Source: Eledone cirrhosa
Lineage: Eukaryota
Direction: 5' to 3'
Assembly (NCBI GenBank): GCA_964016885.1
Contig: OZ024740.1
Location: 89,156,001 to 89,220,000 of the forward strand
Length of the DNA: 64,000 bases
A program made the translations under genes and the position numbers. Positions 1 through 64,000 of the stretch are shown here, piece after piece. The notes beneath the pieces are model-generated. The model searched no databases, was not told the origin of the DNA, and saw only the letters and a program-made list of their open reading frames with translations. Each line of letters opens with the position of its first letter. Within the stretch, counting starts at the first letter, position 1.

Positions 1-126
1 TAGAGTTACGGCCCTTTACGTTATGAGTTCAAATCCCGCCGACGTTAGCTTTGCCTTTCATTCTTACTGGGTCGATAAAATAAAGTACCAGTTACGCACT
101 GGAGTCGATTTAATTGACAAATTAAG

Positions 127-166
<40 letters not shown>

Positions 167-344
167 CATGCATCTATATATATGTCTGTGTGTGTTATTA
201 ACACAGATTAAAAGTTTAACCAACCAATTACTACTTTCAACCCAAAGCGCCATCATCTCAAACTTATGTATATATAACCCGGATTGGATTCTCTCACAAT
301 GTTGGTCTTTGTATTTACTGTTACTGCTATATATCTAATCTCTG

Positions 345-412
<68 letters not shown>

Positions 413-590
413 CAGAGATTAGATATATAGCAGTAACAGTAAATACAAAGACCAACATTGTGAGAGAATCCAATCCGGGCTATATATACATAAGTTTGAG
501 ATGATGGCGCTTTGGGTTGAAAGTAGTAATTGGTTGGTTAAACTTTTAATCTGTGTTAATAACACACACAGACATATATATAGATGCATG

Positions 591-633
<43 letters not shown>

Positions 634-758
634 TTAATTTGTCAATTAAATCGACTCCAGTGCGTAACTGGTACTTTATTTTATCGACCCAGTAAGAATG
701 AAAGGCAAAGCTAACGTCGGCGGGATTTGAACTCAGAACGTAAAGGGACGTAACTCTA
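1..758. repeat. Long inverted repeat (foldback) centred on a (TA)n tract; left arm runs off the window
   Basis: 1-~365 is the reverse complement of ~395-758 (tagagtta at 1-8 vs taactcta at 751-758) with only a few substitutions; centre is (CT)n(TA)n(GA)n at ~345-412. Confidence 0.9.
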
Positions 759-805
759 TGTCGCGAAGCATGGTGACGCTCAACCGTTACTGCCAATCCA
801 CCGCC
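641..805 (-). mobile_element. tRNA-derived SINE (family A); mirrored partial copy at 1-120 (+)
   Basis: B-box-like gagttcaaatccc followed by gccgacgttagctttgcctttcattc..gggtcgataaaataaagtaccagt; same sequence recurs at 14.85, 15.04, 41.6 and 44.9 kb. Confidence 0.8.
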
Positions 806-1164
806 TTTATATAACATATAATGACAGAAAGAATACGATCGCCAATACAAGAGGTGGAAATGGCGTTCCCCCGAAGGGTCTCTACAGTAACGTTATTGGA
901 TAGAATGCGTAGCTCTGATATAAATGGGTCACTTTTGATACGGTTGCTTCTGACAGGGCCTGCTGCATTGATTGTTTCAGATTTATGCCTTCATAACCCT
1001 CTCGGAAATATTTGAGCGAAGAAGAAGATATGTCATATTAAATTTAGAATGGATTATAATTTGCAGGTGTTCTTCGTCATGATCGTTAATAGCACGTGTC
1101 CTTGTTTAATGCTAGAAGGGGCTCTCTATTTCGCTTAGCAAATTAATGATCCCCGTGTATCCTT

Positions 1165-4100
1165 TCTTACAAATCTCATATGACGCCCTGCAGTATCCCC
1201 TTCTTTTTCCGTACGGAGAAGACGGGTACTATTTCGGCATTCCTCACCACAAACCAAACGAGCCCACTGCTGCGACATCTAAAACTGTTTCATGTATGGC
1301 TTTCTACTCATACCGCTTCATGACAAAGCATAATGATTTTAGCCCCCTGCACAGCTCACGGGAACTGTTTCACCAGTTTGCAGTTGACATGGCTGCAAAG
1401 ATGGAGTCCGAGAGACTGTGCTTCATCAAATTGAATCAGAAGCAGCTGCGCTCAGACGCCTACATACATTTTCGTGACGGCATCAGGAATGACACTGACG
1501 CCCGAAACATCGGCAAGATGTGCATCTCCCCTCAACCTATACAGGGGGCACACGGTACATGCACGAGCGAACACAAGACGCTATGACTTACGTTCGGCAT
1601 TATGGGCGACCCGATTTATTCATCACTTTTACATGTAACCCAAAGTGGCTTGAGGTAATGCGAGAACTTCTCCCAGGGCAGCAGTACTGCCATCGCCCTG
1701 ATATTATTGCAAGGGTTTTCAGGCAGAAGTTCGCTAAGCTCATTGATTTAATAAAAAAAGGGCAGGTTTTGGGGCCTGTTAAGTGCCACATGTATACTGT
1801 TGAGTGGCAGAAAAGAGGGTTGCCACACGCGCACATTTTGCTTTGGTTGGTCAACATAATAGACCCGACAGTTCTTGATGACATCACCGCAGCAGAAATC
1901 CCGGACCCAACTGTTGACCGGCAGCTGTACGACATTGTGAAGGCACACATGATGCACGGTCCGTGCGGTCCCGGTTTGCAAAAGTTCTGCTCATGCCACA
2001 AAGACCATATGTGCACTAAACGATACACAAAGAGGTTCGTGGAGGAGACCCAGACCGGCGGCGACGGATACCCACTGTACAGACGAAGGCACCCTGACAA
2101 TGGAGGATTCACTATGACGTTACGGGGTCATCAAGTGGATAATAGGTGGGTAGTCCCGTACTGTCCATTTCTGATGAAAACTTTTAACGCTCACATAAAT
2201 GTGGAGTTCTGTCATTCAGTAAAGTCTATAAAGTATATATGTAAATATGTTAACAGGGGTTCTGACGCTGCCATGTTCGGCCTCCAAAAGGACAATAGCA
2301 TGGACGAGGTGTCGGAGTATTGGCAGGTCGATACATAAGCAGTGGTGAAGCTTTATGGCGGATATTTGGGTTTCCGCTTCACCAAAGGCACCCCGCCATC
2401 ATAGAACTAGCGGTTCATTTGGAAAATGGCCAGCGAGCTTACTTTACTGAACAGACTGCTGCTCAATTGGCGGCAAATCCAAAACAAACAACTTTGACCG
2501 GTTCCTTTAGGCTTTGCCAAATTGACACATTTGCCAAAACACTTTTATACCATCAGGTCCCGTCCTACTACGTGTGCTCAAACAACAATTGGGTGCGTAG
2601 GAAGTCGGGTCGGGATGTTGAAGGACATCCTGGTGTCAAGTTTAACAGTTGCCTAGGAAGAGTGTACACTCTACCTCCAAACCAACATGAGTGTTTTCAC
2701 CTGCGGCTTCTACTCCATGAGGTTTTAGGCCCACAAAGTTTTCAAGACATCAGAACTGTTGACGGTGTATTACGTGATGCTTTCCGCGAAGCCTGCTTTC
2801 GGTGTGGACTTTTGGAGGACGATTCACAATGGGGCGCCACTATGGCGGAGGGTGTTTCGTTAAAATCTCCTAAAAAAAATCAGATCGCTTTTCGCTATTC
2901 TACTCCTATGGTGTGACTTGGCTGATCCCGCCTCTGTATGGCTTACCTACAAAGATTATATGTCTGAGGATTTCCTGCGTCACGCTCAATGACTACATCC
3001 ATCAATGGAGGTCGGGTACAGTGACCTCATTTACAACAGGGCGCTGCTTGAAATCGAAGATACTGTACTTGATATGGGCGGTAGTGCCTTGGCGGTATAT
3101 GGCCTACCTTCAACAAACTGGGAACGCACAGACACTCTGTCTTCAGATTTGCTGCGTGAGACATGTTTTAATGTTGACGAGCTTGCACAGTACATAGCTG
3201 AGAATGAGCCAAAGCTACTTCCAGAACAGAAGTTCGCTTACAACTTCGTTGTTAATTCAGTCCGGGCCAAAGCTGGGGGGATTTTGTTCCTGGACGCTCC
3301 TGGGGGCACTGGGAAAACCTTTGTCAACAAATTAATATTGACTGAGATTAGGCGAACACAAGGAATTGCCCTAGCTGTGGCATCATCTGGAATTGCGGCT
3401 ACTTTGTTGCCAGGCGGCAGGACAGCTCACTCCACTTTCAAGCTCCCGCTTGACTTAGCGAAGACTGAGACACCAACTTGCAACATCAGTAACAGCTCCG
3501 ATCAGGCAGAGGTCTGTAGATGATGCAAGCTTATCGTTTGGGATGAATGCACGATGGCCCACAGAGGTGCTCTTGAGGCACTAGATAGATCTATCAGAGA
3601 CATCAAACACTCTACAGCTCCCATGGGAGGCATAACACTTCATCTTTCAGGGGACTTCCGGCAAACACTTCCCGTTATTCCCAAAGGGACTAGAGCTGAT
3701 GCAGTAAGTGCGTGTCTTAAGTCATCCACATTGTGGCCACTGGTGAACACTCTCAAACTTCACACTAACATGCGTGCTCATATGCGACGTGATATCACAT
3801 CAGCAGCATTTTCTCACACCCTCCTTGCACTTGGCGAAGGCAAAATAACCGGGGATGAAAATGGTAATATTGCCATCGATTCCATTTGTACCATTCTTAA
3901 TACGTCTTCTGATCTCACAGATGCAGTGTTCCCAGATCTACAAGCTAATTATCAGAATATGGATTGGATTGGCCAAAGGGCTATTCTGGCCCTGAGGAAT
4001 AAAACTGTTCACCATATTAATGATCAAATACTAAACCTCATTCCTGGGGATGGCCATGTATATTAGACTATCGATACAACTCCTGACCCAGAGGACGTCA

Positions 4101-4580
4101 TCAACTATCCAATAGAGGTACTCAATTCCTTTGAGCCCCCCGGACTACCACCACACATTCTCAAACTTAAAGTTGGTGCCCCTATAATGCTCATTAGAAA
4201 TTTGGTTCCCCCGAAACAATGCAATGGCACACGTTTGATCGTTAAGTCCTTATCTCCCAGTCTGATTGAGGCCACGATTATCACAGGGTGCGGTCGAGGC
4301 AACGTTGTGCTCATACCTAGGATGTATCTTTTCCCATCAGGAGCAGACCTACCTTTCACATTTCGGGGGTCCCAGTTCCCAGTAAGGCCATGTTTCGCTA
4401 TGTCAATTAACAAAGCATAGGATCAAACACTGTCTGTGGCGGGAATACATTTGGAGGAGCCATGTTTCTCTCATGGTCAGCTTTACGTTGGCTGCTCGCG
4501 TGTTGGCAGCAAGAGTGATGCTTTCGCGTTCGTTCCACAACGAAAAACGAAAAACATTGTGTACAAGGAGGTTTTATAGG
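1165..4580 (+). pseudogene. Helitron RepHel (HUH Rep + PIF1-like helicase), frameshifted
   Basis: SYDALQYPLLFP, YGRPDLFITFTCNPKW, EWQKRGLPHAHILLW (HUH), SIKYICKYVNRG, DAPGGTGKT (Walker A), GDFRQTLPV, QFPVRPCFAMSINKA across successive frames with stops. Confidence 0.93.
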
Positions 4581-5424
4581 ATTACTACGCTTCATCATTT
4601 TGGAACAACACGTTAGTATTTCACTTACATACGACTCTCTTTTATGATGGCATTTACATTTTTAGGCGTTTCCTGAAATTACTTCACACTTAACCAACAC
4701 CTTCCTCCGCTCACCCCTATTTCCATCCATTCGTCATCAAACCAGCAGCCTCATCTTCTATATTCAACGTACATGAGACATCTACCCCTACATCTACACT
4801 CTCATTATTAAAGTTTACATCAGCGACAACACGATCGAAACATAGACTTTCAAAACTAAGCAACAGATCATTTTATACAACAACGAATTTACTCATAACG
4901 CCGATCAATGAAAACAACATCTCCACCGCAGACGTGTTGTGATTCATCTATTAAGCACCACTACAGTCTTGCCGGTCTGACATATGGTGAGTAGATGCTA
5001 TTGTTCTAGATTTTATAAATTACCCGTATTTACTTACCCATACTTAATTCCCCTCTTGCCTACATAGGGCATCGATTCTCTTTTAACACACCATGGAGTT
5101 TTGTAACAGCACATCCGCTGCCGTTTGTGGAAAACGAAGAGGTCCTATTCACCTTCTAACGTTTTACACCCCCTTCCACGACTATCAAATTCTTACAATT
5201 ATGAGAACAATAACATGGCCCTTTTCAAGGAAACCTCATATTCAATTCTTACACCATTCTACGAGGGTGTAGGAACCCCTTTACAGGCCTTTCTATACAC
5301 TTACAAATATATTCATTCGGCGTAAACTTATATCAATCTTTGCCTGAATAAACATAATTCCGTGCAATCATTAACAGTAATTTCAAGCAATTCAGCCCCG
5401 AGCAACGCCGGGCACTTCTGCTAG
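1165..5424 (+). mobile_element. Helitron 1 (5'-truncated, decayed) with intact 3' terminus
   Basis: RepHel fragments 1165-4580; subterminal hairpin cccg-agcaacgc-cggg (5397-5412) then CTAG (5421-5424) followed by T, the canonical Helitron 3' end. Confidence 0.92.
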
Positions 5425-8400
5425 TACATCATAAAATATAATTCTGCCTTTCAAATGACATCTTTTGGGGCAGACAGGAATGTCACGGACTTTAGATTCT
5501 GTACAACTTATAAAATTCAGGGACAGTGTTACCAGTTAATGGTGGCCTTCTGCACTTTCACAGGAACCTCACAAATTTGTACAGGTTTATGAGTGGAAAT
5601 GAAACACAGGCACAACAAAGATTTACCATGTCCATGGTGATTTGCAGTTCTACATATTCATAAAGTTACAAGAAATGCTTCACCAACACCACATGTACGT
5701 CAGTCTATTTAAATATGCACTGGAGCATATGAACAACACCAGAGGTCGTAAAAGCATCATTAGAGCAGACAAACGCCCAGCTTCAGAACATGAACGCATA
5801 TTCAATGCACCTGTTACTGATGAAGTTGCAATCATAATGGTTGATGAATAGCATGAACGACGTAACATTGTTTTGCAAAAACGAAGTGGACATTTGAAGC
5901 GAAATTGTGAAACTCATAGAGCCTATGATTCACTCCAATATCGGCTCGTCTTTTGGAATGATCAAGATGGATATTATTTTCAGCTACGGCAGATCAGCCG
6001 AGGAACGGGACAAGAGACTCGCCAATCAATCAGCTGCTACGAATTCTATGCTTATCATTTCGTGATACGTGACCACTTCAACCAAGTTCTGCGATTCAAA
6101 TAAGTAACCAGCCAGTTCATGGTGGATATGTATGCCAAAATTGAAACAGAAAGATTGGGTTTTCTGAGAAGGAATCAAACTAAGTTGAGGGCAGATAACT
6201 ACATCAACCTTAGAGATGCCATCAATTCTGATGTTGATACCAAAAATATTGGCCAGCCAGTCATACTACCATTAAACTTCACGGGAGGACCACGTTACAT
6301 GCATGCACGTACGTAAGATGCAATGGCCTATGTCAGAAAATTTGGTCGGCCAGATCTCTTCATTACATTTACATGCAATTCAAACTGGTCAGAAATATCA
6401 AATGAATTATTTCAAGATCAAAAACCAAAGGATCGACATGACCTCATTGCTCGGGTTTTCCATGAAATGCAAACAAAAAACTCATCTGTCTCCTAAAAGA
6501 AGGAAGAATCTTTGGTGAGCTTAGTGCTTGGATGACCACTCTTGAGTGGCAGAAGAGAAGTCTTCCTCACTCTCACACACTAATCTGGTGCAAGGAGAAG
6601 ATAAGACCAGATGATGTTGATAAGATCATTTCAGCAGAATTGCCTGATAAAGGTGGTGATCCAGAGCTCTTTGAAACCATCAAGTCCAAACTCATTCATG
6701 GTCCATGTGGGGTAATCAATCCAGCCTCTCCATGCATGAAAGATAAAAAATGCAGCAAACATTATCCTAGAGCTTTTATTCGGGAAACTCGGACTGACAA
6801 TAATGGATACCCCCTTTATCGTAGGCGTAGTCCAGAACATGGACGCAATACTGCAAGCCTAACAGTTCGAGGAGAGGAGCTGACCATAAACAATTGTTGT
6901 GTAAACTTTCAAAAGCTCATCTCAATGTTGAGTACTGCAGCTCCGGAAAAGCTATCCTATATGTCACAAAATATATCAACAAGGGCAGTGACATGGCTAC
7001 CTTTATTACGGACAAATAACTCAATAATGGTGGGCTGGATGAGGTCAAACGGTATCAAATAGGTCGATACATCTCCAGCAATGAAGCTATCTGGCGAATC
7101 TTTGGGTTTGATATCCCCCAACGCCACCCAACAGTGGTCAACCTCGCAGTCCATCTGGTAACTGGACAGAGAGTGTACTTCACTGAGATCACTGCTCATC
7201 AGTTGGCACAAGCATCACATGACACCACACTAACTGCTTTCTTTAAACTCTGCCAGAATGATGAATTTGCTCGATCGCTCCTATATGCTGAAGTCCCAAC
7301 ATACTACACCTGGACAAATTGCAAGTCCTGGAATTTAAGAAATCAGGGTAATTTATTGGAAGATCATGAAGTCAAGTCAAGTGATGCTATTGGGCGTGTT
7401 TACAATGTCCATCCCAACAACAGAGAATGTTTATTTTTACGGCTACTTCTGCATACTGTTCCTGGACCGACGTCATTTGAGGATCTTAGATGCTTCAGAG
7501 GAAGAGAGTGTGCAACATACCAAGAAGCATGTAAACAGCATAGACTCCTGCATGACAATGGACACTGGAAGAAGTACCTAGAAGAAGCAATCACTCAAGT
7601 AGGCAGTCAAATAAGACAATTATTTGCTATTATGCTCACATGTGGAATTGATGAAGCTCATCTACTCTGGCAGGAGTACAAAAACAATATGTCGGACGAC
7701 TATCTACACCTAGCCCGAAGACATCATGGCAATATGTATATGGAATATACTCCCAATCAACAATATACTACAATCAAGTTCTCTGTGACCTGTGCCATCG
7801 AGTTCAGGCAATGAATAGCACATTAAGTAACTGCGGGATGCCAGAGCCAGATGAAGAAATGGAGGTAGCACAAAACATGTTTCAGGAGACAAACTACGAT
7901 ATTCAATTATTGCGTAAGTTTGTGGATGAAAATGAACCTCGATTAATGGATGACCAGAAATACGCCTACCACATCATCGGAAACGTTCAAAAGGACAGGG
8001 GAGGACATTTATGAATCGATGCTCCTGCTGGCACAGGCAAGACATTCCTCATAAACCTTCTGCTTGCAAAAGTTCGCCAAACGCAACATATTGCCCTTGC
8101 TGAGGCTTCAAGTGGCATTCCAGCAGCACTTCTGGATAGAGGAAGAACTGCACACTCCATGTTTAAGCTGCCCATAGATCTCACACGGCATGAACAATCT
8201 TTTTGCAACATCAAGAAGAACTCACCCAAGGGCAAGCTTCTGCAAACATGCAAGATGATAATTTGGGATGAAGCTACTATTATCCATAAAGGAGCAATTG
8301 AAGCTTTGGACCGGACGATAAGGGATCTGAGAGAAAATAGTTGCATAATGGGAGGAATGACAATGGTTGTTGCTGGTGATTTCAGACAAACTCAGGCTGT

Positions 8401-9439
8401 ACTCAGACAAACTCGAGCTGATCAGGTCAATGCCTGTCTGAAAACATCCTATCTCTGGCTCCACTTCCAGCTGCTGAGTCTTACAACCGACATGCGAGTG
8501 CACTTAACTGGTGACGAAGGGGTCAGTAAGTTTGCCATCCAACTACTTAAATTGGGAAATGGACTCCTTGAAAAGGACTCCAATGACCACATTCAGTTTT
8601 CATTTGGCCATATCCTTGACACAGAACAAGAACTGATTGCGAGAGTGTTTCCAAACATTCAGACCAGGCAATGTGATCCGAAACGGCTCTGTGAACGAGC
8701 TGTCTTAGCATCTAAACATGTTGCTGTGAAATAAATCAACAGAAGGCTGCTGGATATGTTACCGGGAGAGAAAACATGCTACAAATCAGTTGACACAATC
8801 ACTTCTCAAGACCAGGTTGTAAACTATCCAACTGAATTTTTGAACAGTCTTGAACAAGCCGGAATTCCTTCACACAATCTGATACTGAAGCTTGGAGCAT
8901 CGGTTATGCTACTTCGCAATCTGGATCCTCCAAAACTTTGTAATGGCACAAGGCTCATCATGAAAAATATGATGTCCAATATTCTAGAAGTTGCAATCAT
9001 GTCAGCAAAATTTGCTGGCGACAATTGTTTCATTCCCAGAATACCTCTGCAGCCACCTGATTTGCCATTTGAATTTCAAAGACTTCAATTTCCGATCAGG
9101 CTCCGTTTTACCATGACCATTAATACATCTCAAGGGCAATCATTGAAAGTCGTTGGGTTGAATCTGGAAGATCCTGTCTTTTCGCACGGTCAACTCTATG
9201 TTGGCACAACAAGGGTTGGGAACTCTGATTGTCTCTTCATTGTGGCACCACAGGGCAAAACCAAGATTGTTGTTTATCCAACTTTGGATATGAGCAATGT
9301 CGTAATTCCTCATTCAATAACAATACACACAGATCCTAATTCCCTAGTCATGTAGTTTTAAAGGAATTCTGAAGCCGCACATTTACTGCATGGTGTTACC
9401 TTGGAAGAATATGCAGGCATTCCCGGGTACCTCTGCTAT
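5425..9439 (+). mobile_element. Helitron 2 (5'-truncated, decayed), a different family from Helitron 1
   Basis: Starts mid-Rep (YIIKYNSAFQMTSFGA from 5425); EWQKRSLPHSH, DAPAGTGKT, QFPIRLRFTMTINTSQGQSL, FSHGQLYV; degenerate end ggcattcccgggtacctctgCTAT at ~9416-9439. Confidence 0.88.
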
Positions 9440-9927
9440 ATAAAGTAGTATAAGTGAGTACTTTGTTGGGTAGAAATAACAGCCAAATTTCCTTCAAATT
9501 TCACCTGACTTTCTCAGGTATGTATATATGTATGAAGCAAAAAGAAATGGTTCTATGTGATAACTCGATCTACTAGAAATATTAGCAAAATCCATTTCAA
9601 ATCACAAACAACTGTCTTACACACATACATGTGTGTGTATGTATCTATGTATGTCATGTGAGCCACTATAACTGATGGTATAGCTAATAGAAATAGAAAA
9701 CAAATCTCCCTCAAACAAGATCCTACTGCCATAGAGGCAAAGATTGGTGAAAGCTACAGTGTACAAATTTAAATACACTTTCCTCAAATTACAGAAAAGA
9801 GTAAGTAAATGCTTCATTTAATCATAAACGAAAGCTAAATTGATTTTATTATTTTATTTATGGTTTTTAAAATATTCTTTACATGTTGTTTGAATTTCAG
9901 AGGTTCAGATTGAGCAAAAAAAAGAAA

Positions 9928-9928
9928 A

Positions 9929-9976
<48 letters not shown>

Positions 9977-9978
9977 AA
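9928..9978. repeat. (GAAA)n microsatellite
   Basis: About 12 consecutive gaaa units. Confidence 0.95.
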
Positions 9979-10244
9979 TCTGAATGTATTTCTTTGGTCA
10001 TGCCCTGACAACATACCTAATGATTAATCTATGAGTAAAGCATTATATATGCTGACTGTAATAGGGAGCAATATTCGAAAAATCACCACTGGAAAAAACT
10101 AATATTTTTATCTAGATGATTTACTTTGACCAAACGGCAGTAAATATTGTGCTATGATTCCTACTTTGGTTAAAATTCAGCAATCATATTTAAATGGTCA
10201 AATATTTTGTAATGTGTGCCAAATATATGGTAAATTTCATAAAA

Positions 10245-10273
10245 TACCCGGGTATCACCGGGTAGCTCAGCTA

Positions 10274-10274
<1 letters not shown>
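10245..10274 (+). mobile_element. Orphan Helitron-type 3' terminus (probable non-autonomous Helitron end)
   Basis: Hairpin tacccgg-gtatca-ccgggta, then gctcag-CTAG, then T of a (TA)n tract; same layout as 5397-5424. Confidence 0.7.
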
Positions 10275-10303
<29 letters not shown>

Positions 10304-10308
<5 letters not shown>

Positions 10309-12677
10309 TTTGATAACTTTGATAATTTTGATAGGTTTCGGCCAGTATTGGCCCAAGCCATGTCTAAACTTAATAGCACCACCTGGCAAAGTCTTACAAA
10401 TAAGTGTTTGGGCACCATGGCCCACTCGAGCAGAGAGTTATTGTTTACGGAGACATATCCGGGTGTAGGAGGCTTATCCGGGATTTCTTGAAGGAATTTA
10501 TCCAAGACTTCTTGAACTTGATACGCTCTGTCTCTACTTTGATGTGTCTTGGTGTAATGTTAAAGAGTGCAGGGCCAATTGAGGTGAAATAATTGTGACG
10601 TATTGTTGTTATGTGATGCGAGTGAGACTTTTGTCGTGGGCGGATAGCTCGGGCCCCAAGCCTTGGGTGTACACTAAAGGTGATGCCAACATGATTTGGG
10701 CAAAGCTGATGGAATATTTACCACATCATGCAGATAATGTAGCGCTCACGGTGACGTTGGAGAGAAAAAAGTTTGAACTGTTCTAATCGACTCCAATAGT
10801 CAAGGCCTGTCATGACATCTATCTTTTTTGTAATTGACCTCTGGGGTGCTTCAACTTTCATTATACTTGGTTTTGTGTGGGGTGACCAGAGTGGACAACA
10901 GTATCCAAGGTGGGGTCGGGCAAAAGTGGAGAAGAGAAGGACACCAGTGTGGATATCTCTCGACTGGAAAGTTCTAAGAATCCAGGATCACATTCTGCGG
11001 GCCATATCAACTTTGCTGTTTATATGAGTGGCCCAGCTTATGTTATCCACAATTACTCCCAGGTATCTGATGTTATTGGATGCCACTAGAGTTTCACCCG
11101 AAGGAAGAGAGTATGGTAGTTTCAGGGCATCCTTTGTTACACAGTGGATTAATTCAAATGTATCCTCAATCAACAGCATATTATTCATTTCTGCCCATTG
11201 GATAACAGCCAGTAGGTCTGACTGAAGGCAAGTCACGTCACCCACCTCATTGATGACCCTTTGGAGCTTGGAATCATCTGCGAAGATTCTGATGTTGCTG
11301 TGTTTGATGATGTCAGTAATGTCATTAACCTAGATGATGAAAAGAAGTGGGCCCAACCCAGTGCCTTGTGGGACGCCACTGCTGATTTTGGCAGGGCTTG
11401 ATTTTACTCCTTCGACCACAACATGCTGGCTTCTGCCTGTCAGGAAACATTTGATCTACTGTAGTAACCTTCCAGAGACACCAACATTGGATATTTTTTT
11501 CAGCAGAATCTTATGATCAAGCCTGTCGAAGGCCTTGCTGAAGTCAAGGTAGATGACATCAGTGTTGGAGCCCTCTCCCAAGGCTCTCAAAACATCGTCA
11601 AAGTGATGCAGGAGCTGCGTTAGGCAGTCACTTCCATTACTGAACCCATGCTGGTTGGAGTTCAGCAGGCAGTTGCTTTCAAGAAAGTGGGTTATTCGTA
11701 ACTCACCACCCTCTCAAATACCTTGATAATATGAGAGGTGAGTGAGATCGGACGGTAGCTCACTGAAAGGGACTTATTTCACTTTTTGAAGACTGGGACA
11801 ACGGATTGCGACAGAAAGTTTTCAGGAATATAGCCAGTGTCCAGTGAGTTCCCCTACAGATTAGCAAGAGGAGATGTAAGTTGGTGTCGACACACCTTCA
11901 GGACACAAACAGGGAACCTGTCAGGGCTTACTACTGAATTGTGTTTGATTTCGTTTATTGCCGCTAAGACATCAGGGGCGCCAAACGTTATGTCTAATAT
12001 AGTGTGTTGGGGATTAACATCACTGATACGGCCCAGATCGGCCATATCAGGATTACTGAAAACAGAGCAGTATTGTTTCTGCAGTAACTCGCCCATTGTC
12101 CTAGAGTGTGCCATTTTCATCAACTAGGGGCCATCAGTGGGGCGGTGACCTTGTGTTTTGTAGAAAACGAAAAAAACACTTTGTGGTTGAGTTTGATTTT
12201 CTCAATGGCCCACCTCTCTTCAGCTGTTCTCTGGTTATTGATGATGGTCATCATGCATTGCTGGAGGTTATATTTTTTTTACTCAAGCAGAGTGACAGGC
12301 ATTGAATGTGTGTGTTGCTGTTGGCAGTATTTTAGTGTATTAACTTTTTTGTTTGTTGTTTTTATTTTTCTGGTAATTGCTTTTCTGTTTTGGGGGATAC
12401 TGCACCAGGTTTTGTTCACAGGCTGTGTTTTGTACATATATTTGTGAATGTCTCCAAAGATCTGCCAAGATGTTTTGATGTTGGTGGAAGTGTGTGGGTG
12501 TGTAAAAGACCAGTCGACATGTAATAGTTCGTTCATAATTGCATCCCAGTTGGCATTGTAGAGATCCATGTTATCGAATGGGTGGGCTGGAGAGAGGACT
12601 CTGGGATTAGCTTTCGGCTGGTGGAATCTCAGGTTACGAAGAACCATGTCATGGTCTGAGAGAAGGCTTTTTTCCAA
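10304..12677 (-). mobile_element. CR1/Jockey-group LINE, 5'-truncated, decayed ORF2 (APE end + RT)
   Basis: Minus strand reads LSDH (APE end), YLDFSKAFDRLDH, SGVPQGTGLGPLLF, IRIFADDSKL and C-terminal DKFLQEIPDKPPTPGY; short tandem tail (ttatcaaag) at 10304-10333; both ends in (TA)n. Confidence 0.88.
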
Positions 12678-12703
12678 GTAATATTATATATATATATACA
12701 TAC

Positions 12704-12780
<77 letters not shown>

Positions 12781-12784
<4 letters not shown>

Positions 12785-12868
12785 TGTTATACTTTGGGAG
12801 GGTCATGTTGCCAATAAGAAACGTGTGTTTCTTATTGGCAACATGACCCTCCCAAAGTATAAAAATAT
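12781..12868. repeat. Perfect 36-bp hairpin made of a Penelope-like element terminus
   Basis: ttatactttgggagggtcatgttgccaataagaaac-gtgt-reverse complement; the same arm ends the PLE copies at ~52345-52375 and 56874-56913. Confidence 0.8.
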
Positions 12869-12926
12869 CGGTTTCAACACACGATTTCAGATAAAGAATC
12901 TTGCTAAACAAATTCAGAAACGAAAT

Positions 12927-12957
<31 letters not shown>

Positions 12958-12974
12958 GAAAAATGGCGTCCTTC

Positions 12975-13407
12975 ATGGTTGCACATGGGTTACATATGAA
13001 TAAAATTAGTCCTTCATCACTGATCTTCCAACCTTCATTGGTATTTCTTCGCTTTTAATATCATATACCTCTGGTTGGTGCGAGCAATAACTAAAGAAAG
13101 ATATTGGGACCCGTAAAATAGGGTGAAGCGAGCGAGACATGTAAACAAACATAGATGGTAATGCAACGGAAAGAGAGGAAGAGAAAAGACAAGTCCGCGA
13201 TATCTATGAACTTAAGTTCTGTGAAATCATAGACGACAGATAAAGACCATCCGACCTGGGTGAGATGTGAGAGAGAAAAGGATTTCACGCAGGTCAAACG
13301 GGAGGAAGTGGGAGAGGGGAGGTAGTAGAGAGTGAGTGAGTGAAAATGTGAGGAAGAGGCCAGCTGAGAGAGAGTAACTTGCTATACCTCTGGTTGGTGC
13401 GAGCAAT
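12975..13407 (-). repeat. Terminally redundant non-coding repeat (~319-bp period), related to 53062-53770
   Basis: tatacctctggttggtgcgagcaat at 13064 and 13383; minus strand atcagtgatgaaggactaattttattcatatgtaacccatgtgc matches atcactgatgagggactcattttattacatgttatccatgtgc at 53203. Confidence 0.6.
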
Positions 13408-13986
13408 TATGTATATATATATATATGATCAAGTCTCTTTCGAGTGCTACTTGTAACATGTAATCCAGTCTTATGGTTTGTATGTTGGTAACTAAACCAG
13501 TAATCCACCAACCTTGCTTGGTGAGGATGATGATATTTGGACACCCTGCAGGATGAAATAGAACACACGGCCATCCAAATAAAAAAAATTTTCATCTGAG
13601 AGTGAAAGGCCTCCAGTTATTATCATGACATTTTTCTAGGGGGGCAAAATCTTAAAAAAAAAACCTTCTGCTCCGGAAGCATCCGATGATATTGACCAGT
13701 TCTTCTTTTCGAGTAGCGTTTTAGATGCTCAGAATGTGGGATTGGTCGTGTGCAAGGCCTTTCCCTACTTAAAAAACCTTCAAAGCACCTGCGTTGATTG
13801 TTCGGGATCAGTTACAGATTCGTGGGTCTGGCCGTAGCGTAGTAGTTAACCAAACTCTATGTTTGTTTTGAATTAAGATTGCATTATTTATCCCTTATCT
13901 TACGTTACACATTTTTCGTCTTGATGTTATAGTCACTTATATGTCTGAATTATTGTCGGCTTTTTGCTTACATTAATTTCTCTATG

Positions 13987-14020
<34 letters not shown>

Positions 14021-14023
<3 letters not shown>

Positions 14024-14350
14024 CGTATGACTTAGTGTTTAAAGTGCTGGGGTTGGAATTGAGAGGTTGTGTGTTTGATTCTCGGGTATGGTGATTTGTT
14101 GTGTCCTCGAGCAAGACACTTTATTTCACGTTGCCCCAGTTCAATCACCTGTAGAAATGAGTTGCAATGTCACTTGTGCGAAGCTATACTGGCCATAGCC
14201 TTTCACTTGGACAACATCGGTGGCATGGAGAGGGGATACTGTTATGGAAGAGTGACTGCTGCTCTTCCATAAACAACTGATACCCAGGCTTGTGCCAAGT
14301 AGAACATATTTCTAGGGCAAAACCACGGTCGTTAGTCAGCGATGGGGGCC
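14021..14350 (+). mobile_element. tRNA-derived SINE (family B), decayed
   Basis: A-box-like tgacttagtg, B-box-like gtttgattctc, then tgtcctcgagcaagacactttatttcacgttgc shared with 18478-18600; flanked by (TA)n. Confidence 0.65.
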
Positions 14351-14357
14351 TTCATTA

Positions 14358-14363
14358 GATATG

Positions 14364-14457
<94 letters not shown>

Positions 14458-14506
14458 CGTGTGTGTGGGTGTGTGTGTGTGTTTGTGCGTGTGCGTGCGT
14501 GTGCGT
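14358..14506. repeat. (TA)n-(TG)n compound microsatellite
   Basis: Direct reading. Confidence 0.95.
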
Positions 14507-14837
14507 CAAATCGAATGCATATAGTCGTTTACAAAGACTTGTACAAATCGTTTCTACACATGCAATTATTGTGATAATGACATGTGAAACTCTAGCTACA
14601 TTTTACTTTATCAGGCTTGTTCAACATTTACATACATGATTGGGGTTGGTAAAAATTATTTAGAATAACCAATGCTAGAGCTTTATTTTTTCCACCTATC
14701 TGCTATCAAACCCATTCTAACAGTGATATTCCAGTCAATATGTAAACAGCATATCTAAGTTTCCTATTTTTAAACAGGGAGCAGTAGATTTGAGATTTCC
14801 TCTCTAATTCTGGTAGGTCATTCAGCTACGTAGTATC

Positions 14838-15233
14838 ATTATTGAATTTGGATTGGCAGTATCGGTAGAGGGTTAGACACCATGCTTTCCAGCATAGTTA
14901 CGTCCCTTTACGATCTGAGTTCAAATCCCGCCGAGGTTGACTTTGCCTTTCATCCTTACGGGGTCGATAAAATAAAGTACCAGTAATGCACTAGATAATT
15001 GATGGCCTTGTGCCAAAAAGTAGAAACAATTATTGAATTTGGATTGGCAGTACCGGGAGAGGGTCGGACGCCATGCTTTCCAGCATAGTTACGTCCCTGT
15101 ACGATCTGAGTTCAAATCCCGCCGAGGTTGACTTTGCTTTTCATCCTCATGGGGTCGATAAAATAAAGTACCAGTAATGCACTGGGTAATTGCTGGCCTT
15201 GTGCCTAAAGTAGAAACAATTATTGAATTTGGA
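14838..15233 (+). mobile_element. Tandem dimer of SINE family A with a 15-bp TSD-like repeat present three times
   Basis: Two ~190-bp copies; attattgaatttgga at 14838, 15029 and 15219. Confidence 0.85.
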
Positions 15234-15694
15234 CGAAGCATCTCTCTCTCAATTTATGTTCAAAGGTGTCAGTGAAAAGTAGTGTTCTGTATGTTTATTT
15301 CTATAAAAATTGTCAATGTCGATAATATTATCACATGCTTAACGAGAATTACATCCATTTATTTCCATATTTCAGTAAGCATTTTATTTCCAATATATAG
15401 ATTTCAAACATACAGAGTGATTCAACCATTCGTGATTCATTTCCTCCTTAATTTATTCCAACCAACATTACTATATGCAACGGCTCTCACACACATACAT
15501 CTCCTTCATTCTCACGTTTTTATATTTATCGCTGTACGTACGTACGTTAATACCCGCATGAAAACACACATAAACACACACACATACACATATAGATATA
15601 TAAATATAAATAATTCAATTAGTTACAAATATTCTGCATATAGTCATATAGAAATGTATGTGTTTGAATATATGAGTATACGTACACATGCATT

Positions 15695-15702
15695 TATATC
15701 TA

Positions 15703-15778
<76 letters not shown>

Positions 15779-15940
15779 TAATGATTGCGTTAAAATCACA
15801 GCTTTTCTCTCCTCAACATTCAGCCGAAAAGATAACCGATTAAAATGCACGAATAACGTACCATTAAATGTGTTAACAGACTTTCATTCCCGTATATATA
15901 TATATATATATATATATGTTTACACACATACACACACACA

Positions 15941-15982
<42 letters not shown>

Positions 15983-15989
15983 CACACAC

Positions 15990-16087
<98 letters not shown>

Positions 16088-16095
16088 GTATATAT
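15695..16095. repeat. (TATC)n/(TA)n and (CA)n microsatellites
   Basis: Direct reading; source of spurious THTH/CVCV ORFs. Confidence 0.95.
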
Positions 16096-17817
16096 TCAAA
16101 ATATGGATCTTTTAAATCTTTGGCAGCGGAGTATCTAAAAATTGTTGGGGAGAATGTGATGTCTGTAATTTTTATTCGTTACAAGTTACTAATCTCTTTA
16201 CCAATAACCAAATACATAAATAGAAACTTAGACACGCGCAAATATATTCATGGATATTGGTTGAATTTTCTATAATTGTATTGTGCTTTATTTTGTTAAA
16301 AGTGGAAAATGAAATAAAGCTAAAATAATTCATATATAGGAATAGAAAAAATAAATAAATAAACGGATATTTTGTATCCGAAATTTGATTGTCCATGGCG
16401 ACTGCTGTGGAGATAAAGTCTCATGGCTCTCAAAAAGACAGATAAAAAGCACTGATTATAAATACGAACAGAAATATGAATATTCTGAATTGGGTCCATA
16501 ACAATAGAGAAGCCGACATTAAGACTCCGGGAAAAAAAGTGAAATTTCAATGTACTACGATGATAAATATATATGGACAATATATAAATTAAACTTGAGC
16601 TAGACTAATCAAATTATACAGAATCACACTATTCGATCATTTAGAAAAAGAAAGAAAATGCAAGTGGTTTTAATAGTGGAGTTTATCTCAGCGGAAGCAG
16701 TGTTACAGAATACGCTAATCTGGTTCACGAAGAATTTATCTTCAGAGAGATGATTGTAGACTCAAATCAAGTTTAGTACCTAACTTCACACGATACATAT
16801 CTTTGTATTGCAAATTCTCATGTGCTTATATTTCTTGTTTAGCAGCTGGAACGGCCAGTCGTCAAGAACAAATATTAGAGAGAACCGTACTTCTATTATT
16901 TATCATCAAACATATAGAAACTGATTTTTTTGTTTGTAACATTAAAAAAAAAACACGAACAGTTTATTTATATATTTTTCTCGATGCTTATATCAGTGCT
17001 ATAACAATATTCTTAGCAGAGAGTTTAAACGAAAGCTTATCAATTTTGTCGGTAGCAATCATTGACCGAGATAAGCAGGCGTAACAAGATATTCAAAGAG
17101 AAATTCAATGAGTCTGAATACATCACAACGTTAGAAAACGTCTCAATCGATGCCGAAGTTATCGCAGTCGATAATGATATTTTCATTCGAGATTTGTGAA
17201 AACAGTAAAGCTACAAAACAACAGAAGTCCTTATTAAGGACTATATCTTAAAACTATTAAAGATTACAAAAAATACTACTTTCAGTCACATTATATTATT
17301 TATTTATTAGAACTTACTCGTTCGTTAGTTTTCTGTTAGGTAGAGGAAATATGATTGAATATCTCGACATATAGTTTGACGCATGAGATCAATTAACAGG
17401 AATAACATAATGTAATAAAAACAGTTTTGTCAATATTTATGTAAAGCCGGGAATTATATAGAAAACGATTGATGATTAAGCATTTGCCTTCTAATCATAT
17501 ACTTATATGTAAGCACTAATAACATTCTGAATGATTCGAATTTACTCCATTATGATTAACAAATTGTGATAAAGAAAACGGTGAAATTGCATGGTCTCAC
17601 AAGTTAAGAGATGCCAAGTGAGCATAGATAACTGCTAGGTGTCACTACAAGACCATCGACTGTCTTCAAATAAACGCTAGATTTGCTTTAAACTTAACTA
17701 TATACCTTTTTAAAAGGTAACTTTGCACGGTTAGATTTAGATACAATGAAAAATGCATAGTGACAGGTATACTAAAAAGTGAGACGATTATCACGTCTCG
17801 ATCATAGGTTTATTTGA

Positions 17818-17823
17818 CTAGCA

Positions 17824-17871
<48 letters not shown>

Positions 17872-17903
17872 ATACTACTACTACTTCTTTTTCTTCTTCT
17901 TCT
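17818..17903. repeat. (TAC)n-(TTC)n microsatellite
   Basis: Direct reading. Confidence 0.9.
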
Positions 17904-18477
17904 TGGAGGGTTGTGGGAAAAGAGTCCTCATACATACTTCCATGAATTAGATCAAATACTGACTGTGGTAAACTTGAATCATAAAACAAGGCGTACTAAA
18001 CGTGTATGTGTTCCTCACTTCATATGTCACCTGGTATAAAGAAACACAGATAATGCTATCAGACAGACGAAGGTAAATTGTATTTCTCTAATCCCGATTA
18101 TTTGGACGAGAATGTTTGCTGCGAAATAAATAGAAACTCGGATGACTATTCAATAGATATATATAACTTTCAATGTGATTTTCTTGCAAAAACATCATGA
18201 CTAATCTGCTATGTTTAAATACAGGCACCTTAAAAACGGTCTTTCACAAACGATTTCAGTCGTTCCAGATACACGTGCAAGATTTAGTTTGATTCGAACT
18301 TCTGATAAGTCACTCACCGAAGAGGTCAAAAACTTAAATGAGACAAGTAAACTTAGTATTGACAGACAATTCATAAGAGCTAAAACAAGACAAGGTTCAC
18401 TCAAATATAAAAACCGGCAATGCATTATATTTCGATATAATTAAGCATGCTCACACGCTTACACGCCTTCACTAAGC

Positions 18478-18600
18478 AGTGAAGGCGTGTGGCTGAGTGG
18501 TTAGATAATTGGATTCGCAGTCTTGAGGTTGTAAGTTCGATTCCCGGACGAGGTGTTACGTTATGTCTTTGAGCAAGACACTTTATTTCACGTTGCTCCT
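18478..18600 (+). mobile_element. tRNA-derived SINE (family B) 5' portion
   Basis: A box tggctgagtgg and B box agttcgattccc at tRNA spacing, followed by gagcaagacactttatttcacgttgctcc instead of an acceptor stem. Confidence 0.75.
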
Positions 18601-19217
18601 TCTACCTGGAGTTGCGACCGATAGATAGTACTAGCAACTGGAAAGACCGACGGAAACATTGTTTCCTCGGTCCGATTTGACGAAAGTCAATCGATCCTTT
18701 TTTTTTTTACATTATATTTCGAAATTTTTATATCGTTTGTTTTCCAATGACCTTAAACATATAAGTAGTGTGTTATTGTTCAAATTATAAAATAGGTTGT
18801 GAAATTTTCCTGTGTGAATCGGTATGTTTGTTAGGATGAAATCAAAGCAGAGATAACTATTTTAGGCCAATCACACTATAATACTGCTGAGGGGATTTTC
18901 ACGGGAATGCGATTTGATAAAAGTAAAAAGTAGAGTGGATATATTTTAATGCATCTATGCCTTATAAATGAAGCCCATATGCAAGTAGAATTATATATAA
19001 ATATAAGTGGATTTTGTTTTGAATACGATGATACAATATTACAAATTATTGGATAAAGATATTAAAATACATATGCATGACGAGAAACAACACTAAAACA
19101 TATAAGACATCGGAATGTGGAGGCAATGTGTACGAAACTATCCATGATCATTAAAAGAAAATTAATGAGAATATTCCTTCTACTTCATAATATTTTTCTT
19201 CTTATTATTATTATTGT

Positions 19218-21272
19218 TCTGTTCGGACGTCTTTGTGCTCGCTCCAGGTAAGTCGCTTTATTTACCTGTTATAATTATTTGTTGTGTAAGGGATATAAGC
19301 CCTTGGATTTGCCCTGTGAAGGGGAAAGTATAATATTTGGGCCTTTTGGTCCAAATATATGAACACTTTACTTTTGAAAATTTAAAACAAAAAACATGGC
19401 TGATCCACGCCCCCCAGCAATATGTCGATCATCGGTACCTGTCTGCGGTCCTCAACGCAGCCGGCTTCGGGCCCGCTTTTCAGGGCTGGATCGCTGCGAT
19501 GCACAGCGACATCTGCTCGATCGTGAGGGTAAATTTTCACCTGTCGCAGCCTTTCAGCATCATGCGCTCGGTCCGCCAGGGTTGTCCCCTCTCGTCCCTC
19601 TTGTACGTACTGGCCCTAGAGCCCTTACTGCACAAATTGGGGACGATGAGTGGGGTCCCACGCGAACTGGGATACGGGAGATCCGTGTCAGCTTACGCCG
19701 ACGACGTCACCGTGGTGGTGTCGAGCACCAAACACGTCCAGATGATCGGCACCGCTTTCAAGGCATACGAAGCGGTGACTGGAGCAAAGATAAACCAGGA
19801 GAAGTCGGAGGGCTTGCAACTCGGCACCTGGAGAGGCAAGTCCATGCCGTCGGACAGCTTCGTGGGATGCTGGACGGAAGGACCAGTTAAATTGCTCGGG
19901 TTCTGGTTCGGTGTGGACCTCCAGATGGAGAAAAACTGGAGCGAAGTGACGAACTGGGTGGCCTCTCTCACCCCGAAATGGGAGAGAGGAGGTTGTTTCT
20001 GAAAGGTAGGCCGGAGGTGGCGAATGCGTACATCGCGTCCATTATCTGCTACCGCCTGACCGTCGTACCTTGCCCTCGCCCAACTCTGACCAAAATGGAG
20101 CGCCTTCTCTTCCGCCTTTTGTGGAAGGGACGTGCTCCCATGGTCACTCGTTGCGTGGAGGACTAGGCCTGCCGTGGCTGATGATGCGCAAACATGCGCT
20201 AAGGGTGCGACATTTCCGGTGCTTCCTTGACGGTGAACAGGTTTGGTAGCCGCTTGCCAGACGCGCTTTTTCCCAGCTCGTCTCCTTGCCGGAGCTGCAG
20301 ACCTTGATCATAAAGAGACCGAGAGATAGCGCTTGGAAGCTGGAATGTCGCCAATCGCTCACCGCCCTCTACCAGCTGGGCACTAGTATCGGTTGAACAT
20401 CCACCTTGCCGTTCTATAGAGGGTAGATGGCTAGTGGAGGGAAAGAGCGACGACGTTCTCGGGGAGACCCTGGGCGTCGAAGACGATCAGCTGTTCGCTC
20501 TCTTCAAGAGAAATTTCAGACCGGGGACAATGGGCAACTTCCAGAAATCACTGGCCTGGCAGTGCTACCGGGAAGCGTTGCCGGTTCGGGATAAGCTCTA
20601 CAGGCACGGAGATGCTGTCAGCCTAGCCTGTCCGAGATGCGCGCAGGTCGACTAAACCGTCCTACACGCACTCGTTCAGTGCTCGAGTATTGCTGACTTG
20701 TGGAGCTATGTCGAAGAGCTTCTGTCGCGTGTGGGACGGATCCGGTTATCGACTGGGTCCATTGTGCAGATAGCACCGCCATCCTCCTTTAAATAGGAGG
20801 AAGGGCAGGCATTTTTGATCTGCCTGGTGGCCATGTTGAAAGAGATTGTGTGATGGACAAGGATGAAAGGGATGAAGACGAACACTTTCCTCTTCGGTCA
20901 ATCCCTGATTAACTTTTTCATGTTTCAGTTGAAGAGGAAAATCAGAGTGGAGAGGAAAGTGCTGTGTTCTAGTAAGTTTGTTGAAAGGTTGGTGAAAGTG
21001 GCGAGTCTGGTCCGAGTGAACGGGCCCGCACTGAGTATGCGCCTGTAGACTGACGAGTGAGAACACTGAGAGAGAGCGCTTGCCCTGGTGGTCAGGGTGG
21101 CCGTGGGCTCATTTTGTGTGGTTTTCGCGTTTGAATTTTTTTTATTTCTATCCCGATTTCTATCTTGTTATAACCTGTTTACACGACCAAAACACACTTT
21201 GTATCATCCTGTAATGTTATGTACAGTCTCTAATGTTTTTCTTCGTGTTAGCCCATGTGGCCAATAAAGAAA
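19218..21272 (+). mobile_element. Tx1/L1-clade LINE copy E1, internally deleted
   Basis: 5' UTR nearly identical to E2 (21340-21540), then jumps into RT (VDHRYL, RSVRQGCPLS, AYADDVT) and CPRC..H..C; ends gtggccAATAAAgaaa + (TTA)n; preceded by (TTA)n. Confidence 0.88.
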
Positions 21273-21285
21273 CCATTATTATTAA

Positions 21286-21327
<42 letters not shown>

Positions 21328-21537
21328 CATTGGTCTAAGCGGACGTATTTTCCTCGCTCACAGTAAGTCGCTTTATTTGCCTGTTTAAATTATTTGTTGT
21401 TAAATATTTCTTGTTGTGTAAGGGATATAGGCCCTTATACTTTGCCCCGTGAAGGGGAAAGTATAATATTTAGGCCTTTTGGCCCAAATATTTGAACTTT
21501 TTTTTACATGTTAAAAAAATTACGAAGAAAAAACAAC

Positions 21538-23490
21538 ATGGCTGAGCCACACCCGCAAGCGATATGTCGGCTGTCGTGCAACAACGACGTAGAAGTTGAA
21601 AGGAGCACTACAGCGAAATTAACACGCATTGATAAGACAAACACCACCACAAACAAGGTAAACAAAGACACCAATGATACCAATAAGAACCCTAATTTTG
21701 AAAAAAATGACAGTAACAGCGACAACAAAAATTCAGGTAACAAAAGAAAATAACAAATACAACAACAATATCGACACCACTAACATGAAAACAAATAGCG
21801 ACAACACCAACAGCAACAATACCAACTGCACCGAGAACAACGGTGGCAACAAAGACAACAATGATAACAGCGACAGTGCTAACAACAACACCAACAAGTA
21901 CAACGTCAACAATACCTCCAACGAAAACAAGACCACTTTCGCTGCGACAGCAGCAAAAAAGAGGCCATGCTTCAACATGGACCTCTCAAACAAAGATGAA
22001 AAGTTGGCCCAGGCATGGAAGCTCATCAAGCAAGAGCAAACTTGGGCCAACTTAACTGTCCCGGTAGAAGCTATTGAGGCAGTGGAGCGCAAAACGGTGC
22101 ATTATAGATGCATCTCAGCACAAACCAAAAGGGCAGCGTTAATCCCACAAGAAGATGTCGAAGTCGCGCTGAGGTGCATCAGAGAAGACACCGAATACAT
22201 AGAGATTGGGGCAGACAGTACGGCACCATTTCGGTGTTGTTCAAGTCAGAAGCCCTCGCTATGAAACACGCTATGACTCCTTGCAAAGCCAGCAAGGTCA
22301 TAATGTACCCCTCCCACATGGGAAAAAGAACGGCCCATCTCCGCATTCCCAGAATCCCACCAGGACTTGACATGTGGTGGCTTCTGGGATGTGTGATTGT
22401 GGAGGGGACGGATACAGTCCCTATATAAGTGACCAGAACGGCCAGAGAGAACTGGTCCGGGGTTGACCTGGAGATCCTTCTCCAGATCAGGCCCGAGAAT
22501 GTGAAGACAATCCTGGACCACACCCGCCTTCAGAATGGGACGGTCATTCACATTATGACCGAAGGCAAAAGACCGCAGTATTTTGTTTGTGGGGAAAAAA
22601 CCCATTTGCGAGCCTTCTGCCCTCAACTGCTGAAAGGGGCAAGGGGTCGAAAGGCTCCACTGCTGCCGACGCCGGGGTAAGGACCACAACCAACACCTGC
22701 ACCGGCAAAACCACAACAACAACACCAATAGAAAGACCACCACCAACATTGACCCCCCAGGGGGGAAACGAGGAAAGCTGTCAAATTCCCCCTCCCCCCA
22801 AAAATACACACACCAATAAAACCTTAAACATACTTACAGACACACTTACAGACACAGACCCCTCATCTACCAGTAGTGAAAATGAGGGAAATCCCAAATC
22901 CCCCAAAATAAAGAAAGGAAACACAAAAAGAAAAAAAAAGGAAACAAAGCACAAAAGCACCCACAATAAAAAAGGCAGACACCATCCACGCAAACATCTC
23001 TCCAATAACACCAGCATCAACACCACCATCACCATCAACAGAATCCCCCAAACGCAAACAACCGGAACAGACGCAAGAACAAATATACACACAAACATCT
23101 GAAACCACAGACACCGCACTCACAACAAACACACACACAACCGAAACAACACCACCAAAACCATCACCACCACAGCCTCGCAAACAAATAAAATCACACG
23201 AACAAAACATACAAAACTTCGTGCTCGTCAGGAGGGCCAACAAGGAACTGATGGCCCTCGTAGCACGGGGAAAATTTGTTGAATCGAGCACATTTCGCGT
23301 GCCGGAAGATTTGGTTCTGGTGCGAATGTCGCTCGACATATTCAAAGAAATACGAGAGAGCTTACCTCAGGACGTGGGAACCCCGAACGTAAAACCCACT
23401 TCAAGACTTTTAAAGGGGTTCCCAAAAGAAACCCCACTAACTATGGAGGTCGAACAACCCGACCTTCACAAGAGCCCGGAAGGTAAGTAA
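21538..23490 (+). pseudogene. E2 ORF1 (gag-like, zinc knuckle, Asn/Thr-rich regions)
   Basis: TTFAATAAKK, EGKRPQYFVCGEKTHLRAFCP (degenerate CX2CX4HX4C); frameshifts and stops. Confidence 0.75.
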
Positions 23491-23522
23491 ACCTTTCCTC
23501 TCTCTCTGTTTAACCTGCCAAC

Positions 23523-26500
23523 ATGGCCGCATTAAGAGTAGGATGTTTAAATGTTCGAAGCCTGGGATCGTCCTGGAAGCAGGGTTACCTGCTCAACGAC
23601 CTCAGGTCTATAGAAATGGATGTAATTGCAGTCAGCGAGACGAGGATTTCCGACACGCACGCACTAGCACCCATTTTCGACGACTATCAGATCTTTGCAT
23701 CTGTTAGCCGGCCGGGAATGGGAGGCGGGGTGGCAGCGCTGTTTAGGAAAGGCCTGGATCTCGAAGTAAGGTCGATCTTCCGGGACCCGGACGGGAAGTT
23801 GGTGGTCCTGGACGTGAACAATAATGAAGGTGGTGCCTTTAGACTGGTGGCCGTCTATGCTCCTACTGGGGCAGGACGGCGAGATTCTTTAGACGCCTGG
23901 AAGCCTTTCTGGGTACGTCTCGCCTTTACTGTTAGCGGGGGACTGGAACGGCATCATAGACGCACGCTGCGACTGTGTGGGAGTATCTGATAGGAGCGGG
24001 GGTTGCAAAAGCCTCAAGAACCTGATCAGCCGGTTTCAACTGTCTGACAGGTACCGACTAGATTTCCCTAATGCGCCAGTGTGGAGCTGGGCTAACCGCA
24101 TAGGGTCATCTAGATCGTATATAGACAGGATATCCATTAGGAAAATAAACAGAAATAGTGTAAGCTGTCCACGTTTTGAAACGGTCGCCTATTCAGATCA
24201 CAAGTTTGTGATCTGTATGGTCGACCTACATAAGACGCGTAGGTTAGGACCTAGTTACTGGAAGCTAAACATGTCATTTCCGGCACGTAAGGCTTATAGG
24301 GACCAGGTCAACAATTTAGTTAAGAAAAAGGTGACAGGGGGAGTCGTCAACAATAGATGGTGGGGGGCTCTCAAAAGAGAGATTAGAGTAATGTCGATAG
24401 AGTTTAGCAAAGAAGTAGCATTAGAAAAAAAATAGAAAGAAGGGGGAGTTGGTAGATAAGTTAGACGAGGCTATTGGTAGTGGCATTGCATCTGATGTGC
24501 TAGCGGCGAGAATGGCATTAGACCATTTCGTCAACGCGAAACACGAAAGTTGCCTTGTCAGAGCTAAGGCGCGTGCTCTGAGAAACGAGGGAACCAAAGT
24601 TTTTCGATGAGCCGCTTGGCAGAGGCGCAGCGTGGTAATAAAACCACGATTCGGACTTTGACGGACCGAGACGGGCACGAGCTGAGCGATTCCAAGAGGA
24701 TGTGTGAGGCCCTTCGCCAACATTTTGCTCGGTGGTTCGGGGGAAGTGGCGGGTCAGAGATGATGGCGGACTTCAGTCCCTACCTCGATGGCTTGCCGCA
24801 ACTCTCGACAGCTGACGCTGGGCGCTGCGAAAGGCCAATTACTTCAGCCGAGATTCAGGATGCCCTTGTAGGCTGCATGAGGCGCAAGTCACCCGGTTTG
24901 GATGGTGTGCCCTACGAGCTTTACGTAAATATGCCAGACTTGTTCTCTAATCTCCTCGAAGCCCTCAACTGCAACTGGCAGCAAAACGGGAGTATTCCCA
25001 GTTCTGTGAGCCGGGGCGTAGTGACGCTGATAAGGAAAGACGAGAACAAGAGGGACACATTAGACAATTTCAGGCCCATAACTCTGCTCAACACAGAGTT
25101 TAAGATTTTGGCCAGGGTGTTAGTGAAGAGGTTGGCGCTTGTCGTCGGGGATTTGGTTGGGGTGGCGCAAACTTGCGCAACCCAACCAGGTACATACACG
25201 ACAACCTCCACCTAATGCGATACATCATAGAGAGGGTAGGGTGTAAACCTGGATTCGGTGGGTCTCAGATCAATTTAGATCAATCGAAAGCATTCGATAG
25301 GGTTGACCATCGGTACCTGGAGGCTGTCCTGAAGGCGCCTGGCTTCGGCCCCGTCTTCAGAAGCTGCATCGCTGCAATGAACAGCGGCACCTGCTCGATG
25401 GTCAAAATTAATGGCCACCTCTCGGAACCGTTTCAGATCTCCCGATCGGTCCGTCAAGGGTGCCCTCTCACCTCCCGTCTGAACGTATTGACTCTCGAGC
25501 CTTTACTGCGGAAGCTGGAGCTGTTGCAGAGCATCCGCTCGAACCGGGACGCGAAAAGGCTGTGTCGGCTTATGCGGACGACATCACCGTGATGGTGTCG
25601 TCAACTTATTGGAGGAATATGAAAGGTTGACGGGAGCAAAACTTAAACCGGAAAAGTCAGTAGGCTTGCAAATCGGCACCTGGAGAGGCAAGTCCATGCC
25701 GTCCAACAGCGTCGTTAGGCACTGGACGGACGGACTGGTAAAGTTGCTAGGGGTTTGGTTCGGGCCAGACCTCCAGGTGGATAAGAATTGGGACGAGGTG
25801 ACGGGCAGGGTAGTCAGTCTCACCCAGAAATGGGCTGGGATGAAGCTATCCCTGAAAGGTCGGGTGGAGGAGGCGAACGCGTACATCGCGCCCGTCATCT
25901 ACTTCCGTCTGACTGTCGTCCCTTTCCCCCGTTCGCGCCTCGCCATCTTGGAGCGGCTCCTCTTCAAATTCTTGTGGAGTGATGAGGTTCCGCTGGTGAG
26001 GCGGTCCATCTGCTGCCAGCACCCTCTACGTGGAGGGCTGGGCATGCCGTGGCTAATGATTCGCAGGCAAGCGCTGAGGCTGCGGCATCTCCAGATATTC
26101 TGACTAATCGGTGAACAGGTGTGATTGCCGTATGTCAGACGGGCCTTTCGGCAGCTCGTTTATTTGACTCAGTTGCAGTCCTGGGTTAAGAAGAGACCGA
26201 GACTGGCATCTGGAATGTTACCATGCACTCACTGCCCTCTACCAGGCGGGCAATGCAGTCAGTGGAACTTCCACTCTCGAGTTCTATAGAGGATTAGTGG
26301 TGGGCAAGTGCGACGACGCACTCGGAGAGGCTCTAGGAGTCAAGGAAGTCGAACTAACCAGTCTGTACCGGAGGACTTTCGAGCGGGAGACCATGGATAA
26401 TTTCCAAAAATCCCTCGCTTAGGCAGTGCTACTGGGGGGCACTGCCGGTTCAAGATAAATTCTACAGGCACGGAAGTGCTGTAAGACGGACCTGCCCAAG

Positions 26501-26908
26501 ATGCGCGCAGAGCGACGAAACCGTTCTGCACGCACTCGTCCAGTGTCCGTGCATTACTGACTTGTGGAGTTATGTTGAAAAGCTGTTGTCGAGTGTAGAA
26601 CGGATCCGGCTATCGGCCGAGTCCATAGTGAAGATCGACCCGCCGCCTTCTTTTGGCCAGGAAGGGCAGGCAATTTTCCTATGTCTGGTGGCAGTAGCGA
26701 AAGAGGTTGCATGGTGGACGAGGTTGAAAGGACTGAAGACAGACACTTTTCTCTTCGGCCAATCCCTCATCAACTTGTTCAAGTTTCACTTGGAAAGGAA
26801 GGTGAGGGTGGAGACATAAGTGCTGCCCTCCAGTACATTTGCTGAAAGACGGGTGAATGTGGCGCGAATGCCCGTGTGAGTGGGCCTACTCTGGTCATGC
26901 GGCTGTAG
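23523..26908 (+). pseudogene. E2 ORF2: APE endonuclease + reverse transcriptase
   Basis: LNVRSL, VSETR, VYAPT, RSYIDRI, SDHK, WKLN, KSPGLDG, NFRPITLLNTEFKILA, LDQSKAFDRVDH, VRQGCPL, YADD, CPRC..ETVLHALVQC. Confidence 0.93.
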
Positions 26909-27210
26909 GTAGGTAAATTTGAAGAGGAGAGGGGTGCACTTTCAGGGTGCTCTCGAAGCGTCGGGTCGTTCAGGACTGGTGGGGTACCTGAGCGAACCCT
27001 AGGTGGTAATCCCCCCTATTGGGGAATTTTGTCTTGTTGTAATTTTCTTGTTACTTTATTGTTACTTTGTTATTGTTACTTTGTTTATTCATATTGTTTA
27101 CTCGATTTTTCTGTAAAACCCCACTGTCCCAGTATTTTCTATTGTCCCCTATATGTCAGCCCTTGTGGCCAATAAATGAAATCATTATTATTATTATTCT
27201 TTATTATTAT

Positions 27211-28450
27211 TGGCGTCCCACCTAGGAAATTATATTATCATGAGCTCCACAAATGTTTGTTGTTTTTAGTTGTTTCAAATTGCCAGTTATGGAAAATTTC
27301 TCTTGTTAAGTGTTTATATGTTCACATATATTGCTTTCTGAAAAGGACACTCAATAATATTGGGACCTTGAGCCCAAAATTGAAACTTAATATTTATCAA
27401 ACAAAAAATTTCTTTGAAAAGAAAACATGGACGGCATTGAGCCACCTAAATCTGGTGTTTCGAACAGACTAACATCCCCCACCACCACCAGTACCATTGT
27501 AAACCTTGCCACGGTTGCATACTCACATGGATTTCCCGCCATTACCAATGTCTACAGGTGTTAAAACCGCCATCCCCACCACCAAAATGTCAAAAAGTAC
27601 AACCAACACCACTGATACTACCACCATCACCACCGCCAACACCACTCCCACAGCAACAACTAAAACAAAAAATAAATTACTCGTGATATCGAAATGGATT
27701 CTCCGAAAATCGACTCTTCCACGCCGAACACCACTGACACCACGACAACTGAAATAAAACTAATAACAAAATATAAATAACAATAACAGCAAAAATAAGA
27801 ATAACAACAACAACATCAACACCAGCGCAAAACCAAATGTTTCGTTTGCTAAAGCGGCAAAAAATGAAACGGTTGAGGTTAGCCAGGAAGAATTGAATGA
27901 AGCCAAACGAATGGTAAAGAAAAGATGGGTACAGCCACCCCCATCTAATAAAATGGAGCATCGGCGCCTATGCACCGTGTCATATCGAACGATAAACACA
28001 AAATTACGCCAAGTGGAACAGGTATCCGAGTCCCAGATACAAAAAGCATTGGGACATGTGTGGGCGCAAAAAAACCAACTTCAGTCGTGGGCAGAAATAT
28101 GGAACTGTGGACGTGTTCTTTGGAACCCCACAGGAGCCAGGGAGCACTCTATGGCTCCATTAAGAAGTAACGAGTTCACACTCGTCCGAAGCTGCTGTGA
28201 TCAGAGACTCGTGAAGATCAGGGTGACCCACGTCCACCGGCCATTGAAATTCTCTGGCTAGTACCTGCCGTCCTCGCCGACATCGAGGCCAACACTAAAG
28301 TAATTGAGGTAACAAAAGTAAGGCAGAAGAACTGCTCCGGATCTGGGATGGAGCTCTTGAACCAAGCGGACCCAAAAAACATAGATGATATTCCAGAGGT
28401 GATAGACCTCAATGACGGCAGCCACCTCACCATAATCGTTGAGGGTAGAA
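27211..28450 (+). mobile_element. Tx1/L1-clade copy E3: 5' UTR and first part of ORF1 only
   Basis: Aligns by eye to E4 35996-37098 (tatcatgagctcc, DFPPLP, NKMEHRRL, DLNDGSHLTIIVEGR); homology stops at ~28450. Confidence 0.85.
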
Positions 28451-30667
28451 AGGAATACTTATTGAGTATGATACAAAAAACAAATGAATTCATTCGACGT
28501 GTCAGGTGGAAAACGCTCCACGATGATAGAAGCCGTATGAACTCACCATCAGAAAGTGGTGTAAACAACAAATTTGGTTTTAAAACGTGTAAAAACCCAC
28601 CCACTAACCCACTATTAGATGCATTTTAGCAGGACCTTATGGACTTAATCCTTAAAATTAAATTCAAGGGACGTAACACCAACAACAAACTGCAGAAAGA
28701 TATTAAAAAACTACTGGACGACCTTAAAAACACCAAAGGAATTGTAGTAAAAGCGGACAAAACATCTAACCTGTATACTATGGACTGCACGACATACAAC
28801 AACATCATTCGAAAAGAATTACATAAAAAATATAGAAAAACGAGTGAAGTAACCCTTAAGCACATCAATGATGAGGCATGCGAAATAGTGAAAAATCTCG
28901 GAATCGAAGATAGGACAGGACCACTCTTACCGGCGGTACCCACCTTCAATCTTAAGGACCACAAGGTAAACTTTGATAATGACCCTAAAATTAGATTAAT
29001 CTGCCCCTCTAAATCAGATATAGGTAAAATAAGCAAATATATCTTAGATAGAATCATCCCCCGAATTAAGGCTAAAGTTAATATTAAACTCTGGGGGAGG
29101 ACCCAAGAAGCAATTAGATGGTTTAATAGCATTAGCAATAAGAATAAATCTAAGTTTATCCAGTTTGATATCGATGAATATTACTCATCGATATCACCTA
29201 AAACTCTGAATAGAGCCATTGAGTTTGCTGAGGATAACTCTGACCTTACAAACGAAGAAATTAAGATTATATTAGAAGCTAGGAAAACTATAGTCAAATT
29301 TGAGAACAGTTATTGGGTTCGTAAATATAGACCCTCCAACTTTGACGTAACAATGGGCTTCTAACGATTCGGTGGAAATAACTGATATTGTGGGGTTATT
29401 TATCGCCTTTAGACTCCAGGAAAAATTCAGTAATCTCCACGGTGGAATATACCGCGACGATGTTCTCCTCCTAGTTAAAAACCTAAATAACCAAAAACTA
29501 GAAAAACTACGCAAAGATATAAGAAAACTACTACTTGAAATAGGACTAACTATAACATATGAATACAACCTTAAGTAGTTAACTTCCTGGATGTCACATT
29601 CAATTTAAACTCTGGTCTGATTAAAACGTTTTATAAATTGAATGAAAATCTCAAGTACGTAAATGTTGGGTCTAACCACCCCATCTCTATAATTAAATCT
29701 ATCCCTAAAAATATTTCCCTTAGAATCTCGGGTCTATCTTCTAACATACAAGTATTTAAGGAACACGCCGAGTACTACGATAACGCCCTTAGTAAAGCAG
29801 GCTACCTCAACAAATTAGAGTATATAGATAAAAACAATCAAAACACCCAAAATAAATCCCACATAAGTAGATATAATAACACAACACCAAACCACACTTA
29901 CTACCATAGTATACACACCAGTAAACCAACAAACAAAACTAATAGAAAGCGATGCAAAGAGTACTTATGGTATAACCCTGAATACAATATCTTCCATTAG
30001 TACAAATTTACCAGTACTCTTCTTTAAAATAGTTAAGAGACATTTTCCTACATCACACAAATACCACAAAACCCTAAACCCTACCACTATAAGACTGTCA
30101 TACTCTACAGCGTTAAACACTAAAAACTTAAGTACAAAGAACACACAAAAAAGTAGACAATACACTACAGAACATAAATAAACCACACCTAAGTTCTTCC
30201 GCATTACTACTCCAGAGAAAACCCTACGTACACAACTGTAACTGCACATATCCTGACAACTGCCCACTCGGCAATAACTGCCTGGAAAAAAATATCATTT
30301 ATAAGTGTACCATTAAATCCGGAGGCAACGAGTGGTATTACGTGGGATTAACGGCAACATCGTTTAAATCTCGATTATATAGGCATTCTTACTCAATAAA
30401 ACACCAGAGCCAAAGAAATGTAACAACTTTAGCAGAAAAAGCTTGGACGCTCAGGGATAGCGATCAAAAGTTTACCATAAATGGGAGAAATTAGCTAAAA
30501 CCCAAAGCTTTTCGATGAGCCAAAATTTCTGCAAATTGTGTAATCTTGAGATATATTACATAATCACACACAAGAAGAAATTGCTGAATAACAGAATTGA
30601 ACGAACATTATTCTGCCGTCACCGAACTAAAACCCTTTTTTCCCACTACAAGCTGAATATTACATAA
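28451..30667 (+). pseudogene. PLE RT-endonuclease polyprotein, few disruptions
   Basis: FIRRVRWK, KADKTSNLY, KDHK, FIQFDI, FDVTMG, IYRDD, NFLDVT, SNHP, WYNP, CNCTYPDNCP (CxCx5C), IIYKC..YYVGLT..FKSR..H, CKLC..E, LLN.R, CRH. Confidence 0.9.
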
Positions 30668-31483
30668 AAGAGGGACATCCCCCCAACTATATAAACTTCA
30701 ATCTAGTTAGAAAAATATAAAAACAATCTTTTCTCAACATATATATGTACATTAATAACCTTAAATTACCACACTAATAATGGAAAGATATGCTGATGAG
30801 AATAGATGCAAATATGCTATAATGAATGTGTATAAAAGCGACCATAAGTATGTATATATTTGTGAAAATGTATATAAATAAGTAAATATATATATATGTT
30901 TGATGTGTATAGTTAGATATAAGTGTATTCATGTATTAAAGTGTTTATATATATATATATACACATAGACTGGAGTATGTATGTATATATGTGTGTGTCT
31001 ATATGTGTGTATATAAAGATAAGTTGAGTATGAAAATGTATACACATGAGCGCGTATGTATGTACATGTATATATGTATATATATATATATGTGTGCATG
31101 TGTATATGTATGTAAGTATGAGCATGTAAGTATGTGTATGTGAGTATATGTATTTTTTAGAGGTGTGCATATATGTTTGTGTGTGAATGCGTGGGCGAAA
31201 GGATACGTAAACTTGAAACAAAAATTTAAGTCTGAATGTAATTAAGTGCAAACACAAAACCAACCATGCATATCTATACTATCTCTAATCCTTCTATAGA
31301 TTTAGAAAAATAACCAATAATATATTGTATAAAGATGTCAAAACAACAGATGGGAATCTAATTACTCACTGCCACCAAAAATTCTTACTGCTATCAAAAA
31401 ACCACTCCCTCAACTATTCTTCTAACAACTTCACCCCTCCCTCCTAATATTCTCTATAAAAACCAAACAGGTCCTCAGTAAAA

Positions 31484-31604
31484 TTATTCTGATGAAATGA
31501 CAGTTGATAATAACATTGACATATTGAATGTCTCCATAACTAATACTTTGTAGATAGCAGCTGTTTTCAGGTTATGTAACTGTTATAGAAACACGTGTCA
31601 ATAA
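31484..31604 (+). ncRNA. Type I hammerhead ribozyme with long stem II insertion
   Basis: ttatt-CTGATGA-a-atgacagtt..(~70 nt)..aactgttat-a-GAAA-cacgtg-TC-aataa; stems I and II pair, stem III is palindromic (acacgtgt). Confidence 0.8.
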
Positions 31605-31638
31605 ATTCCTTTTAACTAAACTGTATCCATTTAAATCC

Positions 31639-31671
<33 letters not shown>

Positions 31672-31674
<3 letters not shown>

Positions 31675-34600
31675 TATGAATATCAAGCCACTACCTGCAG
31701 CCTCAGAAATTCAGGACGTATCGGAGGATTCTTGCTGTTCACAGCAAGCATGCCTTTTGAAGCCTTCCAAAAAGCGTGGCGGGCCAATTTTCTTTAACCA
31801 TCCCTGGACACTTTTTGAGATAGTACCTAGTGCGCCTATGACAATCGGGACCACTTTTACTTCATGGCAGTTCCAAATCCTTTTTACCTCCCACTTTAAG
31901 TCCTGGTATCGGTTAATTTTCTCCCTCTCCTTCTCTTGCACTCTCGTGTCGAATGGGCATGCCACATCCACAATCAGAAACGATCTTTTTTCCTTGTCCA
32001 AAACCTCCATGTCAGGTCTATTTTGTTCCAGTTTCTTGTCCGTCTGTATCCTAAAATCCCACAACACCTTCACCTCATCGTTTTCTATCACCGACTACGG
32101 CTTATGCTCATACCACTCCTCAGAATGTGGTAAATTGTTTACTTTGCATAGGTGCCAGTAGATCACCCTGCCTATCACATCATATCTTCAGCCTTTATAA
32201 TGAGTCTGAGCTAGGTGTTTACACTCGGATACAATGTGAGACACAGTCTCCTCTCTCTCTCCACAGATCCTGCACAGTGGCCTAGCCTTGTAAATATGGT
32301 GTTTCGACCACTTCGTTTTGAGGGCCTGCTCTTGCGCAGCCATTAACATTCCTTCTGTAGCCTTTTTATGGTCTCCTCTTCTCACCAGTTACATGTATCT
32401 GGATCTCTGAATTCAGTTTTATCAAAGAAGGTACTATGAAGGGATTTTTCATGAAGGCTGCTCTTTCTCCTTGTTGCTATTTCCTCCTTGGACATCCCCT
32501 GGTCTATTGTCCTCTCCTTCAGTACAATTCTGAGCATTGGCTCCTTACTATCAGTCACGTATTTGTGTAGGTTGTTTTTCTCCATCTGAACACAGTCCTC
32601 TATGCTGATAAGACCTCTTCCACATTCAGATCTCCTTAAGTAGAGTCTATCGACATCGCCCTCTTGTGGAACAGGTTGTAGATAGTAAATAGCTTCCTAG
32701 TCTTCCTATCAATTTCTTTTTGTTCGGCAAAATTCCATTTCAGAATTCCCGCACTGTACCTAATAATAGACACAGCTCGGGAATTTACTGCACTTATGGC
32801 ATTCCTACTGTTCAGATGTGACTTTAATACGCTTCTTACTCTCCGAATGTATTCAGATCTTATCAATTCCTTCATTTTTTGTTCTTGATGTCATCAGCCT
32901 CCAGAACACCCAAATAGTTGTATCCTTCTTCAGTGTCAATTTCCTTTATCATCTCACCTGTTGGTACCCGGATTCCGTTGCTTCTGCTCAATTTACCCCC
33001 ACTTCATCACAAGCACACCACACTTACTAATACCAAATTGCATGCATATATCATTGCTGATAATACGGACAGTATCAACAAGCACATCCAACTCCTTCTC
33101 ACTCTTCCCGAAGAGCTTAAGATCGTCCATGAGAGGAGGTGATTGATGGTAAGCTCTCCCTTGCCCAAATTGTATCCTGCTCTCACTTTTCGCAGTATAA
33201 TGGTCAGCGGCATCAGGGCAAGGGCAAACAACAGAGGGGACAGACTATCTCCCTGGAGGATACCTCTCTTGATCTTCACAGGATTCTCCAGCTGATGTTA
33301 ACTCTGTTTTCCATGACTTCATACTTTTTCCCAACAACTGTTTGATGTTATCTGCCATCTTGAATATCTCTAGGCTTTTGATGATCCAAGAATGCGGCAC
33401 CATGTCAAATGCCTTTTTGTAGTCTATCCATCCTATGGCAAGACCAGTGTGTCTCCTCTTGCAATTCCTCATTACCATCTTATCAATAAGTAACTGGTCC
33501 TTTGTACCACGGGACTTTTTCGGCATCCTTTCTGTTCGTCCGGTAACAAGTTGTTTGTATGGAGGTGATGGTAGATTTCCTCAGACATACTGCTTGTCAA
33601 CAGTCTCCACATTACGGACAGACATGTGATAGGTCTATAGTAGGTAAAATAATTACCCTTGATTCGGTCTTTCATTACCAGAACTGTGGTACCTTTTGTC
33701 AACCACTCTGGTACATCACCTGACATCAAGCAGTCATTGAACATGGTTGTCAGTTTCGGGTGGAGGGATGTTATATTTTTAATCCAATACACCTGAACAC
33801 CATCTGGGCCTGGTGATTTCCAGTTGGTTAGTTTTTTGGCCTGCCCCTTAATAGTTTCAACTGTGATACTCAAATCAGTTTGTTGGTGTGCCTGTTCACT
33901 AATCTCCATCTGTATTGTCTCAATCCACACTGGTCATTATGTTTAACATCCTGCTCCCATATTCCTCCCCAGAATGTCTTAGTTTGTTCCGCCTCAGGGA
34001 TCAAGTCATTGCCTGTTTCTTTCCCTTTAAGCTGTCCAAACAGCATCTTCTGGTTGTTGTGAAACATGCGGTTCTGTTTATACTGACTGACTCTGCTCTC
34101 GTATCGCCTAATTTTTGCACTCTTTGCTACTATGCGTTGCTTCAGTTCCTCTATGATAATATTTAGCTTTTTCCTCCTAGTTTTGTACTTTATTTCCAGT
34201 CTATTTTTAGTATCTGAGGTTTTAGTGTCCCATTCAGTAGGGACTCAATCTTTCCAATGTCATTTCTCATTTCCCTGATTTGACCATTCAGTCGTTTCTT
34301 CCACCAAGGTTCTGATCTTTCTTGTTTTTTGTTTCCTCTCGCTTTTATGCCAAGTAATTTCCTCACCGCATTTGCTGTTGCTTTGAGGATATTTTTGCAC
34401 TGGTGAAGGCTCCTCGCCTCAAGGTATTGGATGACTTTGTTTACCTTAGCTGTTGTTTCTTTTAACTTTTTCCTGTCTACAAACTTAGGTTCATAGGTCT
34501 CCCACTATCATTGTTCAATTCGTCGACCACTAAATTTAGTATATCAACCAAATCCTGTCCTAGCCTGTCAGCATTCAGCTCCTCAATGGCCGTATCGTTG

Positions 34601-35103
34601 TTCCATCTATGATTTATTTCAGCATTCAGATCATTGTCTGCTTCGGATGGGTCCTCCGTTCTCTCAACCTCTTCACCTTCATTTCCCACTGGCTTGTTTG
34701 CCTGGCATACTCCACCCTCCATCTCCAAGCTAATCTCTCTGCTCAGTTCCTCCAGTTTCAGCTCGCTTATCCACCCATTAGTTCTCATTACCCGAGCCTG
34801 CTCGGCCAATTTTTGTTCATCTAATTTAAATAGACCAATCTCATTCCAGATGTTATGAATCCGTTTCCTATAGCCTTTCTCCTTGGGGTTACTCTTCAGG
34901 TAACCTTGCATAACATTTCTATTCAATTCTTTCGTCCAGTTGGTTCTGGTCCCTTTCCTTCTTCTTCTTCCTCCGACACCAGCAGTATTTGGCTGACATC
35001 CAGGTCCCTGATGCTAAGCCAGGGAGCACCTGCTGAGTGAGAGTCTGTCGCATGACATTCCAGTCTCCACTTCACCGTTATTCGAACTGTTTAGGTTCGA
35101 CAT
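31672..35103 (-). mobile_element. R4/Dong-like non-LTR retrotransposon (RT + restriction-like endonuclease), near full length, decayed
   Basis: [116 protein letters not shown]. Confidence 0.92.
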
Positions 35104-35199
35104 TTAAACACTCTTATCGAGGATTGGTAAATGTATAGCTTACATAACCACCGGTGATATTAGTGTGGCACTATCACGCTGTAGACGAACATAAATAAA

Positions 35200-35959
35200 C
35201 AAACAAACAAATAGGTAAAAAAAAAACAAAAAAGAATAAGCATAAGCTTCATTGTAATGTAATGTTTGAATGTCTGACTTAGTTTTTTTTTTCTCTGTGT
35301 CTGTGTGTTTTTCTTTTCATTTTTCTTTTCTTTACATTTTTCATTGTTGCTGTGCTGTTTTGATTTTGATTTTTGTCTTTTTGATTTTTTGACCGGGTCA
35401 TCAAATCAGTCTATTTATATCTGTTGATGCCTTCCTCTTTTAGTGGGCTCACTACGATGCATGTCTTAGCAAGAGGTAGTGGGAGAGAATAGCGGCGGTA
35501 GCGATAATGAGGCGGTGGTGGTGGTGCTGTGCTACTAGTACTTAGCCGGAGGTAGTGGGAGAGAATAGCTGCGGTAGGGATAATGAGGCAGTGTGGTGGT
35601 GATGTAATCGTAGTGCTGTAGTGATGGTGTTGAAGTTGATGTAGAAATAGAAGTTGAGACATGGTAGTGGAGATGGTGGCGGTGGTGGTGTTGGTGGTGA
35701 AATTATTGTCCACTTAGCCATTTTATGCCATTTATCTCTTTTTTGACTATAACATTTCTGATCCAATAATAAATATTAAATATTTGGGCCCTATGCCGTA
35801 AAGTGATGCGCTGTGGCTTGCTGAGCGTTAAAAACTGTAATCTTGTACTTCATTTGTAATAAGAATGATTCTATCACAGTTGTTTTAAATAAGTAAAAAT
35901 CAAACACTTACGGGAGCGATTCCATAACAATATATATCCACCATGTGCGTTTTGTTCCC

Positions 35960-35960
<1 letters not shown>
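35200..35960 (-). mobile_element. Possible Tx1-like 5' module (UTR + low-complexity ORF1 start), head-to-head with E4
   Basis: Minus strand after (TAA)n reads cgctcccgtaagtg, ggcccaaatatttaa and aaaatggct, then a Thr/Pro-rich tract, echoing the E1/E2 leaders; no diagnostic domain. Confidence 0.4.
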
Positions 35961-35996
<36 letters not shown>

Positions 35997-36210
35997 GGCG
36001 ACCTACGTAGTAAATCGTATCATCGTGAGCTCCGCAAAATTTGTTATTTTCAGTTGTTTAAAATTGCCATTTATGGAAATTCTTTATTGTTAAGTGTATA
36101 TAAGTGCACATACATTGATTTCTCAAAAGGACACTCAAAAATATTGGGGCCTTGAGCCTAAAATTTAAACTTTTTATAATTATCAAACAAAAATGTTTCT
36201 TTGAAAAATC

Positions 36211-37980
36211 ATGGATGTCTCAGATTCACTCCTTCCTCACAATCTAACACCTCACAGTGACACCGCCATTGTAAATATTGCTACGTTTGCCAACACTGGA
36301 AATGTAAGCAGTAGCAATATTTTTAATTTGTCTCTGGCAGACGTTCATTTCCCGCCATTACCAATGACTGCAGGTGTTAAAGCCGCCACCCCCACCACAA
36401 CTGAAACTAAAATTAACAATAGCAAAAATAACGATAACAACAACAGCAACAATGAAATTAAGAAAACTACCCTGAGTTTTGCCAGAGTAGAAAAACGTGC
36501 GAAGCGATCCAGGTAACTCAAGAGGAATTAGAAGAAGCCAAAGGAATGGTAAAGAAAGATGGGTACAGGGTCAGCCTCACCCCACCCCCGACCTAATAAA
36601 ATGGAGCAACGTCGCCTAAGCACCGTGTCTTATCGGACAATTAACATTAAATCGCGCCGAGTGGAACGGGCATCCGAGTCCCAAATCCAAAATGCTTTGG
36701 GACATGTGTGGGCAAATAAAACCCACATCAAAATTGGGCAGAAGTATGGAACCGTGGACGTGTTCTTTGAAACACCACAGGAGGCCAGAGAAAACTCCAT
36801 GACGCCATTAAGAAGTGACGACTTCACACTCGTCCCAAACTATTGTGGCCAGAGACTTGTGAAGATCAGGGTGACCCACGTTCCACCGGCATCGAAATTC
36901 CCTGGCTAATGGCTGCCGTCCTCGCCGGCATCGAGGCCAACACCAAGATATTTGAAATAGCGAAAGAAAAGGAGGAGAACGGGTCCGGATAGGGGATGGA
37001 GCTCCTGATCCAAGCCGACCATAAAATCATTGAGGAGATCCCAGAGGTAATAGACCTCATTGACGGTAGCCACCTCACCGTAATCGTCGAGGGCAGAAGA
37101 CCTAGGTGTGTCGTTTGTGGTGAAGGAACCCACCTAAGGGCTTTCTGGCCTCAGGCTAAAAGGTTGAGGCCTTCTCTCTTACCCCCCAGTGACTCAACCA
37201 TCAACACTACCAGTAGCAGAGATGGCAGCAACAACTGTAGCAGTAACAACAGAAGCAACTGTAACAGCAACAACCCCAGCAACAGTAGCAAAACCCCCAC
37301 CCCCACAACCCAACGCACCAGAACTAGCACTAGCGCCTACACCATCCACCACGCCACAACCAAAACCAACGCCTGTGGAGGATTTTCCACTCCCCGGCTA
37401 ATCGCAACTGGAGACAGATTGTGACGACGAGGAGTGGGAAACGGTATCAGGAAAAAAGAAAAAAAGAAACCAAAAAAGACAAACATTCTCTTCCTTCCCC
37501 CTCCAAAAACAAAATACAGAGGGAAACAAATAAATTATCAAACCAAAAAGTTAGGACAGATATGCCACCATCCACACCAGCATCACCAACCCCATCACCA
37601 CAAACACCAACACCACAAAAGTCACCAAAAAGCGTAACAGAAACAAACACACAACTAACGCAAACAAAACAAAACAACCAAAACGATACATACTACACAG
37701 CATTAAATTAGAACAACCAATTATTACACTACATGCAACACAACACCAGCATCATAGACAAAGACTACACAACAACCAAAATGTTCACACTACCTCCACA
37801 CATACAAACCACTCGCATCACACAGAAACGAACACGACACTAAAACAAAAATTCCCCAAATACATCAGAGACTTCCGACAAACACTCTCCAGGAGGATTT
37901 ATAAGTACATCCTTCCGGAGGAGGCCACGAGCCGTAAAAAGGATGAAGAAACCATCCTTCCTCTACTAGAAGTAAGGTAA
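36211..37980 (+). pseudogene. E4 ORF1 (gag-like)
   Basis: HFPPLP, LSFARV, VEGRRPRCVVCGEGTHLRAFWP (CX2CX4HX4C with last C mutated). Confidence 0.75.
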
Positions 37981-38014
37981 GTGGTTTTTCCCATCTTTTC
38001 CACTCCATTTCAAC

Positions 38015-41000
38015 ATGACCTCACTCAGAATAGGCAGCATAAATGCGCGTGGCTTGGGGTCGTCGTGGAAGCAGGGCCACCTGCTCAACGACCTCAGGTC
38101 ACTAAACATAGATGTAGTGGCCATCAGCGAGACCAGAATCTCTGAAGCACGGGCCTTCGCACCGATCTCCGGCGGCTACAAAGTGTACGCATCTCCCAGG
38201 CGTCCGGGATCGGGGGGGGGGGGGAATCGCTGTGCTTTTTAGGAGAGGTTTGGATCTCGCCATACGGGCCATCTTCCTGGACCCAGAAGGCAAGTTGGTG
38301 GTTCTAGATGTGACCAGCGGAGACGGACAAGCTTTCAGGCTAGTGGCCGTCTATGCCCCGACAGAAGCAGGGCGGCCTGATTTCTTCCGGCGTCTGGAGA
38401 CCTTTCTTGGAACTCCCGCTCTTTAGTTTTAGTGGGCGAGTGGAACGGGATCTTAGATGCACACTGGGACTGTGTGGGATTAGCGGATAGGGGAGGAGGA
38501 TGCAAGAGCCTCACCAACCTGCTCAGGCGTTTTGAACTGTCTGACAGCTACCGATTGGATTTCCCGAATGTGCCAATGTGGACTTGGACAAATCGTATAG
38601 GGTCATCCAGATCATATCTAGATAGAGTATTTTGTAGAGAAATAGATAGGTATAGCATAGGCTGTCCACAATTCAAGATAGTCAGCTACACGGACCACAA
38701 ATTCGTGATCTGTTTGCTTGTCTTAGATAGGCTTCATAGACGAGCACCCGGCTACTGGAAGCTAAACGCGTCCTTACCAGCGCGCAAGCCTACAGAGACC
38801 GGGTTAGCGAACTAGTTAAGCGGGCGTTGACGGTGGCCATCGTCAACAATAAGTGGTGGTTTACTCTGAAAAGAGCAATTAGAATAGAGTTCATTAGGTT
38901 TAGTAAGGCTTTAGCAATAGAGAAAATTAGAGCAGAGGGAGAATTAGTTAGAAAATTAGAAAAGGCGCTTAGCAAAGGCATCGCGACCGACGTACTTGCT
39001 GCGAAATTGGCCCTTGACCAATTCTTCAATGTAAAGCACGAAGGCTGCGTTGTCAGAGCTAGGGTGCGTGCTCTCAGACACGACGGGACGAAGCCGTTCA
39101 ATGGGCCCGAGTGGCGGAGGCGCGTCGTGGCAACAAAGCCACGATCCGGTCTCTGGTGGAAAACGACGGGCGCAAGCTACTCGATCCCGGGCAAATGTGT
39201 GAAGCTTTTCAGCGACACTTCGCTCAGTTGTTCGGTGGCAGCGGCGGGCCCGATCTAAGGATGGACTTTAGTGTCTACCTCGACGGACTGCCGCAGCTCT
39301 CGGCCACTGAAGCCGAGTGTTGCGAAAAGCCGATAACAGCCGCTGAAGTACGGGAGGCAATGACTAGCTGCACAAGGGGCAAATCGCCTGGTTTGGATGG
39401 TCTGCCCTATGAACTTTACGTACATACGCCAGACTTGTTCGGAGGCCTCTTGGCGGACGTCTACTGCATCTGGCAACAGAACGGGAATATTCCCACCTCT
39501 GTGAGCCGAGGAGCTGTGGCGCTGCTGAGAAAGGATCCGAACAAGGGGGATAGCATATATAATTTTAGGCCCATAACTCTGCTAAACGCAGAGTTCAAGA
39601 TTTTGGCCCAGGTGCTAGCAAAAAGGTTGGCGCTTGTCGTTGGTGGTCTGGGGGGAGAGGCACAGACATGCGCCATTCCCGACAGATCCATCCATGACAA
39701 CCTCCACCTCATGCGATACATCGTAGAGAGGGTAGCTAGGGAAGCTGGCACGGGAGGGTCCTTGATCAATTTAGATCAGTCGAAAGCTTTCGATAGGGTC
39801 GACCATGCACAGTGACATCTGCTCTGTGGTGAGAGTGAACGGTCACCTTTCGGAACCGTTCAACATCATGCGCTCGGTCCGCCAATGATGTTCCCCTCTC
39901 GTCCCTCTTGTACGTATTGACACTCGAGCAATTACTGCACAAACTAGGATGCGGAAGATCCGGGTCAGCATATGCGGACGATGTCACCCTAGTGGTGTCG
40001 AACGCCAAACCTATCGAGGCGATCAGCACTACACTAAGAGAATACGAAGCGGTGACAGGAGCAATGATCAACCAGGAAATGTCAGTGGGCCTGCAGCTCG
40101 GCACCTGGAGAGGCAGGTCCATGCCGTCTAACACCGTCGTGGGGCACTGGACGGTCGGACCGGTTAAATTTGTCGGCGTCTGGTTCGGTCCGGATCTCCA
40201 GACGGACAAAAACTGGGACGAGGTGACGAGCAGGGTGGCTTATCTCAGCCAGAAATTGGCAAGGAGGAATCTATCCCTGAATGGTCGTGCAGAGGTGGCT
40301 AACGCGTATATCGCGTCCGTTATCTACTACCGCCTGACCGTCGTACCTTGTCCTAAGACCAGGCTGACTGCGCTGGAGCGTTTGCTCTTTCGCTTTTTGT
40401 GGAAGGGACGCGCTCCGATGGTCAGGCGGTCCATCTGCTGCCAACACTCGCTACGTTGAGGGCTGGGAATGCCGTCGCTGATGATGCGCAGACACGCGCT
40501 CAGGCTACGACATTCCCACCTCTTCCTCGACGGTGATCAGGTGGTGTCGCAGTTTGCCAGACGCGTCTTTCCCCAGCTTATCTCCTTGACGGAGCTGCAG
40601 TCTTGGGTCAAGTGAAGACCGAGAGGGAGCGCTTGGAGACTGGAATGTCTTCAGGCGCTCACAGCCCTCGACCAATCGGGCAATGTGATCGGTGGAAACT
40701 ATAGAGGATTAGTGGAGGGGAAGAGCAACAACGTACTTGGGGAAACTCTAGGCGTCGACGAAAATCAACTCGCCAATCTCTTCGGAAGAACTTTCGGGCC
40801 AGGGCCTTTGGACAACTTCCAGAAATCCCAGGCCTGGCAGTGCTACCGAGGAGCTTTACCAGTTCGGGATAAACACTACAGGAATGGAGGTGCCATCAGC
40901 CTGGCATGTCCGAGATGCGCGCAGGGCGAAGAAACCGTCCTGCACGCAATCGCCCAGTGTCGGAGCATTGCTGACTTGTGGGTTTATGTCGAACACCTGC

Positions 41001-41323
41001 TGTCACGTGTAGGACGGATCCAGCTATCAGCTGAGTCCATCGTGAGGATTGCCCCGCCCTCTTCCTTTAGCTGGGAAGGGCAGGCCGTTTTTATCTGTCT
41101 GGTGGCCATGGCGAAAGAGATAGTATGGTGGACATGTTTGAAAGTGTTGAAGACGAGCACTTACCTGTTAGGTGATGCCCTGATTAACTTTTTCAAATTT
41201 CATTTCAAAAGGAAAATCAGGGTAGAGAGGGAAGTGCTCTCTTCCCAGCATTTTGTTGAAAGATGGGTGAGAGAGGCAAGAATCGCCCGAGTGAATGGGC
41301 CTACTCTGAGTATGTGTCTGTAA
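38015..41323 (+). pseudogene. E4 ORF2: APE + RT + CCHC
   Basis: INARGL, ISETR, VYAPT, RSYLDRV, TDHK, YWKLN, KSPGLDG, NFRPITLLN, LDQSKAFDRVDH, AYADD, CPRCAQGEETVLHAIAQC. Confidence 0.93.
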
Positions 41324-41592
41324 ATTAAAGGTGGAAACTGGGAGAGGGCACTTGCCCTGGTGGTCAGGGTCACTGTGGCTTTTTAATGGGCTTTCTCCCC
41401 GAATGTCCCTAGGAAGTCTCCCCCTTATTGGGGAATTGTTTCATTGTTCTATTATTACATCCTCTGTTTCTTTCTTTTTACACGCAGAAATGCCCATATG
41501 TACCGCCCTGTATTGTCCTGTACTGCCCTTAATGTCTACTTTATGTAAACCCTTGTGGTCAATAAAGAAAGCATTATTATTATTATTATATA

Positions 41593-41647
41593 TAAAGTAC
41601 CAGTAATGCACTGGTGTATTGCTGGCCTTGTGCCTAAAGTAGAAACA

Positions 41648-41660
<13 letters not shown>
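41593..41660 (+). mobile_element. 3' fragment of SINE family A
   Basis: taaagtaccagtaatgcactgg..gctggccttgtgcctaaagtagaaacaatt matches 15164-15222, with (ATT)n tail. Confidence 0.75.
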
Positions 41661-41688
<28 letters not shown>

Positions 41689-42860
41689 TACGAGGTTTGT
41701 CTCAAAAGTAATTGTACTTTCCTGTGAAAAACATGGTAATGCAACACCTTGTTGATTTATATATCGGTTATGACTTTTACGGAACGTGCAGGGTTGCGTC
41801 AGTCGGGAGTTATCTCTGTTTATGTTCGGACATACTTATAAGCTCTTACGTTGGCGATGCAGGAAACATGGAAAATACGCGGTCAAGTTTTGACGGAAGC
41901 TCAACAAATCTACAACCGAAACATTTAATTTTTACGGCAAGTTTTTTGAAGTACGAGTCTGTCGTGAAGTGAAAGTTTTAAGGGGCACAAAGCTTTCAAA
42001 GAGAGCCGATAAAATGCTGAAGACGAACGTCTTTCTGGAACGCCAATTTCCTCACCAATAGAAAAATATTTGGAAGTGGAGCGAGCGGTGATGGTGAAAG
42101 TTTACCGATAATATGTTAGGCTGATTGCAGAATAAACGGGCTTTTGGGGAAAGTTTTGGAAAATTTCTGTGAAGGAAAACGAGAAACGGTTGAACATGCG
42201 TTTGTATTTGCTAAAACGACTTGAAACTGAGTCACATCTTTTAGAAAAAATAATATCAAGAGATCGTTTGGAGTAAGATCCAGCTAAAAAAGTCACATTA
42301 AAATAAATCCCCCTCTTACGATGGGTGTACCCACGAGCAGACTAGAGTGAAAATGATATCATTATCAATGGTTTTTTTTTCTGACAGTCTTGGTATTGTT
42401 CACAATCTTCGCCTCCAGAATAGACAGTTTATCACACCTTCTACAAATATGACTTGGAATCATTGCGGGTTCAGCGTTTCCGAAACGGCTTTGCGGGATA
42501 TTGGGTGCTGCATCGCCATAAGGTGCCTGCATGCACATCACTTTCAATTAAAGAATATATCCTGGAAAACAATAGCCCTACAGCCTCGATCTAGTTCCGT
42601 GGGATTTGAACCTCATGCTTAAGTTAAAATAAAATTTGAAGTGTCATCACTCTAGAAATCATACAGAAAATTGTAACCGATGAGGAAAAGAGACTCATAA
42701 AAAATGACTTCCGCTACTGCTACGACTAATGGAGAGAATGTTGAACCTACTGTGTAACTATACAAGGGTCGTATTTTGAAGGAGATAACATTTAAGTTTA
42801 TGTGAGTATAATCAATATACATTTAAATTCAACATCAGTACTCCTATGTTTGGGTAAAAT
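41689..42860 (+). mobile_element. Tc1/mariner DNA transposon relic
   Basis: Begins TA-CGAGGtttgtctcaaaagt (mariner-type TIR); relic SGTPIS HTH-like segment near 42030; C-terminal W..C..CV..QGSYFEGD at 42730-42790. Confidence 0.65.
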
Positions 42861-44047
42861 ATCGGCGCCTAAGCCCAACCCCAACAGCTTCATTCTTATC
42901 CGAACTGAAACTCAAATTCACATGCGATACACTGCATAGATATATAGATATTTTAACTCTATAAAATTGTATTACCTCTCTGGACTTATGAATGATAAAT
43001 TATTTCCAGAGTAAAATCGATATGACACGTTTAATTATGCTGTCTAAAACCACACAATTTCATGACTACACTCTGAACCCTGATAATGCTTTAAAGCATG
43101 GTATTCATCATATTCACATTTCTATCAAATTATCTGCTTATTCATGCACATATGAATTTGATAAAGATTCAAACAATTTATAATTTTTACATGTTAATCT
43201 CTACTATCGACTTCCACTTCGATTTACAATTTATACTTCTTCGCTACTGTCCATTTGCATATATAAATTTAGGTATGACCATCCAGAAATACTTGCATAT
43301 ATACTATTGCGCTAGATCTTATACTCTTTACTCGATATATCTTACTCCAAATCTATTGAATACTCCACATACACTCCATATGTTTAATTGTTTACTTATC
43401 TAATACAAGTCACACATTCATACTAAATATACGAGGGTTGGCTGAAAAGTACACAGCTTAATTTCAAAATTGTCAACTCTCACCCTTATTGCTTATATCG
43501 TGATGTCACCAAACTGGCACCCGATCCTTATAATTAGACGACACAATATAAATTAAAACACCAGCACACGCTGGACGTATATGTGACTAAACTAGATCGC
43601 TAATCTCAACGACTAAAAAAACATTCCAAGAGCTTGCTATTATATGCTATGTGCTGAGTGAGTTTTGAATAAGCAACATGTCATGTCCTATAGTCTTCAT
43701 AACACATACACTAATAATTCCCGCTTGCTGATGACATGTTAGAAGAACGTATTCTTTGTCTAAGGCCTAACGGACACTAATTGATAAATTGAACTATAGA
43801 AATGTAGAAGCATCGCTTCGTATTTACTTACACACACAGACTCAAACCTATGTATATATATGTGTGTGTGTGTGTGTTTAAAATATAGCTCAGAACCGAG
43901 AACAAATATCATAATGAGTGTTAATGCAATCGTATATTGGCTCCCATGCTATTGTAATATTTACAATGATTATGATGTTGAAGATCATTTGCATTTGCAC
44001 AAGGATAAAAATAATATGTTATGGGAATCGGGAATCTACTAAGGACC

Positions 44048-44361
44048 TGTAGCAGGAGTTGCCTCCCTTGTTGTGACACTCACATCACCAATAGATTAAC
44101 GCTCTCTAGATAGGAAGTACCATTTCTGTAACTTCCGTTCAAACCCTATAAAGGGAATAACTGTAAGCTCCCTATCTCTCATTTGCCTTTTCTGCTCCTG
44201 GCCTTCGGCCACGCGCGTTCCCCTTGCAACCAAACGGTAACTAAAATGTTGCTTCATTCTCTCCTCTATTCATTGACATGTCAACTATACTGTTCTATAT
44301 ATCCACAAATTGTTAATTAATTATTATACACACAAACCACATCTCTTGTTATACTTCTACA
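44048..44361 (+). mobile_element. Candidate solo LTR
   Basis: TGTAG...CTACA termini, ctataaa TATA-like box at ~44146, 314 bp; flanks share only acc, so the TSD is not convincing. Confidence 0.4.
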
Positions 44362-44864
44362 ACCCAGTAAAATGCTATAGACCCTTTCGAGCCCCAGATC
44401 AGTAATTATGTTATCGCTTTCAACGTGAAATTCAATGTTCGCACACATACTTTTCAGTCTTCAATAAGATATACATTATACACTAGTTTAATTCTCATAT
44501 TTCTTCTCAAGGTAAATGGAGATTGAATAAATGGCACGTAAACCTTTTAGAGGAAACAGACTTCAAATACATACATTATCCCCAAAGTCTTATATTGCAT
44601 TCAGAAATCAATCCTTTTTACAGAATTCCTTTACATAGCAAATTGAAAACATGGCACTTTTTCTCGTTTCAGGGATTACCGTCATCACTCCGTATATTGT
44701 ACGTTAGAAGTGAATTGAAAACATAACGTCGGCGATTAAATTTCTGCATCCGATGTCGTAGCTGAAATCTTTTTTACATAGATTTGATAGCCAAGAAGAA
44801 GAAGCTGTTCGGAAAATGTCAATATATAATATAATATAATATAATACATTATAATGTAATATAA

Positions 44865-45054
44865 TATAATTGTTTCTACTTTTGGCACAATGCCAGCAAT
44901 TACCCAGTGTATTACTGGTACTCTATTTTATCGACCCCATAAGGATGAAAGGCAAAGTTAAACTCGGTGGGGTTTGAACTAAGACCATAAAGGGTCGTAA
45001 CTCTTTGCTGCAAAGCATGGCGTCCGACCCTCTACCGATACTGCTAAACCACCG
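44865..45054 (-). mobile_element. SINE family A, full copy
   Basis: Reverse complement of the 15040-15225 unit, with an (ATATT)n tail at 44820-44870. Confidence 0.8.
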
Positions 45055-45440
45055 TATAATAACTGGTGATTACACTTGCGATGGTGTCAAACGCGAAGGC
45101 TTGTACTCTCAGTTGCTTAACATTAAGGAAACCGGGGTAAGTACCAGCTTAATGAGACTGCGGGATTGGGAGAGAGTTTAGATTTAAAATCTTAGAATAT
45201 ATCCGTTGAATATTGACGGACGCATACTATTCTTATTATGGCTTTGGGATGAATCTTACTATTCTGCAGTATAAAGAATTAATATATCTACCGACATATG
45301 TATACAGATGCATACCTATGCTAGCAGATATATATGTTTTGTCTTAGTAACTTTGTAGTTCTATGCAGGGGAATGCAGACCAATTATATGAAAGACGTAA
45401 ATAAGAAAGTTATGAAAATTAACCTACTTACTAAAATTTC

Positions 45441-45519
45441 ACTCCAACTAATTAGTTTCTGTAAGGGGTTAAATACAGTTATGTAATACCTGTAGAGAAG
45501 CCTTACGTCATCTGGGAGT
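45441..45519 (-). ncRNA. Hammerhead copy A, core mutated (CAGATGA)
   Basis: Same fold as copy D but U4 changed to A. Confidence 0.7.
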
Positions 45520-45971
45520 CTATTCTCAGCTAAGTTACCAGGCAATGCGGGGACACTGGAAACTTATATAATAATAATTCAGTGGATGGAAAAAAGCGAA
45601 AAAAGCGAGCGGGGTTAGATTCCAAGCCACTGAAAAATTCACTGCCTCCTTGGTCAAGTGGCAAATTCAAAAGAATTAATCACGTGAGACTGAGGTTAAC
45701 CAGCTTGGAGTGGGGGTGCTATTAAGACAGAGCCTAACCACTACTATCAGTCACAGTAGTAATGTGGCAAATTTTGCTCAACAAATAATTTGGAGAATAA
45801 TATAAAGAATTAATATATCTACCGACATATGTATACAGATGCATACCTATGCTAGCAGATATATATGTTTTGTCTTAGTAACTTTGCAGTTCTATGCAGG
45901 GGAATGCAGAACAATTATATGAAAGACGTAAATAAGAAAGTTATGAAAATTAACCTACTTACTAAAATGTC

Positions 45972-46050
45972 ACTCCAACTAATTAGTTTCTGTAAGGGGT
46001 TAAATACAGTTATGTAATACCTGTAGACAAGCCTTACGTCATCAGGGAAT
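45972..46050 (-). ncRNA. Hammerhead copy B, intact core
   Basis: attcc-CTGATGA-c-gtaagg..ccttac-a-GAAA-ctaattag-TT-ggagt; stem I retains pairing via a U-G wobble. Confidence 0.82.
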
Positions 46051-46498
46051 CTATTCTCAGCTAAGTTACCAGGCAATTCGGGGACACTGGAAACTTATAT
46101 AATAATAATTCAGTGGATGGAAAAAAGCGAAAAAAGCGAGCGGGGTTAGATTCCAAGCCACTGAAAAATTCACTGCCTCCTTGGTCAAGTGGCAAATTCA
46201 AAAGAATTAATCACGTGAGACTGAGGTTAACCAGCTTGGAGTGGGGGTGCTATTAAGACAGAGCCTAGCCACTACAATCAGTCTCAGTAGTAATTTGGCA
46301 AATTTTACTCAACAAATAATTTGGAGGAGAATATAAAGAACTAATATATCTACCGACATATGTATACAGATGCATACCTATGCTAGCAGATATATATGTT
46401 TTGTCTTAGTAACTTTGTAGTTCTATGCAGGGGAATGCAGAACAATTATATGAAAGACGTAAATAAGAAAGTTATGAAAATTAACTTACTAAAATTTC

Positions 46499-46577
46499 AC
46501 TCCAACTAATTAGTTTCTGTAAGGGGATAAATATAGTTATGTAATACCTGTAGAGAAGCCTTACGTCATCTGGGAGT
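46499..46577 (-). ncRNA. Hammerhead copy C, core mutated (CAGATGA)
   Basis: Same U4-to-A change as copy A. Confidence 0.7.
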
Positions 46578-47050
46578 CTATTCTCAGCTAAGTTACCAGG
46601 CAAATTTTAGTAAGTAAGTTTATTTTCATAACTTTCTCATTTACGTCTTTCATATAATTGTTCTGCATTCCCCTGCATAGAACTACAAAGTTACTAAGAC
46701 AAACCATATATATCTGCTAGCATAGGTATGCATCTGTATACAAATGTCGGTAGATATACTAATTCTTTATATTCCTCTCCAAATTATTTGTTGAGCAAAA
46801 TTTGCCAAATTACTACTGTGACTGATAGTAGTGGCTAGGCTCTGTCTTAATAGCACCCCACTCCAAGCTGGTTAACCTCAGTGTCACGTGATTAATTCTT
46901 TTGAATTTGCCACTTGACAAGAAGGCAGTGAATTTTTCAGTGGCTTGGAATCTAGCCCCGCTCGCTTTTTTCGCTTTTTTCCATCCACTGAATTATTGTT
47001 ATGTAAGTTTCCAGTGTCCCCGCATTGCTTGGTAACTTAGCTGAGAATAG

Positions 47051-47129
47051 ACTCCCTGATGACGTAAGGCTTCTCTACATGTATTACATAACTGTATTTA
47101 TCCCCTTACAGAAACTAATTAGTTGGAGT
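47051..47129 (+). ncRNA. Hammerhead copy D, intact type I
   Basis: actcc-CTGATGA-c-gtaagg..(34 nt)..ccttac-a-GAAA-ctaattag-TT-ggagt; predicted cleavage after 47124. Confidence 0.85.
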
Positions 47130-48102
47130 GAAATTTTACTAAGTTAATTTTCATAACTTTCTTATTTACGTCTTTCATATTGTGCAGTATATACATTTTG
47201 GTAGCCCACACACTAGTTGGATCTCAGTAATAATCTCTTTCTATTTTGCATGATAACACACCATGATAAAAAGATGTAGAGTGATGAGGAGTGATTGATC
47301 CTGCTTAAACCATGATTTAATAATTAGCCTCTCCAATGTTACATAGGTGATACTACGAAGAATGTTTAAATTGATTTGGGCTCACACTACTATTTTTATT
47401 TTGTTATCCATGCGAACATGTAAGACAATTTAGATGCAACTACAACTACTCAAATAATTTAATATTAGATTTTGTGATCATAGAAATATACTACGTGCTA
47501 TGTATGGCAGAGGATCTAACAACGAATACATGACATATTAACTCGATAGACAGACCATATACTGTCGTCGTCCTATGTAACACACTTTCATACTTTTTAT
47601 ATGGTTATTAATTCATGTCCTCATTGCAGATTGACTTTACAAAACTGCAATTCAAGAAAATGGCATCAATCCACTTTCTTGATTCGCTGTATCCCTTGAG
47701 TAAATGTCCTTTCTCTAAATCTGTACCTCACACTTACGGGTAACCCACAAACATTTTAGCTGTTTTCCTCTCCCTTATCGTAGCCAGCAGAGTGTAAACT
47801 TACGGTTATTGTCCTTGCATTGTCACTGCAAATAATGATAATGGCCCCGGAAATGTGATATGGCACATTACGAATATTATGTTTCCCATACTGCTATATT
47901 TCACAGATTGTTCGCGAAGAGCTTAAGAAACTTTCAAGATGACGCAGCAAAATATTAACAATATATGTCATGTGATACATTAGCATGCAGCACACTATAA
48001 CCAAAAACGTAAAGTGCAGTCAATAACTTCCAGAATACAAACACACACACATACACCACTCACAATCGTATTGATCTATATAAATATGCGAAGCTTTAAC
48101 TC

Positions 48103-48148
<46 letters not shown>

Positions 48149-48601
48149 TCTCCTTCTCTCTATCCCCTATCTCTCTCTCCTTCTCTCTCTCTCTCTATAT
48201 ATATATATGTCCATCTAATATATCCCCTCTTAGTTCTGTCTCACCTGTCTACTATCTTCTCTCTTTCTCGCTTTATCTCTTTCTATATATATATATGCAT
48301 ATGCGTGTTTGTGTGTGTGTAAGACAGTGAGACTATGTGTGCGTCGGTAAATGTGTATTTGTGTACAATGCATATGCCTTTATTCTCTAGAATTTCATAT
48401 TCCCATACGTGCTTCAATAAATTCTTACTTGCATTAAATATTACAAATGTTATAAAATACAATAACAAAATAAAACTCTCGATTACACAATGAATTGTAT
48501 TCTGTATGATACTGACAAAACACATTCACACATGCATAAACGTTATATAATTTATCTATCTACACTGATATATGTTTTCAAATACAATTGATGTATACTT
48601 G

Positions 48602-48661
48602 AACGTAGATATTGCCTTCATATTCATGTACTTTCATTCGTAAGGTTATATAGAAATAATC

Positions 48662-48703
<42 letters not shown>

Positions 48704-48759
48704 TATTTCTATATAATCTACGAATGAAAGTACATGAATATGAAGGCAATATCTACGTT
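48602..48759. repeat. Inverted repeat centred on (TA)n
   Basis: aacgtagatattgccttcatattcatgtactttcattcgta..gaaataatc / (TA)n / reverse complement; arms ~60 bp with few mismatches. Confidence 0.9.
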
Positions 48760-48781
48760 ATATCTATATATATATATATAT

Positions 48782-48846
<65 letters not shown>

Positions 48847-49026
48847 AAGATAGATAGAATTATGAATTAGCTTCAGGCATAGCTGTATACATTTATGTAT
48901 AGAAATTTCGTATTTCTAAAGAAACAAGGTATGTTTGCAGCTAAATATTTAGGAGGTCGTAGCTTCTTCAGAAAACACCGGGCCTAGTGCTTTCTGGTGG
49001 TGTCCAGCAGAAGCAAAGAAACAATG

Positions 49027-49064
49027 GTCGATGCATTTCGGACTTATCTGGTCCTCATCAGGAC
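49027..49064 (-). ncRNA. Minimal type I hammerhead in a ~327-bp terminally redundant unit (48867-49242)
   Basis: gtc-CTGATGA-ggac-cagataa-gtcc-GAAA-tgca-TC-gac; direct repeat ttagctt.aggcatag..gtatagaaa..cgtat..taaagaaacaa at 48867 and 49194. Confidence 0.85.
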
Positions 49065-49644
49065 GATCCCTCCCAAACTAGCGACTGCTGGACTTTCATT
49101 TGTATTCTCTCATTTATGTAAATGAGATGATTAAGCTCATTTGCATATGAAGCTGCATAGTTGGATCAATTGATAATAAAATAGAAATAGCATTTAGCTT
49201 GAGGCATAGATGTATAGAAAATCCGTATCTTTAAAGAAACAATATATATATTAATATGTGTGTGTATGTGTGTCTGTGTATCTATTATAATATTTATACA
49301 ATATGTATGAAATGTCGAACATACAAATATGTATATATATCATATAAAATCTATAATATATATATATATATATATAAATATATATAAAGAAGAAATTAAA
49401 AGATGATTAAAAAAGTTCCATATATTTTATTATGCGCATTTCGAAAACAACGTCATCCTGGGACAAAAATTGTGTTCTCATCAGTTAAAATAAGGTAACA
49501 TGATATGAGGCCTAAAAACACGTGTCAACAAGAAAGTTTCCAGTCTACATATGACGAAAAAAAATATAAGAGAAGAGAAAAAATAGGAAAAATGAAAAAA
49601 AGGAAAAAAAAATTGAAGAGAGGAAAAAAAGAAAGAAAGAAGGA

Positions 49645-49653
49645 GGAGAGAGA

Positions 49654-49729
<76 letters not shown>
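49645..49729. repeat. (GA)n microsatellite
   Basis: Direct reading. Confidence 0.95.
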
Positions 49730-49731
<2 letters not shown>

Positions 49732-50246
49732 CTTGATCGGGAACGCTGTCAAAAATGAAAAACATTTGTAAATAAAGGCTAACAAAAATAAATAATTAAA
49801 TTAATGATGTGTATGTGCTAATATTATGAATATTAGAGGTCTAGAATATAGAAACTGGGTATATTATTGTATATTGGATTGAGAGTGTAAAAATGTATTA
49901 ATAAAATAAAATAAAATGAAATTAAAAGTAATTATAATAATTATAAAAAGGGTTTTTTTAAATAAAATAAAATAAAATAAATATACGTACATATATATAT
50001 GTGTGCATGCATGTATATATATATACATACTACTGTACGTCTGTATACATACATGTATGTACGTGTACATACATATAATTAAGTAACAGCCGTACTAAGA
50101 GTGGGAAATGAAATTTCGTTTCATTTTTTCGTTTATCGTTTTCGGTGCACCCGGCCGATTAACCCACTCGATATGCAAATTGGGTCACTCAGCCTTTAAT
50201 ATGCATAAGGTAAGTATATACGTTCAACAATCTGGCAGGAAGGTAT

Positions 50247-50289
50247 ACGTTGCTGACGATAGTTAATAAGCTTGAAACTAGTACAGCGT
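50247..50289 (+). ncRNA. Minimal type I hammerhead in a ~419-bp terminally redundant unit (49983-50490)
   Basis: acgttg-CTGACGA-t-agtt-aata-agct-t-GAAA-ctag-TA-cagcgt; atacgtacatatatatatgtgtgcatg..tactactgtacgtctgtataca at 49983 and 50402. Confidence 0.8.
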
Positions 50290-50546
50290 TCCATTGTCAG
50301 TGTTGAACAAACGAACAGCGATGGTTGCTAGACATAACGGCTATATACGGGTTGTTTGTTTACAAACACACCGATCATTATAATAAATGTTCGGTGAATC
50401 CATACGTACATATATATATGTGTGCATGTATGTATATTTATACATACTACTGTACGTCTGTATACAAATATGTATGTATGTGTACATACTTACATATATA
50501 TATAGATATATATATATATGTATATGTTTATATATATGTTTATATA

Positions 50547-50630
<84 letters not shown>

Positions 50631-50684
50631 TATGTATATATATATACATATGTATATATATACATATATATATATATATATGTA

Positions 50685-52375
50685 TGGTGGGGAAGGGGAT
50701 TCAAAGATCTCCTTGATGAGGGCTCCATAGACCTCATCATGCACTCTCGTTACGTAGACCACATTAATATAGTAATAAGGACAACCCCACAAAGAGAGTA
50801 CTAACAAGTATGATTTAGAATGTCGCACGATGGAAAGCATCCAGCAGATAACTAATTCCATACACCAGAGTATAACTTTAACTATCGACTAGCCTTCCAA
50901 ACAGACTAACTCTATTAGACCATCTCTATTAGACACGGAACTCTGGATTAACACTATAGAGGAGAGGGCCCAAATTCTCCACTCACGCTACTCTAAACGC
51001 ATGGCTTCCAAATACCTGATACTCAAAAACTCAGCGATGTCCAGTAGTGCTAAGTTTAATATTCTGATCACAGACATGGTACGAGTGATGAAGTACGTGT
51101 CCCGCATGTACGACCCAACTGAAATGGAAAGACACATCCAACAATTCATCACCCGCATGCAGTTCTTTGGCTACAACGAAAGAGATAAAATCAGAGTATA
51201 CGAAGGAGCCACGGAGAAGTATAAGACCCCCAATAGAACTGGATATGAAAGGAATTTGCCCACTATATAGGAGCAAATCATGGAATAGCTTAGATAGGAC
51301 TAAACTAATATAAAGAAAGCCACCCCATGGTACGACAACCAGGCACACCAGAGTGTCATGTTCGTGGACGCTACCCCTGGAGGGAAATTAGCTAACCAGT
51401 GTAGAAAGTCCCTGAGAAAGACCCACTTAGAGATTAAGGTTGTAGAAAAGCCAGGAACTACCATTAAATCCCTGATCAGTAAAACATACCCTTTTAAGAA
51501 AACCAACTGTAATAATAGGAAATGTATTATATGTAAAGTAAACCCCCGCATAAACTGTAAAACTAGAAACGTAGTCTATAGCATAAGATGTACAGAGGGT
51601 ACTTGAGGAAACATGACAGCAACATACATAGGCGAGACAGCTCGTAGGATAGGTGAAAGGATAGACCAACACTGGGTGAACTAAAAGGACGAAAAAACGG
51701 TGCAGTACTATACGAACACGCCAGACAACAACATGACGGTAACATAGACCACATGGAAATTAAAATAATATCTACACATAGAAATGACCCAGCAGATAAA
51801 CAAATCAGAGAGGCAAGTGGAATAGAACTTAGAAGGCCAAAACTAAGCAGAAGAAATGAATGGAATAACAACAACACCCAAACAAACAATACTGACCTAA
51901 GAAAAATATAAATAAATAAATAAACACAAGCACAATAACAACAAACACATATAAACACACACTAGTAAACTAAGATAGAATGCAATGACCAAAATACAGT
52001 CACCCAAACGCGAACACACACCAAACATAATACACACACGCAAACGCATGCGCAGAGAATGAGACAAAAATAAATAAATAAATAAACAGATTAAATAATG
52101 ATGGCGTAGATATACAATACAACAGGAGGAACATAATAATCGCACCACTGACGATGTTGCAGATGTGCAACGAAAGAACTTTGTTAAACTATATATATGT
52201 GTTTGTGTCTATATTATATCTGTATTTTTTTACCTTTGGTCAGTCAATGGTAAACAGAATAAATTAACTGATATAAAAGATAAGAAAGCGAAAACCAAAC
52301 AAACAGTGAGTGTGTTCTGTTATTAATTCTGGCAATATTATTACAACAATATGACCCTCCCAAAGTAAAACAATA
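50685..52375 (+). mobile_element. Penelope-like element 3' half (RT end, Cys-rich linker, GIY-YIG) with pLTR
   Basis: RYVDHI (YVDD relic), SKRMASKYLI, MFVDATPGG, IKVVEKPG, CNNRKCIIC..NCKTRNVVYSIRC, YIGETAR..ER; inserted in (TA)n. Confidence 0.85.
52144..52185 (+). ncRNA. Hammerhead motif in PLE pLTR, stem I degenerate
   Basis: acca-CTGACGA-t-gttgca-gatg-tgcaac-GAAA-gaac-TT-tgtt. Confidence 0.65.
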
Positions 52376-53061
52376 TATATATATACACAAAATAAAATTA
52401 ACGGTGTCATGTCCGAGAGACATGCGCCATATCCACTGTAGAATGCTCAAGTATTCCAGTCAATAGATCCGAGCATTTTATATCAACTGGAAATTATTGA
52501 CACATATATATATATAAAATAAACATCTTAAACAATCACATGGAATAAATTGTAAAAGTGTGTTAGCACACACAGCTAGGTATGTAAGTAATTAAAGTTA
52601 AAGTAGAACTTTATATATAGATATCTTTTAAAATGATTAATCTTCCTTGTATATATTTCATTAAAGAAATATATTACACCATCAATCGATCAGTAAACCA
52701 CAGTAGCGAAACGGATTTTCAACATGGAAGAAGATCTAACTATCTGAATTTACACATCAAATGCAAATCTGCGAATCACTAGCAGCACGTGTTGCACTTT
52801 TTTAAAATACACACATCGCATCAGCTTCATCCCACTGGCGTGAATAGGACTATCGACGACTAGAAATAGCAGCCGAGTCCTTTCAACTGAGTTAACTCTA
52901 CAATTAATGGGCCGTATATATATCCAAAATTAAATTAAGGGTGTCATGTCCGAGAGACATGCGCCATATCCACCGTAGAATATGCTCAAAGATTCCAATG
53001 AATAGATCCGAGCATTTTTTATCAACTGGAAATTGATTGACATATATATATATATATATAT

Positions 53062-53770
53062 TGGTTAGCCATACTCTTTGTTGTTCTCCTGTCTCACTCG
53101 CTTTACGCGTTTTAATTGTCCTAATAACTTATTTTGGTTATTATTGCACCGACGTGAGGTATATGATTTTTAATGCAATGAAATATCTATGATCTTCGGC
53201 AAATCACTGATGAGGGACTCATTTTATTACATGTTATCCATGTGCTACCTGCAGTATTTTTCTCTATATTTTATTACATATATTTACCACTGCGATTCTG
53301 TGTTTCTTTCTCTCTCTCTTACTGTTCCCCCATTCTCTCTGTTTCTCCCCCTCTGTCATGTCAGTTAACTCTTCCTCACACTTTCACTCACTCACTGTTT
53401 CTCTCTCTTCTCTTCATTTCATCCTGTACACCACGAGGGCTATTTTTCTCACTCCGCTCATAGCCTTCGCTCGTGTCGGGTCTGTTCTAAAAGCGTTCAT
53501 ATATTCACCTAGCTTATGCTAAACAGAATAATTTTTGAAGCTTATTTCTTTCCGCTGGTTAGCCATACTCTTTGTTGTTCTCCTGCCTCACTCGCTTTAC
53601 GCGTTTTAATTGTCCTAATAACTTATTTTGGTTATTATTGCACCGACGTGAGGTATATGATTTTTAATGCAATGAAATATCTATGATCTTCGGAAAATCA
53701 CTGATGAGGGACTCATTTTATTACATGTTATCCATGTGCTACCTGCAGTATTTTTCTCTATATTTTATTA
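53062..53770 (+). repeat. 1.4 tandem copies of a 494-bp non-coding unit inserted in (TA)n
   Basis: tggttagccatactctttgttgttctcctg at 53062 and 53556; gaaatatctatgatcttcgg.aaatcaCTGATGAgggac at 53180 and 53674. Confidence 0.85.
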
Positions 53771-54332
53771 TATATATATATGTATATATATACATATCTA
53801 AATAAACATATGAAACAATCACAGGGAATAATTAGTAAAAGTGTGTAAGCACACACAGCTAGGTTTGTAACTAATTAAAGTTTAACTAGAACTTTAAATA
53901 TAGATACCTTTTAAAATGATTAATCTTCCTTGTATATATTTCATTAAAGAACTATATTTCACCATCAATCGATCGGTAAACCACGGTACCCAAATCCTGG
54001 ATTTTCAACAAGGAAGAAGATTTAACTATCTGAGTTTACACATCAAATGCAAATCTGTGAATGACTAGCAGCACGTGTTGCATTTTTTAAAAATACACAC
54101 ATCGTAGCAGCTTCATTCCAGTGGCCTGAATAGGATTATCAACAACTAGAAATAGCAGCCGAGTCCTTTCAACTGAGTTAGCTCTACAATTAAGGGGCCG
54201 TATATATATATACAAAATTAAATTAAGAGTACCATGTCCGAGATACATGCGCCATATCCACTGTAGAATATGCTCAAATATTCCAATTAATAGATCCGAG
54301 CATTTTTTATCAACTGGAAATTGATAGACATC

Positions 54333-54360
<28 letters not shown>

Positions 54361-54363
<3 letters not shown>

Positions 54364-54667
54364 AAAAAGAGATGAAATCGAAAATGCAACTGGAGTCTTA
54401 TTTTTTTTTTAAATATATATATTTATTTGGTTCCTTTACCGGTTTCGCAGTTCTACTGCTTTTCAAAAGTAGAGTTGAGATGGAGGGTCTGTGGTTTTTC
54501 TCACATCTGAGAAAATGTGAGAAAAATGTGAGAAAAACCACAGACCCTCCATCTCAACTCTACTTTTGAAAAGTAGTAGAACTGCGAAACCGGTAAAGGA
54601 ACCAAATTAATATATATATTTAAAAAAAAATAAGACTCCAGTTGCATTTTCGATTTCATCTCTTTTT

Positions 54668-54670
<3 letters not shown>
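54361..54670. repeat. ~150-bp-arm hairpin element; second copy at 55265-55535
   Basis: ggttcctttaccggtttcgcag..gtggtttttctcacat / atgtgagaaaaaccac..ctgcgaaaccggtaaaggaacc. Confidence 0.85.
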
Positions 54671-54730
<60 letters not shown>

Positions 54731-56445
54731 TGTCAATCAATTTCCAGTTGATAAAAAATGCTCGGATCTATTCATTGGAATATTTGAGCATATACTACAG
54801 TGGATATGGCGCATGTTTCTCGGACATGACACTCTTAATTTAATTTTGTATATATATACGGCCCCTTAATTGTAGAGCTAACTCAGTTGAAAGGATTCGG
54901 CTGGTATTTCTAGTTGTTGATAATCCTATTCAGGCCACTGGGATGAAGCTGGTACGATGTGTGTATTTTAAAAAAATGCAACACGTGCTGCAAGTCATTC
55001 ACAGATTTGCATTTGATGTGTAAACTCAGATAGTTAAATCTTCTTCCTTGTTGAAAATCCAGGATTTGGGTACCGTGGTTTACCGATCGATTGATGGTGA
55101 AATATAGTTCTTTAATGAAATATATACAAGGAAGATTTTAAAAGGTATCTATATTTAAAGTTCTAGTTAAACTTTAATTAGTTACCAACCTAGCTGTGTG
55201 TGCTTACACACTTTTACAAATTATTTCCTGAGACTGTTTCATATGTTTATTTTAGATATATATATATTTATTTGGTTCCTTTACCGGTTTCGCAGTTCTT
55301 CTGCTTTTCAAAAGTAGAGTTAAGATGGAGGGTCTGTGGTTTTTCTCACATCTGTGGTTTTTCTCACATTTTTCTCACATTTTCTCAGATGTGAGAAAAA
55401 CCACAGACCCTCCATCTCAACTCTACTTTTGAAAAGCAGAAGAACTGCGAAACCGGTAAAGGAACCAAATAAATATATATATTTTAAACAAAAATAAGAC
55501 TCCAGTTGCATTTTCGATTTCATCTCTTTTTCTTTATACTTTCACTCGTGTAGGACACCTCGGTTATTTTTCAATTTGTAAAACAAACCTCACTTTCTTA
55601 TATATATATATATATATACATAAAATAAACATATGAAACAGTCACAGGGAATAATTTGTAAAAGTGTGTAAGCACACACAACTAAGTAGATAACTAATTA
55701 AAGTTTAACTAGAACTTAAGGGGTCGTATATATTAAGGGGCCGTATATATATCCAACATTAAATTAAGGGTGCCATGCTATTTCTAGTTGTCGATAATCC
55801 TATTCATGCCACTGGGATGAAGCTGCTACGATGTGTGTATTTTTAAAAAATGCAACACGTGCTGCTAGTCATTCGCAGACTTGCATTTGATGTGTAAACA
55901 CAGAGAGTTAAATCTCCTTCCTTGTTGAAAATTCGGTTTGGCTACTGTGCTTTACCAATCAATTGATGGTGAAATATATTCCTTTAATGAAATATATACA
56001 AGGAAGATTAATCATTTTAAAAGGTATCTATATTCAAAGTTCTAGTTAAACTTTAATTAGTTACCTAGCTGTGTGTGCTTACACACTTTTACAAATTATT
56101 CCCTGTGATTAATTCATGTTTATTTTAAATATATATATATGTCAATCAATTTCTAGTTTATACAAAATGCTCAGATCTATTCATTGGAATCTTTTAAGCT
56201 TATTCTACAGTGGATATGGTGCATGTCTCTCGGACATGACACCCTTAATTTAATTTTGGATATATATACGGCCCCTTAATTGTAGAGCTAACTCAGTTGA
56301 AAGGCCTCGGCTGCTATTTCTAGTTGTCGATAATCCTATTCACGCCACTGGGATGTATCTTTAAAAAATGCAACACGTGCTGCTAATAATTCGCAGATTT
56401 ACATTTGATGAGTAAACACAGATAGTTAAATCTTCTCACATGTTA

Positions 56446-56700
56446 GTTAGTGTTGAACAAAAGGGCAACGAGGGTTGCCGAGCATCGTACGGCTACTAAT
56501 TCGGACTGTTTGTTTACAAAAAAACCGAGAATTATAATAAATGTTCGGTAAACCGATACGTACATATATATATGTCTGCATGTATGTATGTATATACATA
56601 CTAGTGTACGTCTGTATACATATATATATGTACGTATACATACTTATATTTAAGTATCAGCCGTATTAAGAGTACGGAAGTTAAATTTCATTTTTTCCAT
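56446..56700 (+). repeat. Diverged, permuted partial copy of the ~419-bp hammerhead unit
   Basis: gtgttgaacaaa..tttgtttacaaa..attataataaatgttcggt matches 50300-50400 and continues into sequence matching 49983-50128. Confidence 0.75.
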
Positions 56701-56743
56701 TTATACACACACACACACACACACACACCCACACGCACACATC

Positions 56744-56788
<45 letters not shown>

Positions 56789-56795
56789 CCACACC

Positions 56796-56828
<33 letters not shown>

Positions 56829-56873
56829 TTATTAAAATAAAAGATTAAAGTTTAAGCAAAGAAATATATATAT

Positions 56874-57778
56874 ATTGTTATACTTTGGGAGGGCCATGTT
56901 GCCAATAAGAAACACACGCACCAGTTGCTTTCCCTTCAATTTATTATATATTTATAAATTTATAAATTTACAAATCTACAAACTTATACATTTCTGGTTG
57001 GTTGGTTGGTTCCACAACCAGGTAGTTGTTTATATATAGTCATAGTCCTTTCGTCACACACTATGTGACCTCTTCAGTGACTGGGGATTCCTTTTCTTTG
57101 TTTCTGTGTCTTTCCTTTCTTCTATCCTACGCCATTTTGTTTCTGTGTGTGTATTGTGTGCTCAGTTTGCGCATGCGCCACATCCGGGTGTCTGTGTCTG
57201 TGTTCATTTATCTATTTGTTTATTTATTTATTTATTTATTTATTGTTGGTTGGTTGTTTGTTCTATGTGTGTGTGTGTTTTCATTTTGTCCTGTGTGTGT
57301 TTTCATTTTGTCCTTAATTGTAAGTTGTGATGTTCCTGTTCCACTCATATTTTCTATTTAATTTTGGTTGTAATTCTTTTATGCTTACTGCCTCTGTAAT
57401 TTGCCTAAACATTGCATCCTTTCTGTGTGTGGATTATATTTTTATTTCTATGTTCTCTAATCTACCCCTGTGTTCTATCTTAGCATGTTGGTAGAGCACA
57501 GATGATTCTTTATTATCTTGAAGGTCTCGCCAGTGTTCATTTATTCGTTCCCCTATACTACGAGCTGTCTCACCTATGTACACTATATTTTTGTTTCTAC
57601 ATTGTCCTTCTGTTCACCTTATGCTATACACTACATTTCTAGTTTTACAGTTAATATGGGGGCTTATTTTACAGGTTATACATTTCTTATCTATACATGA
57701 GGGTCTTTGGAAACGGGTATGTCTTGCTAATAAGTGTTTTTACGGAGGTACCAGGTACCTCCGTAAAAACACTTATTA
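56874..57778 (-). mobile_element. Penelope-like element 3' fragment (GIY-YIG + pLTR), related to 50685-52375
   Basis: Minus strand KTYPFPK..CITCKISP.INCKTRNVVYSI, YIGETARSI, DAMFRQITEA; same terminus accctcccaaagtataacaat; 25-bp foldback at its 5' break. Confidence 0.82.
57038..57082 (-). ncRNA. Type I hammerhead in PLE pLTR
   Basis: agtca-CTGAAGA-g-gtcacat-agt-gtgtgac-GAAA-ggac-TA-tgact; perfect 5-bp stem I and 7-bp stem II. Confidence 0.82.
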
Positions 57779-58259
57779 AAAAAACACTTATTAGCTATAT
57801 ATAGATAGATATTCTTCAGAAACTAAATATGCTCAAAATATATAATGTGCTTTAACACACGCTAACCACATTCGGACATTATTTATACATTTTGATGGTG
57901 AATATTGACTTAGAGAACCAAACGTGAAAACACCGCTTCAGAAATCGAGACATACCCCGGATTCGAATAGCATCCAGAAGAACAAAAGGGTTCTCAATAA
58001 ATAGATTAATGTTGCTTCGAAATGTTATGTTTAACTGTTTACGAAGGTCTGAAGGTGTTTCAAAATGTTTCTAGTGCCCTTAATACTGCAACATATACAA
58101 TGAACTGAAGAGGAAAAAGGAAGAAATACGATTCGATTTTTCAGATACCGTTCCTAGTTCGCCAGGAAACCTTTTGAACAGCTCCAATCTTGAGCACTCA
58201 CAGTTGATAATGAAGTGTTTTTTGCAATATCTTAGGGAAATGTATCCAGCCTTACAAAG

Positions 58260-60180
58260 TGAGAGGCACTTGAGATCCAGAGTCTGGTGTGGCCTGCTCT
58301 GCAAAACTAATTCTTCGATGACAGGCCACTATCACTGGGTGATATAAGGAAAGCGTTTAATAAATCCATGGCCAAATCATCACCGGGACCAAACAGGACA
58401 TACTATATACTGTACAAGATATGTACTAGTGTCATTGAGGTACTCCAGAAAATAATAAATTTAGCACAGAACAACTTTAAAATCAGCGACAAACAGATGA
58501 GAGCTGAAGGTGAATACATTCCGAGACAGCAGATTTCAAGTGGTATCAACATATTCAGCAAAATGTAATTTTTTCTCAGCAAAGTTAACTAAATAACTCA
58601 GAAAGGATAAGTACATGGATATTTAAGTTTTAAAGGCAAGTATCCCTCGAGTCTCTGGTTGCGTAGAACATGACTCAACCCAACGATTTTGGAGCCAACC
58701 AATAGAGCTAGAGCAGAAAATAGAGATGATGATGGGATAGGATCGACCTGGATAATGCCTATGACCTTGCCCCACCAAAGATGATCCATGCAGCACCTAT
58801 CACGTATAATGTCCCAACGACCACCAGATAAATGTTGAAAATGTATTTTCCTGCTTTGTATATGTTATTCTCCATTAGTAATTACACAATAGTTTGGATC
58901 AATTTAGGAGGTGGCATAGCAATGGGTTGTGTAATCTCCCCATAATGTTTGTGTTGGCAATGAAGATATGCCCGAAGTCAGCAATGGGCTAGTCAGCGCC
59001 AAATATATTTTTGAAGAGAGATTCCAAATGCCATATGTAAAATCACTTGTGAACGACACTATAATCCTGTTCACAAAAAGGAAGAAAAATGTTTAATATT
59101 GAAAAAGCTGGATGAGTTAATAGCATCTTATGGAATGAGTTTCAAACTAAAAAAACCCAGGCTAAGCTGTTGTTATTCTAAGCCATAGCTGGGGAGAAGA
59201 AATTCGGGAAAACAACGCTGTTGACCATGATTGAGGACTTCGAAAATAAGGTCATATGCTGAAATCGACCCAAGCTGAAGTCAGACAAAAAATGGAAAAT
59301 CCAGGACGCGGTAGATGCAGCAACGGAAAGCCTTACCATAAAAAATAATGGGATACACCAAGGACAATAAACAGTGATTGGGCCTAACAAAAGTGGAACG
59401 GTGGTCAGAGTCCAGGGAAAAGAAGAGGAGGGGCTTAATTGTACAAGACGTGAAAAAAGAAGAGGATGCCATAAGATCCGGAAAGCAGTGCAGCAAAGCC
59501 AATGAAACCTTTGCAAGTCATCGGGGCTATACTACTTGCGGAATATGTTGCCTCTTAGATTCTTCGGTTTCCTCCGTAAATTTGTCTTCAATTTACTGCC
59601 TTTAATACAAAGCTATTAGAGTGAGGCAAATCAGAAAACCCAGAGTGCCCACTCTGCCATGACAGAGGGTAGAAAACGTCAACCAGAATTACAGTAATCT
59701 AAGGATTATACTCGTGCATTTAAGGAGATCATACAAGAATCGCAAAAGTAAATCCCGTAGCACTAAAATTTCGAACAAGGCTCTACAGCTAGGAACAACT
59801 ATTCCACACAGGGCATGGGAGTGAGTCATTTGGGTGACGTGGGTGATTGGAAGTGTACAGCAGACATGTCAAGATCCGTACAACACACATAAATTATCAG
59901 GAAAAAATGGCTTTCGGCCGAATATCTTACTACATTCTAGTTAATTCAAAGAGCTGATGTTGATTAAACTCACCCTGCCATTTTAAAACAAAATAAAATA
60001 TAACACGAATTTAGATCGAAAAATACGCCTGTTTGGCCAACAAGCTCAGGGAATCAGTCTTCCGAGTTAAATATCTCGTCATATAAGTTGGAGATAGCTA
60101 TCTTGTGGGTAAATCTGCCGACGATCTCATGAAACGTACACCAGTTACTGAAAAGAACAACATAATTATTTAAAGGCAAT
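58260..60180 (+). pseudogene. Heavily decayed Hero/NeSL-like RLE non-LTR retrotransposon
   Basis: AKSSPGPN..YILYKIC, RAEGEYIP, IDLDNAY, GIAMGCVISP, KWKIQDAVDAA, RPNI..IKLTLPF in broken frames. Confidence 0.65.
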
Positions 60181-60659
60181 ATTAGAGGCAACAGTAAGGA
60201 GTTCCAGCTGCATTTAGTCGAGAAAGAAAATAACAATGGACTCTATACAGTTTGAGGGTATATTTTTTGTGTTATAATGTACGACATGGGAAATAATAGC
60301 TGGCATGACTTGCATGGTTATTTTCTAAATTCAAGTATGTTTTCAAATATAAGTCTGAAAGCAGAGGCATTGACATATCGTAGCTATAAGAAGCAAGGTT
60401 GATATTTGTAGTAGGCCGTATACTACAAATACAAAACTTGCATAGTTACGATATGACATACATACCTCATATCGACTGTTACACTTATTTTCAAAGTCAT
60501 ACCGGAAAGAATCAAGTCAGAAACAGTTCCCCAAATTTAAACTTGTTAATGTATAAATGCATCCAAAAAATCCTGGTTAAACCGATTTACACAAGAATAT
60601 GTCTCCAAAATCATTACTTACAAGGGTGGGCCATGCGATATATATGGATATACTTATAG

Positions 60660-60664
60660 ATGTA

Positions 60665-60758
<94 letters not shown>
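60660..60758. repeat. (TATC)n(TC)n(TA)n compound microsatellite
   Basis: Direct reading. Confidence 0.95.
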
Positions 60759-60759
<1 letters not shown>

Positions 60760-61759
60760 TTAATTTAATATAGAAAAGGTTTTTAAAGAGCTAGAACTGA
60801 TTTATTTGATAGAAATCATCAGGAAAGCTTACCTAATAATTTCTTTCGAACGAAACAATTCTAGTCCTGTAGAATCCATTTCTATATTAAATTCGATGTT
60901 TAAGCTCTACTAATATATTGAGTACCATAATAAATGTGGTTACCCCCCCCCCCCCCCATTGTACCCGGGACTAACGTATATATATATATATATATGTATA
61001 TTTATATATATATGTATAATATTCATCTATAAAAAATTAGAAAATTAAATTGAAATGGAATCTGTAACATTAAAGAAAGTAATACTGAATGTGGGGGATA
61101 AAATAAAGAAATAAACACATTGAGAATTTCAGTTCAGGATTTTCTTTCTCAAAGCCCTCCCAAATTTTCAATTTTATGGCCTTAATTCATTTCTGATATA
61201 CATTTTCCTTTAAATTTACAGTTGAGATAAATGAACCTGACGTCCAATTTTAATTTTTGGCTTCAAATCGATGCAAATAAATTTCCGTGTTATATTTTTC
61301 AACTTACCGTTTTACAAATGGTTTTCTCGATCAATATATCGATTATAAAATAAATAAAAAAAAATATTTTCAAATATTCAAAAATAAAAGTATTTGAGCA
61401 TGATTATTTATTGATTTTTGTGATAGCTTTTCTCATAGTTTGGCCTTCTCTTTTAATATGCCAATATTGAATTTTGCTTAAAGATAAACATGTTATATCG
61501 ATGCTTTTTCACCTATAAGATATAAATAAAATATAAGTATGTAGAAACAAAACAAAATCAAGTTAAACTAATAGTTACGTAAAATTGAAATGGAATTGGA
61601 ATTAAATTTAGGCGATTATTCATATATTTCTTATTTTTTAGCTATAATTAGTTATCTGATTTCTTGGCAAAGAATATTTATTACTGGACACACGAGATTC
61701 TTAGCTTTATGCACGAATAACATTTACCCAACAATTTCAAACAGAGACATAAAAGATTG

Positions 61760-61809
<50 letters not shown>

Positions 61810-62836
61810 TGATATATGTATTCACTATATATTATGCAGTCAAAACAACACAAATCTGCATATATCCATATGTGCGTGTGTGTTTGAGTAGTAAAGTCAT
61901 ATGTAATTATACCCGTAGGCATACACACACATACGCGTCCAACCATCCCTTACATTTATATATATATATATATATATATATATGGTTCTTACATTTAAGG
62001 ATGTTGTTGGTGATGAGTGACTCTTGATGTAAATAAAATACATGTCGTTTCTTTTCTATTCTCACTTGAGAATCAGTGATGTGAGACAGACAGAGTGGTG
62101 ATTCTCGAATGTTACCCTTAAAACGTTATGATGATAATGAATGTAATGACGATAACGATCATGCTAGTCATGGGAATATTATTGAACGTTTTATTGATGA
62201 TAATAATAATATCTTTCAAATAATGACATGTGAGCAAGCAAGCAGAAAGATATATAAACAGATACACGTTTGCAATTTCAAATGTGAGAAAGCAGAATAC
62301 GCAAAAGAATCATTAACTGGGAAGCAGCAGCGGCACAAAGCTTTTGTCAATGTTACACAATTGCTTAAGTACAGAGAGTTATGTCCCTAAATCAGATATT
62401 TAGTTTAACAAGTAGTCATTGAGTCGTGTCTATTCTTGTCTCTGTGTGTATAAACGTGGAAGTTGCAGTGTATTCGACTGTCTACTGTAATGACATGATA
62501 CTAAAGCATACATACACCATTTATTTTGTCATTGTTAGTTGAAATATGATATGAGGACGTAGCTAAAACATTGGTTGCTGGCAAATATTTGCACGATTTA
62601 TATCAAGACATTTAAAGGGAAAACGATATATTGTCAATGAACGGACAACACATCGTCTTACTTATGTAAAATAATAACTTCAGAAGGGCTTTAACAGTCA
62701 AAATAAACAATCCTTTATTAAATGATATGTTTAATAAACTCTATACAAAAGTTAATTCAATCCCTACATACCTTGCGGATTAACAAAAATGGCTTAATTA
62801 TTATTTTATGGACAGAATTAAACGAAAGGATATGTG

Positions 62837-63061
62837 TGTATGCAGGAGACGAGGCGTCACAAAGTCTTTGGTTCCAAACGAAGGCATTCTATAGAGTACA
62901 CCCACCAAGTCGGGCCGTCATAATCGGAGAAGAATATTTGTACGTCCGCTTTCCATTGTAGCCAGCGTGGAAGAGAGAGATCAGCTACCTTTTTCACTCA
63001 ATAGCCTCTCCTATATTTTAAATAGTGCCGAAAAAAGGGAAGTAACTCGCTAGTCACTACA
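62837..63061 (-). mobile_element. Candidate 3' LTR of the Gypsy element
   Basis: Minus strand ggaggtga (PPT-like) then TGTAG...TACA, with a TATA-like tatttaaaata inside; downstream of the integrase. Confidence 0.45.
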
Positions 63062-63514
63062 TCACCTCCGGGCAGATTTTTAGCCGAAAATCGTTAACGA
63101 TGAAGCCAAGGAACCACAAGGTACAGTTTAAAAAATGTGGAAGCATGTTTCAAAACGAAGCATCGGAAAGAGAAATAGTTTCAACCATACAAGCATTAAC
63201 ACAGAAAAATGTACAGCAATAAATGCAAAATGCATTAAAAAAATACCATTCGCAGTAAAGGGGCCCCATATGCGATAAACAAAAAAAGTGTGCTAGGCAA
63301 TGAAAATGCCATATGTAGCAAGGTTACAAAAATGCACTGAACAATGAAATGCATTTAAACTGGCAACAGCCGTAATGTTACGGGATGTAACGAAAAATAA
63401 TATATATTGATACTGCCGTAGGCAGTCAGGAGTCAAAAAGCAACACAATGAAATATACAGCAAAAACAACTGGAAGAAGAAAATAATACAATTCAGTTTA
63501 TATTACTGCATAAC

Positions 63515-64000
63515 TTACGGGGCCAAAGCACCCTTCGCCCAGAACGGGTCGTAGTTCTGTATGTTGATGGGGGGGGGGAGAAATAGGCGTATGTGGCAAA
63601 GAAAAAGAAGGGGCATTTGAGTTTCAAGTGTCATTGTGTCATTGTCCATGTTTGCTCGTTTGAGACGATCAACGGAAACCGTTTCCCTGGAACCCCAAAT
63701 GTCCAGTGTGAAATGTTTGTCTGTGCGAGCAAGCACACGATAGGGTCCAGAGTAAGGCCGTTGAAGAGGGGGTCTCACGGCGTCGTCTCTAACGTACACA
63801 TGTGTCCACAAGCCAATATCCCTTGGGACGGCAGTTTTTACAGTTTGCTTCCTAGTGTCCATCGGTGGTAAATCCTGGAAGTAAGAATGAAGCCGGGACA
63901 CGTAGGAAGCGGGATCCTGCGAAGCAAGATCAACAGGAGCAAGCATTTGCCCCGGTAACGCAAGACTAGTACCATAAATGAATTTGGCCGGGGAGAACCC
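63515..64000 (-). pseudogene. Ty3/Gypsy integrase C-terminus (element continues beyond window)
   Basis: SPAKFIYGTSLALPGQML..THVYVRDDAVRPPLQRPYSGPYRV..ETVSVDRLK (GPY/F module). Confidence 0.85.

Follow-up and report, generated by a model that had tools for sequence, protein, structure and literature searches.

An abundant, ORF-less hammerhead repeat of Eledone cirrhosa with two fixed termini and the features of a non-autonomous Hydra-type PLE

Inverted hammerhead array within the window

The window analyzed in this work comprises 64,000 nt of the Eledone cirrhosa genome (contig OZ024740.1 of assembly GCA_964016885.1, positions 89,156,001 to 89,220,000 of the forward strand). It carries an array with a monomer period of 531 bp, arranged in 2.5 tandem and 1.1 inverted copies, in which the left array (45270–46603) and the inverted arm (46602–47180) share 95–98% identity. 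No stop-to-stop ORF of at least 120 aa was found from 41323 to 50307, and re-measuring of the period and arms upheld the description given in an earlier note on this DNA, i.e., an ORF-less 531-nt monomer in about 2.5 tandem plus about 1.1 inverted copies. The array is bordered by a 14-bp duplication (45260–45273 and 47178–47191, + strand) with one mismatch between the copies, also recorded in that note and confirmed here by a search of the + strand of the window at no more than one mismatch, in which only these two copies matched. Both copies overlap the array ends: the last 4 nt (TATA) of the left one double as the S2 end and the first 3 nt (TAT) of the right one as the S1 end, where S1 and S2 are the two fixed termini of the family, located at +61 and +177 after the predicted hammerhead cut.

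Read in the hammerhead sense, both arms of the window copy point outward, with their 5′ ends central and their 3′ ends towards the target. The left arm (45270–46603, − strand) starts at monomer position 432, spans two full monomers, and ends in S2 (+176/177) at 45270, and the right arm (46602–47180, + strand) begins 7–9 nt past the cut site and extends through one monomer to S1 (+60/61) at 47180. They meet in a head-to-head inversion junction (46602–46603) with 2-nt microhomology, joining monomer positions of about 432 and about 7. The 116-nt tail between S1 and S2 (45270–45385, − strand), with two conserved hairpins, is present at this array end only. The array had been said to start and stop mid-monomer; both ends do lie inside the monomer, but they are the family's fixed termini (S2 at the left, S1 at the right) and not random points. 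A possible Pol III A/B-box was spotted by eye on the antisense strand.

Four hammerheads are located in the array. Those at 45972–46050 (− strand, predicted cut 3′ of the U at 45977) and 47051–47129 (+ strand, predicted cut after 47124) have the intact CUGAUGA core, which had been ascribed to each copy, whereas the cores at 45441–45519 and 46499–46577 (both − strand) are mutated to CAGAUGA (U4A), and these two ribozymes are likely inactive. With 2/4 ribozymes mutated, the insertion in the window is probably decaying. Neighbouring units that both have a complete hammerhead, the arrangement called "active" by Li et al. (2026), were not found at the window locus and are present at other loci. Contigs derived from reads (two runs, one sample) reach both junctions but extend into the element by fewer than 31 letters and hence do not count as bridging it, and no empty-site joint for this insertion was found among the matches listed for these contigs.

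The hammerhead at 47051–47129 is an intact type I, PLE-type ribozyme with a 5-bp stem I (ACUCC/GGAGU), CUGAUGA, a 6-bp stem II, GAAA, a palindromic stem III (ACUAAUUAGU), and the GUU site, all in agreement with the earlier description, as is the predicted cut. The 34-nt loop previously assigned to stem II in fact holds a second, covarying hairpin. In the window copy, stem II is preceded by an unpaired C and followed by an unpaired A, and an unpaired base on either side (C or A, and A, respectively) is conserved family-wide. Paired cells make up 93% of the family ribozyme alignment (36–45% in slid controls), and double-sided changes in stem II and in the hairpin inside its loop were counted in 55 cells, compared with 18 in shuffles, these counts being inflated by the relatedness of the sequences. 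The covariation set consisted of 28 representatives out of 39 at <93% similarity, with 11 left out as truncated or having internal deletions or duplications; among the 28, stem III is invariant and the changes in stem I are one-sided. Of 199 sampled motifs, 142 have the commonest core in fully intact form. Judging by its conserved and covarying stems, the ribozyme is under selection.

A canonical hammerhead, as presented in PMC4209133 and PMC7229834 (6-bp helix I, 4-bp helix II, and loop 1–loop 2 contacts), is not matched by the repeat, which departs from it in the 5-bp helix I, the 6-bp and extended helix II, and the extra bases at the helix II base; minimal PLE-type motifs are also accepted as hammerheads by Li et al. 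(2026; 10.64898/2026.07.22.740005). The marks of PLE hammerheads given in PMC4209133, i.e., short helix I, long helix II, one additional nucleotide separating A9 from G10.1, and palindromic helix III, are all shared by the repeat, together with the G10.1–C11.1 pair. Unlike them, the repeat has a second inserted nucleotide, which separates C11.1 from G12, and its helix II is lengthened by an internal loop and the second covarying hairpin. The second extra base is not described in the available text of PMC4209133 or in the core-variant section of PMC3088659. An Rfam scan of the region 40000–52000 at E up to 1 gave no hammerhead family, only AT-repeat microRNA noise. The ribozyme variant is missed by Rfam and by descriptors requiring a 10.1–11.1 pair adjoining the core. 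Folded in isolation, the ribozyme has a minimum free energy structure other than the active one (−13.7 kcal/mol vs. −7.1 kcal/mol for the active fold).

Genome-wide dispersal and two fixed termini

A DNA search of the 3.0-Gb genome gave 2,578 candidates on many contigs, 40 of which were scored, while the genome-wide search with an intact-core pattern returned 2,609 exact matches, and 9,057 with a wider pattern (0 in reversed-pattern controls). The repeat is therefore not limited to this locus, and the dispersal predicted in the earlier note was borne out. The subfamilies diverge by about 20%. Natural cut-to-cut monomers (n = 66) have 507–554 nt and no ORF, the GC content of the monomer is 36.5%, and no RT-GIY-YIG ORF was attached to the monomer in 140 loci, in line with the retrozyme-like, ORF-less nature proposed before and contrary to a unit always attached to a PLE ORF.

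Cervera and de la Pena (2020; PMC7229834) described retrozymes of animals together with their circles and proposed a PLE as partner, and the PLE origin of retrozymes was argued by Li et al. (2026). Like the non-LTR retrozymes of both reports, the repeat is composed of non-coding, low-GC monomers in tandem, with a type I hammerhead in every one, and it is dispersed, with PLE dependence proposed. The monomer length of non-LTR retrozymes is 150–450 nt in PMC7229834, which the 507–554 nt of the repeat exceed, and 51–972 nt in 10.64898/2026.07.22.740005, a range into which they fall. In contrast to those elements, the ribozyme of the repeat is PLE-type and not canonical, a specific partner family can be proposed, and in most copies two fixed termini are combined with an inverted arm, features that are undescribed in the available text of the two reports.

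Element ends were mapped in two samples: sample A, the 30 best DNA matches, biased to long query-like copies, and sample B, 70 loci lying near-consecutively along one contig, taken from the intact-pattern list and containing AGG-stem subfamilies only. After removal of nine duplicate loci and then of 9/100 mapped elements (locus edges or <87% identity), 91 elements with 148 outer 3′ ends remained. Seventy-two of these ends are at S1, 62 at S2, and 14 elsewhere. As 134/148 ends of dispersed copies fall at two fixed sites, the variable start points expected in the earlier note are wrong. Inner 5′ ends are variable, and the inversion junctions mostly overlap by 1–5 nt.

Simple head-to-head inversions constitute 58 of the 91 elements. 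All those with two canonical ends (47/47; binomial p = 7 × 10−15) combine one S1 with one S2, and in each of the 47 the tail lies at one element end only; the other simple inversions have one non-canonical end (10 elements) or two (1 element). Four S2/S2 pairs appeared in a tally made with a single reference (41/55 mixed), came from low-complexity matches, and were absent when subfamily-matched references were used. TA runs adjoin 120/134 canonical ends, and most copies lie in (TA)n. Clean target duplications, anticipated in the earlier note for dispersed arrays, are exceptional: among the loci scanned, a clear duplication of non-TA sequence was seen at the window locus alone (14 bp). A search for empty sites, with flanks lying in other repeats, gave two candidates among 100, neither informative.

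These results bear on the possibility that the repeat is satellite-like DNA spread by DNA-level duplication, with the hammerhead-like motif kept by descent. Such an origin could account for the tandem layout, for some variants being common to adjacent copies, and for the two mutated window cores, but the presence on many contigs, the fixed 3′ ends with variable 5′ ends, the strict S1/S2 pairing, the target duplication, and the covarying RNA stems make it extremely improbable.

By contrast, the combination of partial tandem copies, an inverted copy, a one-sided tail, and (TA)n targeting is the architecture of PLEs (PMC8557442, PMC3846280), in which the tail lies between two internal RT start sites (PMC11167929). 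The EN+ PLEs of the Hydra clade (Craig et al. 2021, PMC8557442) likewise have partial tandems, an inverted 5′-truncated copy, a tail at one end, and (TA)n flanks, and in the Anolis Poseidon element PAc (Frangieh et al. 2024, PMC11167929) the hammerhead is also located upstream of two internal RT start sites. The repeat differs from EN+ PLEs in having no ORF and in its tail of 116 nt (about 86–164 nt in co-resident Hydra families), as compared with the published 30–40 bp. Moreover, no difference in start sites between the strands was reported for PAc in vitro, whereas in the repeat one arm always ends at S1 and the other at S2.

This architecture and the PLE-type ribozyme would also suit a monomer that is the pseudo-LTR of an autonomous PLE, with ORF-bearing copies unsampled and the arrays representing 5′-truncated debris. 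Hydra-like protein fragments do occur inside 21/140 loci; they are, however, scattered at 11–1,563 nt from the monomer arrays, in mixed families and orientations, and in the one locus (L094) where such a fragment adjoins, in matching orientation, a 5′ end that is truncated, the fragment is cut inside the endonuclease domain. A Pfam search of four PLE fragments gave no match. Since, in addition, the 66 natural monomers are ORF-less and the monomer is found in none of the four ORF families discussed below, the pseudo-LTR reading is largely refuted and we regard it as very unlikely. On its sequence features, the repeat is a real, abundant non-LTR retrozyme, probably acting as a non-autonomous Hydra-type PLE.

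Insertion mechanism and RNA template

It is quite probable, given these features, that a non-autonomous, ORF-less hammerhead repeat ending at two internal sites is inserted in trans by the RT-endonuclease of a Hydra-clade PLE. Transcription of the hammerhead strand would run across tandem monomers, with the ribozymes, probably dimerised via the palindromic stem III, cutting the transcript; the monomer would probably be ligated into a 531-nt circle, which would regenerate tandem copies. The PLE protein may bind the hairpins of the 116-nt tail and nick both strands of TA-rich DNA; two target-primed cDNAs would then be started on the hammerhead-sense RNA via TA microhomology, one from S1 and the other from S2. 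They would stop at variable points and be joined head to head by microhomology, yielding the tandem-plus-inverted array. The orientation of the arms, each with its hammerhead-sense 3′ end on the outside, is the one required by twin target priming.

Arms of one monomer or longer account for 74/148. As every event truncates, elements are <2 kb, and arms nevertheless reach at least one monomer, tandems must be regenerated. The junctions at the cut site are clean, with 17–18 nt between anchors in 218/221 and the exact six letters in 203, and sloppy end-to-end jumping is therefore disfavoured; precise template jumping seems improbable. Shared variants number 14.6 per kb within loci vs. 2.9 between them, the arms of one locus share a haplotype, and at the window locus a locus-private variant was found in 5/6 pieces, i.e., in all the pieces spanning that site. 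The long arms, clean junctions, and common haplotype fit a circle, which is favoured as the template, and we consider it somewhat more probable than the opposite.

Two observations are harder to reconcile with it. The 5′ ends are enriched at +1 to +31 past the cut (11/67 in sample B, p = 7 × 10−5; 4/28 in sample A, p = 0.06), an excess which fits linear cut templates or stalling and not an endless circle. Furthermore, four or five variants at the window locus are common to the left-arm monomers only and absent from the right arm, and one circle alone is no explanation for these. Both are among the evidence for a linear read-through multimer, uncut or partly cut, serving as the template of the same PLE-driven insertion; the hammerhead would then trim transcript 5′ ends only, and tandems would be kept by transcription of long source arrays and later unequal exchange. 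It is further favoured by 14 S2 arms that stop in the first pass, nine of them within 40 nt of S1, the pattern predicted if two primers share one molecule, and by unprocessed RNA having been the dominant substrate of the Anolis PLE (PMC11167929). Against the main reading as a whole, insertion of that PLE in vitro did not require cleavage (PMC11167929), and 8/9 Xenopus retrozyme dimers failed to cleave (10.64898/2026.07.22.740005). However, the sampled elements are short (157–1,962 nt) and a linear template can only lose length with every event, so that some step rebuilding the tandems is required in a family whose subfamilies differ by about 20%; no long source array turned up among the sampled loci. 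We regard the linear multimer, uncut or partly cut, as the less likely template.

Hydra-clade PLE families and the candidate partner

The same genome contains at least four Hydra-clade PLE families with intact ORFs of 785, 830, 832, and 713 aa, the clade being assigned by the motifs given in PMC8557442. The Hydra motifs (RWK, DKT, CxCX5C linker, C-terminal GIY-YIG, CxxC, and CxH) are present in all four, with RWK replaced by RWR in three; the hammerhead pattern was found in 3/4 families, and their insertions have TA flanks. The 785-aa open frames exist in many near-identical copies, and the lead to this family was a decayed PLE elsewhere in the window (28444–31644); the 830-, 832-, and 713-aa families were found with two homologues as queries.

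The two-site rule of the repeat is followed by the three ORF families sampled deeply enough. Counted from the hammerhead of the 785-aa family itself, 25/25 of its ends are at +111 or +229, and 6/6 two-ended copies are mixed. In the 830/832-aa families 35/35 non-edge ends are at two sites 164 nt apart, with 7/7 pairs mixed; the 713-aa family has two main ends about 86 nt apart. The resulting tails are of 118 nt (785-aa family) and 164 nt (830/832-aa families), compared with 116 nt in the repeat.

The monomer itself is absent from all four ORF families. The 832-aa family resembles the repeat in several respects. Its S1 ends in TTTCATATA, the same as S1 of the repeat, a hairpin with compensating changes follows S1 in both, and its S2 and the motifs just past it are similar. 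The global alignment of the repeat with this family gave z = 4.06 (0/1000 shuffles), and z values for the 830-, 713-, and 785-aa families were 1.56, 0.59, and 2.38, respectively. Unpaired bases flank the long stem II on both sides in the 830/832-aa hammerhead (core U4C), and the 832-aa one has a palindromic stem III; in the 785-aa hammerhead stem II is directly paired. The likeness is patchy, being made up of short motifs and structure: an nhmmer profile of monomers reached the 832-aa family only at E = 0.52, below low-complexity matches, and most BLASTN matches between monomers and the loci of the 713-, 830-, and 832-aa families were of low complexity. The 785-aa family, with its 118-nt tail, was also considered as the partner and rejected, as the tail similarity was weak (33/2,000 shuffles), higher scores came from other AT-rich stretches of that element, and a shared 9-mer was not conserved across subfamilies.

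We infer that the 832/830-aa lineage is a fairly probable partner of the repeat; that the partner is another Hydra family is a less likely alternative, and an unsampled PLE family could be nearer to the repeat than the 832-aa one. The PLE dependence suggested in the earlier note thereby gains support from both the PLE architecture and the candidate Hydra partner. A parallel is offered by the PLEs MRC1 and Chlamys-N4 of Chlamys (PMC8557442; PMC9977147), which are also non-autonomous, with head-to-tail copies and microsatellite targets, but belong to the N-terminal-EN clade, are mostly devoid of hammerheads, and share clear 3′-end sequence with their partner, unlike the short motifs and structure of the repeat.

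Retrozymes as PLE derivatives, the inverted PLE architecture, and two-site initiation are already published. Not found in print were a named Hydra partner, the strict S1/S2 pairing, the 116-nt tail, and the ribozyme variant. In the literature, as far as its available text goes, neither this family nor a Hydra-dependent retrozyme nor the pairing rule is described, although Repbase, Dfam, or the supplements of PMC8557442 could hold the family; hammerhead, ribozyme, and Hydra are not mentioned in the main text of the octopus repeat annotation (PMC13282606). For the reinsertion of animal retrozymes, PLEs and circular templates have so far been proposed in the sources cited without a named enzyme or start site. 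The genome of E. cirrhosa provides a minimal pair of a 531-nt RNA, for which both start sites are mapped, and several intact Hydra PLE proteins that are high in copy number and match it in architecture, which makes trans-mobilisation, partner specificity, and circular vs. linear templating testable in the published in vitro PLE assay. The rule of one S1 and one S2, observed also in autonomous families, suggests a simple model of the PLE inverted-repeat-plus-tail structure, namely asymmetric twin priming.

The last feature concerns the microsatellites at the element ends. In subfamilies with the TCTCTATA template at S2, 10/12 ends carry 4–14 TC units vs. two units in internal copies, and TC expansion was found in 0/50 TCTT ends. 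Genome-wide, 253 sites are expanded and 319 unexpanded; of the first 30 in the unexpanded group, 28 are internal. The same expansion was seen in 3/5 S1 ends of the 830-aa family, and the last 7–10 nt are repeated at 2/35 Hydra ends. This suggests that TC units may be added by reiterative RT initiation; however, expansion is just as frequent (37/41) for TC pairs next to unrelated long TA runs, and therefore later slippage is an equal explanation. A more far-reaching reading, which we find rather unlikely, is a viroid-like circle of 531 nt that mimics both RT start signals of a Hydra PLE and thereby parasitises it. An enzyme dimer would start rolling-circle cDNAs at S1 and S2 on two nicked strands, with reiterative, telomerase-like slippage on template dinucleotides at initiation writing (TA)n/(TC)n, and, if so, the elements would write much of the (TA)n/(TC)n which they seem to target.

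Hydra-clade Penelope-like elements

At least four families of Hydra-clade Penelope-like elements (PLEs) with intact ORFs (open frames of 785, 832, 830, and 713 aa) were identified in the E. cirrhosa genome, where intact ORFs are carried by the loci L141 (positions 2622–4943), L164, L165, and L179, and near-identical copies of these families are numerous. The lineages share ~40% identity with each other. In the three families sampled deeply enough, inverted copies have termini strictly one of each kind, and the tails of the four families (~86–164 nt) are longer than the published 30–40 bp.

Within the window, a decayed Hydra-type PLE of the 785-aa family was distinguished on the forward strand (28444–31644), its ORF being disrupted by stops and frameshifts. 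This copy is inserted into a LINE-like sequence and terminates at the +111 site of its family (counted from the family's own hammerhead), which is followed by a (TA)n run. Further downstream, the translation of a 125-aa frame (50893–51270, forward strand) resembles by eye the C-terminal RT thumb of a different, Naiad-like PLE type. This frame showed no similarity to the Hydra protein and gave no match in the Pfam search.

Conserved sequence features of the repeat and of the PLEs

The motif GT(T/C)GAGC is present in the 531-nt hammerhead repeat (monomer positions ~195–203) and in the 5' UTR of each of the four Hydra families, in every case 15–25 nt past S2 (in the repeat, the fixed 3' end at +177 after the predicted hammerhead cut). 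Also conserved among the repeat subfamilies are a palindrome, CACGTG, and a TATA-like sequence upstream of the ribozyme. Moreover, the repeat contains a conserved hairpin, TTCAGTGG...CCACTGAA (window 45576–45623, forward strand; monomer positions ~350–400), which, when read on the strand opposite to the hammerhead, resembles by eye the Pol III A and B boxes.

The 830- and 832-aa families retain a hammerhead (L164:1188–1224 and L165:1186–1222) with U4C in its core (CCGAAGA), and its long stem II is bordered by unpaired A and G.

Other repeats in the window

Inspection of translations by eye indicated two decayed Helitron-like Rep/PIF1-helicase remnants (1116–4420 and 6466–9355, forward strand). 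Decayed LINE remnants, also recognized by eye, were Tx1-like, with endonuclease and RT (19334–20655, 21662–26819, and 36993–41323, forward strand), or RTE-like (31711–35013, reverse strand). Immediately to the left of the retrozyme array there is a short repeat of very high copy number (44900–45060), probably a SINE, whose depth is much greater than that of the retrozyme.
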